From Oculina patagonica (lineage: Eukaryota): a DNA stretch of 64,000 bases. The stretch covers positions 23,312,001 through 23,376,000 of the forward strand of contig NC_135769.1 of NCBI RefSeq assembly GCF_052425735.1. The letters run 5' to 3'. The notes beneath the pieces were generated by a model that saw only the letters and a program-made list of their open reading frames with translations, was not told where the DNA came from and did no database searches. Below are positions 1-64,000 of the stretch, one piece after another. Position 1 is the first letter of the stretch, and the number at the start of each line of letters is the position of its first letter. Position numbers and translations under genes: made by a program.

Positions 1-47
1 TTTGGCAGTTACCTCTCTCCACTTGATTAATAGACGCTCTTAGCTAA

Positions 48-324
48 ATAGAGCAGTTTTCACTTGAGTGTCAAACGTACTTCGCGTTTGTATCGGTTTT
101 GCATAAGTGCTACACTCAGTGATTGTTTTAAAACTCTCTCGCCACTTTCTACGTCATAATTAAAACCAAAACCAATCGTGACTCGTTTGCGCACGTTTTC
201 CCGCGCATCGTGCCGGCTTAATGTATTTGCGTCGAGTTTCGATTGGTTTACTGAATTGTCTGTGTTCTTTGTGATTAGCTAGAATGATGTTTTGGTTTTA
301 CGACACTCGATTGAAAACTGTTTT
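48..324. mobile_element. degenerate MITE-like interspersed repeat
   Basis: ATAGAGCAGTTTTCACTTGAGTGTC ... GACACTCGATTGAAAACTG imperfect inverted ends. A related partial copy lies at about 51885-52030. Confidence 0.6.
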
Positions 325-731
325 AATGAAAACAAGTTTGAGTAAACCTAAAACACTTGAGTATTAGCGGACTGTAACTGGATTTCACTAAACGCACCTG
401 TAAAAAATCGAAAAGGTCCGCAGATGATTTGGAGATTGTCAAAAAGGCATTTTCGTTCACGTTTGTTCGCGTCAAATGAAGTAATCGAAGCTCATAACAG
501 TTTCTCGGCAAATCACTTAAAATGTTTAAATTTGGGAAAAACTCAGTTCTCAATTACCTCTGGACGTTTAATATTTTTTATTGTCCACAGAGATGGTGCA
601 TGTTGTACGTCACAGTCTTGAGTTAATTTTCTTTCAAACAGTTGCCTCGGACCTTGTTGCGTCAACTTGGTTGTAGGAGCTGTGGCCTGTACATGCTTGT
701 CCAACCCAATAGAGCGTTTTCACCAAGATAT

Positions 732-881
732 TGTTGGGAACTAGTCCCGAGACCCCTCTCGGTCCTTGATCCGGGATATAGATTATTGATGTATGAAGAT
801 CGTACATGGCCGAAATACAGTCTTCTCTTGTTGTTTATACTTCGTCTGTTCCTTGTTTCTCGTGATACTCAGCGCCAGACT
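732..881 (+). repeat. 5' LTR (TGT...ACT)
   Basis: Direct repeat of 5518-5667; immediately followed by the PBS. Confidence 0.95.
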
Positions 882-968
882 TGGTGTCAGAAGTGGGATT
901 AACTTTTTCTAGAACCACACTAGCGAATACCTCGATCACGAAACCACGAACACACGATACACGAACTC

Positions 969-3900
969 ATGGCGTCGAACCTCAAGCGCCCAGAACTCAA
1001 CCTAACCGGAAACATTTCCGAAAACTTTAAGAACTTCGAAGTCAGGTTCAATGACTACTGCGTTCAAGCGGACTTTCGTAACCTGGCCAAAGACCCAGAG
1101 ACAGCGCCAGCCGATTATTACAAGAAACCACAGCTCGAAATCGCCGCACTTCGGTCGGCCATGCCAGACGAAGCCCTTCAGGTAATACGATACACGTTAG
1201 AACCTCAGATCGCGAATGATGACAAAGCCAAACCGTGGATTTGGATGGAAAAACTTCGCCTCCACTACACAGGATCGACCGGCAGCTCTTTTCTGGCCGA
1301 CAGATTTAAGTTTTGGGGCCTTTACCAAACACTGACCGAATCGGTACAAGCATGGGAAGTGAGAATTAGGCAGGCTGGAAGCCTGTGCTCGTATGGAACA
1401 CTCAGTGACGAAATGTACCGCGATAAATTTATCTTTGGCCTCAACAACGACGCCATGCGAGCTGAGTTGCTAAAAACACATCTCAAGCCTGACAACACGC
1501 CAAAGAGCATGGCTGACGTGGTGACCGAAGCCAAGGCCTTAGAGTCTGCCTACACCGCCAACAAGCTGATAGCAGACTCCTCAAAATCAACCATCGAAGA
1601 ACGAGTCCACTGGGTGAAACACAGAGAAATGAAGCTACGAAGAGAGCCTGGAACATGCCACTGGTGTGGAGACAAACGGGGACCTCACCCATGGAGACAA
1701 TGCCCAGCAAGGGGCAAAACATGCTCAAAGTGCGGTATCAATGACCACTTTGCCAATGTGTGCCTGGCAAATGGCCAACCACCACAACGACGGGGAGGTT
1801 CAATCCCTCCTCCCACTCGCAACAACCGGACCCCCAGCCAAACGCCCAGTAACAGGGGCAGCGGTCGACGACGGGAAGATGTGCATCACCTGCAATTTAG
1901 AGAAGACGAACCCACCGACCACATGGTGTATGCAGATTATTATCACGAGCAATGTTACTCTCTCGAAACCCCACAGAAGAGGAGAAAATACTTTGTAAAA
2001 CTACCCCTGTCAGCAACCGGCTCACACTTCCAGCCAATCACACTCCAAATTGACACCGCAGCTTCGTGCAACACCCTATCTCATAGTACCCTCACCACTC
2101 TGGGTCAAGACGTCCAAATGTCAAAATCACCTTATCTCTTACAACCATATGGGAACACTCGCCCTCTGAGACCTATGGGCCAAGTCGAGCTGTTATACCA
2201 AAGGGACAATCAGTATGACACCCTAACCTTCCAAGTCCTTCCAGATGACATCATGGCCAACAAGCCCGCCCTCTTATCAGGGGCTGACAGTGAAAGATTG
2301 GGGCTCATCAGAATAGAATCAGACACTGTCTTCTCTTTATCTCCATCAGTAACAATCGCCAACTGCAACGAAGCACAGGGCACCCAAGCCCAAGAGCAAG
2401 TGGAATGCAACCACATCGAACAACTCCACAACAACAGACCCAGCACCTGCAACCCACTGCCTTCTCCGTCTCAACCGATCAACATCCCTGCCAAACGGCG
2501 ACTACCTCCCGCAGGTGCACTTCAGAAAGAACACATTCTAATGGAATATGCCGAGAACTTTGAAGGCCTCGGCTGCCTTGGGCCCCCTGTGCATTTTGAA
2601 ACCAAACATGATGTAACACCAGTCCAAATGCCCATCCACCGCATCCCAGTGGCAAAACGGGCTGCAGAAAAGAGTGCCCTAGACAAATACGAGAACGCCG
2701 GCATCATCACTAAAGTTGACGAACCGACTCCTTGGTGCTCAAATGAAGTCATCAAAGAAACTCCCAGAAAAGTTCGAATCTGCATCGACCCCAGCCAGAC
2801 GGTAAATAAAGCCATCCTTCGTTCCGTTTACCAAATGCCAACCCTCAACGAGCAGCTTCATAAACTAGCCCATGCTAAATGCTTTTCTCTTGTTGATGTT
2901 CGCGATGGATTCCTCCACATACCCCTGGATGAAGAGTCCTCACGCATGACCACAATGCACACCTCTTATGGCCGCTACCGCTGGAAACGCCTTCCCTTCG
3001 GGATCTCAAGTGCTCCAGAAGAGTTTCAGATGCGACTTATTTCTGCTCTAGAGGGTCTAGAAGGCATAATCTGTATAGCTGATGACATTTTGGTTTTTGG
3101 AGAAGGCGCAGATTTCACTGAAGCTGAGAAAGATCATGATCGTCGCTTTGTAGCCCTAATGGAACGTTGCCTCCAAAAGAACATTAAACTAAACCCCACA
3201 AAACTGCAGTTCAAGTTAACAGAGGTGAAGTTTATGGGCAACATCATCACAACCAATGGGATGAAAGCTGACCCTGACAAGGTCACTGCGATAACCACTA
3301 TGCCCACACCGAGAAACAAAGCAGCCCTTCTACGCTTCCTCGGAATGGCCAACTACCTATCGCCATACTGCGCAAATCTGAGTACCGTCATTAGACCACT
3401 CACTGCCCTAACACAGAAAGACGTCCCATTCTCCTGGACAGAGGTTCAAGAAAGAGCGTTCAATGATGCAAAACAATTGATCGCCACTGCCCCAATCCTC
3501 CAATACTATGATCTAGGGAAGCCTGTGGTACTCCAAGTAGACGCCAGCTAAGAAGGCCTGGGGGGAGCACTCCTTCAACCAAACGCTGAGGGCAAACTCC
3601 AACCAGTCGCCTTTACCTCAAACAGCCTGAGCAGCACAGAACAGCGCTACTCACAACTCGAAAAAGAATGCCTTGCCATCTGCAACACGTTTGGAAAATT
3701 TGATCATTGGCTCTTCGGCAAGTCAGACATCACAGTGCACACAGACCACCAACCCCTAGAAACCATTTACAAGAAACCACTTCACAAGGCGCCCGCACGT
3801 CTTCAGCGAATGCTAATGAGACTTCAGAGATATCAGTTCAGCCTACAGTACAAGAAAGGAACAAGCCTTCATATAGCAGACACACTATCCCGCGCTGCTC

Positions 3901-5414
3901 TACCCACCCCAGTGCATGCAAAAGTAACAGGGTTTGAAGTGTTCCGCCTTGAACTTGAACACTCCGAGAATGACCACAACCCCCGTCTCACAGATGTCAC
4001 AGAAGAACTCCTCAAATCAGAAACCAAAAAGGATCACACCCTGACTGATCTACAGCAAATCATCATCTCTGGCTGGCCCGACGACAAACAATACCTGGCC
4101 ACCAACCTCCGCCCATTCTGGACCTTCAGAGAGGAACTAAGCATACACAATGGGATCATTTACAAAGGTCAGCAAGTCCTAGTTCCACAGTCCATGTACT
4201 CAACAATGCTTGGCAAAATACATGCAAACCACTTTGGAGCAGAGTCGAACATTCGCATGGCCCGCGAGGTCTTATTCTGGCCAGGCATGAGAAAAGCAAT
4301 TTCAGACATGTGCGACACCTGCAGTGTCTGTGCCCAGTACAGCAGAACTCTTACAAAAGAACCCATGAAGTCGTTACCAATCCCAACGCAGCCGTGGCAA
4401 ATTGTGAGCCAAGATATCTTTAACCATGAGCAGAAGGACTACCTGGTCACTGTCTGCCATTTCTCGGATTGGATAGAAGTCGACGAACTCCAGGACAGCC
4501 TCTCTGCCACAGTAATAAACAAGACCAAGGCCCACTTTGCGCGGTTTGGCATACCACAAATGTGCCACACTGACAATGGCTCACAATTCACGAGCAAGGA
4601 ATATGAGAACTTTGCCACACAATATGGATTCAAACACACAACATCCTCACCCTACCACCCAAAAGGCAATGGCAGAGCAGAAGCTGCCGTCAAAGTGGCC
4701 AAAACAACACTGAAGAAAACCACTGACCTCCAGTCCGCACTGCTCAATTACAGGAACACACCACCTCAGGGACACTCATATTCACCTGCACAGCGCATGC
4801 TCTGCCGACGTACAAGGACAACACTGCCAACACCGAACCACCTCATAAAGCCTTCACCAGTGAACCTAGCTGTCGTCACTCAAGAGCTCACCCTGAAGCG
4901 AGCTGCGAGCAAACGCTACTACGACAGCTCCCCGACAAAAGTCCATCCCGAGCTTGCTGTCGGCTCAAGCGTTTATGCAAAACCTCCACCTTCACAGAGG
5001 GGTCAGCCATGGATACAGGGAACTATCATCTCCCAGGACACACCCAGATCATACACCATTCAGACACCAAACAGCAACATCCGTAGAAACCGGGTCCATA
5101 TCACGCCAACAGTTGAACAGTCTCCTCCACCAACACAGACCACCGCCCCGTCACTGATCCAGGAACCACCACCGGACAACGGCAACCTCTCCATAGGACC
5201 ACAAGTAGAAGAACCTGTAGCTAACAAGCATCCTCCTGCAGAGACTCTACCACCACAACACACGGGAACAGAGAGACTCTCAAACACTGGTTCCGCGAAC
5301 TTTGCAACTCCAGCTAGCCAAGACAAACCTCCAGAACCCATTCTTGGCAATACAAGAACAAGAACGAGGATCATCAAACCTCCTTTGAGGTTAAAAGACT
5401 ATGAACTGACCTAG
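969..5414 (+). pseudogene. gag-pol polyprotein interrupted by a single in-frame TAA (3549-3551) in RNase H
   Basis: ORFs 969-3551 and 3735-5414 share one frame and the gap is open (DAS*EGLGGALLQ...YSQLEKECLA). Two Cys-His knuckles (CHWC..H..C, CSKC..H..C), protease IDTAAS, RT LPFG/IADD, integrase HHCC plus D,D(35)E (TDNGSQF...NGRAE). Confidence 0.93.
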
Positions 5415-5517
5415 TGGTCTACATTGACTGTCAGTTGTTTATTCTCTTAGGCCATTTGTAGCGCCCATTGTTGTATTTTATAAGAGACATTTTTTTTTCC
5501 TTTTATAAGGGGGGAGA

Positions 5518-5667
5518 TGTTGGGAACTAGTCCCGAGACCCCTCTCGGTCCTTGATCTAGGATATAGATTATTGATGTATGAAGATCGCACATGGCCGAA
5601 ATACAGTCTTCTCTTGTTGTTTATACTTCGTCTGTTCCTTGTTTCTCGTGATACTCAGCGCCAGACT
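5518..5667 (+). repeat. 3' LTR
   Basis: Direct repeat of 732-881, preceded by the polypurine tract. Confidence 0.95.
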
Positions 5668-6339
5668 ATATCAAGATCTTTTTGCTTGCATCAAAAACAT
5701 CAACAAACTCAGAGATTGTGGAGTCGTGGAAAGGAATATATTTCTCAAATTTTAAATTGGCAGTGCTCGTTGCAGCCAAGTTATTGGGAAAACAAAATTC
5801 GGAAAATTACAGAGCGTTGTATGTGTCCGCCATATTGGTGTTCCACTTTGGTACACCAATGGTGGCCAAAACTGTCTGCAAGAAGAAAGAAAGATTGTGC
5901 TACCAAAGTCATGCGTTGCACTTCGGAATGCTTTGATTATCATTTTTTAATTTATAAGCAAATCTGAAAACATTTTCAAACAGCGGAAATATTGTTTTCT
6001 GTAACATCAGAGATGTCTCAAATTTCAAAACACGTTATCTCCAAAAAAGCAATCTTCTGGCACAAAGCAATTAGTAACAGTGATGTCTAGAACCTTTTCC
6101 CGCATTTTTCTCGGGGTCGCATCGGAAATAAAAAGAAGCGCAAAGAGGGACCGAATGACTGCACCAACATTGTTTCCGGGAGAAAGACTTTGGGAACGAG
6201 GCTGGGTGTTCTGACTGGCCTGGAAGAGACACCTTCGAATACAGGTTTTCGAAGGTTTCACTGTACTCTTTGCTATAACTATTTGTAGCGAGAATTAGAT
6301 ATCACATCAACTGTAGAATGTTCATTATGAGCTACTGAC

Positions 6340-8933
6340 CTAAATGGTTAGCCACTGCAACCCAAGGAACTGCAAGACACTTCGGAAGAATCTGTAACCA
6401 GGAAATAGAGTTTTATTGAGTACTTGTAAGTATCATGATCAGGTATCGATTTGTGTACAATTTTCGATGTAAACAGAGCCGTAGCTCCCAGTAAATTACA
6501 TGCGACTGTCCGCACACCCAATCAGAAGTTATCAGTGAACTTTCTTCCACCTTTGGTATTAATTAGTTTGTAGTTCGTGATTTTCGTAGAAGGTGCCTGT
6601 GTAGAAGGTGCCTCACGAGCTGGCTCATAGAAATCTTTGATTTATCTTGCCATTAAAACTGGGATGTTAAAGTCGCAATGCAAAACTGAACTATGAAACG
6701 CTATCACTGCCACGGCTTTAGGAAGCACACCCCACTATAATGCCCACTGTACCTTAGCTACTCCTGTCTCTCCTTTGCACCACACATAAGAATGAGAAAT
6801 ACAAGCAAGAACCAAATGAGCTCTTTTCCACTCATCCTCTGACGATAGCTTGCTGTGGTCCAACAAAGAAAGCTACAAATACAAAACAAAAATTACCAGC
6901 TACGCTAATTTTGGATTTAGCTGCCTTTACCTATTGCAATTTTTAAAGGGTTGCCGCTTTAAGTTAATTAAACGTGTAACATAATGGACCAATCCATTAG
7001 GCACATTTAGTTTTTAAAAAAGTCTCTCCCCGCCCCCAAGAGCGAAGAGAGAGAGACCCTGGGAACGAGGTTGCGCGTCATGTTCTTTGAGGATTGTAGG
7101 TCATAAGAACAAGGGCACTCTAGATTCTCCCCTTAAGTATGTGTTGGCTGAAAATTAGTAGTAGAAATCAGACCTAAAGGACCGTACTTTAAAAACGAGT
7201 TAGTACAGTTCTATCGTACCTGCATTCGCCCTATCACTGAATATGCATGTCAAGTTTTCAATGAAAGTCTACCTGCGTATCTTTCTCGTGAGCTAGAAGC
7301 AGTGCAAAAGAGGGCGATGCGCATCAATTTTCCGTTTTTTACGTATGAAGAAGCGCTCGACAAGGCAAGTCTAGTCACTCTGTCAGGTCGAAGACAAGCC
7401 CTGACGGACAAATTGTTTAACAACATTTTAGAGAACAATGACAGTAGGCTGATGAATTTACTGCCCCCACGGAATTTTAGAAGTTATAATCTCAGAAAGT
7501 CACGCCAGTTTAACCCTGTTTTTAAGACTAATAGATTTAGAAATAGCTTTATTGTCTCTAATGTACTTAAGTTTGGATTTAATCACTCTTGTATAGTTCT
7601 TAAATATTTTTACATTTTATCGTTAGTTTTTATCGCTTTATAAATTTGTAAATATGACATAATTCAACCTTTCAGGTTGCGAAGTTGTATTAATAAACTA
7701 TCTATCTATCTCTCTAAAAAAGCGTGCAGAATATGGACCACGGATGTGGTGAGCAAAGAAAATTTGTGGAACTGAGTAATTCACAAGAGAAGGGGGAAGC
7801 GTTCTTCGTATATATATCTCATTTTCAACCTGAAAAACGTTTTTTTTTTAACCAGAAATACCAATAAATCTGAAAGCTTCCTTACGTCTTTAATTCTTTG
7901 ACGCAAATCTTCTGCCTTTTTCACAAGTTGAGAAAGTTCTCTTGCGACTTCTTCCCAAGGAGAAAAATACTCTGGCAGACATTGCTAAAAGAAATAAATT
8001 AAAACACAGTCATTATAAAACACAAACAAACATGAAACACGGAAATGCGTCTGGGTTCGCAAGCTATTCAAAAACGAGCATCTTGAATTATTTTTTACCT
8101 TTTAGGATAGAAGGCTTAATTGAAAGCCGATATCCAAAAGAAAGAAAACCAGACAAGAAACCCACTAAATACAGTGACTTTAGTAGGGGTTTTCTCTCTG
8201 TATGCCCGCTTCTTTACAAGAAATTTTCACGGACGAGTACTATCCATCCGGGTATTTTTCTCGAGCGGGCACTATTTTAACAATAGAGTGTTTCTGTCGA
8301 GGAACTATCGGCTGATAGTTGCCCTGCGGAAATTTGATGTTCTTAAAACAAATATTAGCCCTCGAAGCTTCGCTTCTCGGGCTAATATGCTAGTTTAAGA
8401 ACATCAAATTTCCAAGGGGCAACTATCAGACCGATAGTTCCGAGACAGAAACACTCTATTGTCTTTATTGTTCACCACTAAATTTTCTCCGATTCGGATT
8501 GGTTTAAATTGATCACGTGACGCATAGTGTTCGTCCCTCCGGCGGTCGAACACTATCGCGTCACGTGATCATTTTAAACCAATCAGAATCGGAGAAAATT
8601 TAGTGGTGAACTATAAGGGCTGATAGTGCTCTCCGCAGATGAACACTTTCACGTCACGTGATCAATTTAAACCAATCAGAATTGGAGAATATTTAGTGGT
8701 AAACTATAACGATCGATAGTAAGCTCTCGGAGCGCGTACAGCATTTCTTGTTGCCACACTGATCGCTCTCAGTTACTATCGATTTTGATGGTTGACTCGG
8801 GATTCCCTACTCGCTAACTATCAGCCGATAGAAATGTAAATATACTTACTAAAGGTTCTTTCTCTGAAATAAATCCAAAATTATCTGATACATCAAATTC
8901 CTTCGGTGAAGGAACAGAAGAAACATAGGCCAT
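6340..8933 (-). CDS. IDO: indoleamine 2,3-dioxygenase family protein, 5' part (4 coding exons; remainder not found in window)
   Basis: Exons 8933-8850 (MAYVSSVPSPKEFDVSDNFGFISEKEPL), 7984-7886 (QCLPEYFSPWEEVARELSQLVKKAEDLRQRIKD), 6872-6753 (LSLLDHSKLSSEDEWKRAHLVLACISHSYVWCKGETGVAK), 6391-6340 (ILPKCLAVPWVAVANHL). All are GT-AG bounded and in frame, and colinear with the IDO N-terminus (GF..P..LP..W..A..L..LR / RLA.LVL..I...YVW / VLP..IAVP). Confidence 0.85.
7188..7711 (+). mobile_element. 5'-truncated non-LTR retrotransposon (CR1/L2-group) 3' end, in IDO intron 2
   Basis: Encodes YRTCIRPITEYACQVF...LEAVQKRAMRI...RYNLR-like...KTNRFRNSFI, a typical LINE RT C-terminus. Ends with AATAAA plus a (CTAT)n tail. 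Confidence 0.85.
8281..8710. repeat. tandem palindromic (foldback) repeat element in IDO intron 1
   Basis: Hairpin 8281-8461 (CAATAGAGTGTTTC...GAAACACTCTATTG), second hairpin about 8465-8617, and a third copy of one arm to about 8710. A similar palindrome lies at 52554-52675. Confidence 0.8.
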
Positions 8934-9855
8934 TGGTGTCTAACAAAGATAAAGAAATTAGTCGTGATTACAAAAGCCATTTTTATCACGGAAGATACGA
9001 TGTTCCCGTTTCGGAAAGTTTTTTTTTTCTCGCGTGTAACCAGTTTCGCATTGAGATAATTAACCCGAGTTTAATTTACCTGTCTTACATGGTAGAGTGA
9101 CCAAGAGTATTGTGGGGCCATTCAGTTTCCCAGACCCCCCCCCCCCCCCCCCATTTCAGAGCAAAATATATAAGTTTCTACCCTATTTTCTGAGTTGATA
9201 CCCTATTTTTATTTATGTCTTATACACCCAGACCCAGCCCAGAATCTGCTTCAGTCTGTGTTAGCGATTGAAAAGGGCTTCAACTTCCCGAAGATGATTA
9301 AATAGTACTTTTCATGAGATGAACAATAACAACGACCTCAACAATGTTAAAATTATTGTTTTTCCCAAAAGCTATACCTAATTGCTAACCATAATCAGCA
9401 TAAATGCACATACCATAACCTATTTCAGACTAGAGTGGCCAAAATCAAAGGACCCCCACCCCACCCCCACCGAGATAAACCAAAGAACTGGATGCAGAGT
9501 TTTGGATAGTGCTCGTGCATTTTCCTCGTCCCCAGGCGTCCTCCTTCTAAATCTTTGGCCAATGCCAGCCTGGGCACCAGCAAAAAATGATGGTTATGTT
9601 CAGACCTCAAGTGCCCTTTAGTATCTTTACATACAAAGTTTCGACCTCGAACTTTGGCATGGGCACTAGCCTGATCGCGGCTACTTCAAAAAAGGTGCGT
9701 TCACATTGTCAGAGCTCAGCGAAAATCGTGTTCTGGCACCAAGCTCGAAAACAGCCATACAGACAAGCGCCGGTGGATAAAAGGACTTAGCTTTTATGCT
9801 TATATTTGGCAAAAAATGTCAGTAACGTAAGAAATGGCCTCAAGTTGTTTATAAT

Positions 9856-10072
9856 AGAGAGGTTAAGCATGACGTTTACGGCAAACGGCAAAAATAATTC
9901 TGATTTTGCTTGCTTTTTCTTTAGCACTTAAATAAAGCCAGTCGAAAAATAGGAAAAAATCCCTTAATCACAGTAAATGCAAACAATTTCCTTAAATTGT
10001 ACAAACGGCTAAAATCAGACACCAAAAGTTTGATTTTTGCCGTTTGCCGTAAACGTCATGCTTAACCTCTCT
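9856..10072. mobile_element. MITE (Harbinger-like)
   Basis: About 38-bp TIRs AGAGAGGTTAAGCATGACGTTTACGGCAAACGGCAAAA; AAT on both flanks. Confidence 0.85.
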
Positions 10073-10926
10073 AATGACAAACCCAGTGACCGAAACTGCC
10101 GTGATCTGGTCATCAAAATTGGCACACGGGTGAATTGATGGGTTTTAGGTGTACACTAAACCTGGCAAACCTAAGATCCAAAGATGCTTTGTCTGTTATG
10201 ACAAAATTTAAACTGTGCAAAAGTGTGTGATTTCATGAAAGGAAAACATGAGTTATATGGAGGCATAGGAATTTAAAGGTCTTCGGAATAATTCATATTG
10301 AGAAGGAAGGCGTGCATTTTACTCCCGGTTCCCACCCCTTAATGGTTCCCGTCCTCTATTCTCCCGCCTCTCGTAGAGCTCTCGCCATCTTTACTCCAAG
10401 TAACCCCCCCCCCCCCCCCCAAAAAAAAAAAAAAGTTCCCCTCCATCATATGTTTTTAAAAGCATTTGTCGTGCCATAAATTTTTATAAATTGCGTGGTT
10501 TCTCATCAGTGACAAGCAAAAGCATGGAAAGGAACTGATAAGACATTAAAAACGCTTGTGCCTTATCGGTAATAAAGGACTTAAAAGACACGGAAAAAAA
10601 ATACTTAATTACCTCACTGCTTCAAACTTGTCAGTCGAAATCAGTAAGAGTAAAGAGCTTGACCAAGAAACCTAACTTACCCTGGCCAAGGCTCAAACTC
10701 GTAGTCCCAAAAATGTCAAAGGTCGACACGTTTAAATGGGTTTAACATTAATAATGTCCTAATCAAAACAAAAATTGAAAAATATCTTGACTGAATCGAA
10801 CTACAACAATCGTGATTGGACGTTCTGTTCCTTACCGAAAGTTAGCGTTGCTTTCTTCAATCAAAGTCGCGAGGATTTCACTGACTGAGCATCACCTTGG
10901 ACATTCTTTGAACTTGCCTCAGCACC

Positions 10927-12878
10927 GGCCAGCTGGAAAATATGGACTGGACTCTGGACTGGACTGTGGACTGGACTGTGGACTGGACTGTGGACTGGAC
11001 TCTGGACTGAACTTTGGACTGTACTTTGGACTTTAATAATTTATTTTTATTCAATTATTAAACTATTTTTAGTTAATATTTAACTCACAATCTAATTTTA
11101 TTCCAAGATTAGAAAATGTCACATAATCTCCAAATTCTTGCAAAATCATGAATAGTTTTCAATAGTTTTTCAAAAGATGACAAAACAAACAAACAATCAC
11201 CGGATATTTTAAGGTAAAATCAGGACGCTCCACTGCAATTGCGTAAATCCGTGAGATAATTCGTGAGATAAATTTCGAATTCAAACCTGACGTGACAATA
11301 ATTATTATGTCGTGCCTACGCTATCTAAGGAATGTTAGGAATGTAGTCCCGTTCATTCTAAGAAAGAAGTTTTCAGCAATTAACTTGCGCGCTTGAGTAC
11401 ACATGCCCATTTTTTCAGGTGTAGGTAAATATTTTATCCTCCACTGCTGTAATGTCACTTCTACTTTAGTTCTAATCAACTCTACACTGAAAGAGAATGC
11501 GTTTTACTACAAAGTTATTGCTTTAATTAAGATACCACCCCTGTTGTCTTATTGTAAACATTTCTGTCATTTGGCACCTCTCATCACGTCAACATTTATT
11601 TCACACGAAACTACCCGCTGATTGTAGTGATAATACTAAAAGGGTTAGTGACAGAACATATTCCGGTGCATGCTGGCTTGTTATGCAGGAACGAAGGCAC
11701 TTGTTGGAGGAGTACAATTGCAAAGAACAAAATATAGTCATGGGAAGCTATTCTACAATCTTTTACGGATGTTTAGTTGATTGTATTGAATGAAATAAAT
11801 CGTTAAAATAAAACAACGGTTGCTTGGTTCATACACAAAGTCTATTTATTTTGTTGCATTTCGAGGCTTTATACGTTTCCGACATGAGAATTTATACTCC
11901 TGATAACAGATCTAAAAATTAAAAAGCCGCAAATTTAAGGCGTTGTGACTGCTTACTTGTTGTATATGCATTTGTGCCTTGTGTTGGGCTAGTCTCGAAG
12001 CATCAAGTGGATCAGTTGTCTCTTGACTTTAGTTTTCGTTTTTACTCGTACTCAACTTGTGTTTACTATGGATCAAAGCCCCAAGCCAAGTACTAGTTAT
12101 GCTGAAGCTGTTAGAGGAGTGGAGTTAAACTCCAATAATGAAACTCCTCGCAGCACCTCGTGGCTTATGGCGTACCAAAGAGAAGATGAAGAGGAAGCCA
12201 CAGCTATTGCTTTGGCGGAATCTCTAAGCAGTGTCAAGGTAACTGGTTTGTTACTTACATTGCATCTGCAGTATTAATTCAGTTTTTTTTTTGCTTTAAG
12301 TAAGTTATGCTTTGCTTTAAGTAAGCCGATAGGGGTGGCCTCTTAACTAAAATGAACGCTTTAGAGTGAAACAACACATCTTCTTTCAGTGTAGAATTGA
12401 CATTTTACAAGTTAACAAGAAGCCCTGTGGCTTTGCAGACGGGCCTAGTAGCATTATTTCCTTTTTTTCGTTGTATTGAAGCGTACAAACGGTTACCATA
12501 TGGGATACTTCGCCGCCAGAAAGGTCACGAATTGTTCACACAGCTTTGACGTATGTTTTCTTTCTTACACTAAAACTCATAAAATATAACTTGTCTCTTT
12601 TATTTATATGTTATCTAGTCCGTTCTAACTTTCCGGTTCTATTTTACCTTATGGCCTAAGCGAGGATTAAAAAACTATTCATGACTTTGCAAGAAATCAG
12701 AGATTATGTGACATTTTTTTCTAATATAAGAATAAAAATAGATTTTTAGTTAAATATTAACTTTGTTAAATGACTAAAATTAAAATAAATTATTTAAGTC
12801 CAAAGTCCAGTCCAAAGTCCAGTCCACAGTCCAGTCCACAGTCCAGTCCAGAGTCCAGTCCATCTTTTCCAGCTGGCC
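10927..12878. mobile_element. non-autonomous Mutator-like (MULE) DNA transposon
   Basis: About 230-bp imperfect TIRs starting GGCCAGCTGGAAAA with 12-bp (TGGACTGGACTG) subterminal repeats. 9-bp TSD CTCAGCACC at 10918-10926 and 12879-12887. No transposase ORF. Confidence 0.88.
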
Positions 12879-13186
12879 CTCAGCACCGAAAGATCTTTTT
12901 GGTCCTAACTATATTACGTGCAGTCGACAAGTCATGTCATGCAACTTCGATATTTTATACTGTTGGTACGGACTTCCCGTGGCGGACCCATTTAGATTAC
13001 TCCTTTTCTGATAACAATCTTTATCCTGAGCGGGTTAAGATAGAGTTTAACTGATAGAAGCTGAGAAAGGTCCAGAATTGACGCGTGTTTAATTATAAAT
13101 AGCTAAGATCTGCAAGTTACTGATAATGACGCTGCTAGCTCGAGGAAGGGGCTGAAATTTTAACCGGGCGATATTATCGGTATTAA

Positions 13187-13732
13187 GGGCCTGATTACAT
13201 GAGCCGGGCTGGCCCGGCTAGCCGGGCTGGCTCGGTTTGCCGAGATGACTTTCAGCCCGGTATTACATGAGCCCGGTTAGCCGGGCTGGCCCGGTTTGCC
13301 GAGATGACTTTCAGCCCGGTTTTGGAATAAATGATCAGAGCACGAATGATCTTTAATCACCTTTTTCCGGCAATAAAAAAATTATTTGGTGGTTAATTTT
13401 TTGCACTTATGCATCTGGATGGGTTACTTTACCTCTACATCCTATTTAGAAGGACTTGCATTGATTTTTTCGTCAGATATTGTGCTCAGAAGAGAAATTT
13501 AATGCTGGCCCGCTTAGCCGGGCTGGCCCGGTGAACGCGATTACATGGAAAATTTTCATCCCGGCTAGCCGAGATCCCGGCATCGCGATACCGGGATCTC
13601 GGCTAACCGGGCTGGCCCGGTTGTCATGTAATCGCGAAGTTGATTTTTGTTGCGTTTAACAGACGTGCCGAGATCTCGGCAAACCGAGCCAGCCCGGCTA
13701 GCCGGGCCAGCCCGGCTCATGTAATCAGGCCC
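13187..13732. mobile_element. PIF/Harbinger-type MITE
   Basis: TIRs GGGCCTGATTACATGAGCCGGGCTGGCCCGG; TAA TSD. Confidence 0.9.
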
Positions 13733-14982
13733 TAAGAGGCCGGTCCCCTGTTTTAGACCAAGTTAAAGAAAAAAATATGTGTTTCGTCCGGATTTCTATA
13801 AAAAAAGAGAGCGGGCGGTCGCTTTTTTTATGTTATTTGTTATCATGTCCTCCATCGACAAATTCTCCAGAGGCAAACTTGTTAAATAAATCCTGACCTC
13901 TCCAGTACGGACCTAGCGTGCCGAGGCTTAACAATTTTGGCCTCATTTCGTATTAAAACGCAGACAAAGGCCATGTCTTATGAAATTACCCACAGCAAGA
14001 AAGCAAGAAGACAAAGTGTTTTCCGTTGCCAGTTTTTCGACATACTAACTTTCATATAACAAAAATAGGAACAAATTTCAGTTTAACAGTGTTCCATTAA
14101 TGTAAACAGATAAAAATAGTTATTCTACTTCTCTAAAACATTCCGTGACTTACCGGCCTGACTCAGGTAAACGCTATAACCCTTGTAGTGACAAACAAGA
14201 CTGCAAGGCTGATCATACTACGTGAAGCCCCACTTACTAAAAATGTTTGCAAGAATTTTCTTTACCGACACAACCCTCTGCAGCCGTTCATCTTAAGCAA
14301 GTGGGGCTTGCTTGATTTTTTCCCGGTGCTTTCTTGTTCAAGATTTTCTTCTCCTACTCTTATCTTGTGCAATATTTTTTAGCACCGTTCACCAATGCTG
14401 ACAAAAAAAGGTTTTAGTACTCAGAAAAATTGCCCCCTCCCCAATAGCCTGCGCTGCAGACGAACAAAACCCGGTGTTTTGTTCGTCTGCAATGCAGGGT
14501 TCTTCCCCAACCCTCTCAAAAAATTAAACAATCCTTCCTTTGATCTCCTTTTGAGATCAAAGAAAGCTCGAGCCACGCCCAGATTGGTCTCAATGGGTTT
14601 AAATTTAAATTTCGAGAGATTCCCCGTCCCTTCACGCATGAGGAAGTCCCCCGGGCTTTATGGTAACAAGACACAATTTAATATTTTCTGAACTTCACAC
14701 CAATGTTCCACCGGTTTTTTTAATGTCCCCGTGGTCGAAAATCAATTTTAATAGTCAGTTACGTCAGTAATATGAAAACTTTTATTGACAGAAACAGATT
14801 TAAATAGCTACAATATGTATAAGTGAAATCGTACTGAATCAAGAACCCTATCCCGCGATATAATGACAAAACAGTGCATACATTTTTTGCAAGCTAAGGT
14901 AATTACAATGAACTGCACGCGCGTTTCTGATTTACAATGTGTCGACTTCCGAACCTTCTCCTGAAACGTTTTTGTCTCTAAC

Positions 14983-17102
14983 CTAAGCCGGGCTCTGTTT
15001 TTTGCTAACGAGCCAAATCTCGTTGTGTCGGTTACGAAACTTCCTGGGGCCGTCATACCCGGCAGAATACATCATATCAGTTTGGAAATCGTCAGCTAGA
15101 CCATCCCTCTTCAGTGCTTTCACCAGAGCATTGTAGTGTTGTCCGACCTTCTTTATATTAGAGTATCCTCCATACACCCTGACATAGGCACAGAATGGCT
15201 TGACAACAGTCAGATGGACATTATCTTCAGACGGAGCTGGAGCGTCCTTCTGATGTTTTAAAGGGATAAAGAAACTCACGGTGAAGTTGTTCTTGAAGAA
15301 GGATTCGGATTTTGGGTCTTGGGTCGGGTCTAGCTGGATTTGGTTTGTTACAGGTACTGTCATCTTTATCTTCATTTTTTCCTCGTTGGCACCTTGAATG
15401 TATTCGAAAAGTCTCCAGAAGGCAGTTCGGCCGGCTTGTCTGTAGGTTTCGCCTAGAAAATGGATAGCAAATTGCATGATTTATTAATTGTTACATGTTC
15501 CCTGGGTTTTACTAGTATAATGTAAGCATAAGGATTAGCCCAAGCATAATAATTCATACAGACGTTGGAAGGTTTAAATTATAAAGTATCACAAAGATGA
15601 AATTAAGCAAGCATAATAATTCATACAAGCGCTGGAAGGTTTAAATTATATAGTATCACAAAGATGAAATTACTTTTCAATTTAAGATTCATTTTATACA
15701 TGTAGCGAGTTTGTATCAAAACTAACTGCCTTAAATATTGTTAACTTTATTACTATTTGTGTCCCTTATATCTCTACACTCAAATAAAGTTAATTTCTTA
15801 ATTATGTTCTTAGTCTTTATTTTACAGTAGAGGAAGGTATTAAATTATCTAAGAAATAATCCACTATAAAGGAACACGGAGATACGTCTCGATGGACGAA
15901 GATTTTTCGTACTTTGCTCGCAATTAAGTTTTCTCCCTTCAAACAAAGAAGCAAGGAAACCTGATGTTGTTGTCACTCCGTCCCTCTTAGGACTTCATCA
16001 ATACCGTATTTATTCGATTAAGGGCCCAACCTCGAATAAGCGCCACCCTGACGGTAGAAAAAGTTTAAAAAGCGCCCAGGCTCGAATAATTAAGCGCCCA
16101 CCCCCACCCCACAAAAAAAGTGAAGTGCAGAAGAGGAGCTAAGAGGAGTAGTGATTATTGAAATTGACTAAATGCTACTAAGAGACCGAGTTTTCTTAGT
16201 ATTTTACAGAAACTTGTAATGAACAGCTAAAATTCTGCTTTGGTGCGTCTTCACGTTTTGTTATTATTTATTGTTTTGTGACAAAATAAACTTCTGACTA
16301 CTTGCTGAAAATGGTGAAAATTAAACAAGCGCCCAGCCTCGAATAAGCGCCCACCTCGAATAAGCTCCAACCACAGGCAGACCACCCTATGTGTTCGTGG
16401 TTAATAATTGTTGACAAAGGTCATATGTTGAAATCAATGGCGTGTATAGAAGACATATAGAGAAACATTGTCAAGAGAAACAAAAATAACGCCTTAAAGG
16501 GCTCGGGGTGGCAAAAAAACATGACACAAGACTCATTCAACGTTTCATCTAACTTTTATTGAATCATTTAGAGTAGATTTTATATTTTGTAGTAAATCGA
16601 AGCCGAGATAATGTTTCTCTATATGTCTTCTATACACGCCATTGATTTCAACATGTGGCCTTTGTCAACAATTATTAACCACGAACACATAGGGTGGTCT
16701 GCCTGTGCTCCAACTCTCAAGGTCCAAAAATGTAAATAGCGCCCAGGGCGCTTTATTGAATAAATATGGTATCTCACCTGTAACAATAGTGGAGACCCAG
16801 CGATACGATTTGGGATAACATCGCAATTTGTAGTCTGACGCGTTCAGCTTCATTTCATAGAAATCTGGACAGTCGCTGGAGCCACAGAATGTTGGACGCG
16901 ATTTCTTGCCAGAGGGTTCAACATAGGGCTTAGGCGACTCTGTTCCTGATTTGAGAAATGGGAGCTTGGAAAGGATTTTTTCTGCGATGGAAGGAATATT
17001 AATCTTCTTGTATGGAAGTTTACCAAATAACTTCCCAAAGTCTGGAAATCTGGCGTCTGTAGAGACCAGGAGGACCACAAGAAGTGGAAAAACCAGCTTC
17101 AT
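14983..17102 (-). CDS. SOUL/heme-binding protein 2-like, with signal peptide (264 aa)
   Basis: Exons 17102-16778 and 15452-14983 total 795 nt, in frame. SOUL motifs P.FC...DCP, YKLRCY..WVST, AFWRLFEYIQGANE..KIKMTVPV, SFFIP, YVRVYGGY, AGYDGP..RHNEIW. Hydrophobic N-terminus MKLVFPLLVVLLVSTDA. A splice acceptor directly before the ATG implies an upstream 5'UTR exon. Confidence 0.93.
15541..15672. repeat. tandem duplication of about 67 bp in the SOUL intron
   Basis: CAAGCATAATAATTCATACA...TATCACAAAGATGAAATTA occurs twice in tandem. Confidence 0.8.
16004..16769. mobile_element. Tc1/mariner-type MITE (TA TSD) containing a nested MITE at 16372-16707
   Basis: Outer element TA|CCGTATTTATTC...GAATAAATATGG|TA. 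Inner element has about 95-bp TIRs CACAGGCAGACCACCC... and a 7-bp TSD CTCCAAC. Confidence 0.82.
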
Positions 17103-17691
17103 CTACAAAAACAAAACAAAAAACCACGCATATGAATGAGATGACATATCAAAACTCATCTAGCTTTTTCTCTCAGCCCACACCGACGAGTATGCATAAT
17201 GGCCTTCCGAAAAAATAAAGTAACAAGGGAGCCCTTCTTAAACCTTTAGCGTGATTATTGCGTGACAAGCCCCGAGAGTGTGTGACACTCCCGTGATAAC
17301 TTTCAGGTGAATCACATTTGAGCAAAAGCCATAACCTTTCAATGCAGGGTGCTAAATACTTTCACTATTTTAAAATTCAAGTCCAAAATTTTTAAGGAAT
17401 GGGTCGCAAAATTTGGGATACAGGAGGGCTTAAAATAACGAAGAAAATGACTGTAATTTACACGTTCATCAGCTGCTGCGTTGTAGCTTTGGCGTTACAA
17501 AAACATTAAGACCGGCTCAAGAGTGACCAAAATCAAATTTCTCCTCACAATCAGGAGAAGAGGTTATAAGAATTAACAAAATCATCACCACTCGCATGTC
17601 ATTATCACACAACAGGCTAAGCGGTCACGAATAAACACCCAAAGAAGCCGCCCTCTAAATGAAATCACGCTAAGATGCCTTTCCACTTTGA

Positions 17692-18746
17692 TTACGTAAC
17701 TGAAAGATTTTGTACGGATACCATGTTTATATGTTTCTTAATATTTTGGCTTATACAGTGCTTCTGATAATAATAACGGTTTTTAATCTAGACTTTGTGG
17801 GGTGCGCGGCCGTTTTTACGCCCTATGCCTCTTCAATACGGTATTTTCTAGTGTTTATGCTGCAACAAAAAAGGTTACAAATGAAAAAGAAAATGGTATC
17901 AACCGACAGATCGCACGTTTTGCTTTGATGACAGGGGCTGCAATAGTCCAAATTTAAGTTAAGATGCATGTTATTCGGAAATATCCATTGGAACTCAAGT
18001 GCTTGATATGGATTACGTAACCTATTAGTCTATTACGCATTCAACGACGACAGAACTTGCAAATAACGCAATTCCGATTTCAGTATTTCCTCAGTAAAAT
18101 ATCTAAACAGTACATGAGTGCTCCGCTGAATGAAAACTAACTACCCACCTTTAAAGCCATTTGGGGTTCGTTGTTCTTTTCTCTGACTTTCGTGCAGGAA
18201 GGCTTTCAACTGAACAAACAACTTCGGTCCGAGCCTTTATAAGAGCGCGTCACGTGACACTGGCCTGGAGAATTTCTCGTGCACGTGCACGCGGCGCATT
18301 TACCTTGAGTTTTCTCCCGGTGCGTTTCAATTCACATAACAATCTCATGCACGTGTTGAGAACAATGAGCCTTTTAGCCAGCTGAAGGCTGAAGTCATGC
18401 AAAGAATAAACTAAATCTTTAGAGGTCTATGCGACACCTATTTGCGTGTTATAAAATGTAATCAGTCAAGGTAATCTTGCCGCGAATTTAATAAGTAAAA
18501 CATTCACGCCACGCTAAACGGCAATCGATTTCGAAGGCCCGGATCACGGGAACGCAGTTTAATACATCACGCGAAACCACTAGCAACACGTTTCTTTTCA
18601 CGTTGTCTGCAACTTTGTCACTTATGTAATATATTCATTACTTGATCATTACGTAACTTATCTGCGATCACCTTTATACATGGTCGCGTGCCCCACTAAA
18701 AGCAGAGGGTTGTTTGTAGATTACGTAATTTATTCCTATACGTAAC
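17692..18746 (-). promoter_or_regulatory. D-box (TTAYGTAA) / E-box (CACGTG) cluster with TATA box, putative SOUL promoter/enhancer
   Basis: TTACGTAA at 17692, 18013, 18649 and 18721; TTATGTAA at 18622; near-match at 18738. CACGTG at 18251, 18282 and 18350. Minus-strand TATAAA at 18236-18241 and a possible 5'UTR splice donor at about 18148. Confidence 0.6.
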
Positions 18747-18788
18747 TTACACCATTCATGTCACAGGATTTTGCAGAGGCCTTCGTTC

Positions 18789-19089
18789 AGGGTCTGGAAT
18801 TGGAAGGGTATTTTCGGGATCCGGGATTTGACCAAAATACGGTGCGGGATTCGGGAAAACGCAAAATATCTTGACGAGATTCGGGATTCGACTGCTTCCA
18901 AGCAAGCGGGATAGGCACGGGATGCGGGATTTTTTGCCTGTCTGTCGGGAATTTGGGAAATTGTCACAACTCGAATAAACCTTCGAGCAGAGAAAGCGAA
19001 TCAACCTGGCCGGAGCTAAGTTGTGTGAGATGCGGGATTCGCGTGAAAAAGGAGCGGGAACGCGGGATTAGGACCCCTCTTCCAGATCC
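18789..19089. mobile_element. MITE with internal GCGGGA(T) repeats
   Basis: AGGGTCTGGAA...TTCCAGATCCT imperfect TIRs with multiple CGGGAT units inside. Confidence 0.6.
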
Positions 19090-20097
19090 TGTTCGTTCTG
19101 TACTTTCGATAGGGTTATGTTCAAAACGAAGACCCTGGTCTAATTCGTTGAAATAATCTCAAATCTTGTTGCTCCTTGTTTCTGCTTCGATCGACAATAA
19201 TGATCAAGATTTTGCTGTCCGTCTTTACTGTTTTATTTGCAGCTACGTATGCAGTATTTTATCTTTATCTTTCTTTTTTGGCCTTTCTCTTGTAAATATG
19301 CGCACACGAAACTCAAGTGACCACAGGCGAGTTTCAGTTTCTTGTTTTAATTCACAGTTGAGCTGCGCGCTCATGATGAGTCGGGACAAGTTATGACCTC
19401 CGGCATGAAGATAGTTTGTCGATATTTTGACACAAAAATAACACCGAATTTCGGTTAAACAGTGTTTAGCCAATCTGGAAAAATGAAAAAGTAATTTTAG
19501 CTCTCTTAAATACTCCGTCACTAACACCAGGTCAACTTCCTACGCAGAATTAGAATATGTCCCGGGGGGGGGGGGGCTCCCCTATAATGGCCTATACGGG
19601 GAGGTTCCGCCCGAAAGGGTACCTTTTTAAGGCTTCAGGTATATAAAAGGGTAGGGATTTTACAAGTTTAGGTACACGAAAGGGTATGGAAATCTGTCAT
19701 TTAGGCTTTAAAAAGGGCCTTTGATTAAAATATTTCGAATTTATGGTTGTATTTTTTTTAAAAAAAATTGTTAAGCGCTTCATGAAAATGACCAGAAATC
19801 GTCGTGTTCTAAGTCTATGCCAGATCATTAAGGTATATAAAAGGGGTACCTTTTTCAGCAGAAAAAAGAAAACAGTACCAGAGAACTTAAATGTACCGTA
19901 ACTGATAAGACGCGACTCGTGTTTTTAGTCTTTTTAATTGATAGCAGAGATCAAAGATCTGCAAAATTAAATTTAATGATAGCTGAATGAACTGATACCT
20001 GAGAGAGTCGTAAGAAATCGCCGGAATTTCAACTGATAACCGAGATTGCAGCACGCCCATGCATCCAGACCATAACGAAGATGTTTCGCCAAGATAA

Positions 20098-21886
20098 GGG
20101 ACTGGTCAATAAGTACAGGGGGGGGGGGGGGGGGGTGGGCCGGAGCAGAAAGGGGGTGGGTCATCAGTTTTTGAGCCCTCGAAAAGGGGTGGGTTACCGT
20201 AAAAACCCGCAGATAAGCCGCACCTTTTTTCCAAAAATTTTCGCTCGATAGCGGGTGTGCGGCTTATCTGCGGGAACATTCGGAAAAGGTGCCGTAAATT
20301 TTCGTTAACTGATGCTAATTTATGGAAAATTATGTAAATTAATATAACATAAAACTACAAGAGAGTACCGGTCATTGCTTTTGCAAGTTTGACAGCTCCT
20401 ATACTGTTAGCAGTGTCGACAATGGCATTTAACTTTAACAGTAATATTGATACTTTACGAGCGAGAAAATACCACGAGTATTCACGAGTAAGATGGCCAA
20501 TTGTTTCTTTCTCCTTTTGCACTTCGATGGAAAATTTGTCGAACTGATTACGAAACTCTCTTCATGCAACGAGTTTATCTCCAATAGATGGCTCCCAAAT
20601 GTCTTTAATTTGTCGATATGATAGCCACGATACCCGAACGCCTCCATCGCCATCTTGTTTTGCTTTACGTTCTCGCCCTAGTCCCACATTTCGCGTCCGA
20701 TCAAATGCCTGGTTACTAAGCTACGAACGTTCGGCAAACGCAAGTTCTTGTTGTTGTCACACAAAAATCCATGGAAAAACTGCGTTGAATGAAGAAATAC
20801 CTGTCAACAAATGCCAGAAGATCACCCATAATATGTCAAAGTTGGTTTTCATTATATTAAAGAGCTCAAATTGTGGGTAAGACTGAAGTATTCTTCTGTT
20901 TCAATGTTCATTGAGTTTACGTTCGATGAAGAAGACTTCCTAAAGACTCAACTTTGGATTTTTGACTCGACTTTGGATTTTCTTTGATTTACTTTCAAAA
21001 AACTTTTTTCCAACATTTGAGTTCTTAAACTCAGGGTGCGGCTTATCTGCGGGTGCGGCTTATCCGCGGGTGTTCACGGTATGTAGTTTTGATCTACACG
21101 TAGGGGGTGGGTCATCTTATTTATTCACTAACTTTTAACTGTTATATTTCCAAGAAAAGTTGTATTCATCAGTATATAAAATTGATAAATTTCTCCATTT
21201 AAGCAGTTTTAAATGAATTTCTAGCGATTTTAAAAGGCCCAAATATAAAAATTTCCCGGGGGAGCATGCCCCCTGACCCCCCTAGATGGCTTGTAATCAT
21301 ATCATCAGTTTTACCTGACTCTCTTCAACCTGCATAGATTCAAACTGGGCTTTAGGCCTTTTAATACCAGTAAACTGTTTTCTCAAATAATTTGCAAATA
21401 TGAATGACTGACAGTGGTTGTATTTTATGTTATTAATTTCTGTATAAAAATATGAACTCTTCAGTAATTGATTATGAATTAATATCATATACTGATTCAG
21501 TTTCCCCATGGACTTCACACACAAATATGTGGAAAACTTACAAAAGGCTAGTATGAGAAGTGATAAATTCATCCTTCTTTGGTGTGCAAGAAATGGAAAA
21601 AGACGTACATGGAACATCAGTGTCCATCAGGGAAATGTCTATGTAAGGAATTTCACTTTAAAAGCTGAAGTCAAATAAAAAATCTCCAACCCCTAACAGA
21701 TGTAAAAGAAATGATAGGCCCCTTGATTTTTTTTAGCAAAGGGGGGTGGGTCATGTAATTTTCAACCGCTTGTTAGGGGTGGGTTAGTCAGTTTTGAGCC
21801 AGACGGAAGTGGTGGGTCACAAATTTTCGAGCCACCACTTTTCCAATTGCTCCGGCCCACCCCCCTGATACTTAATGATCAGTCCC
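20098..21886. mobile_element. Harbinger-like non-autonomous element containing a nested TA-TSD MITE (20197-21079)
   Basis: Outer TIR GGGACTG(G/A)TCA..AAGTA..GGGGGTGGGCCGGAGCA with TAA TSD. Inner element TA|CCGTAAAAACCCGC...GTTCACGG|TA. Confidence 0.82.
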
Positions 21887-22215
21887 TAAAAAGAAATTCA
21901 ACAAGATACCCCGCAACGATTTGCCCTGAACATGATCTGCAGAGATTTGGCTGGGTTTGAACTTAAATGTTCCAAAATACATTTATGTTAATCGTGCATA
22001 CTGAACTGTTTTTGCAGAATAGTGGCTTTTTGTTTTTGTAATATTATAATACATCTTTTAAAATTATGTTTGAAGTTTTAAACAAAAAAAAAATGTTTTT
22101 TTGAACAGCTAGAAAAGACTGGAAACACGTGTGCGTGCGTCTTTTAAAAGTAACGCAAGTCTTTGCGTAAGAAGCGTTGCGTGACGAAATAAAAACGGCT
22201 GGAAGTCAAGCAAAG

Positions 22216-25200
22216 ATGGCGTCGGAACCCGTTTGTGTGGCTGATTTTGAAGACAACGCTAGGGAACTCTTACCAAAGTATGCATTTGAATATTTTGCTG
22301 CAGGAGCAAACGACGAAAACACGAAAAGGGAAAATGTGGAAGCGTTTAAAAGGTGCGTGATCTGCCTCGGGAGGGAGCATTATTAAACACATCGAACGTT
22401 CGGTCATCGAATTTTTTTTTAACCATGGAACTTAGAGGTCCCCTATTTTATAAGTTAAATGAGTCTGTGAGTCATGAGGCAATCAGTCAAGGTGATTTTC
22501 ACCCAAAGTAGGTTATTATATATTGAACCACAAATTAGATTAGAAGGTATCGATATCCGGTCCATCGGCACAGTTTGTTTATACCCGGGGAATAGAATAG
22601 CAGGGTTTGGAACGACGTTAGTTCCACTCCAAGTCATGCCAATTTGTTTGCAGTATGTTTCACTCCAGTGTGCTTGCAATTTGTTCCGATCGGGTTTACC
22701 TTATTATAGGAATATAACGAGGCATTTTAACAACGCGAACAAAATTGACGCGTAATAAAATTAACGCGAATTTAAGAAAAGTTCTGGTTAAATGTTTATA
22801 GTAAACGTGTTTATATTAATTAACATCAATAAAATTAACGCGAATTTCAAAAATTCGCGTTAATAACACGTATCGTTAATTTCCTATAATAAGGTACTTT
22901 CAGTTAGTTCTGCTTTTGTTTGTTTGCGGTTAGTGCCACCATAGGAAGAGTGGGGGACGGGTTGGACGGAAACCGGGCAAAGAAAAGACGGCAAGCGGGA
23001 TTTGCAACATTGCGTAGTATTCTGCCATAGAAATAGAACAGGGGGCATGGCCATTAAAAAATGTCTTTTACCAAAAATAAGGAGGGGTCCAGGCCCGCGC
23101 TCCGACCCTAGATCCACCACTGCAATTAAAATAAAAATATTGATACAGTAAAAACCCGCGTGTAAGAACCTAGGGATTTAAGAACCTCCCGGCAGAAATT
23201 TGCTTCCTTAATACCCCAAAAGGTTCTTATATGTGGGGTTAAACTATTTTATTTATAATACAATAACTGTATTTTATCAAAAAGGATGTCTTTAGAGATC
23301 AAGAATTGCACAGGGAAGCTAAAAAATGCCAGTAAGTACCCCAAAATATAAGAACCTGTTTTGCCAAACTCTAAAAAAGCAGGTTCTTACACGCGGGTTT
23401 TTACTGTAATTTATAGCCTTTCTCCTCTAATTATGCAAACCAAAGGGGTGACCCTGTTCAGCAGAATGCCGGAATGGGACCAATTTGATTGTTCATAATC
23501 ACTCCAGTTTTCTTGGCATTGCGGTTAGCTCTTATTTGTTGGTTACGACAATACTATAATATATACATTGTGCACATACTATTAGCAAATACACACATTG
23601 CTAGGTCCTCTGATTCAGTTTTCACAGTTCTAAAATGCACAATACACTGATTTCTGATTAGACGAATTTTATAAAATGAGAACCTGTTTCAATAGGCTAA
23701 TTTCAATATATTAAAATTTTTACTTGGCTCTAAGGTTGGTAAGCAAAACAAAAGATGTTATTTTTTTTACCCCTCAACATTGATTGATATCTTTTGTTTC
23801 ATTCCATCAAGCCTCAGAGCCAACTTAGAATTTAATATATCGAAATAAATTTTTGGCCCATTTTTGTTATTATCGCCTTCTCAATCAATCACTAGGTTCT
23901 TATATGCAGGATATTTAATACTGTATAGAAGAAAAAAAACACGGAAAGACTGTCAGGAGTATAAAACGAAACTGACCACGATCCTTTAAAATTGAACTCT
24001 TTAGGTTACGAATTAAGCCACATGTTCTCCGTGGAATCTCTCAAGTGGACATTTCCACTACAGTTCTTGGAGAAAGAATTGCTATGCCAGTTGGCATTTC
24101 ACCATCTGGAAAGCATAAACTTGCTCACCCTGACGGTGAACTGGCAACTGCGAGAGGTGAGAAATCTATATACCCTGACAACAAGATTAATAATGGTAAC
24201 AAGACCCAGTAGAAAGAGATTTGGTCTCTATTTAATTCTATGCAAGTGATTAACAAAGTTAATCACAAATTGTTATGATTTATACAGACAGAATTGGACA
24301 CCACAATAGCTCAAGTCCTGTTACCCTAATTTTATTATTGCATGATTCCAGAAAAATAATTAATATCCATACCCACCCTATGAAAGATCATTGGAAATTC
24401 CAAGGGTGTGGCAACAGGCTCGCAACAGTTACAGTATATTTCAGCTCTCATACTTTGGTGGTCAGTGCTACAAACATTTATCAGTTACCACTGCAAAAAT
24501 GTAATCAATTAAACTGCCCAAACATAGATTAAAAGATTGTGGTTATTTTCATATTGTCACTGGTAACCATAGCAATGGTATAACCTGTTTAAAACACCCT
24601 TATTTTTAGTTTTAAGTGCTTATAACTAAAAACAAGTCCGGTGACCCCAATTTTTCATTATTGAATAATGATCAGCATGTCAAGATACAATTTTGTTTGC
24701 AAAGTTAAAAAAAAATTCTCAGGAGCGATTTCACTTCCGCAAGTCCAGCAACATGGGCCCTTGCATTATGCTCTTAAGGCAAGACAATCTCACAATGTCC
24801 CTTGCAACCCATGGGGACATGCAATCTGTCAGGCCAACCTGACCAAAAAGTACATACTTACTGACTGGATTACTAATTGGAAAGACTAATTTCCCATCCG
24901 GCCAGGAAGAGTATACTCCTAATCCCTAATATGCGTCAGAAGCTGGAGGTAGGGTAAGAGCCAGCACAAGGCTCCCTTGATCCACTTTTTGTGAAAGGAG
25001 ACTTAATTGATCTGTTTCATTTACAGGTGCTGCAAAGGCAAGAACATGCATGATACTTAGCAGTGTGGGATCGACAGCTCTGGAGGATGTCGCACTTGCT
25101 GCCCCTGACTCACTCAAATGGATGCAGCTGTACATTTTAAGATCACGTGAAATGACTCGAAGTATTGTGCAACGTGCAGAGAAGGCAGGATATAGAGCAA

Positions 25201-28200
25201 TTGTTGTGACAGTTGATGGAGTTGTTATTGGAAAACGTCTGGCGGAAGTCAGAAATCACTCACTCCTGCAGCCGCACTTTATGGACCTACCCAACATTAA
25301 CCCAGCTCTGATAACAGATGCAACAAGATCATCTAACGTTAACCAAAGTGAGCATGGTAGTGGCTCGGCTTTCAACAGTTTTGTTAACTCAATGGTTGAT
25401 CCATCAATTTCTTTTGAAACTGTTGACTGGCTGAAAAGCATCACCAAACTGCCAATTATTCTAAAGGGAATTTTGGCAGCTGATGATGCAAGGGAGGCCA
25501 TTGAACACGGAGTTGATGGAGTCATTGTTTCCAATACTGGAGGAAGACAGTTGGACTACACTCCTGCCACAGTAAGTATGCTAAGTATTTTTTTTTTTTC
25601 ACTGTTTGTCTGTCTTTTTGGAGAAACTTACCAGGACACTGGCAGGCTCTTTAGCAGGTATGCCATAATGTCGGTGAAGCCTCAATTGGGCGATTCCAGA
25701 AAATATCCGTACCATACCACGGACGGCTTCCATATTTTAGCCCCCCTTGCCTTCGGAAATTCCAAAATGCGTTATCCCCCCATGCCCTCGGAATTCCATA
25801 ATCATTATCCCCCCCTCCCGTTCAGATTTTTCATTTTTTCGTCAAGCTCTTTAGAATTCCCGTCAGGGTTCGCAAATACGCCCAATGTGGCGTATTTTAC
25901 ATCAAATTATTTCAAATGACTCGATCTGTACATGGAGACAGTCATTATGACTCAAGAGATTCTAGGATGAAAATGTAAAAAAAAATAAGACTTTTCTCCT
26001 TACCCTTGTTCACCAGATACAACCTACATTAACTTTACATTGCCCCAAACTGGTGCAGAACATTAAAATAAGAATATCGTGTGATGCACGTGTGTAAACT
26101 CGGAAGATAATACGATCGAGTGCATTGACATATCCGCCATCTTGAATTTGAGCCTTCAGGGTCAGCAGTCGCTCCCAACCCACGTGCTTCAAAATGGCAT
26201 CTCGAAGCGTAGCAAAAAAGTTTCCCACTCCACTGAATGGACTAAATATTTGTGGATCCGCTTTGACAAGAAAACAAAGAGCGAATGAAGAAGTTCAGGC
26301 TAGAACCCACATTTTAGCGATTTTCTTTTGTAAATGAACGCAAACACATGCCTGATCGATCGATACTTGTCTTGTATCCTGCTTCTGCGACGCGGTCGTC
26401 AGTTCGTGCTTTATTTGCGAATTGGTAGTCCACAAAATAAGCACTTTCAAGGAACACACTCTTGTTTTCTCCTCTGGAAATCCAAGATCTGGAACTTCCT
26501 CATGCCTTTGGAATTCCAATCGTAAGTATCCCCCCATGCCTTCGGAATTCCAGTTCAAAGAACCCCCCCTTGCCCTCGGATTTCCAAAAAGCCGTCCGTG
26601 GTATGGTACGGATATTTTCTGGAATTGCCCATTTTCCAAACTCAGGAATGGGGAAAAGTGTCAAATAAGGTGCCCTACCTGACTGTTGGCCAACAGTCGG
26701 CCGAAAAATGCCAAACAGTCTTTTTTATAATGTCACTTATCCAGCTTTGATCTCAGGTAACATTTCACTATTATAGCTGTCTGTCAGCAAGCTGTCGGTG
26801 ACCTGTTGGTAGACTGTCGGTGATACCGTAACACCCACTCTCAAATAAATGCCTCGTATCCAGTAAACGCCTCCCCTGAAGTGTAAGTTTGTATTAGACA
26901 CCCCCCTCTTATAAACACCCCATGTCTAATAGACGCCCCCTCCAAGAATCACCTCAAAAACCAGGAAAATGCTCCATGTAAAATCACGCAATAATTAAGT
27001 TAGTTTCTTGCTTGACTCAGGCATTGAAGAGGCCAACAACACCAACATGGTTGACCCCGATGACGATGAAAACAAACTATGAACGACATCTCTAGGCTTT
27101 GCATTAGCACAGATTAGATTAGTCTCCTACTCACAAACTCTCTTTTGTTTCTTACTCCTCTAGCAAACGACGCATCCTATTTACAGTTTTAAAATTAATA
27201 AACGCCTCTCTCTTATAAACACCCCATATCTATTTAACGCCTCCCCTAGGACCCCTAAAATTTAGACGCCCCGGGCATTTATTAGATCATGGTATGTCAG
27301 CCCACTGTTAGCTAACAACTTACCGGCAGACTTATAATAATGGGAACTCTTCTTTGTTCACAAAGCCAGAATGGTGGGCTATAGCTATACAATACCCTTT
27401 AAAATTTTAATTTTAGCGCTATATCAATTAGATTATTATTATTATTATTATTATTAAAAGTTAATGCTGTTACATCTATAGCATAGTAGCCCTCCAAATA
27501 ATGGTCTGCTAGCAACTATCAATGAGGCAATAATCCCTCAACATAACACTTTTTTATATAAGCATAATCTTATCATTGGGATTATATTAGTCTCCCTCGC
27601 AGCCATTTTTAGTGTCGTCACGCAAGGCTGTGGGAGGAGCTTGCGCGATGACACTAAAAACGGTTGCAAGGGAGACTAGGATTATATGCACTTATCAAGA
27701 AATTTATTTACCAAGTTAATATAATCGGTTTTTTTTGGTAGATTGATGTTCTACCAGAGGTTGTGGAGGCAGTTGCAGGAAAGGCTGAAGTGTATATTGA
27801 TGGCGGAATAAGAACAGGGACAGATGTGTTGAAAGCTTTGGCTCTGGGGGCACGAGCTGTTTTTATTGGTCGACCAGCCATCTGGGGACTTGCAACCAAG
27901 GTGCTTGTCACAGTTTATACTATAATAATAAAAATAAATAATAATAAATGGGAATTTGCAGTAGCACTTCCACAGAGTGGCTCTTCGTCCACTGTTCCCG
28001 ATTGAATTGAAATTTAGCAGTGTTGGTTTTTGTGGAGGGAGGAAAACCGGAGAACCCAGAGGAAAACCCTCGGAGCAAGGACATAAACCAACAACAAACT
28101 CTGTGAACCCACATATGACGCCGGGTCCGGGAATAGAACCCGGACCACATTGGTGGGAGGCAAGCGCTCTCACCACTGCACCATCCCTGCTCCCACTATT

Positions 28201-29877
28201 AATAACTGATGCTTCATGATGTAATACAAGCACTGTGAAGGTCCGATGGTAACAATTTCCCTCTTAACTTTCAAATTTAGTAGCCTTTTACTACAGTTTG
28301 CTTTTTTTGGAGGGTTGCACCTTTCAGGTGCAGGTTGCTACCTTTTGGGAAGCCAGAATGTGTCGTTCGATCTAGAAAGTATTTATACCCACTCCACATG
28401 TACAGGTCAATGAAAATTGCAAGGTATGGTGTTGGGGGTATCAAAAGTATATAAAGCTTAACTGGAATTTCCAGAGGGGCAGGGAGGTTCAATCCAAAAA
28501 GCCTTCCATGGGTTATAAGGTATATTTTCTGGAATGACACAATGTATCAATGCATAAGTTTGAGCAGCTAGTTTTCTTTTTTGTTCTTGATATAAATTAG
28601 TAAAAAAAACTTGCCTAATCAGATACTGAAAATATTGACATTAATAAACTTTTGCATAAAATAAATAATATTTATATAATATCAATTATTTTAGGCCATT
28701 CTGATTTTAAACATTTAATCATTTTATAGGGCGAGGAAGGCGTGTTTAAAGTCCTGGATATTCTTAAGGATGAATTTCAAACAGCAATGATGCTGTCAGG
28801 TATCCTAACTTGATGCTAACAGTAACAGTTTTGAGAGTTTAAGTCACACTAGTGGAGGGGGACAGGGGGAAGGAGACCAGGGGAAAAGGGGTGGAGGTGG
28901 GAGAAGAGAGGAACGGAAGCAGGATTCCTAAGGTGGCGGGAACCAGGGGAAAACGAGTAAATTTTCGCAACCTTTTGTTATATAAATTTTGCAATAAATA
29001 TGGGACAAAGAGAAGGGAACCACTACGGAAAGATACTGGAAGCAGGAGTAAAAGGTGCAGGAGGCGGAGGTTCAGACACCCCTGTCCCCCTCCACACATT
29101 AAATCTTTTTAAAATAAAGCCATTTTCCACATGTTTTCTCAAAATTGCTAGCCAACCATTTCACCTTCAGTGATCAAAAAAAAAAATTACATGATGGTGT
29201 AAAGTTAAAATAATGCTATATTGCACTGCATCCAAATAAAGCCTTTTGGAAAAAATTCAAACAAAGTGGCCATGTAATTTTTTTTCGCAATCGGAGTTCA
29301 AAATCACAGTCAGTGCACTTCTAACATAGTTGTGCATTATTGTGACAGCTATTTTGCACCTGGCTTTACTTTTCTTTCTCCCATTTGAAACAAACTCACT
29401 GAAGTCCCCCAGTCCTCCTCAGAACAAACTTGGTGGGGGCTAACCCTTCAGTGGTTGTCACCCCATTTTAAGTGGCTTTCATATCTTTGTACATTTTCTG
29501 TTGCATCCCTCCCCTTCCCCTCTTGCCCCCCATAACTCTTTTGCTGGAGCCCTATTCTCCCAGATCCCCACCCCCATACACTCCACAATTAACCAGGATT
29601 GGAACCTGCCAGAGTGACTTGTGCACCGTGAATTAGCTCAATTTCAAACAAAAAATACAGTTTGTACTATATGGGGCAATTCCAGTGAGCTTTTCGATTC
29701 TGACTGTAAGTGAGCAGCATTACTGCATTACCCTTTACCAGGAGAAAAAATCAGTTTGTACCACTGAGCTTTACACTCTTAACGTTGAATTTGTTTTTCT
29801 TTCTATCCCAAACAGGTTGTGCTTCTGTAACAGACATAAAACCATCCCTTGTCATGAGAAGTCCATCAAGACTGTAG
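22216..29877 (+). CDS. HAO1: FMN-dependent (S)-2-hydroxy-acid oxidase / glycolate oxidase-like (374 aa), PTS1 -SRL, catalytic His->Thr
   Basis: Exons 22216-22352, 24005-24156, 25027-25571, 27742-27900, 28730-28799, 29816-29877 total 1125 nt. Motifs [66 protein letters not shown]1 versus HAO2 orthology is not resolved. Confidence 0.92.
22699..22894. mobile_element. MITE (TA TSD)
   Basis: TA|CCTTATTATAGGAA ... TTCCTATAATAAGG|TA. Confidence 0.7.
23146..23406. mobile_element. Tc1/mariner-type MITE
   Basis: TIR CAGTAAAAACCCGCGTGTAAGAACCT; TA TSD. Confidence 0.88.
25688..26630. mobile_element. Harbinger-like MITE in HAO intron 3
   Basis: TIR GGGC(G/A)ATTCCAGAAAATATCCGTACCATACCACGGACGGCT; ATT TSD. 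Confidence 0.88.
27588..27678. mobile_element. short TAG-terminated MITE (Academ-like)
   Basis: TAGTCTCCCT...AGGGAGACTA palindrome; 9-bp TSD GGATTATAT. Confidence 0.8.
27921..28194 (-). mobile_element. tRNA-derived SINE
   Basis: Minus-strand head GGGAGCAGGGATGGTGCAGTGGTGAGAGCG...GGTTCTATTCCCGG carries A/B boxes; (ATT)n-like tail. Confidence 0.8.
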
Positions 29878-30256
29878 AATGTCAAAGTGTGAAATGTAGT
29901 GTTTTTCTTCAGTAATATCTTGTACTTAGTTTTCATAATCAGGCATTTACAAGTTGCAGTAAAAATGCAGTTTATAGAGTGTGACAGCTATTAAGGGCCA
30001 GTGCCTTGTAAGTCAACTTATGCTGAAGTGTAATTATAATGACTGCTTTCTAGTCATAAAGTCAGAATATTAATATAGTGTCTATAATGTTATCTACACC
30101 TTGCATTATTTTACAACTACCAGTATTATAATTACCATGCAGTTTCATCATGGTCTAAATTCTCAGATTACCCCCTCCCCCGGCCCACCCACCCTCTCAG
30201 GAACACTAGTGGTATCTTAGTGGCCTGCCCCCGCCAGTCTCATATCCAGACCATTT

Positions 30257-31792
30257 GAAGAGCTCCCGACAAGAACGTCGCCTAGACTTTCTGGCTAAAT
30301 CGAAAGTTATCAAAACAGCTCCAAATTGCGAATGCTGGTTTGTTTACGTGTGCTAAACACTGTCCTGTGTTGCATTTGGCTGGTCTTTTCTTCGTTTTTC
30401 AGAAATAATGTATGCAAAAAAGGCATTTTGCAACCTTACGTTCTCCCAGTCAGCTAGCAGTCTGAGTTTTCCAACGCATCACGTGTACATCTTTCCTTGC
30501 AGGGTTTTCTAAGCGTCTACGGAAGGCGAGAAACCATTTTACAAGCATGTCCTCGACTCGCTGCCTGCCATGTTTCTTGTTGATTTGAGTAGAATAGGAC
30601 TGGATACTGCATTGTGACGTAAGGTCACATGTTAGAGGCGGAAGAGTTTGAATTGAGCGAAATGGCGCCTTTGAAAGTAAAACGAAGAAGTTTATAGTTT
30701 TAGCTCAAGTGCGGCTGCCAGGTGGTTGAAGGACATCATTAAGTCTGAATACCCGTAAGTTTACAGCATCGCTCGAAGAACTGAGTGATGTTTCTGCCTT
30801 TGTTTTGTACAACAGCGCTGTTTAGCGCTTCGGAAAAAACGTTGCACAAACCAAGGTAGTTTTGAGCCTGGCCGCATAAAAAGCCTAAAACAAGAGGTTT
30901 CTTGCCGGGAACTTCGTCAACGCGAGTTTTGCAGGGTCCGCTTGGGTGCTGCCGCAACAAAGTTGCCGAGAAGTGACCTGGTTTTAGACTTAAAAAATTC
31001 TTTATAGGTTTCGCAGGGGACCTTCCCTCGCAAAATTTTTTTCTGTGCCTCATTAAATATTCATCAATCAATAAATCAATTAATCGATTCGTGCCTTAGT
31101 TTATCTTGTTTTCGCGGTATTTTGTAGATGTGTGATGATGTAAGGAGTGGAGATAGAAGTGAGATCAAGCCGGCGGCACTTAACTGAAAGCAAAACTAGT
31201 ATAATGTGACAACACGAGCAAACGTATTCAATCAACAATCAGTCTTTATTTCACTTTCACCTCAAATGACAGCTAACGGTAACAGATTACAATAGTCTTG
31301 CCCGAAACAACAAAAAGCAGCTAACCGCAAGCAGACTGCAGTGAAAGCTAGCCGCTTGAAACGCGAACGCTAACCCTAACCCTTAAACTTGGGTTTAGCT
31401 TTTTAACCCTAAATTTGAAATGAAACCCTAGCGTCAGACCCTAACCCTAACCCTTGGCGTTTAGGGTTAAGCTTTTTTCGCTAGGGTTAAGCTTAGGGGT
31501 TAGGGCTAGGCCTGTAATCCCAAAACTTTAGCTGGTTTCATTGTTTTGCGGAACAAAAGGTTTCCTTTAATTGTTTATCGTTTGTAAAAGAAAAGTCAAA
31601 GAGACGCCGCGCCAGCAAAAACCTTGTCTTTTTGCATGTGTAATTTTTCAAAAACGAACGAAAGACCAGCCAAATGAAACACAGGACAGTGTTTAGCACA
31701 CGTAAACAAACCAGCATTCGCAATTTGGAGCTGTTTTGATAACGTTCGATTTAGCCAGAAAGTCCAGGCGACGTTCTTGTCGGGAGCTCTTC
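30257..31792. mobile_element. non-autonomous DNA transposon with long TIRs (Sola1-like) carrying telomere-like repeats
   Basis: About 140-bp TIRs starting GAAGAGCTCCCGACAAGAACGTCGCC; ATTT on both flanks; TAACCC/TTAGGG units at 31370-31511. Confidence 0.82.
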
Positions 31793-32577
31793 ATTTGATC
31801 AGTGTACAAGAAAAGAAAATTTAAAAAAAAGATTTTGTCAAGTGTAAAGCAGAAACAAGGTGGCACAGTCAGGAAACAAGTCAGACAAGTATCAGCTTAA
31901 AGGGTTAACAACAAGATTACTTGCCCCAATCCAAACTCAACTGGACTTGATAAATAAATTCAGAGAAACAGTGGGAATGCAACAGTAGTTTTGACTATAA
32001 GCTTTCTGTAAATGTTAACACAAGATGAAATAAAGTATTTTTTCTCATAGCTGTAGATCAATTTACAGCACAAAGCGGCACATAATAATTGGCAACCAAA
32101 GGCCTGAAAGTACACACAGCTGGCTGTTGTTTCACAGGGTTTTTTTTGTTTTTTTGTTTTTTTGTTTTTTTTTTTTCTGGTTTGTTGTATACATTTCATC
32201 ATTGGTTGGTCAAGTCGAATATCGACTGGATGCAGTTGGTTTTTGTTCCTGAAATCCTACATGTGAATGGGAAAGTTAAAATTGTGCAAGGGGAGGTAAA
32301 CAAACAACTTGTTTTCACGCTGCAGCATGCTAGAAAAAGAGACTGCTTAAAATCCAAGCAGAACACTGCACCACCGTAAATGGATTGGAAGCTTGCAGGA
32401 CTGTTTCAGTTAATAAAATAGAGCTGTACCAGGCAAAAGCATTGACTTCCTATGGAACCATAACTGTGTCAAACTTCCTTCTCACGATGTGCACATTGAC
32501 TCCTTCCCGTAGTGAAACACACATCTTTCACTGACTGCAGGCTGGCTGGCTCCATTGTGATCTGTATTTTTATGATC

Positions 32578-35500
32578 TTAGGCCTTTTTCTCAAGAGGAG
32601 ATCTCTTGCAGTAATCCTATATGTGAATGAAGAAACAAACAAATTGAGTCATACAATTGCCCAAATTCTACTTGATAGCAAGCTTAAGGCTAAAAAGAAT
32701 CCCTTTAAAATCAGTTAGAAAACACACAGCATAAAATGCACAAATCTGATTTTGTTCTTTTGTGGTTGTATAATTATCTAGTATGCATTGGCATAAATGG
32801 AAAAACGATTCTATATTTTTAGCTTAAAAATGCCTTGAATTGTAAGTTTGGACCTTTGATTATGATAGTATCAAAAACAGTAAATTAAAATACTTGCACT
32901 ATTTCATGTGATTGATAGCCAACTTGGCTAATTGCTGTGTTGGCTGTTCACACTGTTTATTTCAGATTCTTGCAGTTGCCACATTTTAAGGTCAGTTGTC
33001 ATTAAAATTTACATGAAGTAAATAGTTCTGGCACACATATCATCATGATCATCATCATCATCATTATTATTTTAGAATAGTTAGCTACACTTTGTGTAAG
33101 CCGTGCGACGCGAGCGGTAAACGTTGCCAACGGCTGAGGCCTAAGCGGAGGCACAACGCGAATTCTAAATGGATGCAAGGACTGGACTTACATGAACTTT
33201 ATTGAAAACATAGAAAGCTACGTACAAAACAAAGATAACAAGTTTAAGACGGTAATAACAACGGTAATAAAAACGGTACTAAAAAAACGGGAATGAGTTA
33301 CATTCTGAACAACGGCACAAACAGAAATCTGCCAGAGGTCTAGCAAGCCCCTCTGGGGAGCTAACCTCCACGGCTAACTCAAATAAACTACCTACACAAA
33401 ACTACTTGTATTTATACCAAACTATAGCACACATTTGTCTATGTGACCGGAACTGGAAATTAACTATGTTATCACAATTACGTACAAGGGGATTAATCAA
33501 CGCCCTTGACCAAAGTCTAACTGATAACTAAAAGTGTTGACAACAGAAAACAGAAACATGACTGGTAAACCCACACACAGGATGTACCTAAAGGAACTGG
33601 GTGTTTACCCACTTAACCACTCCTACAGTGAAAGCAACAAAATCCTACACAATACTGAGTGATGCAAATCCTACAATTATGTGATCTGACCTCTAAAACA
33701 CTCTAAAAAAATAACGCAACGACTTTCTAGACGGTGAGAGTAAACTGATCTGCTCACGTCTGCAACATTGCATAACAGGTCACGGATAAAAATAAAACGA
33801 CAGTACAAGAAAACTATTTCTAAAATAGCTTAGAAAATTATTTAAAAACTTTGTTTAAAAACAAGCAAAGTGACACTGTCACATTTGGAGAAACCATTCT
33901 TTACCTGAAGGAAAACCTTTGCCAAGTTACTGAGTCTAGCATTGGAAGAGGTTGAAAATCTCTCCATACAGTCCACAACAGCCTCTGAAGTGATTTCTGA
34001 AAAGAAAAGAAAAAATTAAACAACAAAGTTAATTAATTGTCACCTGATGCACCATTAACCACTCAGAAAGATTATCCATTTGCTTCACCCAGGTTACCAG
34101 ATTAACCCTTGGAAACAATGAATGCAAATTAATTTTTGTCACTCAAACCTTTTCTCCATTCAATATTGTTTCAGAAGGTTGCTAATACTTGAGGGCATGG
34201 TTCTTGGTTGAAAACAATATTGAGGAGGGGGTGGCGGGGGGAAAGAATTGAAGATAGCATATATACCAGTACCCTTTAACCCCTTCACTACCACTATGAC
34301 ATACTGAGTACGTCACGATTTCTGTACTTCATGTGCCTATATGACATACTGAGAACGTCAATAACATGACGTGTTATGTAGCATCCCATCCCAACCCTCC
34401 AAGTTTATTTTTTTCCTTAGTGGCCATTTGGCCACCGACTGCTCAGGTTTGGTCGCCAGTGAAAAATTTTAGTCGCTAAATTAAGCTTACACTTTCAATC
34501 CTTCTTCTCAATTTTAGTCGCCAGGCTGGCGACTTTGATTCCAATTTAGTCGCCAGCTCCAAAATTTTAGTCGCCATGGCGACTAAAATGGTCTTAACTT
34601 GGAGGGTTGCATCCCGCGTTATGTAGCATCCCATCCAGGAGGATCAAGTAGCAGAACTCCTACATCATCATATGATTTAGCTGTAGTCACTAGCTTTATG
34701 CTGGAGAAACTGGAATAAATTCTGATGGTGGGCCTCTTTGGCCTGAGCTATCCTTAGCACAATTCTGGGAATTTTATCTCCCTGACCTTAAATATGTTCA
34801 ATGATTGATCAAATGGAAGAGTCAACATGTTGTTCGTGCAGCCAACTTCACTGACCTTGCTGTGTCTGTGGTGTTGTTAGGAACATCAGAGTTGTTATGG
34901 CTGATAACACAGTCTCCTCATTCGAACTAATGGGAGAATAAAATAATAAGATTTACAGTTCAAACATATATATATATATATGTATACAAAATAGGTAAAT
35001 TTACTCAGAATAACTAAAAAGATAATCGAGCTGAGAAAAAAATAAATAATACATGTATTCACAAATACAGGAGGTTGTTTGGCACTAAAGCATGATAAGT
35101 ATATAATAATTATTAAGTATGTAGGTTAAATAAAGCAATAAATAAAAAATAAAACATGAAAATAAATTAATAAATAATTGAATAAATAAATAAGCAAACA
35201 ATATGTACCAGTTGAAAACCCATAGACTGACAGTAATTTTGTAGGATTTCGAGTTTGACTTTGTATTTGAAGGTTTTAAGGGGGATGTGTTTAATGTTTT
35301 CGTCTAGATAACAAGACAAGAAGTCTGCATCCTAGAGTGTGCTTTACATCATGGATCAATTCAATCTTGTTTGAGATACCTCGATGTAGTGTCAGGGAAA
35401 TCAAAATAATAAATATAATCTTGAATGGCAATGTTGGAGGGCCAATACATGCATTTTTTAGAAACTAACAGCGCAGACTAGATGGTAACAAGACTTCTGT

Positions 35501-35698
35501 ACATCATTGCAAACCAAAGTACCTGGACAGACAGTTGATAACCAAGGAAATACCACCATTGTCAATAATGTGCTGTTTGTTTTCCTTATCTGTAAACAAA
35601 ATAAATTAGACGAATTATTGCGGTTTTCAATCATATGTGAACTCTGAAATTCATACCTCAACCAACAGTTAACACTTTTTGCTGCCATCAATCAATTT

Positions 35699-35734
<36 letters not shown>

Positions 35735-37825
35735 AGGTCAAAAGGTCATGTCTGTCAGTTTTGATTGGCAGATTTCAATCCATTATGTTTGCATGACATT
35801 GGCCGTCACCATAATTATGATTGGCAGCAGCAAAAAATGCAATCATAAGTTGGATTTTGATCTTCAGAGTCTGCATGTTTTTGAAAAGCAAACACAACTT
35901 GAGCAATATTTAGGGGTTTATTCACAGCACTTGGTTACTTACCCAGACTACAGTTAGATAATCCTCCAATTCCAAACTCTACAAACTTCTCATTTTCTTC
36001 TGTAAGCATATCTACATAATCACAAAAAGGAAAAAATTTACATTGAAACACTATGGCCTAGCAAACACATTAAACATTGATCTGCTCCCCGCTGACAAAT
36101 TAAACTATTTTGCTCAACATCATCCAATAATTGACAACTGCTTGGTTTCTATCAACAATTTGAAACAACAATCTTATCACAGTGATTCATTAATGAATTA
36201 CTGTGATAAAGAAAGAAAGAAGACAGGAAGGCCTTGAGCCAAGTGACCCTTAATGCCAGAGCTAATCCCGGTTTTGGTAGCATTAAGCAGCTAGGAATAC
36301 TTCTACTCCCCCCTGGATGGGATGCTAGTCCATCCCAGGGTACCTCCTATCATTATTTCGCTGGTACCAATTTTTACACCTGGGTGGAGAGAGGCACTCT
36401 GAGAGTAAAGTGTCTTGCCCAAGAACACTTGTAACACAGTGTCCCAGGCCAGGGCTCGACACTGACCGTTTAATCCGCATGCTTACTATTAGGCTGCCGT
36501 GTTTCCCACTGCAATAAGATCATTGTTTTTCTTATTGTCCTTGCACATTGAGAACTAACAAATAAATTATAATTATAATGATTGTCCTTACCCAGAAACA
36601 AGTCCACTACATTTAGCTTCCTGAAGTGTTCATAGTTGAAAGGATCATAGGCAAAGTTGGCAAGATTTGCAAGAATTTCTTCTTTAGCTCCTGAAACAAA
36701 AAATCACTGCAAGTACTGCCAGCTGATCTGACTCTGAGCTCAATTTTTATTATATGGAGCAATCTGTGTAATATAGTACTCCTAGTTTACCTTACAGAAA
36801 TTATAGAACTGTGCATAACTGAATGTGTGTGTGTGTGTGTGTGGGGGGGGGGGGGAGGGAGGGAATTCAATTTAGGCTTCATACATTTCCTTAAAGTTTT
36901 TGGCCTTTGTAACCCCTCCTATCCCCAGGGATTTCCAATCCCCTCTGTGGGGTGAGTATGGTTATCTTCTTGAGCCCCTGTCCCCCTCCACCTGAACTAT
37001 GAACAGGGCATGTTTGTGTGTGTTGGGAGGGAGGGGGTCACGAGGTCTGAACTTTGATGGATTCCACCCCTTACTTGGTGATTCCTGCCTCTTTGTACTA
37101 TTGTGATCACAAAGTGTTACAAAATGTTGTGATCTGTTTTTTTGAAAAATTAAATTTCACCTGGTCTCTGGTAGTGTAGCTAGCCTATCGTTGAGTCGAA
37201 ACTGTAGTTTTGAGGAAGTGTTACCCGGGCCAAACAAGGATGAAAGCTGATGAGAGTTCAAACTATCACTCTCCTTAGGCATGGAACTCTCATGCGCTCT
37301 CATCAACTTTGAACATGCTCAAATTTTTCAAATGAGTCAATGAGAGTTTGATGAACTCTCGTTCTCGTTTGGCCCGAGTTGGTAATAGTCGATGAGAGCT
37401 GACGTAAACTCTCATGAGAGTCAACTCTCATCAGCTCTCAACCTCGTTTGGCCAGGGCTTTATGCAGTGGAAGTGTCGCTGTAGACTTCTTTGGAAGTAC
37501 TAATTATAATATTTTTATATTTCATTTAATTTGGTTGCCATTTTCTTATTCCTAAATTATTCAGTTCCTTTAAGACTCAAGGACAGAAAAGCCCATTGAA
37601 ACTGTTCCCATTATTATTTGAAGTTAGTTTTGTTGGAAGTGCTACTGCATGCAGTCGTATCATTAATTTGCAAAATGGCGTCCTAAATTACTTGAATTGA
37701 ATAAAGCTTGAAATACCTTGTTTATCCGTATCCTGAAACTCTGTCACCAAGGCCTGTAAATATTCAAATCGCCCAAGATCATCCGGACCAGTTTTGCGGT
37801 CAATACGAGCTTGACAGGTGAACAT
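32578..37825 (-). CDS. ARMC7: armadillo repeat-containing protein 7 (181 aa)
   Basis: Exons 37825-37717, 36690-36592, 36011-35943, 35589-35523, 34926-34856, 33996-33905, 32616-32578 total 546 nt. Motifs [64 protein letters not shown]. Confidence 0.93.
33095..33883 (-). mobile_element. putative solo LTR in the last intron of ARMC7
   Basis: TGT...ACA ends flanked by TTTG (33091-33094 and 33884-33887). On the minus strand TATAAA (about 33411-33416) lies upstream of AATAAA (about 33197-33202). Confidence 0.65.
34392..34609. mobile_element. MITE with AGTCGCCA internal repeats
   Basis: CAACCCTCCAAGTT ... AACTTGGAGGGTTG TIRs; CATCC on both flanks. Confidence 0.7.
36232..36510 (-). mobile_element. 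SINE (same family as 39072-39385)
   Basis: Reverse complement of the core TTGGGCAAGACACTTTACTCTCA..GTGCCTCTCTCCACCCAGGTGTA. Confidence 0.8.
37226..37456. mobile_element. MITE with TGATGAGAG repeats
   Basis: GGCCAAAC.AGG.TGA.AGCTGATGAGAGTT inverted termini. Confidence 0.7.
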
Positions 37826-38015
37826 TTCAAGCAAAACCGCTTTGCTATATTCGACGTTTTTCTGCCTCGCTGTCCGTCATGATGTTTCTCTCCCCAGTAC
37901 CCACGCGGTACCCACGCAACCCTCCTTTTGGGGCGAAGCGAACAGATTGCGTGACTGCTTGTTTATTCTCGTGTTTTATAATTCACCACTTCGGCTTTAG
38001 ATTTCACGTGCAGTG

Positions 38016-38017
<2 letters not shown>

Positions 38018-38051
<34 letters not shown>

Positions 38052-38300
38052 CCTTTATTTACACACGATAGGGTTTAAAGCACAATGCTTGTGGGGTCGT
38101 GTATTATACTTAATATTACAAAATACTAATAAACTAATAGATTTCTAAATTACAACTAAATGCTTATATACTAAATTGGATCGTATCTACTAAAAAAATA
38201 ATTAATTACATAACAATCAGTAACATTTAAAGTCATTGTAATGCCTAGGGAGCGACTGAGCATTGAAATTAAGCTCCTTAAGCTCCTTTTTTGGTAAACA
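38018..38300 (-). mobile_element. LINE 3'-end fragment with (GAT)n tail
   Basis: (CAT)n run plus TTTATT on the + strand. Flanked by an AGTGTCA duplication and absent from the mirror copy at about 41270-41320. Confidence 0.65.
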
Positions 38301-38576
38301 AAGTGTCACGCAGTGTCACGTGACTTTTTTGGTAAGCAAAGTCTGAAAGTTCGTACATCTGCCGAACATACTTGTATAGTGGGTAGTGTACAAGCAGAAT
38401 GGCCACGACTAAAAGATGTGCTTATCGTGCTTGTAAAAACGATTCCCGATATCCTGAATCCTGGGTAATAAACCTAAACGGCGATTAAGTAGAGTTCTTC
38501 CGTTTTTCTGGCGCAACTAGACAGAACGAGAGAAGTTAAAAGTAGACAAGGGCATGTCACGGCGATTTGATACTCG

Positions 38577-39773
38577 TAGGGGCGGATCCAGGATTTTTCA
38601 AAGGGGGGTGACTGTTTACCAATATATTTTTTTTTTTGGGGGGGGGGAGGTTTGGGCTTTTAGGCATTTTTTTGAAAGTGAGAGTGCAAATGATTTTGGA
38701 TGTGAGGACCATATTTAATGGGGCAGAAGGCTCCATCCCCCTAGGAGGGTCTGGGGGCATGCCCCCTCAGAAAATTTTGAAAAGTTGAAGCCTCTTAGAG
38801 GTGATTTCCGCGATTCTGATCAGCTTTATACAGCTGTCAATTAAGTTATTAAACCACTGTTTTTCCTTGATAATTTGGCAAAATATTCTTTCTTTAACTT
38901 ACCTTGAGTTATATTTCCGAGAAAAAGTCTAGTTCTTATGAAATGAACAGTGATTGAAATTTAAAGTTGACAGGTCACGAACTTACAGGAAAGAACAGAT
39001 ATGCGTTTTTTGCTCACCCACGTGCGTGAAAATTTTTAGCCCTTTGCAAAGTTGCCTGGGGGGGGGGGGGGGGGGAGGCGCGGTGGCCTAATGGTTAGCG
39101 CGCTCGACTCCGAGTCCAACGGCCCGGGTTCGAGGCCTGGCCGGGGCGCTGCGTTGTGTTCTTGGGCAAGACACTTTACTCTCACAGTGCCTCTCTCCAC
39201 CCAGGTGTATAAATGGGTACCGGGCGAATTTACTGCTGGGGGGTAACCCTGCGATGGACTAGCATCCCATCCAGGGGGGAGTAGCAATACTCCTAGTCGC
39301 TTAATGCTACGGAAACCGGGATAAGCTCCGGCTGTATGAGCATTATGGCTCGGACACAGACTTTACCTTTTACCTTACTTTACCAAGTGACCTGGGGACA
39401 ACATTGGCGACTTTGCATGTTTGTGAAATCGCTTCAATGCGAAAAAACGGTACGAACACTCGCTAAAAAGATGTAAATGGAGAAGAAAATCATTCCAGCA
39501 AGGCTAAAACAACTCTCCAAAGTTAAGAGGAATCTAATTTTTTCAAATTATACACACATGTTTTGTTACATTAAGCCAGAAGTTCGTAAAACAGGCTGTC
39601 GAAAATCTCCTATTTTGGAAAAATGGCCTTTCTTAACTTTGAACGGCCGCCTGACTATGAAAGGTGGATGGACATTGTTCTTATTTTCTATTTTAATATG
39701 TTTATTTTCATTTTTCTGGTGGATCAAGGGGGGTGGCTAGCCACCCAATGCACCCCCCCTGGATCCGCCCCTG
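38577..39773. mobile_element. hAT-like non-autonomous element (5-bp TSD ACTCG) containing a SINE
   Basis: (T)AGGGGCGGATCCAGG ... CCTGGATCCGCCCCTG TIRs. Confidence 0.82.
39072..39385 (+). mobile_element. tRNA-derived SINE, full length
   Basis: A box GGTGGCCTAATGG, B box GGTTCGAGGCC, conserved core, (TTTACC)n tail. Confidence 0.88.
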
Positions 39774-40609
39774 ACTCGTTCGTGTGTACAAAGGATAGTT
39801 AGTTTGTAGTCTACATTTTGTTGGTGGAAATGGTCCAACAAAGAGTGATTCTGTTCCTTTATCTGTTGTTGCTGGTAAAGAAAGAGTAAGTTCGTCTATT
39901 TATGCTTTATACTGTCGTTTGAATTTATGCCGCGCCATGCCAAGGTGTCGCGACTCAATCTTAAACGAAATATCTTGTGAACGAGACAAAAATAAAAGCA
40001 AGAAAATTTGCCTTGAACGATCAGTGGCTAAAACCCTGTTGATGCTTATGCACAACTCTTTTTATTTTTACGGTCGTAATTGATTCAGTGACTGCGAAGA
40101 AAACAACGTTTTTCAAGCGAACGTAGTGAAAAAAACAGCGATAGAACGCGGATTGAATATGATAATTTTATCGGCCGCGATTGCATATAAAAGGGTCGGC
40201 ATTTACGCATTCATTTAGAGTTTTAGAAAGTTCGAAGAGAAGCTTTTTAAAAATTTGGTTGAATGAATTTCATTGATGGATTGTCAACGAACGGTAAAGA
40301 ATAATTTACGAAGAACATAAACATCAACAGACCACGGGTTGAAAATTACATTTCTATCGCTCCGATTTATGACTAAAAGCGACGGCATTTACGCATTCGT
40401 TAGAAGTTTTAGACGGTTCAAAGGCTAGCTTTGAATTGGTTTGAACGAATTTCACTGACGGAATGTCAAGAAACGGTAAAAAATATTTTTACGAGTAACT
40501 TAAACAACAACAGCAATGGCCGCGCGTTGAAAATCATATCTTTATCGCTGCGATCGATGACATTAAACGGACGAACTTACCCTTTCTTTACTAGCAACAG
40601 CAGTTATAG

Positions 40610-40865
40610 GTTTAGGATCCCTCTTTGCTGGACCATTTCCACCGACAAAATGTAGAGTACAAATTTATTAAACTATCCTTCGTACACGCTGGTACACACG
40701 AACGATTATCAAATCGCCATGACATGCCCTTGTCTTGTTCTGTCTAGTTGCGCCAGAAACATGGAAGAACTTGACTAAATCGCCGTTTAGGTTTATTACC
40801 CAGGATTCACAATATCGGGAATCGTTTTTAAAAGCACAATAAGCACGTATTTTAGTCGTGGCCAT
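40610..40865 (-). pseudogene. second, inverted degenerate THAP exon copy
   Basis: Reverse complement of 38399-38576 plus 39774-39845 (MATTKIRAYCAFKNDSRYCESW...RACHGD...CTLHFVGGNGPAK). Confidence 0.7.
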
Positions 40866-40885
40866 TCTGCTTGTACACTACCCAC

Positions 40886-41203
40886 CCCAGGGGGGGTACT
40901 CCGGGATCCAAGTGACGGGGATGTGCGAAGGATTTTTTTGGGGTCGAAATTTTCGATTCCGGGATTTTTTTGGGGTGACTTGATTTAATTAGGGGATTTT
41001 TTTGGATGTTAAAATCAAACTAAAGTGCCTTGGCGCGGCCTTGGCAATTTAGGGGTGATTTGGCTAGGGATTTTTTTGGGCGTTTTTTGTGGTCCATGGA
41101 TTTTTTTGGGTAATGTCGGGAGACTTAGGGATTTTTTTGGGTCCTGAGTTTTGCTTCCATTCGATCATCCCCGTCACTTTGATCCCGGAGTACCTCCCCT
41201 GGG
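40886..41203. mobile_element. MITE, CCCAGGGG termini, 8-bp TSD CTACCCAC
   Basis: TIRs CCCAGGGG(G)GGTACTCC; homologous to 57206-57568. Confidence 0.88.
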
Positions 41204-41394
41204 CTACCCACTATACAAGTGTGTTCGGCAGATGTCCGAACTTTCGGACTTTGTTTACCAAAAACGTCAGGTGACACTGCGTGACACTGCACGTGAAAGT
41301 CTAAAGCCGAAGTGGTGGATTACACTTGTAAATTTCAATCAGTTCATCACGCTAGCTCAAAGCTCGTGTTCCCATCAATAGATAAGAATTTTAA

Positions 41395-44300
41395 ATGGGA
41401 ACCAAGGCAGAAAGCAAAGTAGTCATTGTCGGGAAATATTCTGTTGGCAAAACAGCATTGGTCACCAGGTATACAAAGAATCGATTCTGTGAGCTTGCAC
41501 CTTATCAACCGGTAGGTTTTACAATGTAATTCGCTTTAATTTTATAATTATTTTCTCCAATAATCCGAAGTCTTGTTTCGTTAAACGTTATGATAACGAA
41601 GCATGCTTTTATAACAAATTGTTTGCTTTGATTTGAGTTTTTCTTTCCTGTTTTACAATGCAAAACTTCAGCATTTGATAATTCCATGCTACAATTCACT
41701 TCTACCTGTTTTTCCTCACGTTTGTTCGTCTCTTCCAAGGGATGTAGTTATTGTATATATATTATTATGAGGACTGAAACTAAAACTTCATAAACAGATT
41801 CAGTTTATGTTTACGTGGCTTACGAAAGGAAATTTTCTAATTAAAACTCTGACTAAATAAGGGAAATTTGAATTGTCTAATCGTTCTTTGATGAGAAACA
41901 GGAAAATAACTCAAAACCAATTCCGGGAAATGTGGTGTCACGCAACACTGTATATTTCAATGTAACCTATATGATCAGGCGTTCTTTGTCTTCTTTTTGT
42001 GGCGGTGGCGGCAGAAGAGAGTAAAGGAAAGGACGTCTGATCGCGGCAGGTTAATTTCAGTCTGGTTATTAGACAAAATGCTAAAATTTCCCAACTTGTC
42101 CACCTTTGTTAAAATGTAAACAAATTTCAAACTGAAGACCAATATCGCTGTTTTATCATACAAGAAAACGTTTTTCTTTTTTTCTCTTTTTCAGTGATAG
42201 AAACTAGCAACCACAAACTCCCTTCAAAATCTAAGCGTGCTGTCGGACGCCAATTATCATATTTCATCGGTTGAAATTGGTGAAACCGAAAGTTTTGCAC
42301 CCGAAACCCATATTTAAATTTATTTATCAGTAGACTATTTCAACACCTTTCTATCCCTTGCAGACAATAGGTGCAGCCTTTGTGGCCAAAAGAGTGATTG
42401 TAGGCGGCAAATGCATCAATCTAGGAATATGGGTAAGAAGAATGCTAAAAAAATTTCTAACCAAACACAAACCAACGTTCTCTAATCCTCGGAAGCGTTC
42501 CATTCCATTTTCAGTCATAACGTACACTCAGTCCAGGAAATAATTTTCGGGAGGCGGGGTTATAAGCATGCCCCCGACGCTTGGTTTTGCCCTACCTCCC
42601 TCCCCCCTCCCCCTCCATTGCGTCGTACAGATTACATTCATAACTTGAGCCACGCCCCAAAAATATGAATTCTGATATCTTTTAGGGGTTCATCTGAAAT
42701 TTCCCATTAGCATCCACGTCACCCTTTTTTCAGTGGGGTCTCCTCAGGTGTTAATTTTCGCTAATTACTGCGTATAACTCGTCATCTGTCTCATTTGTCA
42801 GGACACAGCGGGTTCGGAAAGATTTGAATCTGTAAGCACGTTATACTATCGTGGAGCAAAGGCAGCTGTTGTTTGCTATGGTAAGAGACGGCCGTAAGAA
42901 TACTAGTTTTCACAACTTTTAGTCAGATCTTTCATTGAATGTGGCTTTACTTTTACATTCAATTTCTGAGCTCTGTGGTCGGTTAAAAAGGTTCGTGCGA
43001 GGTGCTCTAGCCAATCAGGGAAGATTATTATCTATTCTTTCAGCCAATCAGAAGGGAACTACGTACAGTCAATGGTATTTTAGCTTTCGCGCGTTTCCCC
43101 ATGCTTAAGCCTGGTTCTCATATGATCGTCCCGATCGTCTCTGTCGCCGCTTCTGTCGCTTCAAAACGTTTGCTTGCTCCAATCACCTCAGACTTTGCAA
43201 ACGACAGAAGCGACAGAGACGATCGGGGCGATCATATGAGAACCAGCCTTAAGTACCCATTGCATGTTTTGCTTTCAGGTCTGCTTAGTAAACATCATAA
43301 TATTGTTTGAACTTGTTCTGATCAGCCAGATATTTTTATTTGAATTTGGTCCCGCGGTAGTTGTTGAAAAAAAAAACCGATACATCGCGCGCCCTCCCAA
43401 TGCCTCTGGTTTTATTTAAGATGCAAGCTTTCGTTTTGACACAAGAAGCTAACCACCGATTCACTTTTCATTTCCACAGATTTAACTGACTCCTCCAGTT
43501 TTGAGAAAGCGAAGTTTTACGTTTCCGAGATAAAACAACACAATGAGGTGGGTTAGTTTACTTTTAAGTCAATACCACAAAGTCTACTATGAGCGAGGCC
43601 GGGCGATGTTTTTAGCATTGTTTTGCACTGCAATACCCGATGCATTCTCAACCAGCGCGAGACCAGCAACGATGCACGCCTGAGTCTCGCGCATGGTGAT
43701 GAAACAACACCGTGATCCCTGCAGGCGCGCGGTATAGAGGGAATCGGCATTCATTTCACTCTTGACACACACGCTACATTGAGACCAACTCTTACCCTTT
43801 CTATAACTCTAGATCTTACTATTACTAATGACTATCACTTTGAATCTTGCTTATGCCGCTAAAAACTTACTTCGCGCGCCAACAAGACTGCCAGTTACGC
43901 AAGTTACTTTTGCTTTGCTTTTGCTTTTGCTCTTGCTCTTGCTCTCTTACTCTCTAGCTTGCTCTAGCTTGCTTTCTTACTTTCTTGCTCTCTGCCTTGC
44001 TCTCTTACTCTTACTAAGGGCGTAGCCAGACCTTTGGCATAGACCAGGCAATGTATATCTTGTTATGTGGGGGGTCTGGGAGCATGCCTCCCTCCCAGAA
44101 AATTTTGAAATCTAGAAGCTCTGAAACGCGTTTTCAACGTTTTTCATAAGGGTTTTCTTGAGAAGAATCAATCTTGTTCAACTGGAGATACTTTTTGCAA
44201 CTAAACATATATTTTGTTTTAAATTTTGGGTTAAAATCACGCCAGGCGAGGCAATTGCCTCGTCTTGCCTCTTACTAGCTTTGGCCCTGCTTATTCTTAC

Positions 44301-46825
44301 TCTTGCTCTTATTCCCTATACCTTTGCAATTATCCTGATCGACCGACCAACCGACCGAATGACTTTAGAAGAACAGAATGACTAACTTTGATAGCGGTCT
44401 TTCTTTTTTCAGAATTGCTGGCTTTACCTGTGCGGAACAAAGCGTGACTTGATAAGCTCGGGCGAGCGAAACAGAGATGTCGTGTATAACGAGGCAGTGA
44501 ACTACGCCCAAAGTAAGTTAGTCTTCATACGATTGCTATCTAAAAACTCAGACGTCAGCATTTCTCTGAAATGACAAGATTTCTCTCAGATTAACCGTTG
44601 TCACTCGACAAAATTATTTATGTCATGTTCATCGTATTTTCAACTGTCTTCTCACTGTTTGGAAATGTGACGAAACACTCTCTCGTGTCAAGCACGAGAG
44701 ACAACATTTCAACATTTTTAAACGGGAAGGGAGTTGAAAATACGACGCACGACGGAGTATTTTTGAAGAACTTTGATGTGTTCAGAAATGTGATGACAAA
44801 GTGTCTCGAGGGCTTAGATATATTTTCCCTAAAACAAAACTTAAACTAACTTGGAATAAACGGAGAAATAAAATCATAAAGATCTATGCTAATTAAGATC
44901 AAGACCGCATATTCAAACCACCATCACGGTTATGGTTTTCTTTATTTTCATTTGTTGATGACATTAATGATACTAATGAGTTTGAGAAACCGTCTTGGAA
45001 ACGTTCCGATGGGTTTTACGTAATCGACCAATAAAACTAAAAATCAAACCGTGGACTAAGGGGTCTGTCACTGTGCCCCTGACGAGAATGGCATACTTTC
45101 TGAGCTTTCATGACAATCTACTCCGATCCAGGAAAACTGACTTATTAGTGAGCCAACTATTATAATTTTTTTCAATTTAATTAACAATGGTAATTTACCT
45201 AAGCGATAAAATTAAATAGGGACAACAGATCACTACTAAGTAAACCACCATAGCCATTCATTTCGTCGGTTACTTACACAAACATAACTATTAGGACTTT
45301 TTTCTTTACCATCTAGTCAGTAAACCCTCTAGTCAGTCAGTCTTATGGATGGTTTTCTGCACTTTCGACCTTCGTCTGCTCAGTCTGTTTGTTCAGACCT
45401 TTCATGTGCTTATGCACATGTCAGGCTGTTCACTCGGCAATTCATTCGGATCGTTGTTTTTGCAGTCTTTATCCGTTACTTACATAAACAGTAAAAGCCG
45501 AAATATTTAAACCTACTGAGTTCCGAAACGTTTTGGTTTTAATATCACAAATGGCATCCCACAGCGTTGGAACTATTCCTTCGCTTCAAATAATCAAAAA
45601 CAAGGGCCAAGGGCGTATCCAGGAATTTTTGATCGGAGGGATTCAAACTTTGATACAGAAAACACTGTTAATATTTTTTGCGGCAAATTACTTCTTCCCA
45701 ACACATTCCCCGAACTTCAGAATTTAAGAGCAACATGTCTTTGGCGTACAATTACGAGACTGTACTGAACGCTGTATCCTTCTGCTATCGGTCATTATTC
45801 TTGTCTAATTTCGTGGTTTTTTGTTGTTGTTGTTTTTTTTTCATCCCAACAAGAAATCGAAGCCAAGACAGTGGTCGAGACGTCCAGTAAAACGGGACAA
45901 AACGTAGGTAAGTACATGGTCAGGTAACCTAAAGGCATTGATTGTTTTTTTTTTTAAAATTACAATTTTATTGATTCCTTTTTGTTCTTTACATTCCCCA
46001 GAGGAGTTATTTTTTAGAATAGCTGAAGACTTACTGGGGGAGATATCAACAGGTACAAAACCATATCTCGCAAACGACTGCTTTCAATTCCCGTTTTGTT
46101 TGCAGTAACATAGGCCCAGTGTAAAGTTAACTCTCACTAAAAGTAAAACATCCAAAACTAAAGTGACATCTCGATATACAAGTGCCAAGAATTGGTAGGA
46201 AGCGTTCTTTTTTACCAAGTTCGTACCCAGATCGTAAAACCAGGCTTTTGCTTCATACATTTTATATTGACATTTTATCATTGGGAAATTTAACTGAGCT
46301 GAAGAATATCGTTCGCTATAACGGGGTCTTCATTATAAAGGGAATCGTAATATCGAGGTTCCACTGTAGTTATAACGTCTCCAAGATTAATGTCAGATTA
46401 TACAAATAGCGTAGAGAATAATCTTAATAAGCATTCTTATTTCTTGAGTGCGGATATAGAAGCTATCTTCGTGCGGTTTGCCACTTCAGATTCTAAGTTA
46501 AGGGCTCGGCAAACATTCAAGCTGGCTCAATTTTCCTTTCAGCGATCAAAAGAATATTTTTTGCTCTATTCATGTAACGTTAGGGAATTTAGCTATTGCT
46601 TCTGCCAGCAACATCAGTTCATATATTAGTTCATGATACTTCGCTTTATTCTCAATCCCAGGGCCCGGTTGTTTGGTATTGCTCGGTAAGAAATTGAGGG
46701 CTCTGGGCTCAAGAACAATCTTTCTTTATGTATCATTGACAGATGACACGGAGCCCGTACACAAGTTAGGATTTCAAGACCCTTCACGAAACAATAGAAT
46801 AGCACCATGTGGATGTAAGAGTTGA
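41395..46825 (+). CDS. RAB24: Rab24-like small GTPase (206 aa)
   Basis: Exons 41395-41511, 42364-42432, 42802-42880, 43480-43547, 44413-44512, 45854-45907, 46002-46052, 46743-46825 total 621 nt. Motifs [26 protein letters not shown] (Ser for Gln, diagnostic of Rab24), CGTKRD, ETSSKTG, C-terminal CGCKS. The last exon is the least certain. Confidence 0.85.
43107..43248. mobile_element. palindromic Harbinger-type MITE
   Basis: CTGGTTCTCATATGATCG...CGATCATATGAGAACCAG foldback with TTAA/TAA flanks. Confidence 0.75.
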
Positions 46826-47755
46826 GGGAGTTCAAACGCCGTGAACCGACTCACCCGTAAAACTACTGTCAGGGGAGGGAAAAGGAGTTATGCTGTAAGA
46901 GCGTATGAAAAGTTCATTGTAAATGACATCAGTAGTATGGCAGGAGTGCTATGGACTGTAACGAATAAGATAGATTAAGAGCTTATTGCATGGCGTAAAA
47001 CGTAGCTTTGCGTAGCGTAAAAGGTTATGTAATACTTGACTGAACATTAGGGATGCGAATAACAATATCAACCTAGACTGCAATCATTCCGTAATGTCCT
47101 CTTGGGAACGTTGAGCGGCGGGAGGAAAAATGCAATTGTAAATAACAATATCTGTTAAAAGTTGTGGTATAAAAAGTTTATATATGAATAAAGTAATCGA
47201 GTTTGGTGGAGTGCTGCAGTATTTGACACATGAGTGATGACTGAGAGTCATTGCAAATTGAGGTTACAACACCAAGAAATATTACAACTTAACGTAAATA
47301 TGTAGTCTCGACTGAAGTAAGGCTGAGCTGATGGCTATTCGCACTAGTATTGTACCGAGGCTCGTGTAAATTTGTTGAACTATTGTAGGTTTCTTTCAGT
47401 TTGGCAAGCAATCAGATGATGTATTGCTTTAGGTTCAATAAAGTCGTTAAAGTCTATATATAAAAAGAAAAAACAATTACCGGTAAACTCCGCTGCTTAA
47501 GTTTGCGAATACAGCCGCCTCTTTTTGCTCCCGGCCGGTAAAAACGCCTAACCGGCCGGGAGGGAAGAGAGGCGGCTGTATTCGCAGCCTACCGCTGGTT
47601 TTACTGCTTATTAATAAATTGACGTTGGCCTCTGATCTTCAAGTTCCTTTTAGTTACTAGCCAGCTGACGCGAGCAATTTTTTGAATGAAAACCGTCATT
47701 TGATGACATTTCTTGACAATAAAAGTGTACCATCTTATTTTTCACAAAGCTTCGT

Positions 47756-50700
47756 TTATTTAAATTTCTTCCCCTTTTTCTTGCCGGCTACAAATTTCTT
47801 TTTCTTGCTTGGCATCCTGATCTCCTGACTGTCGCCATCTTCTTCCAAAGGCCTCTTCTTTTTCTCTTGGATCTCTCTAAGCTCCTGAGTAGAAACATGA
47901 CACGTCATAGTCAGTCAATGAGAGGAGATTGGATAGGGTAAAACGTTTTCACTCTTCAATCCCAGGAACAACGTTCTAACTCGCTAGAATTAGACATTCC
48001 AGTGGAGGGGCGGGGGGGGGGGGGGGGCGTGAACGGGAAGTATTATCTTCGAAAGGAGGGAGGGATGAGGAAGGGAAGAAAAGGGGACGGGGGAAGAAAG
48101 GACGGCGGGAGGGAGGTAAACTTGCATACAATATGGTTACTAAAAACATCGACACGGAAAGCTACAGTAAGTCAATGACCATTGCTTACAGACTGAACAA
48201 AAATAACATGGGAACTACCTACGGTGGAAGTGGACTACACACGGAAGGAACTTGTTGCAGTCCAAGAATGGTCTATATATGGGGGAAGCAACTATCTAAG
48301 GAAGGGGCTGTACAAGGATATATTACAGGAGTGTTATAAAAGACATAAAACTGGGTATTTTTGAAGGGAAACAGTAACATTGCAGGTACGGTGTGAGGAA
48401 TGCTGAGAGGAATGGCCTGAAGGAAGTTCTCCGCACTCTCTTACCATCTTAGCGTATCTCTGTGCCTCTGTGACTCGCTCCATGAGTAACATGACTTCCT
48501 CCTCCACCGTGGGGTACTGTGGTAGTTTCTTTCCAATAAGCTGCTCGATCCGTTGATATAATTCCACATCGTATCTACAAAAGGACGAAGCTTATCAATT
48601 ACTTTTAATGCCAAGACAAGTTGTCGCGTCCTAGTAAGTGAACGTGCGAGGGAAAAGATAATGTGGACTGTTGTTTCGGTAAGGTTTTTAGCAGAGTAAC
48701 TTAGTTATCCATCATAATGTTGCACACAATGAAACTTCAAAGCTACTCTGCATCTTGTCCAGGTAAAACGCTGATTCCTTAAAGAAACTTAAGGGAACTT
48801 TAATGTACAAACTAACCGAGACACTCGTCGAGAAAGGTAGTTGGAACGCTTACTTAAAGCTGATTTCCAGTCCGTACTGCGCAGACTCGGGGTTTGTTTT
48901 CGTTTTTGTTTTGAATTCGTTGAAACGTTACACTTCGGTGACAGCATACATGAAGATTTTTAGTGCGCCATTACAGTTCGTTTCGTTCAAGAATTTCCGA
49001 TGAGCTTAAACGTCGGTTTGAAATAGCGTCAAGGTTCCTCTACTCGTTATTATTTGTTCTGCAAGGATATCTGGCGTTAATTATGAAGAAAAAGGTAAGT
49101 TTGTCGCGGAATTTTTAGTTTTGCTTGTAAACATTCCTTCGTGTGGGCTCACATAAACATTGCAGCCGAGATTGCGCAGTACGGACTGGAATTCATCTTT
49201 AAAGGTTATAGAAATGGTAAGCTGAACATTGAGACGGCGGTGGGGGAATTCGTAATCGAGCCAACACTTTCGCTCTTGCCCCAGTTACACTTTTCCCGCC
49301 CTTGACACCAGTTTCACGTTTTATTTCAAGCTTTGATTGGTTCATCGCACTTTGATTGACTGGCCGTGCGACTGACCACTTCAGCTATACTTGTACGAGT
49401 TATTACAAGGCGGCTCCAATAATTTCAAAATTGAACTTACTGTGTGACAAAAGTGATAGAGCGACCTGAACGACCAGCTCTTGCTGTTCGACCAACCCGA
49501 TGAATATAGTCCTAAAAGGAAAATAACACATTGGTGAGCGGAGGGAAAGGAAAACGTTAGCTAACGTTTATACCCTGACACGAGAGAATAATTTGAACAC
49601 AAGACCTTCAGTACTTAAGAGGAAATCCGCCAGGACTTCGAGTAGTTATTGGACAAAATTATGTACCAAAACTATTTACACCTGATTGCAAGCTTTTGTG
49701 TTACTGCTTTAAATGTCTTATCGAAAGAAATCTTTTCTAACAACACCAAACATCGAAAACGAATTTTGAAGTTCCACTGAATTCCCATGAATCGCTTATA
49801 AGATGTGAGCTTTTGCCCATAGCTTGTGAACGTTGAATATCATTTTCTCAGACTCTGATAAGAAATTGTTGTACCAGAATTATTTCAACCTTATTGCAAA
49901 CTTTTTTGTTACTGCTTTAAATATCTTATCAAAAGAAATCTTTTCTAACAACACCAAACACGAAAACAAATTCCACTGAATCGCTTAAGGCGAATTTACA
50001 AAATGGCTACACGTGAGATTTTGTCTATACCTTGTGAACTTTGAAATTCATTTTCTCAGACTCTGATAAGAAATTGTTGTTCGTGTTATCACAGATAATT
50101 ACTTACATCTTTAACTTTTATTAAGGGTAGCAAATAACGCAATAGGATTTAAATTATTCTGGAAATTGATTTTTGTCCAACTTTAATAAATATTACTCGA
50201 CTTCCTAGTGGATTCCGTCTTAAGTAACAATGGACAAGATAGCAATGGATTACAATAAGGGAAACCTTGAAAATATACTACTCGTAATTTCAAGGTTTAT
50301 TAAAATTCTTTTAAATATTTGTTCAACTGCAATTGGGTTGTAAGAAATTGTTTTCTTTATTTATATTTCTTGAGGGAACCGTTTCTGCGTTCAAACTAGC
50401 CTGTGAGCAGGCTCACCTTGGGTCACACGCGCGATTGGCGAAGAGCGATTCCGCGAGCGAAGCAATAAAGACGGGGAGGACACTGGGTTTTTCCCAGACG
50501 TGAGCCACGCATTGCGGCTTCGCTGCTCGTATCTCCCAAACGTGAGCCTGCTCGCAGGCTACGTTCAAACCTTCAATACAATTTAAAGTAAATTATCAAG
50601 AACCGGATTGCTTATATACAGTGGACCCTTTAATTTCTCGGACCTGCCGATAACTACCCAAGGTCGTTTCCCTTCCCTCAGTCCAATTTGACCCCCGGTT

Positions 50701-53700
50701 TTACGATCTCTGGGTAATTTCATTTCCCTTGACGATACCAAAAATTTGGATTTCACTGTGTAAGGTTTATTTCATTTTTACCTTTGAATGTGTCGGTATA
50801 TCAAAATTGATCACAACATCAACATGCGGTATGTCCAGTCCTCTGCTCGCCACATCTGTAGCGATCAGAATCGATCGGTCCTTAGACTTGAACTTGTTTA
50901 GAGCGCCAAGTCTTTTTGACTGAAAAGAGATAATAAAATTGTGTATCTAAACCAGAACCTGAAAGGGAGACGCAGTTGCCTAATGGTTAGTGCGTGGGAA
51001 TCAGAGTGAATTGTCCGAGTTCAAGCTCAGCCTCCCTAGGATTTTGGGAAGGACAGGGGGTATTCTGACTGTGATTTTCAAATGCCAAAACCTAACTTGT
51101 GGAGCTTGTTCCCCCTGCATTACTATCTTATTTCTGTCTCTTTTCCTTCACCATTCTTTCCACAAACGAGGGAATTTCGTTTAGTATTCCATGTACGACA
51201 CGTTGAAGTGCATCGTGTTCCTGTGAAAATTTGGTAAAGATAGCTGCCCGTAACGAAGCGAATGCATCACAGGTTTGACCATATTAATGCAAGGGTAAAT
51301 CAATTTTATAACTGTATTAATGGCGAGAAAACGCAGTAAAAAACCACCAGTCAGTGTTTCATTAACTTCATGAAGTGATTTCTTCTTTGCTCAGGGATAG
51401 GAATTCCCATACAGGTCCAGATCTCAAATTAAGGTTACGTTGTAAGAAATCTTCAATTTTAAGCCAGGCGGCAACGATTTGCCTGTGAATCAAGCTAGGC
51501 GGCCCACCGGGTCTTGAATACCTAGGGAGAACACTGCTGCCGGAGTCATTGTGCCACAGATAACCAAAATAATCAACAAGGAATTCTTGTTCTCTGGTGT
51601 ATCACCAATTTATCATAACTGCTATCAAAAGATACATGCGCCAAAGAAGTGGGAGAAGAATTTATATTTTGAGTTTATGGCCTGCAAGGATTGTTGCTTA
51701 GGGATGCTGAACAGTAACTGTATTAAGCAATATTCCTGAAGAACTCAATTGCAAGAACAGGTTGAAGTTCAGCAAAAGTGAGCTCTTCAGATTGTTGTTT
51801 TGATTTTCCTCACACATTAGAACGCCACAAGTTGAAGGAACAAGACTTGAGCCGAGTACCTGGTGAGGATTAATCTGTGGGTACATAGAGCGGTTTTCAC
51901 TCGAGTGTCGAAAATACAATTGCGTTTGCTTTGGTTTTGCGTTCACTACGCTTAGTGATTGGCTTAAAAATCTCGCGCCACTTTCTCAGCCAATCAGAAG
52001 TAAAACCAAAACCAATCGTGACTCCCTCCCACGTGCGCCGTTTTCTTGCTGGCTGGCACAAGCTGGCATAATTTCAAGCTTTGTTTAATTTGAGTCGAGA
52101 CGCTTCGAAAATGTTTTTGAGCTTTATAACGACAAAATGCTTGAAGGACTGAAAGGGAAAGCAAATTTTCAGTCTTCTCAGCTAGATGAAGAGGAATTAG
52201 AGAAACTCGAAGAAGAATCCAGGCGGTGAAGTGAATGTAAGTTTGTCTTCGTCGAGCGAAACTCGCTCAGTTGAATTTCAGGCATATTCCAAACTGCCAG
52301 TTCAGTTAACAGCACAAGTAATTTTAACACTTCTAAAAGACGACTATTTCTTTGCTGCCGATAGAATTTTGTAATTTCCTTTTCAAGCAAAGATCGTTTT
52401 GAGTAATTTTGCGGTTTTCTGTCGAGTTTTGTAAACTTTTAAACCTAGTTTTCAATCAGAAATAAAACGCCAACTCGCAATGGCAGTGTTCAAGTAATCG
52501 CTTAATACTGTTTTTGATTCCTTAACTTAATGCCCTCTGAAATGATTATAATAGTAATAGAGTTGATGTTCTTAGGCGTAAATATGTTTTTGGCCCTTCT
52601 CAGAGCTCATTTCTAAAATGAGCCTGAGTCAGGCCAAAAACATATTTACACCCGCGAACATCAACTCTATTGTTATATTACTTCCATCACTCAAGTGAAA
52701 ACCACTCAATTAGCAAGAAGTGTACTGTAAAGTGAAATATTGTTTTACCTGAGTCATTTGTCCGTGAAGAGGAACAGCTTGCAGACCGAGATTTCTTAAC
52801 ATTAATGTTACCCTGTAAAATCAAAAGTACTGGTAAACGAGTGTTAACTGTGGTTCTGGAAGGGGTATTGAGAATGGGGGTTGAAGAAAATGTCACAGGT
52901 CAAAACAATTCATAAGAGACAGACCACAAACAAGGATTAGGTTAAAACTGTAAGTACCTCTGCACATTATTACATGTGCCACAAAACACCATGAAGGTAT
53001 TTCCAGCCAGTTCATTAAGAACAGACACAAGGTAACAGTCCTGTGCAAAAAGAAAATGACAAATTGATTTCTGTAATAGTTTCCAAGAATCTGTAGTGCT
53101 GCATTGCATCTTAGTGAAGCATGGCATCTTATTTTCTGCATAAAGAGCATTTTTCACTTACCGGTAAGTGTTCAAAGTTATTTGCATTTGAGCGTGCTAA
53201 TGTTTAACGAACTCATTTTACTCTAATGAAGGTGGACAGAGGCCACCGAAAATTTAGTGTTTAAAAGTAAGATCGGATGAATCATTCAAGTGAAATTAAG
53301 TCTACCGATCGCCACAGACAAAGTGTACACACTGCTTACCTTAAATTTGTTTGGGATAAATAAATAACTCTGTTGTAACTTGTCTACTGTTGTATACCTG
53401 ACATGAGAAAAAAAAAATATCAGAGTCTGACATGTTGTTACTGGAACTTTGAGATATTTTGACAACTTCCAAAAAAAATTGTTATACACTCACTTTGTTG
53501 AGACCTCAACTTTGACAGGATTTTGTAAAGATGCTCTTTGAAGTTTTTGAACCTGTGACAGAACGAGTTAAAATGAGAAATCAATGTTAAGCTGATGATT
53601 TTACAAACACGTTGTTTGGTTACTTCTTGTAACAATACAAGCTTAAGTTTAAAACTACATGTATGATAACAAGCAAAAGAGAAGGCAAACTTCATACAAT

Positions 53701-56700
53701 AGTTGATAATACTCATACATGTGACTGTATAGACCACAAGTTTTGAGGGCAGCCAGCAAACAACTAGACGTGAGTGTGATATTTTAAGTGAGAATTCTGC
53801 AGGATTAGAACTAAAAGATGTTAATGGTAACGTACACTACATAATACAGCTTTGTCATGTTTTTGATATGCGTGTCAAGATACTACTGGTACTATTTGAC
53901 ATTGTATCAAGACTATCAGACTGTTTACAGTCCACTATTTTCCCCTGAAGTCGAAGAGATTGATCATTGAGTTTGAGCGGCCGCCATCTTTTTTGTGAGC
54001 GAAAACTGGGGAGGGTGCAAAACGCACTCTATAAACACCCCACACCCCTCCCCGTGGGCTTTTTGCAATCTCCCCAGTTTTCAGCGGCCCGTCGAACTCA
54101 ACAATCGATCTTAAGACTTCATGGAGAAAAGGGGACTGTGATGATTGACAGCAAATTACTGGCAGCTCAGTTCCCAATAAAAACGTGCAATGTGCAGCTT
54201 TCAGGTCACAGCCTTTATTAGTACATTTGGGGGCCGAAATACACATACAAAGGGCACTTGTTACCTTTTTGGTCATAGTTGCAGAGTATAAATATGTTCG
54301 TCTTTCTTTAGGAATGATCTTTAATATCTTGTCAACCTTATATTTAGCAAAGGAAAAGAACAGTGAAGTGAGTTTGTGTTAAAAAAGATAGAATACTAAG
54401 TTTTATGTCCAATACATCTACTACATTATTTTTATTCTATTTACAGGGGCATGTCAGAATTTAATGAAAACATGTTCCCTGGGCTCATGACAATATTCCA
54501 TGCAAAGATGATTCCAAGAAGTTGTAAAATGGCATTAATTAAGGCTGGAACAGTTCAAGATATACTAAATTTAATAAATTTTGATTCCAACAAACCTCTT
54601 TTTCAAAATCAAGATTCAATATTCTATCAGCTTCATCCATAATCTATGGAGAAACAAAATTAAGAAAATATATATTAAACACAAGGTAAAGTTTTTGTTT
54701 GGCAGATTCTTACACACATACAACATTCAATGAAAAAAAAATGAAAAATAAACAGCATTTACCCACCAAATATTTCAATGTTCTGAGGTTGAATCCTTTT
54801 GTGTTTTCCAAGTGATCTATAAGCCTTCCTGGTGATGCTAAAAGAAGAAAAAAATGGACTCTGTCAAGAGTACATTCTTTCATGATTGTGAAAAATTCTC
54901 TCTGCACACAATGCAGTCAGGATGAAAATGAGTCTTTACGATCTGGCCTTACTACATATTTCAATGTTATATGTTTCAATACACTGTACTCTGAGAGGTG
55001 CGGTAGCCCAATGGTCAGCACTTTGGACTCTAGGCGGTCTGGGTTCGAGCCCTGACCGGGGGTTATTGTGTTGTGTTCTTGGGCAAGACACTTTACTCCA
55101 TATTGCCTCTCTCCACTCAGGGCCGGGTTGTTCGAAGGGCGATTAACGTTAACCCAGGATTAAAAGATGATGAAGGTTTTAATTACTCTGACTTGTTTTA
55201 AAAGTTTTCTATAGCTAAAGTTTTGTGACGTTTGAGTTTGGTCCACGTCAAAACTGGGGGATTAAATATATTTAACAGAAAACCTTAACGAAAAGTTATA
55301 AAATTGAAATGAAATATCAGGCTAATCCTGGATTAGCTTAATCGTGCTTTGAACAACCGAGCCCAGGTGTATAAATGGTTACCAGCACACTTAATCTGGG
55401 GGTAACCCTGCAATCGACTATCATCCCATCCAGGGGGAGTAGAAATACTCCTAGTCGCTTCATGCTACAATTTAAACCAAAATAAGAGTCCAGCCTGTAT
55501 GGGCCACTAGGCTTTACTCACTCCCAACCTACTCTGTTACATGTACCTTTACTTACCTATTATAATATGTGGTTTCTTTGCCAACATGAGTGCTTGTGAC
55601 ATCATATCTATTCCACCAACTATAACAGCTGTAGACAGCAATGAATGAAACTGAGCATAATTTTGCAGAGAATGCATTGATGTACCTTTGCTTAGTAAGT
55701 ATCAGATTGAGCAAAGATCACAATGCTAGAAGACAACCTGACCAGAATGTTATTTCAAAGTTGTTTTCAAATTTCAAACCAGATGTGACAGTCATTTTGA
55801 GCTCCTTTCATTCAGAGTGGTAATGGAGATTTGCATGATGCAAAATTTGAGCAAAAATTACTGTCTGACTTGTGAACTAAAACTGACAATGTCAAAAGAC
55901 TGATCAATCTTGTGTGCAGATGTATTCTTTTGGCTTGATTTATGCATTTCAGGGCCTTCTCATACTGTTCATGCGCTTACTTGAGAGAATACCAGTATGT
56001 CTTTCTACTAGGCTATTAAAAGATAAGCATCGTGCAGATTAACAAAAAAGCTCATTTTCCTTTATGATTTTAAGGAAAAATAGGCTTGATGTGTGATTCA
56101 TGATTGAAATCAGGTGGTAAAGAGCTACAAAAAATAAAAAGATTAATAACAAATTAACATGCTTACCACATTTGACTCCAATATTTGAACCTAATGCCTC
56201 AAACTGTTCAGAAATCTGAAATGCCAGTTCCCTGAAAGCAGAGATGTAAATTTAATTATTTTGTAATCAAAACTTAGCAATTGAACGACATCAAAATGTT
56301 AATAGTACATGTGGCCGTAACGGTTGTTCCATTTTATATCCCTCCCAATTGATCAGGTATGTAGAAATGTACCTAAAAAGAAAAAAATCGAAGTGCCAAT
56401 ATCCCCCTTCAGAAATAGCCCGGTTTTTCAAAACCGCTTCAGAGCAAAGCCAACTTTTCCATAACCCCTTCAAATATATTTGAAAGATCAAAGAGTTTGA
56501 TAGAGCTACCCCCTCAGAAATGACTTGCAAAGATCTTTCAGAAACTCTTATCTATGGGGGGGGGATATAAAATGGAATTGCCCTGTGTTGCAGTTTTAAT
56601 TTAATGACAAACCTTGTTGGTGTAAGAATAAGTGCATATAGTCTTTGTGGATTTTCAAGTAGTGTCTGAAGAACTGGTAGTGCAAATGCTCCTGTCTTTC

Positions 56701-58260
56701 CTGAGCCTGTTTCTGCTAAACCAATGATATCTTTGCCTGCAAATAAAATTATTTAAACTATCAACACTATTCGTACCAAACTTAAATTTTAATTCAAGTA
56801 CATTAAGTTTTTCAATGTTAGCCCTTTATGGTTCATTTACATGTCGGTACAGATATTATTTCCATCTTCAGCAAGGATTTTAAAAGTGCGCGACACACTC
56901 ACAAATGATCATAGTTGGCATGTTTAAACTGGCATTCAGATGTCATTGACTTATTTTAGGTTTGAAAAGCAAAAGACCTTGCCGCAGACTTCTAAAACAT
57001 CACTTATCTTCAGCATGGGTTGTTTATGTTACGAAATGCATCCAGGAATTCCATACATGCCAACATGTGTTTAAATAGACATCTCAATTTGTGTGCTAAT
57101 TATGTCCCTGCATGCTTGATTTGATGTCAGGGATTCCACCCAAAAAATACTAGCTGTATGGCATAAATTGCAGTGTTTCAGTAACTCTAATTGGAAGATC
57201 CACAGCCCAGGGGGGTACTCCAGCTTGCAAATGACGGGGATGATCGAATAGAGGCAAAACTCAGGACCCAAAAAAATCCATAAGTCTTCCGACATTACCC
57301 AAAAAAATCCCTGGACCAAAAAATAACCCCCTAAAAAATCCCTTGTCAAATTACCCCTAAATTGCCAGAAGGGGCATCATACCATAAGCCGCGCCAAGGC
57401 ACTTTAGTTTGTTTTAATACCCAAAAAAATCCCCTATTCAAATCAAGTCACCCAAAAAAATACTTGCCAAATTTTTTAACCCAAAAAAAACCCGGAATCG
57501 AAAATTTCAAACCCAAAAAAATCCTTCGATCATCCCCGTCATTTACAAGCCGGAGTACTCCCCCTGGGATCCACAGTACTGCACTTAAACAAGCAAGTGC
57601 CGTAAAAAGAAGTCTGAGACACTACATGGATCTCTTTCGCACTCCATAATGAATGTGGAATGCTGACATCTCTTGAGCAGGGAAGGACTAGGCATGTGCT
57701 TTGTAATAAACTATAATCTTAATTAAGATGTTTTGTCTAATCTCAGTCCCAGAAAAATAGTTGACGCAAATTTGTCAGCTACACGTACTCATCTAGTGCT
57801 GAAGTTTCCAGTAACTTAAAACAAGGAACCTCAAAATAATACCTAGCAGGAAAACATGTACAGCTGTGGTTCCAAAACAAAGGAAGTTTTTACACCGAGG
57901 TAAACCCAAAATTTCAATTTATTCACAACCAGATTGCGTTTCAACATACTAAGAAGAAAGCACTTACAATCTGCAGCCTTAGTGCACTAATTTTTTGCTG
58001 ATCTCATTTGAAACACCACTACTCCTCACCTTGTAACGCCACCGGAATAGCTTCCTTTTGAATTTTTGTTGGCGACTTCCAACCAAGTTGCTGACACGCT
58101 TCACAAAGAACATCTACAACACCCTAATAAAACAAATAAACATTTCATTATGTAGCTTCATTCCAAACATAAAGAATGCTAATATAAACTTATTACTTTC
58201 CCTTACCAAGGATTTAAAAGTTACTTCTTCACTCTCAACTTCTTCTCCGACGGTCGCCAT
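47756..58260 (-). CDS. DDX47: DEAD-box RNA helicase DDX47/RRP3 (443 aa, 16 exons)
   Basis: Exons 58260-58207, 58123-58030, 56736-56613, 56231-56167, 55628-55557, 54837-54767, 54643-54596, 54336-54265, 53552-53494, 53397-53340, 53040-52958, 52812-52749, 50919-50782, 49511-49441, 48574-48445, 47884-47756 total 1332 nt. Motifs [46 protein letters not shown]. Confidence 0.95.
48858..49198. mobile_element. Kolobok-like MITE
   Basis: TTAA flanks; AG-start TIR containing TTCCAGTCCGTACTGCGCA. Confidence 0.78.
49686..50080. repeat. imperfect tandem duplication of about 200 bp (DDX47 intron)
   Basis: GTTACTGCTTTAAAT..TTTTCTAACAACACCAAACA..TTTTCTCAGACTCTGATAAGAAATTGTTGT occurs twice. Confidence 0.8.
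50397..50561. mobile_element. TAG-terminated MITE (Academ-like)
   Basis: TAGCCTG(T/C)GAGCAGGCTCAC TIRs; 9-bp TSD CGTTCAAAC. Confidence 0.85.
54993..55556 (+). mobile_element. SINE interrupted by a MITE (about 55119-55365)
   Basis: The SINE core ...CTCTCCACTCAGG resumes as CCCAGGTGTATAAATGG after the insertion GGGCCGGGTTGTTC...GAACAACCGAGCCC. Confidence 0.75.
57206..57568. mobile_element. MITE, CCCAGGGG termini, 8-bp TSD ATCCACAG
   Basis: Same family as 40886-41203, in the opposite orientation. Confidence 0.88.
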
Positions 58261-58507
58261 TTTGAAAGTTTCTACACGTGATCGAACAGCTGTGTAACCA
58301 GGCCATGTAACCAGGCTAAATCAGTGAAGTCATGGAAACGGCTCAAAATGGCGGCCCATATGTTTGTTGTGGATCTTCTTTTCCCTTTCCGTCTGCGTTA
58401 AATTCTCAAGCTTAGAAATTATCTGCCCATTTTAACTTGTAAATTAATGGAGAAGGGACAAGTCGTTCCTATTTGGTAGCTTTGTGAGGTGTCTGTGGCT
58501 AATTATC
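58261..58507. promoter_or_regulatory. bidirectional promoter between DDX47 and the downstream gene
   Basis: Divergent ATGs about 250-290 bp apart. YY1-like CAAAATGGCGGC at about 58344, CACGTG at about 58275, and a duplicated TGTAACCAGG. Confidence 0.6.
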
Positions 58508-61500
58508 ATGTCTTCACCAAGGGCGCGAACGCGAAGCCGCGAAACCAAGATGTCCGACAACAAACCAGTGATCGGCCTTCGTCCCATCAAGGAAAGGAAC
58601 AAACGATCAGAAGCTATGATCGAAGAACAGGTAAAATGTCTTTAACGATTATCAAGTTGTATGCCTTAGGAATGTCAGTTTTCAGAATTGGTAAATAAAT
58701 TATTTAATAATTTCTGATCTTTAATCCGGAAATTGGCTGCCTATCAGATTTCAACTTCGAATGATTTGGGCGCGAAATCAAACGAAAAGTCAGAAATTCG
58801 GAAAGCGAAAATACGTAGATTGAATTGTGCTTCTTAATTATTTGATTGAAATAAAATAATAAATAAATTACCGGCACTACGGTACTACTGTACATGTACA
58901 TTAGTATTGTATTCAGTCTCGTCTAGTAAAATTTGCTTATACATGTACGTAAGCTTATATTGTAATATTGTATATTGTAACACACTGCTATATATTTTTG
59001 CACAGTTGAAAAAGGCCTCGATTGGTGTTATCCACATCCATTCAGCTATTGGTTTCAGCTGATAACAAATTAACCTTGGCCTTGACAATCAACCTCATGC
59101 AATATTAGTTGGTAAAAATTTTCATGATTAGTAAAATAATATTAACTCTCTCCTCTCTCACGTAAAAGAGGGGGGTGAATAAGGGTGCGCAAATCCGCTG
59201 ATCTGTTCAATTTTTTGGCCAAATCTGTTAATCTGCCACTATTCTCATTCAGATCCGAATACGCATCACTTGAAAACTTTGTGTGGGATAGTTGCACTGT
59301 AATGGACAGTACATGTAGATGTTGTTTTTATGCCGAATTTTAAAAAAGTTTCATTTCATTGCTTGTTTTCGGTACAAAAGTGACCCACACTTTGTCTGGT
59401 ATCCACAATCTGAACTTACCGACATAGCAAGTCCAGAATCCGGGCGAAATTTCTCAGTTAATCCGCGAATCCGTTCAATATTAATATTGCAAAAATCCAC
59501 AATCCGTTTGTTTTTTAAGGCCAAATCCGTCGATCTGTGAACCTATTCATCCCCCTCCTAAAACGATATTTTTTAACTGAAGTGGTTACAAGCGAAGTGT
59601 TCTAATTTGCTTCTCAATGTAGATTTTATTCATGAGGAAAACTCAAAGTGCTTTACAGAAAACCTTAGAAAACCTTGAAAAGGCTATAACAGAGGTAAGA
59701 ATCAAACTCTTACTTGAAATTAAAGATTTAAAATGCTCAAGAAAGTTTGGTTTTATTCTAGACCAAATTTTAGCTGCCTCACCTGACGTAGTTTTATTTC
59801 CCAAGACAGAATTCTCTCAAAGGTGTGGATAACCAGAGGTTAGAATTCAAGAGATCTTGAGGGGTGGGCAGAGTTCAGGATCTGTTAAATTTTTGCCCTG
59901 GTTAGTGTGGAGCCCCATAGTTTTGCTGCTAAATATTATTTTGCCACAGAGTGGAGAGCTCTAATCACAATTCCCTGTAGAATCAAGAGCCCAATTTTTT
60001 TTTTTTTTTTTTTTTTTTTGGGGGGGGGGGGGAGGGAAGGGACAGGAGAAAAAGCAGCTGACAATACTGCATTGTTACTAAATGTATAAAGAATGCCTTA
60101 ATTAAGTGGCTTTAAATAACAACGTTAATAAACTTTCGAAAATTCTCTAGAATTGTGTGTTAATTGCAAACATAAGAAAAACTTGTCTAGGAAGTTAAGG
60201 TTGACCAGCAAGCTATTTATATCAGTATAACAGAGGAGATAAACTCCAGTCTTCCCTGTTTTAAAGCCAGCAATTGAATGGACAGTTCTCACGTTTAAGC
60301 CCAGAAAATCCATATATGCATCAGTTTCTCTGCTGTCTCTGGCTTTGTTTGTTAGATCTTTAATGTCCATGTCATTTCTTTATAGGATGATATGCAAAAG
60401 AGTGAAGAGGAGTTACAGCTACTTTTCAGCAAAAGTGAAGAACTTCTTATAATAGTCCAGGTACTTACAGTTGTTAAGTAACTAAACAAGAAAGTGTGTT
60501 GAACTTCTTGACACACACTCACACACTCACTCAGGTCCTTAGCCCAGCGTGGAGCATAACCCCGAATAAGCGCCGCAGTCCCCATGCGGTGCTTATTTCA
60601 AGAGTTTCGCTTAACTTAAAATGGCACTTCAAAGCAATTCAAAAACAAGCTTGAACATTTCTTTGCATCAAAAGCGATGTTTTGCGGTTATAAGTGATTG
60701 TTTTATCTCATCTCCCATTAGTTTTCTATTCAACACTCTTACAATATGTAGTTCTGCAAATGCTGTGAAGGCCCCAAAATTTGCCATGACAGCTAGCACC
60801 ACTTCTGTCTCAGAAAGAGACAAATACTGACAATCAAAGATAAGATTCTTTGTGGCATCCAAATTTTAAATAAGCGCCGCCCTCAAATAAGAGCCGCCCT
60901 CGAATAAGCACCGCACTTGAGGCGCGGAAAATTTAATAAGCGCCGCAGCGCTTATTCGAGTAAATACAGTATGCCTCTCCATCTGCTTCTGTGCTGGGCC
61001 AGCCTTTCTAGTGTGGTCCAAGTGTGGCCCCAACTCATCATTAAAGCCTCCACACCCCTTTGCCCTGAGTTTGTGTCCATGAGCCACTGCTCAAAACAAG
61101 GGATTTTGTGTCAGAGTGAAAGAAAAATCACTTAACTTAAGTGTCAAAGTATCTACTGTAGCACTGTCATACTTATTGTGGATACTGTAAATAAGCAAAC
61201 AAACATTGTAAATGGAACTGACAGAAACTTGTTAAAAATGTCAACTGGCAGAAAGCTGACCATTTGGTCATTTACAAAGAATAGTGGAGTTGACTTTGAG
61301 ACTACTAAACACAAATCCATCTGATAGCAGGGAGGAGGATTTGAACCTGGGACCTCCAGATTGCAAGTGTAGTGCCCGGGGGGGGGGGGCACTCCCATAT
61401 ATGAGCTATATAGGTATGTGCCGCTGTGAAGGGTATGGTTTTCAAGGAGTTTAGTCTGGGATAGGGTATAGAAATCAGAGAGTTTTGGTCTAGAATAGGG

Positions 61501-62321
61501 TATCATTTTCCGAGAAACTGATCAGTGGTATGAAGAATTAAGTCCAGAATAGGAATAGAAACTCGGAAGAGAAAGAGGCTTCCATAGACGTGAATAAAAT
61601 CATTGTGACGTTGGTTGACAGATAATTTTACAAAGCCTTTAAATAATGTAACATTAACATGCAGATACCAAAATGAAAGATGGGCCCTGCAGTACATTTG
61701 TGTTGAATGTTTTACAATGTATAGGTGATAAGAATGTACTTCTTTCACTTGTAGGTTTTAATGAAAATTCGAAATGAGCTTGCTCATGGACGGCTGGACC
61801 TGGAGCGGGCTATAAAAACAAACTCTGGGGTAAGATTAATTAATAATCGATAGTATGGACAGGCAAATGTTTTGGCTTATTGTCGTCACATGTGACATAC
61901 AATGTACATCTGTAGAACTTTCAGTATACATAATAAAATATTAATCCATCAAAACGACAAACAACTACTTGGCATTGATTTTTTTATCCATATGAGACAC
62001 TAATTTATTTGAATGACACTTTATTTTTGGCATCATTTGCTATTAGAAACTGTGAAATTGTTTAACATTTCATTCACACCTCTGCTAATGAACACCTCCC
62101 ATAAGAGAACACCTTTCTTATGCCACACACAAAACTGTTGTTTTAACTTCACATAAGTTTGAAGTACAGGCTTTAAGAAAAGCATTTTAAACTCTTTAAT
62201 TTATACACAGATTGATGCAGCCAAAAAGAGAGTAAAATGGCTACAAGACAGATTGGAAAAAGTTCTGCTTACTGCAAGAAGCTACTGTCATTTGTATAAC
62301 AGAACTTTACTAAGAAGCAAG
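58508..62321 (+). CDS. unidentified coiled-coil protein, 5' part (continues beyond the last recognised exon)
   Basis: Exons 58508(or 58550)-58630, 59623-59694, 60386-60460, 61755-61829, 62211-62321, all GT-AG and phase 0. Open reading: MSDNKPVIGLRPIKERNKRSEAMIEEQ ILFMRKTQSALQKTLENLEKAITE DDMQKSEEELQLLFSKSEELLIIVQ VLMKIRNELAHGRLDLERAIKTNSG IDAAKKRVKWLQDRLEKVLLTARSYCHLYNRTLLRSK. Confidence 0.7.
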
Positions 62322-62979
62322 GTAAGGGTTTTTTTTTTAAAAAATGAGCCTCTCTATGGGTATTTCTAGCGGAATCGAAGATGCTAAGATCACCACGGAA
62401 AAAAACAAGATATCAAGATTGAAGTGACGATCTGAAATCGACCAAAATTGGCATGATCATCATCAAATTTAACACTACAAATAACAATATAAAACTGTCA
62501 AAACTCGTAAACACTACAAACCAAATATATCTGTGTTTTTTTTAGTTTTGGCATTTGACTGTATTTCACAAAAATACAAACCAATCAAAGTTAATAAAAT
62601 TGTGAAGAAAACGAAGACCGTGGGTACCCATAGAGAGGCTCAAATTCCACGATAATATTTTTTTCTTAAAAAATGGCTGCATGGACACAATTGAGACATT
62701 TGCATGGGAATGTACAAAATTCCACTTAGAAGTTGTCATCAAAGAGTTTTCACTAGAACACACACACTTATCTCATTTTCACCCAACTTGCTCAAGATGA
62801 TGACCAATTTTATTTTACACACTTCTACATTTTGGCAACAGAAAACTGGTTTGCAAACTTTACAGTGCTTTATGCTTTAATCAAACTGAGTTTAAGAACT
62901 GTGGGAGGTGAAGTTGTCAATTTCCACCCTCACTCCTTGCATTTTGTTCAGCCTTAGTTAACAGAAGCCACCAGAAAGT

Positions 62980-63650
62980 TATATTAAAATTTTAAATTAA
63001 AAAAATTTAATATTAAATTTATTTTTAAAAATTAATTTACTTTAAAAATTTAAATAAAATTAATTTAACTAAATTAAAAAAAATTTAATCATGGGAAAAA
63101 CTTACAACATTTGTATATTTTCTTTTTAACCAGATACACCTAAGATTCAAGTTTGTGTGAAAAGTACTCAATACTTTTTTAAAAATTTTTTAATTGAATT
63201 TCACTTTTTTTAATTTAAACTTTTTAATTAAATTTAAATTGAATTTAAATTAATAAAATTTTAATTTAACTAAAAATATTTAAATTCAATAAAAAATAAT
63301 TTTATTAATTTATTTTTAATAATATTTTAAATTATACTTAATATTTTATTTCATTTTAATCAGAATTAAATTAATAATTTTTAATTTAAATTTAACTTAA
63401 AAATAAAAATTTAATTTAATTTATATCTTAATTTAAATTAATTTCAAATTTAATGAATTTAATGTAATATTAACTTAATAAAAGTTAATTTTAATTTTAA
63501 TTTAAAATTAATAACAATATCTAAATTTAAATTCAATTTATTTTGAATTAAATTTAACTTTAATTCAAATTAATTAAAAAATTAATTAAATTTAAATTAA
63601 AACTAAATTAAAATAATTAAATAAAACAATTAAATTAAAAAAATTGATTT
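62980..63650. repeat. extremely AT-rich low-complexity tract
   Basis: Almost exclusively A/T (AATTTAAATT-like units), apart from a short island near 63090-63170. Confidence 0.9.
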
Positions 63651-64000
63651 TCAAAGTTTCATAGGTTTGGTCGCTCATCGGAAATTGGCTGATGTCTGAT
63701 GAAATCCCAAAAAAATCTCTTAGACCAAAATCTCTCAGACCACAATTTTGTCTTGTACGACCAGGATGGTGTCTTAGTAGGACAAATGTCGTTTCAAGTG
63801 AGAAAAAAAAAAATGATTTGCAGCCCTGTTGGCTCCATTTGAACTTACCGTAGCCTAATTTACATTTTGCCACATTTAAACTCATCACCAGGAGATGAGC
63901 TTGGGGAAGGTGCCTTTGATAATGGTTCAAAGCCTTCACCCTTAAGGGTGCTTAGAGCTAGAAACGAACTGCACAACCACTCCTAGGTGAGTTTTAAAGC

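Follow-up and report, generated by a model that had tools for sequence, protein, structure and literature searches.

Our analyses suggest that positions 17103-18760 of the window (the whole stretch of 64,000 nucleotides from Oculina patagonica analysed here) are probably the 5' regulatory region of a minus-strand SOUL/HEBP2-like gene that would be activated in the daytime via D- and E-boxes. In the proposed core promoter, an E-box (GTCACGTGAC) would be followed by the TATA box and then by a TCAGTT initiator, so that transcription would initiate near 18211 and yield a 63-nt exon 1 (encoding MALK) joined to the exon at 17102 by removal of a 1,046-nt intron. Contributions would also come from the 500 bp upstream of the TATA box, which hold two further E-boxes and three or four D-boxes, and from two D-boxes in intron 1 that are conserved across species. 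The presumed binders are dimers of PAR-bZIP/NFIL3-type bZIPs for the D-box arm and a bHLH factor, either CLOCK:CYCLE or of the USF/MITF type, for the E-box arm, and both arms would raise daytime transcription via light/ROS and/or the circadian clock. Other bZIPs can also bind TTACGTAA, and bHLH factors of the USF/MITF/MYC type can bind CACGTGAC. The same logic has been demonstrated for zebrafish hebp2, and SOUL may respond to light and the clock in Oculina patagonica.

The sequence-only reading had listed TTAYGTAA sites at 17692, 18013, 18622, 18649, and 18721, CACGTG sites at 18251, 18282, and 18350, a minus-strand TATAAA at 18236-18241, and a near-match D-box, all of which were found where it had placed them, the near-match being TATACGTAAC at 18736-18745 (Table 1). 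The D-type sites of the module comprise four exact RTTACGTAAY, one TTATGTAA, and two with one mismatch; the three E-boxes span 105 bp, with D-boxes 230-470 bp away on both sides. Half of the distinct D-box sites of the window (5 of 10) are packed into 1,055 bp, and none of 1,000 dinucleotide-preserving shuffles of the window reached the observed cluster, the maxima per 1,055 bp being three D-boxes in the shuffled window versus five observed, and four D- plus E-boxes versus eight observed. Across the 529-Mb genome, TTAYGTAA gives 30,326 forward and 29,963 reverse matches, a density of ~0.09 distinct sites per kb, so that ~0.17 clusters of at least five sites would be expected in the entire genome; canonical RTTACGTAAY occurs at 2,537 sites, and a group of four within 1,040 bp would be expected ~5e-5 times genome-wide. 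The comparison with the genome background that the earlier reading had called for thus places the cluster far above chance. Its statement that these motifs are sporadic elsewhere in the window holds for the D-boxes but not for the E-boxes, which form a second triplet at 8514-8655. This triplet sits in a palindromic MITE-like repeat.

Table 1. Features of the 5' region of the SOUL gene, with positions in the window and distances counted from the TATA box
Feature	Position	Strand	Remarks
Dispersed repeat bounding the module distally	18801..19093		
Near D-box TATACGTAAC, one mismatch	18736..18745		
Upstream D-box ATTACGTAAT, canonical RTTACGTAAY	18720..18729		-487
Upstream D-box ATTACGTAAC, canonical	18648..18657		-415
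Upstream D-box TTATGTAA	18622..18629	+	-388
E-box 3 (CACGTG)	18350..18355		-114
GAATTGAAACG	about 18322-18335		~15 nt gene-ward of E-box 3
E-box 2 (TGCACGTGCA)	18282..18287		-46
E-box 1, 10-bp palindrome GTCACGTGAC	18249..18258		-15
TATA box (TATAAAGG) of the SOUL gene	18236..18241	-	
Predicted exon 1, 63 nt, encodes MALK	18149..18211	-	inferred
Predicted intron 1, 1,046 nt	17103..18148	-	predicted donor GT 18148-18147, AG 17104-17103
Composite intronic element TGAATGCGTAAT...GGTTACGTAAT	18009..18047	-	holds D-box 18013-18020 (+221) and near-D-box half ATGCGTAAT (about 18033-18041)
Second intronic D-box, CAGTTACGTAATCAAAGTG	17683..17705	-	D-box at 17692-17699; +542
High-copy dispersed repeat inserted in intron 1	17442..17644		outside the module
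Exon 2: signal peptide (MKLVFPLLVVLLVSTDA), linker, start of SOUL domain	16777..17102	-	
Exon 3: remaining SOUL domain	14983..15451	-	stop codon 14985-14983

The protein encoded by this gene has 268 aa with a single SOUL domain and is predicted to be secreted. Vertebrate HEBP2 is cytosolic, unlike the SOUL protein here with its signal peptide and N-terminal linker. Exon 3 matches the Pfam SOUL family (PF04832) with E = 3.3e-39 and 135 bits (cut-off 27), and the nearest named homologue of the protein is HEBP2 of Desmophyllum pertusum. The gene is expressed, as judged from RNA-like contigs, those of two runs containing the exon 2-3 splice joint (16777|15451). These contigs end at 17104; a trace of an RNA-like contig lies in 17649-17845, and over 14300-20200 none from the four RNA-like runs was found at predicted exon 1 or in 17846-18633, so the transcription start site and the exon 1-2 splice are inferred. 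The start is predicted near 18211, since the TATA box, 7 nt downstream of E-box 1, and a start site near 18210 fit both the canonical TATA-Inr geometry, the A of TCAGTT lying exactly 31 nt from the T of TATA, and a conserved mini-exon. The predicted start codon of exon 1 (18160-18158) stands in a good Kozak context (CCCCAAATGG), and the acceptor of intron 1 consists of a polypyrimidine tract and TAG directly before the ATG at 17102, with which exon 2 begins (ATGAAG). The ATGGCT...AG|GTGGGT of exon 1 is kept in the paralogue C1 and in two loci of other assemblies (L022 and Desmophyllum L023), in a relative, transcript contigs code for MAT+MIKL..., with a homologous 5' exon adjoining E-box and TATA, and the arrangement of acceptor and ATG is present in all orthologous loci. 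The predicted upstream mini-exon with its start codon would amend the SOUL gene model. The module, which the earlier reading described as a candidate upstream enhancer, would be more than that, comprising promoter, exon 1, and intron 1, with two of its five D-boxes intronic.

In 529 Mb the module occurs twice, both times immediately 5' of a SOUL gene, the second copy lying upstream of the paralogue C1 on another chromosome and keeping seven of the eight motifs. The concern of the sequence-only reading that the region might be a multicopy repeat is therefore answered by two copies only, both at SOUL promoters, and its view that the stretch is not a transposon applies to the module itself but not to the repeats at 17442-17644 and 18801-19093, which interrupt or bound it. 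The distal repeat has at least 40 genomic copies at 78-87% identity; the last 45 bp of the intronic one have at least 40 genomic matches at 93-100% identity, and this repeat, to which repeat-type contigs map, is missing from C1 (alignment gap). Among the upstream D-boxes, that at 18720-18729 is replaced in C1 by ATTACATAAT at the equivalent place, still a TTAYGTAA match, that at 18648-18657 is also retained as a TTAYGTAA match, and that at 18622-18629 is lost (TTATGTTA), with an extra TTACGTAA ~30 bp away; in place of the near D-box at 18736, C1 has a perfect GTTACGTAAT a few bases off, in a gapped stretch. E-boxes 2 and 3 are retained. Neutral divergence between C1 and the window gene is 24.8% at 4-fold sites, and identity reaches 94.8% at motif positions versus 78.1% in the remaining module (Fisher p = 6e-4), with 86-90% in the core (18100-18499) and, beyond motifs and core, ~73%, near the neutral 75%. 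Judged from this alignment, the conservation of the motifs shows the action of selection.

Eight SOUL loci from other coral-like assemblies were compared in addition, tandem units within these loci being non-independent observations; their SOUL domains are 47-76% identical to that of the window and to each other. BLAST of three of them (L014-L016) against the module gave no meaningful similarity, and because direct alignment failed in this way, the comparison was anchored on the TATA box and the signal-peptide exon. The earlier reading had considered that the motifs might be lost in orthologues; instead, their position and flanks are conserved in the paralogue and in the eight foreign loci, five of which clearly carry the module layout. 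In this layout, the first exon is non-coding or a mini-exon, the signal-peptide ATG immediately follows the acceptor, and the intron has one D-box at +221 to +306, within a composite TGAATGCGTAAT-N2-3-GTTACGTAAY, and a second of the form CAGTTACGTAATCAAAG. For example, the TATAAA of the window, C1, L014, L016, and L022 has CACGTGAC at -15/-14, and in L051 the spacing of CACGTGAC to a TATATAAA is one base greater; the transcript-derived contig L019 also has E-box 1 CACGTGAC, and TATAAAG(G/C)C is conserved across orthologous loci. At E-box 2, TGCACGTG is common to six of nine promoters, and an E-box resembling E-box 3 accompanied by a ATGTCATTTGAAACG element is found in L014, L024, L052, and L053. 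C1, L022, L016, and Desmophyllum L023 have the intronic composite at +221 to +306, unit 3 of L053 also has it, L014 retains the D-box alone, and the extended second intronic D-box TTACGTAATCAAA occurs in five of nine promoters and in none of eight background pieces. In an unbiased k-mer count, TTACGTAA ranks first as the most shared 8-mer (9/9 promoters). In the eight foreign loci, the 2.6 kb preceding the signal-peptide exon have a D-box density of 0.77/kb versus 0.11/kb elsewhere, ~7-fold (p = 1.4e-9), and an E-box density of 0.86/kb versus 0.23/kb elsewhere (p = 9e-7). Desmophyllum L023, on the other hand, is without an E-box at -15, has GATAAA in place of TATAAA, and has fewer D-boxes. Apparent "full-length" protein matches (P0013, P0020, and others) were rejected as prokaryote-style ORFs running across adjacent SOUL units.

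The earlier reading had also considered that SOUL might lack a diel, light, or ROS response, which finds no support in published expression data from other cnidarians. A daytime peak of HEBP2 has been reported in Nematostella and Acropora millepora (PMC4476465), Hydra HEBP2 is diel (PMC6407280), and in Euphyllia the rhythm of HEBP2 is seen under both LD and DD and in aposymbiotic as well as symbiotic morphs, with co-expression of Cry1, Cipc, and Hlf (PMC9481131). The zebrafish genes hebp2 and soul5 likewise belong to the SOUL/HEBP family and carry clustered D-boxes and CACGTG in the promoter/5'UTR (Boiti et al. 2025, PMC12561580). The earlier reading had named hebp2 as light-induced in zebrafish, and correctly so: both genes are induced by light and H2O2 via D-boxes and an E-box, and TEF and HLF activate the promoter, both motif types being needed and acting together (PMC12561580). 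Whereas in the zebrafish promoters a single E-box is accompanied by three D-boxes, mostly of non-canonical type (PMC12561580), the coral module has three E-boxes and, besides two near-sites, five perfect 8-mers, of which four are canonical 10-mers and two lie in intron 1, and the coral protein has a signal peptide; motif function was demonstrated in zebrafish and is presumed for the coral module. Unlike Euphyllia HEBP2, which cycles in DD, zebrafish hebp2 is not driven by the clock under these conditions (PMC12561580). In the zebrafish per2 module and cry1a enhancers, cited both in PMC12561580 and in the preprint of Gornik et al., D-boxes near E-boxes act as a light-input element, as proposed here. 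Those are compact modules (tens of bp) of clock genes, whereas the coral module covers ~1.1 kb around the predicted start site of an effector gene. In Aiptasia, D-box/E-box clusters and four PAR-bZIP genes have been reported, and Gornik et al. suggested that responsiveness to sunlight is an ancestral role of the D-box (bioRxiv 10.1101/2020.05.28.118018; PMC8097283). The AnthoCRY/CRY-II genes of this anthozoan have D- and E-boxes closely spaced within 1 kb of light-induced genes, but they encode photoreceptors rather than heme-binding proteins, and their sites are matrix-tool calls in one species (PMC8097283), as compared with exact consensus and multi-locus positional conservation in the coral. 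The RTTAYGTAAY element and the factor family proposed here are those of mammalian DBP/TEF/HLF versus NFIL3 genes. In mammalian clock output, combinations of E-box and D-box set the daytime phase, and the D-box is purely clock-driven. We found no paper joining the HEBP2 rhythms of cnidarians with the D-box/E-box induction of zebrafish hebp2.

The module could also be functional as a general stress/ROS/xenobiotic promoter rather than a light/clock one, TTACGTAA being bound by C/EBP-, ATF-, and NFIL3-type bZIPs and CACGTGAC by USF or MITF/TFE, with daytime expression as a secondary effect of hyperoxia or feeding. We consider this unlikely. Members of the bZIP or bHLH families cannot be told apart by sequence alone, the composite element includes a C/EBP-like half (ATGCGTAAT), and GTCACGTGAC also fits USF- or TFE-type palindromes; four sites, on the other hand, exactly match the PAR-bZIP consensus RTTACGTAAY. 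The response of zebrafish D-boxes to H2O2 as well as light and the lack of clock drive of zebrafish hebp2 in DD (PMC12561580) are in agreement with a stress promoter, but Euphyllia HEBP2 cycles along with Hlf and Cry1 in DD and in aposymbiotic morphs as well (PMC9481131), which is evidence against a rhythm that is purely a by-product of oxygen from symbionts. The stress and light/clock readings moreover overlap and are not mutually exclusive. It is very improbable that the module serves the plus-strand hydroxyacid-oxidase gene near 22200 or an unannotated divergent RNA, with SOUL as a mere neighbour: TATAAG can be read on the plus strand at 18237-18242, the SOUL start site is a prediction at an exon with no RNA contig, and the FMN_dh gene starts ~3.5 kb off, but the orientation and spacing of E-box, TATA, mini-exon, D-box, and signal-peptide exon are kept in C1 and the foreign loci, where the called neighbour genes are without an FMN_dh domain, and a dispersed repeat stands between the module and the plus-strand gene. 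Chance motifs of no function, retained in the paralogue through recent duplication or gene conversion, are a highly improbable explanation; the ~25% divergence of the paralogues at 4-fold sites and the near-neutral identity of the module outside the core speak for it, but the expected numbers of ~0.17 clusters and ~5e-5 groups of canonical 10-mers genome-wide speak against it, and the recurrence of the motifs at equivalent relative positions of loci that do not align with the module, a cross-species result read from sequence, already contradicts it, the protein identities of 47-76% arguing against the foreign loci being recent copies of one locus. That the stretch is a low-copy mobile element with bZIP and bHLH sites can scarcely be credited, for although repeats flank and interrupt it and a MITE-like element elsewhere in the window has three E-boxes, both genomic copies belong to a larger SOUL duplication including exons, homology runs on into exon 2, and no terminal repeats were noticed on reading the sequence by eye.

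From an evolutionary point of view, a daytime-activated SOUL promoter with D- and E-boxes might possibly represent an ancestral eumetazoan response to sunlight/ROS and the clock, a reading that we put forward tentatively. Ancestral conservation is here indistinguishable from convergence, because orthology of the secreted SOUL protein with vertebrate HEBP2 is not established. If the reading is true, the response would have been retained from anthozoans to fish for >600 million years, the double D-box of intron 1 (TGAATGCGTAAT-N2-3-GTTACGTAAY) would be a fixed, deeply conserved non-coding element, and the weakened promoter of the dark-water Desmophyllum would parallel the loss of response in cavefish. 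HEBP2 is, with Cry1 and Hlf, among the very few genes that cycle by day in every cnidarian examined, and the wiring of this rhythm has not previously been described; the locus offers a sequence-defined candidate answer, namely a TATA-adjacent E-box and canonical D-boxes conserved across species. The idea of an ancestral D-box sunlight regulon, so far drawn from Aiptasia CRY promoters, becomes directly testable with a 1.7-kb fragment with defined sites, for which natural comparisons are available between shallow and deep corals and in Clock mutants of Nematostella.

At the genome-wide level, two TTACGTAA within 5-120 bp of each other were found at 106 places versus 242 for the reversed control pattern, many of the 106 being repeats or satellites, and near the three compact D-E-D modules retrieved from the genome no gene could be named. 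The CRY/photolyase loci of this coral are far less D-box-dense than the SOUL module, with a density near background (10 sites in 80 kb) and a single gene with three D-boxes within 1.65 kb, and they give no support to D-box density as a genome-wide hallmark. The bZIP_2 family (PF07716), which may include PAR-bZIPs, has 27 matches in the genome, including a tandem array on C11.

The cluster of D-boxes (TTAYGTAA) and E-boxes (CACGTG) that the sequence-only reading had proposed as a light- or clock-responsive enhancer of the SOUL/HEBP2-like gene is confirmed, with D-boxes at 17692, 18013, 18622, 18649, and 18721, E-boxes at 18251, 18282, and 18350, a D-box near-match (TATACGTAAC, 18736-18745), and a minus-strand TATAAA (18236-18241) all present as described. 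Of the five D-boxes, four fit the 10-bp PAR-bZIP consensus RTTACGTAAY exactly, and half of the 10 distinct D-box sites of the window fall inside 1,055 bp of the module, a length that in dinucleotide-preserving shuffles of the window (n = 1,000) held at most three D-boxes (five observed) and four D- and E-boxes together (eight observed). Against the genome background (529 Mb) the cluster is far above expectation: TTAYGTAA occurs at ~0.09 distinct sites per kb, so that clusters of at least five sites would be expected ~0.17 times genome-wide, and RTTACGTAAY totals 2,537 sites, four of which are expected within 1,040 bp ~5e-5 times. Genome-wide, just 106 places have a pair of TTACGTAA sites 5-120 bp apart.

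When 17600-18780 was searched against the genome, one further copy emerged, on contig C1 (71-82% identity); it sits immediately 5' of a paralogous SOUL gene, and its homology extends into the exons. Other matches were limited to the first 45 bases, part of a high-copy element. The stretch is indeed not a transposon or multicopy repeat, its only other copy also being at a SOUL gene, and the two repeats listed in the table are different elements. Because 24.8% of 4-fold degenerate sites differ between the two SOUL coding sequences, neutral identity is expected to be ~75%; the core (18100-18499) is 86-90% identical to C1 and the flanks 65-82%. In C1, seven of the eight motifs still match their consensus, a new TTACGTAA ~30 bp away takes the place of the eighth, and the near-match aligns to a perfect D-box. 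Identity to C1 is 55/58 at motif positions versus 826/1,058 in the rest of the module (Fisher p = 6e-4), and the comparison of D-box positions with non-core sequence gives p = 0.003.

The SOUL gene of the window lies on the minus strand (Pfam SOUL versus ORF 14983-15477, E = 3.3e-39). Contigs from RNA-like public runs span 14805-15451 and 16777-17104, where they end, and show the splice 16777|15451 (GT..AG, minus strand). Directly before the ATG at 17102 is a classic splice acceptor, with TAG after a long run of pyrimidines, and an upstream exon is therefore expected; the predicted exon 1 (18149-18211) is without any contig from these runs. From the elements in the table we infer the TSS and the splice joining exons 1 and 2, the four codons of exon 1 being in frame with exon 2 and the predicted product comprising 268 aa (MALK-MKLVFPLLVVLLVSTDA...) with a signal peptide. 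The sequence supports the module being the promoter, exon 1, and intron 1 of the SOUL gene, exon 1 and TSS being predicted, and the gene model is refined by a predicted start codon in exon 1. Three E-boxes, three D-boxes, and the near-site lie upstream of the predicted TSS, whereas predicted intron 1 contains two D-boxes (18013 and 17692); the enhancer interpretation is supported, although the element is not upstream only and includes exon 1 and intron 1.

Predicted promoter and exon 1 elements of the SOUL gene and repeats in and beside the module
Feature	Position	Strand	Remark
Palindromic E-box GTCACGTGAC	18258-18249	minus	seven bases before TATA element
TATA element TATAAAGG	18241-18234	minus	
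Initiator TCAGTT	A at 18211	minus	exactly 31 nt from T of TATA box
Leader (50 nt)		minus	between initiator and start codon
Start-codon element ATGGCTTTAAAG	start codon 18160-18158	minus	good Kozak context
Donor GTGGGT	18148	minus	directly follows predicted exon 1
High-copy element	17442-17644		insertion in SOUL intron 1 between D-box 17692 and exon 2; at least 40 genomic copies; missing from C1 copy
Second dispersed repeat	18801-19093		distal bound of module, starting ~55 bp past last D-type site; at least 40 genomic copies

Motif conservation extends to related SOUL genes, the layout recurring in the C1 paralogue and in loci of other species. Using the SOUL exon as query, 20-kb loci were retrieved around eight homologues from ENA long-read assemblies and the Desmophyllum pertusum genome; their SOUL domains are 47-76% identical to that of the window and among themselves, and BLAST of the module against the three loci tested (L014-L016) gave no similarity. 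CACGTGAC lies at -15/-14 of TATAAA in the window, the C1 copy, and three loci of other coral-like assemblies (L014, L016, L022), and in a further one (L051) is one base more distant, from TATATAAA; the E-box-TATA arrangement is shared by a contig that derives from transcripts of yet another species. The foreign loci, five of the eight clearly, also share a short first exon with a GT donor at its end, an intron 0.9-3 kb long, an acceptor immediately 5' of the signal-peptide exon (ATGA(A/G)G...), and D-boxes upstream and, consistently, within intron 1. The first intronic D-box (+221 to +306 relative to the TATA box) is held in the composite TGAATGCGTAAT-N2-3-GTTACGTAAY in the window, C1, L022, L016, Desmophyllum, and L053, and the second one reads, in extended form, CAGTTACGTAATCAAAG. 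Across the eight foreign loci, which include tandem units that are not independent, D-boxes reach 0.77/kb over the 2.6 kb that precede the signal-peptide exon versus 0.11/kb elsewhere (binomial p = 1.4e-9), and E-boxes 0.86/kb versus 0.23/kb (p = 9e-7). A motif-free k-mer count in nine promoters placed TTACGTAA on top (9/9) and its extensions next, with TGCACGTG in 6/9. Transcript contigs of one relative start 28 nt 5' of ATGGCGACT|ATGATTAAG..., encoding MATMIKLILPVL..., in agreement with the predicted MALK|MKLVF... junction of the window gene.

In zebrafish, the promoters of hebp2 and soul5 have three D-boxes and a single E-box apiece; when these are mutated, induction by light weakens and induction by H2O2 is lost. 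TEF and HLF activate the hebp2 promoter, and cavefish cells have lost the response (PMC12561580); the statement of the sequence-only reading that SOUL/hebp2 genes are among the light-induced genes of zebrafish was correct. HEBP2 (SOUL family) has a daytime peak in Nematostella and Acropora millepora (30/32 probes agreeing in the latter) (PMC4476465), is diel in Hydra (PMC6407280), and in Euphyllia paradivisa belongs to a small gene set rhythmic in LD and DD in symbiotic and aposymbiotic morphs, co-expressed with Cry1, Cipc, and Hlf (PMC9481131). For Aiptasia, four PAR-bZIP genes and D-box/E-box clusters in light-induced cryptochrome promoters have been reported, from which an ancestral sunlight-responsive D-box role was proposed (bioRxiv 10.1101/2020.05.28.118018). 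The kind of element and the diel behavior of the gene are already known; our literature search found no paper pairing hebp2 with D-boxes in a cnidarian, and the apparent novelty is a cis-regulatory link in cnidarians, together with the close parallel of the coral module, known from sequence, to the zebrafish hebp2 promoter.

The module is probably a promoter that has been conserved and maintained by selection, where putative PAR-bZIP-type factors would occupy the D-boxes and a bHLH factor the TATA-adjacent E-box, both driving daytime transcription of a secreted heme-binding SOUL protein. Its input may be light or ROS (as in zebrafish), the clock (as in mammals), or both, the Euphyllia DD data favoring at least some clock input. 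The main alternative, which we regard as unlikely, is that the module is functional but bound by general stress-responsive bZIP and USF/MITF factors. That it serves another gene is highly improbable, being contradicted by the layout kept at SOUL loci and by the dispersed repeat on the distal side, and chance motifs followed by recent duplication are slightly less credible still in view of the genome-wide expectations and the D-box density in foreign loci. A mobile element can practically be dismissed, the single further copy having homology that runs into SOUL exons.

Several further observations concern the SOUL loci. A footprint, TGCACGTG-N2-3-ATGTCATTTGAAACG, stands beside an upstream E-box in L014 (~7320), L024 (~5078), L052 (~6894), and L053 (~12852), with a weaker form, CACGTG ... 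GAATTGAAACG, at window 18322-18355. In the dark-water coral D. pertusum (GCA_029204205.1; L023, 4600-8650), the mini-exon (ATGGCTAGTCTTAG|GT) is retained, as is the composite intronic D-box, but GATAAA replaces TATAAA, the E-box at -15 is missing, and D-boxes number only two; this may represent a relaxed version of the module. In the C1 paralogue and in other species, a single ORF runs from the last exon of one SOUL unit across a linker and into the N-terminal portion of the unit that follows (L002/L011-L013 at C1:37.10 Mb, L014, L016, L052, L053; proteins P0006, P0011, P0013, P0020, P0031-P0033); these look like multi-SOUL-domain genes under a single D/E-box promoter. In the window gene, a stop codon follows the first domain.

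Elsewhere in the genome there are 27 bZIP_2 (PF07716) matches, with at least 11 domains in a tandem array within 66 kb (C11:4745068-4810767) and three more at C5:30.30-30.32 Mb. The CRY/photolyase loci have a D-box density near background overall, not rich like the SOUL module; six photolyase/cryptochrome N-terminal domains are arrayed at C5:37000-75000 (loci L043-L050, including the C1 gene), and the 1.65 kb upstream of a separate CRY/PL gene (C1:32892012-32893865) contain three D-boxes. Compact D-box-E-box-D-box modules, for example TTACGTAACAACACGTGCAATTACGTAA, are found at C5:21171860-21171887, C4:19484406-19484470, and C4:50689268-50689365 (L040-L042). In the window, at 8500-8700, a second CACGTG triplet (8514, 8562, 8655) lies inside a palindromic MITE-like repeat that also carries TCACGTGA and CCAAT boxes, so that repeats can be a source of E-box clusters in this genome. 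Window 969-5414 is an LTR-retrotransposon copy, with two long ORFs of 860 and 559 aa on the plus strand that contain gag-zinc-knuckle, protease/RT, and integrase-like sequence, and the neighboring hydroxyacid-oxidase (FMN_dh) exon at 25050-25919 contains SNTGGRQLD.

Follow-up and report, generated by a model that had tools for sequence, protein, structure and literature searches.

A hydroxyacid oxidase-family gene of the coral Oculina patagonica encoding threonine at the position of the catalytic histidine

The residue equivalent to His260 of human HAO1 is described as the active-site base of its FMN-dependent family in PMC10153336. This base has been central to decades of work on flavoenzyme mechanism, including the hydride-versus-carbanion debate. 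A gene located in the window (the whole stretch of 64,000 nucleotides of Oculina patagonica DNA that was analysed) encodes Thr at this position. An earlier note had proposed that it encodes a maintained His-less protein, either a pseudo-enzyme or an enzyme of altered chemistry, and is neither an error nor a dying gene. Two questions are raised by this locus: whether this proposal holds and, if so, what a member of this family could do without its base.

Gene model, fold and family

The gene (22216-29877, + strand; Table 1) was modelled by tblastn with coral homologues and by inspection of the exon borders. The six exons, which had been claimed to be in frame, have GT-AG borders throughout and give an uninterrupted CDS of 1125 nt encoding 374 aa. 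The predicted product is letter-for-letter identical to P0148 (KAL9956798.1/XP_078346958.1; NCBI: "hypothetical protein ACROYT_G038336 [Oculina patagonica]"). Its identity to XP_078346958.1 independently confirms the gene model. A tRNA scan of the highly repeated element located in intron 4 found no tRNA.

The motif SNTGGRQLD, instead of SNHGGRQLD, is encoded by TCC AAT ACT GGA GGA AGA CAG TTG GAC (25530-25556, within the interval 25522-25557 for which the replacement of the catalytic His had been reported). The codon ACT is two nucleotide changes away from CAT or CAC, in agreement with the claim of a difference from a His codon at two positions or more. In a phmmer comparison with PDB sequences, exon 3 aligns to residues 103-271 of human HAO1 (6gmb_A; E = 3e-44), with Thr opposite H260, Val opposite W110 and an altered stretch opposite TVDTPYLGNR (T158-R167). 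Both the change of the specificity Trp to Val and that of TVDTP to TVDGV, announced in the earlier note, are therefore seen in this alignment. Y132, D160, R167, K236 and R263 (HAO1 numbering) are kept in it, as is Y26 in the HAO1 alignment of exon 1; these are the residues whose conservation had been put forward.

Table 1. Positions of the features of the Thr-encoding gene in the window
Feature a	Positions	Strand	Characteristics and basis b
Exon 1	22216..22352	+	ATG to split codon 46; tblastn with coral homologues, splice context, alignment to HAO1 residues 5-44
Y22 (exon 1)	22279-22281	+	Specific to the Thr clade
Y26 (exon 1)	22291-22293	+	Kept; HAO1 alignment
Exon 2	24005..24156	+	tblastn, splice context; joint of exons 2 and 3 in contigs of X19 and X18
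S80 (exon 2)	24105-24107	+	Thr-Ala at S80-G81 in most relatives
G81 (exon 2)	24108-24110	+	See S80
Exon 3	25027..25571	+	Largest exon; covered by contigs of X1 (DNA) and of X19 and X18
V110, Q130, Y132, T158, D160, R167, lengthened loop 4			Located in exon 3
K243 (=K236), S265-N266-T267, R270 (=R263)			Located in exon 3
Thr267 codon ACT	25536-25538	+	Replaces the catalytic base His260 of human HAO1; phmmer alignment
Exon 4	27742..27900	+	FMN phosphate-binding DGGIR...GRP motifs; joint 25571>27742 in X19 and X18
T330 (exon 4)	27895-27897	+	Tyr or Phe in relatives
Exon 5	28730..28799	+	tblastn, splice context; joint of exons 4 and 5 in X19
Exon 6	29816..29877	+	Joint of exons 5 and 6 in X19 and X18
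SRL, PTS1-type tripeptide	29866-29874	+	End of exon 6; SRL, claimed in the earlier note, is followed by TAG (29866-29877)
Stop codon TAG	29875-29877	+	End of exon 6

a The equivalent residue of human HAO1 is given after the equals sign. b X1, X18 and X19: sequencing runs, see the section on transcription.

By homology, the protein is a member of the FMN_dh superfamily. It scores 440.4 bits with Pfam PF01070 (FMN_dh; cut-off 24.9), over profile positions 1-348 of 350. Its AlphaFold2 model (60-sequence alignment; pLDDT 93.2, pTM 0.93), in which only loop 4 is soft, predicts the (beta/alpha)8 barrel characteristic of the superfamily. Modelling of the structure, a check suggested with the earlier note, thus gives a confident HAO1-like barrel. 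In Foldseek, the model matches best the human HAO1 structure in complex with FMN and glycolate (6GMB; TM 0.92/0.95), and all top matches are HAO1, GOX, LCHAO or mandelate oxidase. The putative FMN-binding residues Q130, T158, K236, S258-N259, D291-G-G and G314-R315 are present, and are invariant in the Thr clade (the coral proteins sharing this Thr).

The protein (49% identity to HAO1; PDB 6GMB, 2RDU and others) would share with HAO1 its fold, as modelled. It also shares Y26, Q130, Y132, T158, D160, R167, K236, S258-N259 and R263, the DGG/GRP FMN-phosphate motifs and a C-terminal PTS1-type signal. It differs by His260, Trp110 and TVDTPYLGNR, replaced or altered as above, by S80-G81 instead of T80-A81, and by a loop 4 longer by 7 residues. 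Among the features of EC 1.1.3.15, the putative contacts with the substrate carboxylate and hydroxyl (Y26, Y132, R167, R263) are found; of the pair formed by His260 and Asp160, only Asp160 is kept. Trp110 is given as peculiar to glycolate oxidases in PMC10153336; Val is found there in this protein and across the Thr clade. Because His260 and Trp110 are both replaced, it is not warranted to class the protein with the working (S)-2-hydroxy-acid oxidases or the glycolate oxidases proper (HAO1/GOX). SRL corresponds to the PTS1 consensus (S/A/C)-(K/R/H)-(L/M), and peroxisomal targeting is predicted.

HMMER, run exhaustively against 1.84 billion cluster representatives, found 3098 matches at E <= 1e-30. 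In the best 149 others among these 3098 matches, the His column contains His (146), Cys (1, P0287), Gln (1, P0262) or is misaligned (1). Like the Thr gene product, P0287 (SNCGGRQLD) and P0262 (SNQGARHLD) are full-length, animal-looking HAO-family proteins whose base is replaced. Unlike it, they carry Cys and Gln, belong to unrelated lineages (~46-49% identity) and are single unverified sequences. The position of the active-site base (PMC10153336) is also changed in flavocytochrome b2 H373Q. That variant is engineered, carries Gln and is reportedly nearly dead, whereas the Thr of the Oculina protein is natural and kept by selection across species.

Transcription and reality of the codon

Contigs and reads of four runs were placed on 24000-29900. 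Contigs of both X19 and X18 (two studies, two organism labels) include the joints 24154>25025 (cut +2), 25571>27742 and 28796>29813 (cut +3); the joint 27898>28728 (cut +2) is found in X19 only. These joints are exactly the predicted borders of exons 2-3, 3-4, 4-5 and 5-6, all GT..AG. The RNA nature of X19 and X18 is a guess of the tool. None of the four joints is present in the contigs of the DNA run X1 on 24000-29900, which argues that X19 and X18 are RNA. Expression, another point to be checked according to the earlier note, is thus indicated by exon joints of spliced RNA. X24, a small polyA run, has almost no reads on the exons of the region 24000-29900.

One contig of X19 spans 25179-25571 and 27742-27901; in exon 3 it departs from the window at ten places, all of them listed and none at 25536-25538. 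The codon is also covered by a DNA contig of X1, for which 14 of 15 differences are listed, none of those being at 25536-25538. Verification of the codon in reads or transcripts, as had been advised, therefore gives ACT with no listed change, both in X1 as an independent DNA run and in the spliced contig of X19.

Clades, loci and selection

A search with the exon-3 open frame found a tight coral group, beyond which identity falls to ~49% (ordinary HAOs). SNTGGRQLD is found in ten sequences (the window, P0001-P0008 and P0012; 72-96% identity in exon 3), which form the Thr clade. They read TVDG[VIG]VIGKR, except P0012, which reads TVD-AVIGKR. P0009-P0021 except P0012 (60-71% identity; His clade) have SNHGGRQLD and mostly TVDATVRGKR. 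The position of Trp110 is occupied by Val in both groups, or by Met in a few members of the His clade. Among the 120 matches listed, 111 have His, and the 9 that lack it are exactly the Thr group. In the ML tree of the exon-3 region, the coral subfamily is grouped together (100/98) and the Thr clade is monophyletic (10 rows; 99/98), which points to a single replacement of His.

The named members of the Thr clade are Oculina patagonica and Orbicella faveolata, both robust corals; those of the His clade are Montipora foliosa, M. capricornis and Porites lobata, which are complex corals. Judging from these few named species, the split between Thr and His may follow the divide between robust and complex corals.

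DNA of orthologues was compared at seven places of the Thr clade, which represent six distinct orthologues, and at three loci of the His clade. Every exon that is present there is intact; phases are unchanged and borders are GT-AG. In six other orthologous loci, all exons are intact. Synteny with the window extends to both flanks in L021 and L022. Thr is encoded by ACT in the window and at L022, L023, L025 and L028, and by ACA at L021 and L027; in the His clade, the codon is CAT. The use of either ACT or ACA indicates that synonymous change is tolerated. The C-terminus is SRL in L021, L023 and L025 and STL in L022 and L027; the latter are the two deeper members of the Thr clade, and their end is not a canonical PTS1.

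The sister clade ('2-hydroxyacid oxidase 1-like' of Montipora foliosa, XP_068710142.1, and of M. capricornis; P0010 of Porites lobata) is 64-70% identical to the Thr gene. Six exons with identical phases are common to both, as are Val110, a longer loop 4 and a C-terminus of PTS1 type (ARL/SRL). The sister clade differs from the Thr gene in keeping His260 (CAT), Thr80-Ala81, Arg/Lys164 and Tyr323. From the aligned orthologues, a single replacement of His260 by Thr can be shown. It took two nucleotide changes (CAT to ACT) and dates from the ancestor of the clade that includes Oculina and Orbicella, apparently within the robust corals.

Three findings go beyond the earlier note: the loss of His is one old event common to an entire clade of corals; its sister clade (Montipora, Porites) has retained His; and the change from Trp110 to Val, common to both clades, predates this loss.

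A search of the genome with the FMN_dh profile found only four loci, the Thr gene being matched exon by exon. The Thr gene is the sole member of its subfamily in the Oculina patagonica genome, which contains no His-bearing copy of this subfamily; the other three loci (C13, C2, C3) are ~45% identical to the Thr gene and all have His. In the His-clade loci L029 and L030, the gene has a conserved gene upstream and, on its other side, an Abhydrolase_3 gene in convergent orientation. This Abhydrolase_3 neighbour of the His-type gene is absent from the window. In the Oculina genome, the two neighbours are 2.8 kb apart on C13, with no HAO-like remnant between them, and the Thr gene is on another chromosome. 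The Thr gene may be a relocated orthologue, or an old paralogue with reciprocal loss.

Selection was analysed by pairwise NG86 dN/dS and by the IQ-TREE codon model GY+F3X4 (exons 3-6, six Thr-clade genes). NG86 dN/dS is 0.16-0.37 within the Thr clade (dS up to 0.54) and 0.23-0.25 within the His clade. The ML omega of the Thr clade is 0.24; when omega is fixed at 1, 2dlnL = 141.6 (p about 1e-32). This omega indicates that the protein has long been under ordinary purifying selection since the loss of the base, and the value is indistinguishable from those of the His-bearing sister clade. The omega of the stem is about 0.2 (rough subtraction of pairwise distances), with no obvious burst. The comparison of orthologues, also recommended at the outset, thus supports maintenance: the nearest ones all carry Thr, and dN/dS is well below 1 in the Thr clade.

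These data bear on the most trivial explanation, a sequencing or assembly error or an unexpressed, neutrally drifting pseudogene. The lack of any full-length transcript-derived protein of the Thr clade in the protein database is a weak point in its favour. However, the same codon is found in the independent DNA run, in the spliced contig and in the orthologues of other species, frames and splice sites are intact everywhere, and neutrality is rejected by the omega of 0.24. This explanation is extremely improbable; artefact and decaying copy are excluded for practical purposes, and the gene is almost certainly real and under selection. Codon, orthologous Thr, dN/dS and splicing together bear out the maintained His-less protein that had been proposed.

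The residues fixed in the Thr clade and never found in the His clade are Y22, A29, S80, G81, L92, I164, T267 (= H260), E287, A293, I297, L308, T330 and L366. At S80-G81, the Thr-Ala found ahead of the conserved M/H-x-x-AHP stretch has been replaced; these changes (T80S, A81G), fixed along with Thr267, lie beside the flavin and are counted in favour of a re-tooled catalyst. The backbone of Ala81 contacts N5 of the flavin. Gly is found at position 81 in 38 of the 149 family representatives (best 149 of 3098 matches); being common in the family, Gly81 is in itself no sign of a new chemistry. No new candidate base (His/Glu/Asp/Lys) fixed on the stem of the Thr clade was found among the fixed positions.

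Possible functions and significance

Apart from His260, every residue given as a contact of FMN or substrate in HAO1, including Y26, Y132, R167 and R263, the flavin-stabilising Lys236 and Asp160, the former partner of His, has been invariant in every Thr-clade sequence since the loss of His. The protein would thus still bind both FMN and a ligand with an alpha-carboxylate, of the 2-hydroxy- or 2-oxo-acid type. Lacking the base, it could hardly run the standard His-driven dehydrogenation efficiently. It could catalyse a very slow or different reaction, in which the kept Asp160 would act via the Thr hydroxyl or a water molecule as a proton relay; alternatively, it could use substrates that need no base. 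A re-tooled catalyst with altered or very slow chemistry is tentatively favoured over a non-catalytic binder. The narrower proposal, in which robust corals have turned a HAO-type flavoenzyme to a different chemistry by an Asp160-Thr/water relay or by base-free substrates, is rather unlikely in this precise form. In the relay reading, the bulky imidazole would be gone and Gly would be next to flavin N5. Class 2 dihydroorotate dehydrogenases use a Ser-based relay, of which a Thr/Asp160 relay would be reminiscent.

Several observations are counted against a re-tooled catalyst: the kept ligand and FMN residues are equally expected of a ligand-binding pseudo-enzyme, the stem has no new base, Gly81 is common, two members end with STL and X24 is nearly empty.

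A non-catalytic pseudo-enzyme is a possible, if somewhat doubtful, alternative. Keeping its fold, FMN and ligand pocket, it could serve in the peroxisome to bind or sense flavin or a 2-hydroxy/2-oxo acid, or it could be a regulatory subunit assembled with the His-bearing HAO paralogues of the genome. Removal of His is a classic way to kill the reaction of the family (for the role of the base, PMC10153336), and it was followed by no replacement base on the stem branch. The three His-bearing FMN_dh genes of the genome are possible partners; however, mixed oligomers are less likely with paralogues that are only ~45% identical. Purifying selection and the invariance of the binding residues suit a binder as well as a catalyst, but the strength of selection is the same as in the catalytic sister clade (0.24 vs 0.23-0.25) and Asp160, Lys236 and Tyr132, whose main known role is catalytic, are all invariant.

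The protein could also be an ordinary (S)-2-hydroxy-acid oxidase for which residual activity, or rescue by Asp160 or solvent, suffices. All but the base is canonical, and the gene might have had to keep the ancestral job, being the sole member of its subfamily in the genome. Against this, His is present in 146 of the 149 diverse representatives (best 149 of 3098) and in all 111 matches listed outside the Thr clade, and its near-universality argues that the normal reaction cannot do without the base. Moreover, the activity of the His-to-Gln variant of flavocytochrome b2 is reportedly lower by orders of magnitude. Retention of the ordinary activity is therefore quite improbable.

No description of a coral HAO or of a natural His-less member of the family was found in a literature search. 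A natural, selected and expressed HAO-family member that would have lost its base long ago thus appears to be previously undescribed in the literature found. Oculina and Orbicella (Thr) versus Montipora and Porites (His) provide a natural matched pair for the analysis of what the active site does without the base. The present annotations ("hydroxyacid oxidase 1-like" in Orbicella, "hypothetical protein" in Oculina) are misleading. In reconstructions of the coral peroxisome (glycolate, glyoxylate and oxalate metabolism in a photosymbiotic, calcifying animal), this gene should not be counted as a glycolate oxidase. Should the split between Thr and His coincide with the robust/complex divide, the two great lineages of corals differ in a discrete biochemical trait. 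If, in addition, the re-tooled catalyst with new chemistry is the true reading, a lineage-specific peroxisomal reaction would set robust corals apart from complex ones.

Surroundings and introns of the HAO gene

At 969-5414 on the plus strand, two long ORFs in separate frames make up the pol segment of an LTR-type retroelement. The SOUL-type ORF is located upstream of the HAO gene and on the opposite strand.

Features in the window and in the Oculina genome (G000; C2, C3 and C13 are contigs)
Feature	Location	Strand	Basis or remark
Reverse transcriptase and RNase H ORF	window 969-3551	+	domain matches in long ORF
Integrase zinc-binding domain and integrase core ORF	window 3735-5414	+	domain matches in long ORF
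SOUL heme-binding protein match, exon-sized ORF	window 14983-15477	-	E = 3e-39
Extremely repeated sequence, HAO gene intron 3	window 25576-27348		
Extremely repeated sequence, HAO gene intron 4	window 27940-28333		contig depth
HAO paralogue	G000:C2:24088000-24095600		pairs with C3 paralogue in tree
HAO paralogue	G000:C3:29248500-29255300		pairs with C2 paralogue in tree
Site syntenic with the His-type HAO gene of corals (L032-L034)	G000:C13:35359000-35388999		flanks: conserved upstream gene, Abhydrolase_3 gene
Abhydrolase_3 gene flanking this position	C13:35379125-35380021	-	

The repeated intron sequence is probably a high-copy interspersed repeat. The exons have a summed contig depth of about 25 in the DNA run (X1); in intron 4 it climbs to about 160,000. 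There, polyA reads pile up too, mostly on the minus strand. The tRNA scan found no tRNA-like gene in the highly repeated intron-4 element, and a minus-strand ORF of 160 aa (27751-28233) has no Pfam match.

The His-type site and other paralogues in Oculina

The site that the His-type HAO gene occupies in two His-clade coral loci is empty in the Oculina genome: no HAO remnant was detectable there, on C13, by tblastn. Both the C2 and C3 paralogues have Tyr at the position of Trp110 (human HAO1 numbering, as below). Arg167 is apparently replaced in one member of the pair (TIDVPVLEFGRH), and the genome search flagged a TGA within one C2 exon match.

Active-site and C-terminal variants in the family

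Two other eukaryote-looking HAO-family proteins, both 50%-cluster representatives, lack the His: P0287 (552 aa, with a long C-terminal tail) carries SNCGGRQLD, and P0262 (364 aa), in which Arg263 is also altered, carries SNQGARHLD. The annotated Orbicella faveolata model P0153 (XP_020627942.1) reads VSYTGGRQLD, that is, Asn259 replaced by Tyr besides the Thr; SNTGGRQLD is found in the clustered ORF P0007. P0153 includes a stray copy of exon 4 at its start and intron read-through at its end. Multiple copies in Orbicella are possible, as is a chimeric P0153 model.

Two deeper orthologues of the Thr clade (the coral HAO group with Thr at the His260 position) end in STL (L022, 13423-13484; L027, 3171-3232) instead of SRL, and STL is non-canonical as a PTS1 tripeptide. 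Targeting to the peroxisome may differ within the Thr clade.
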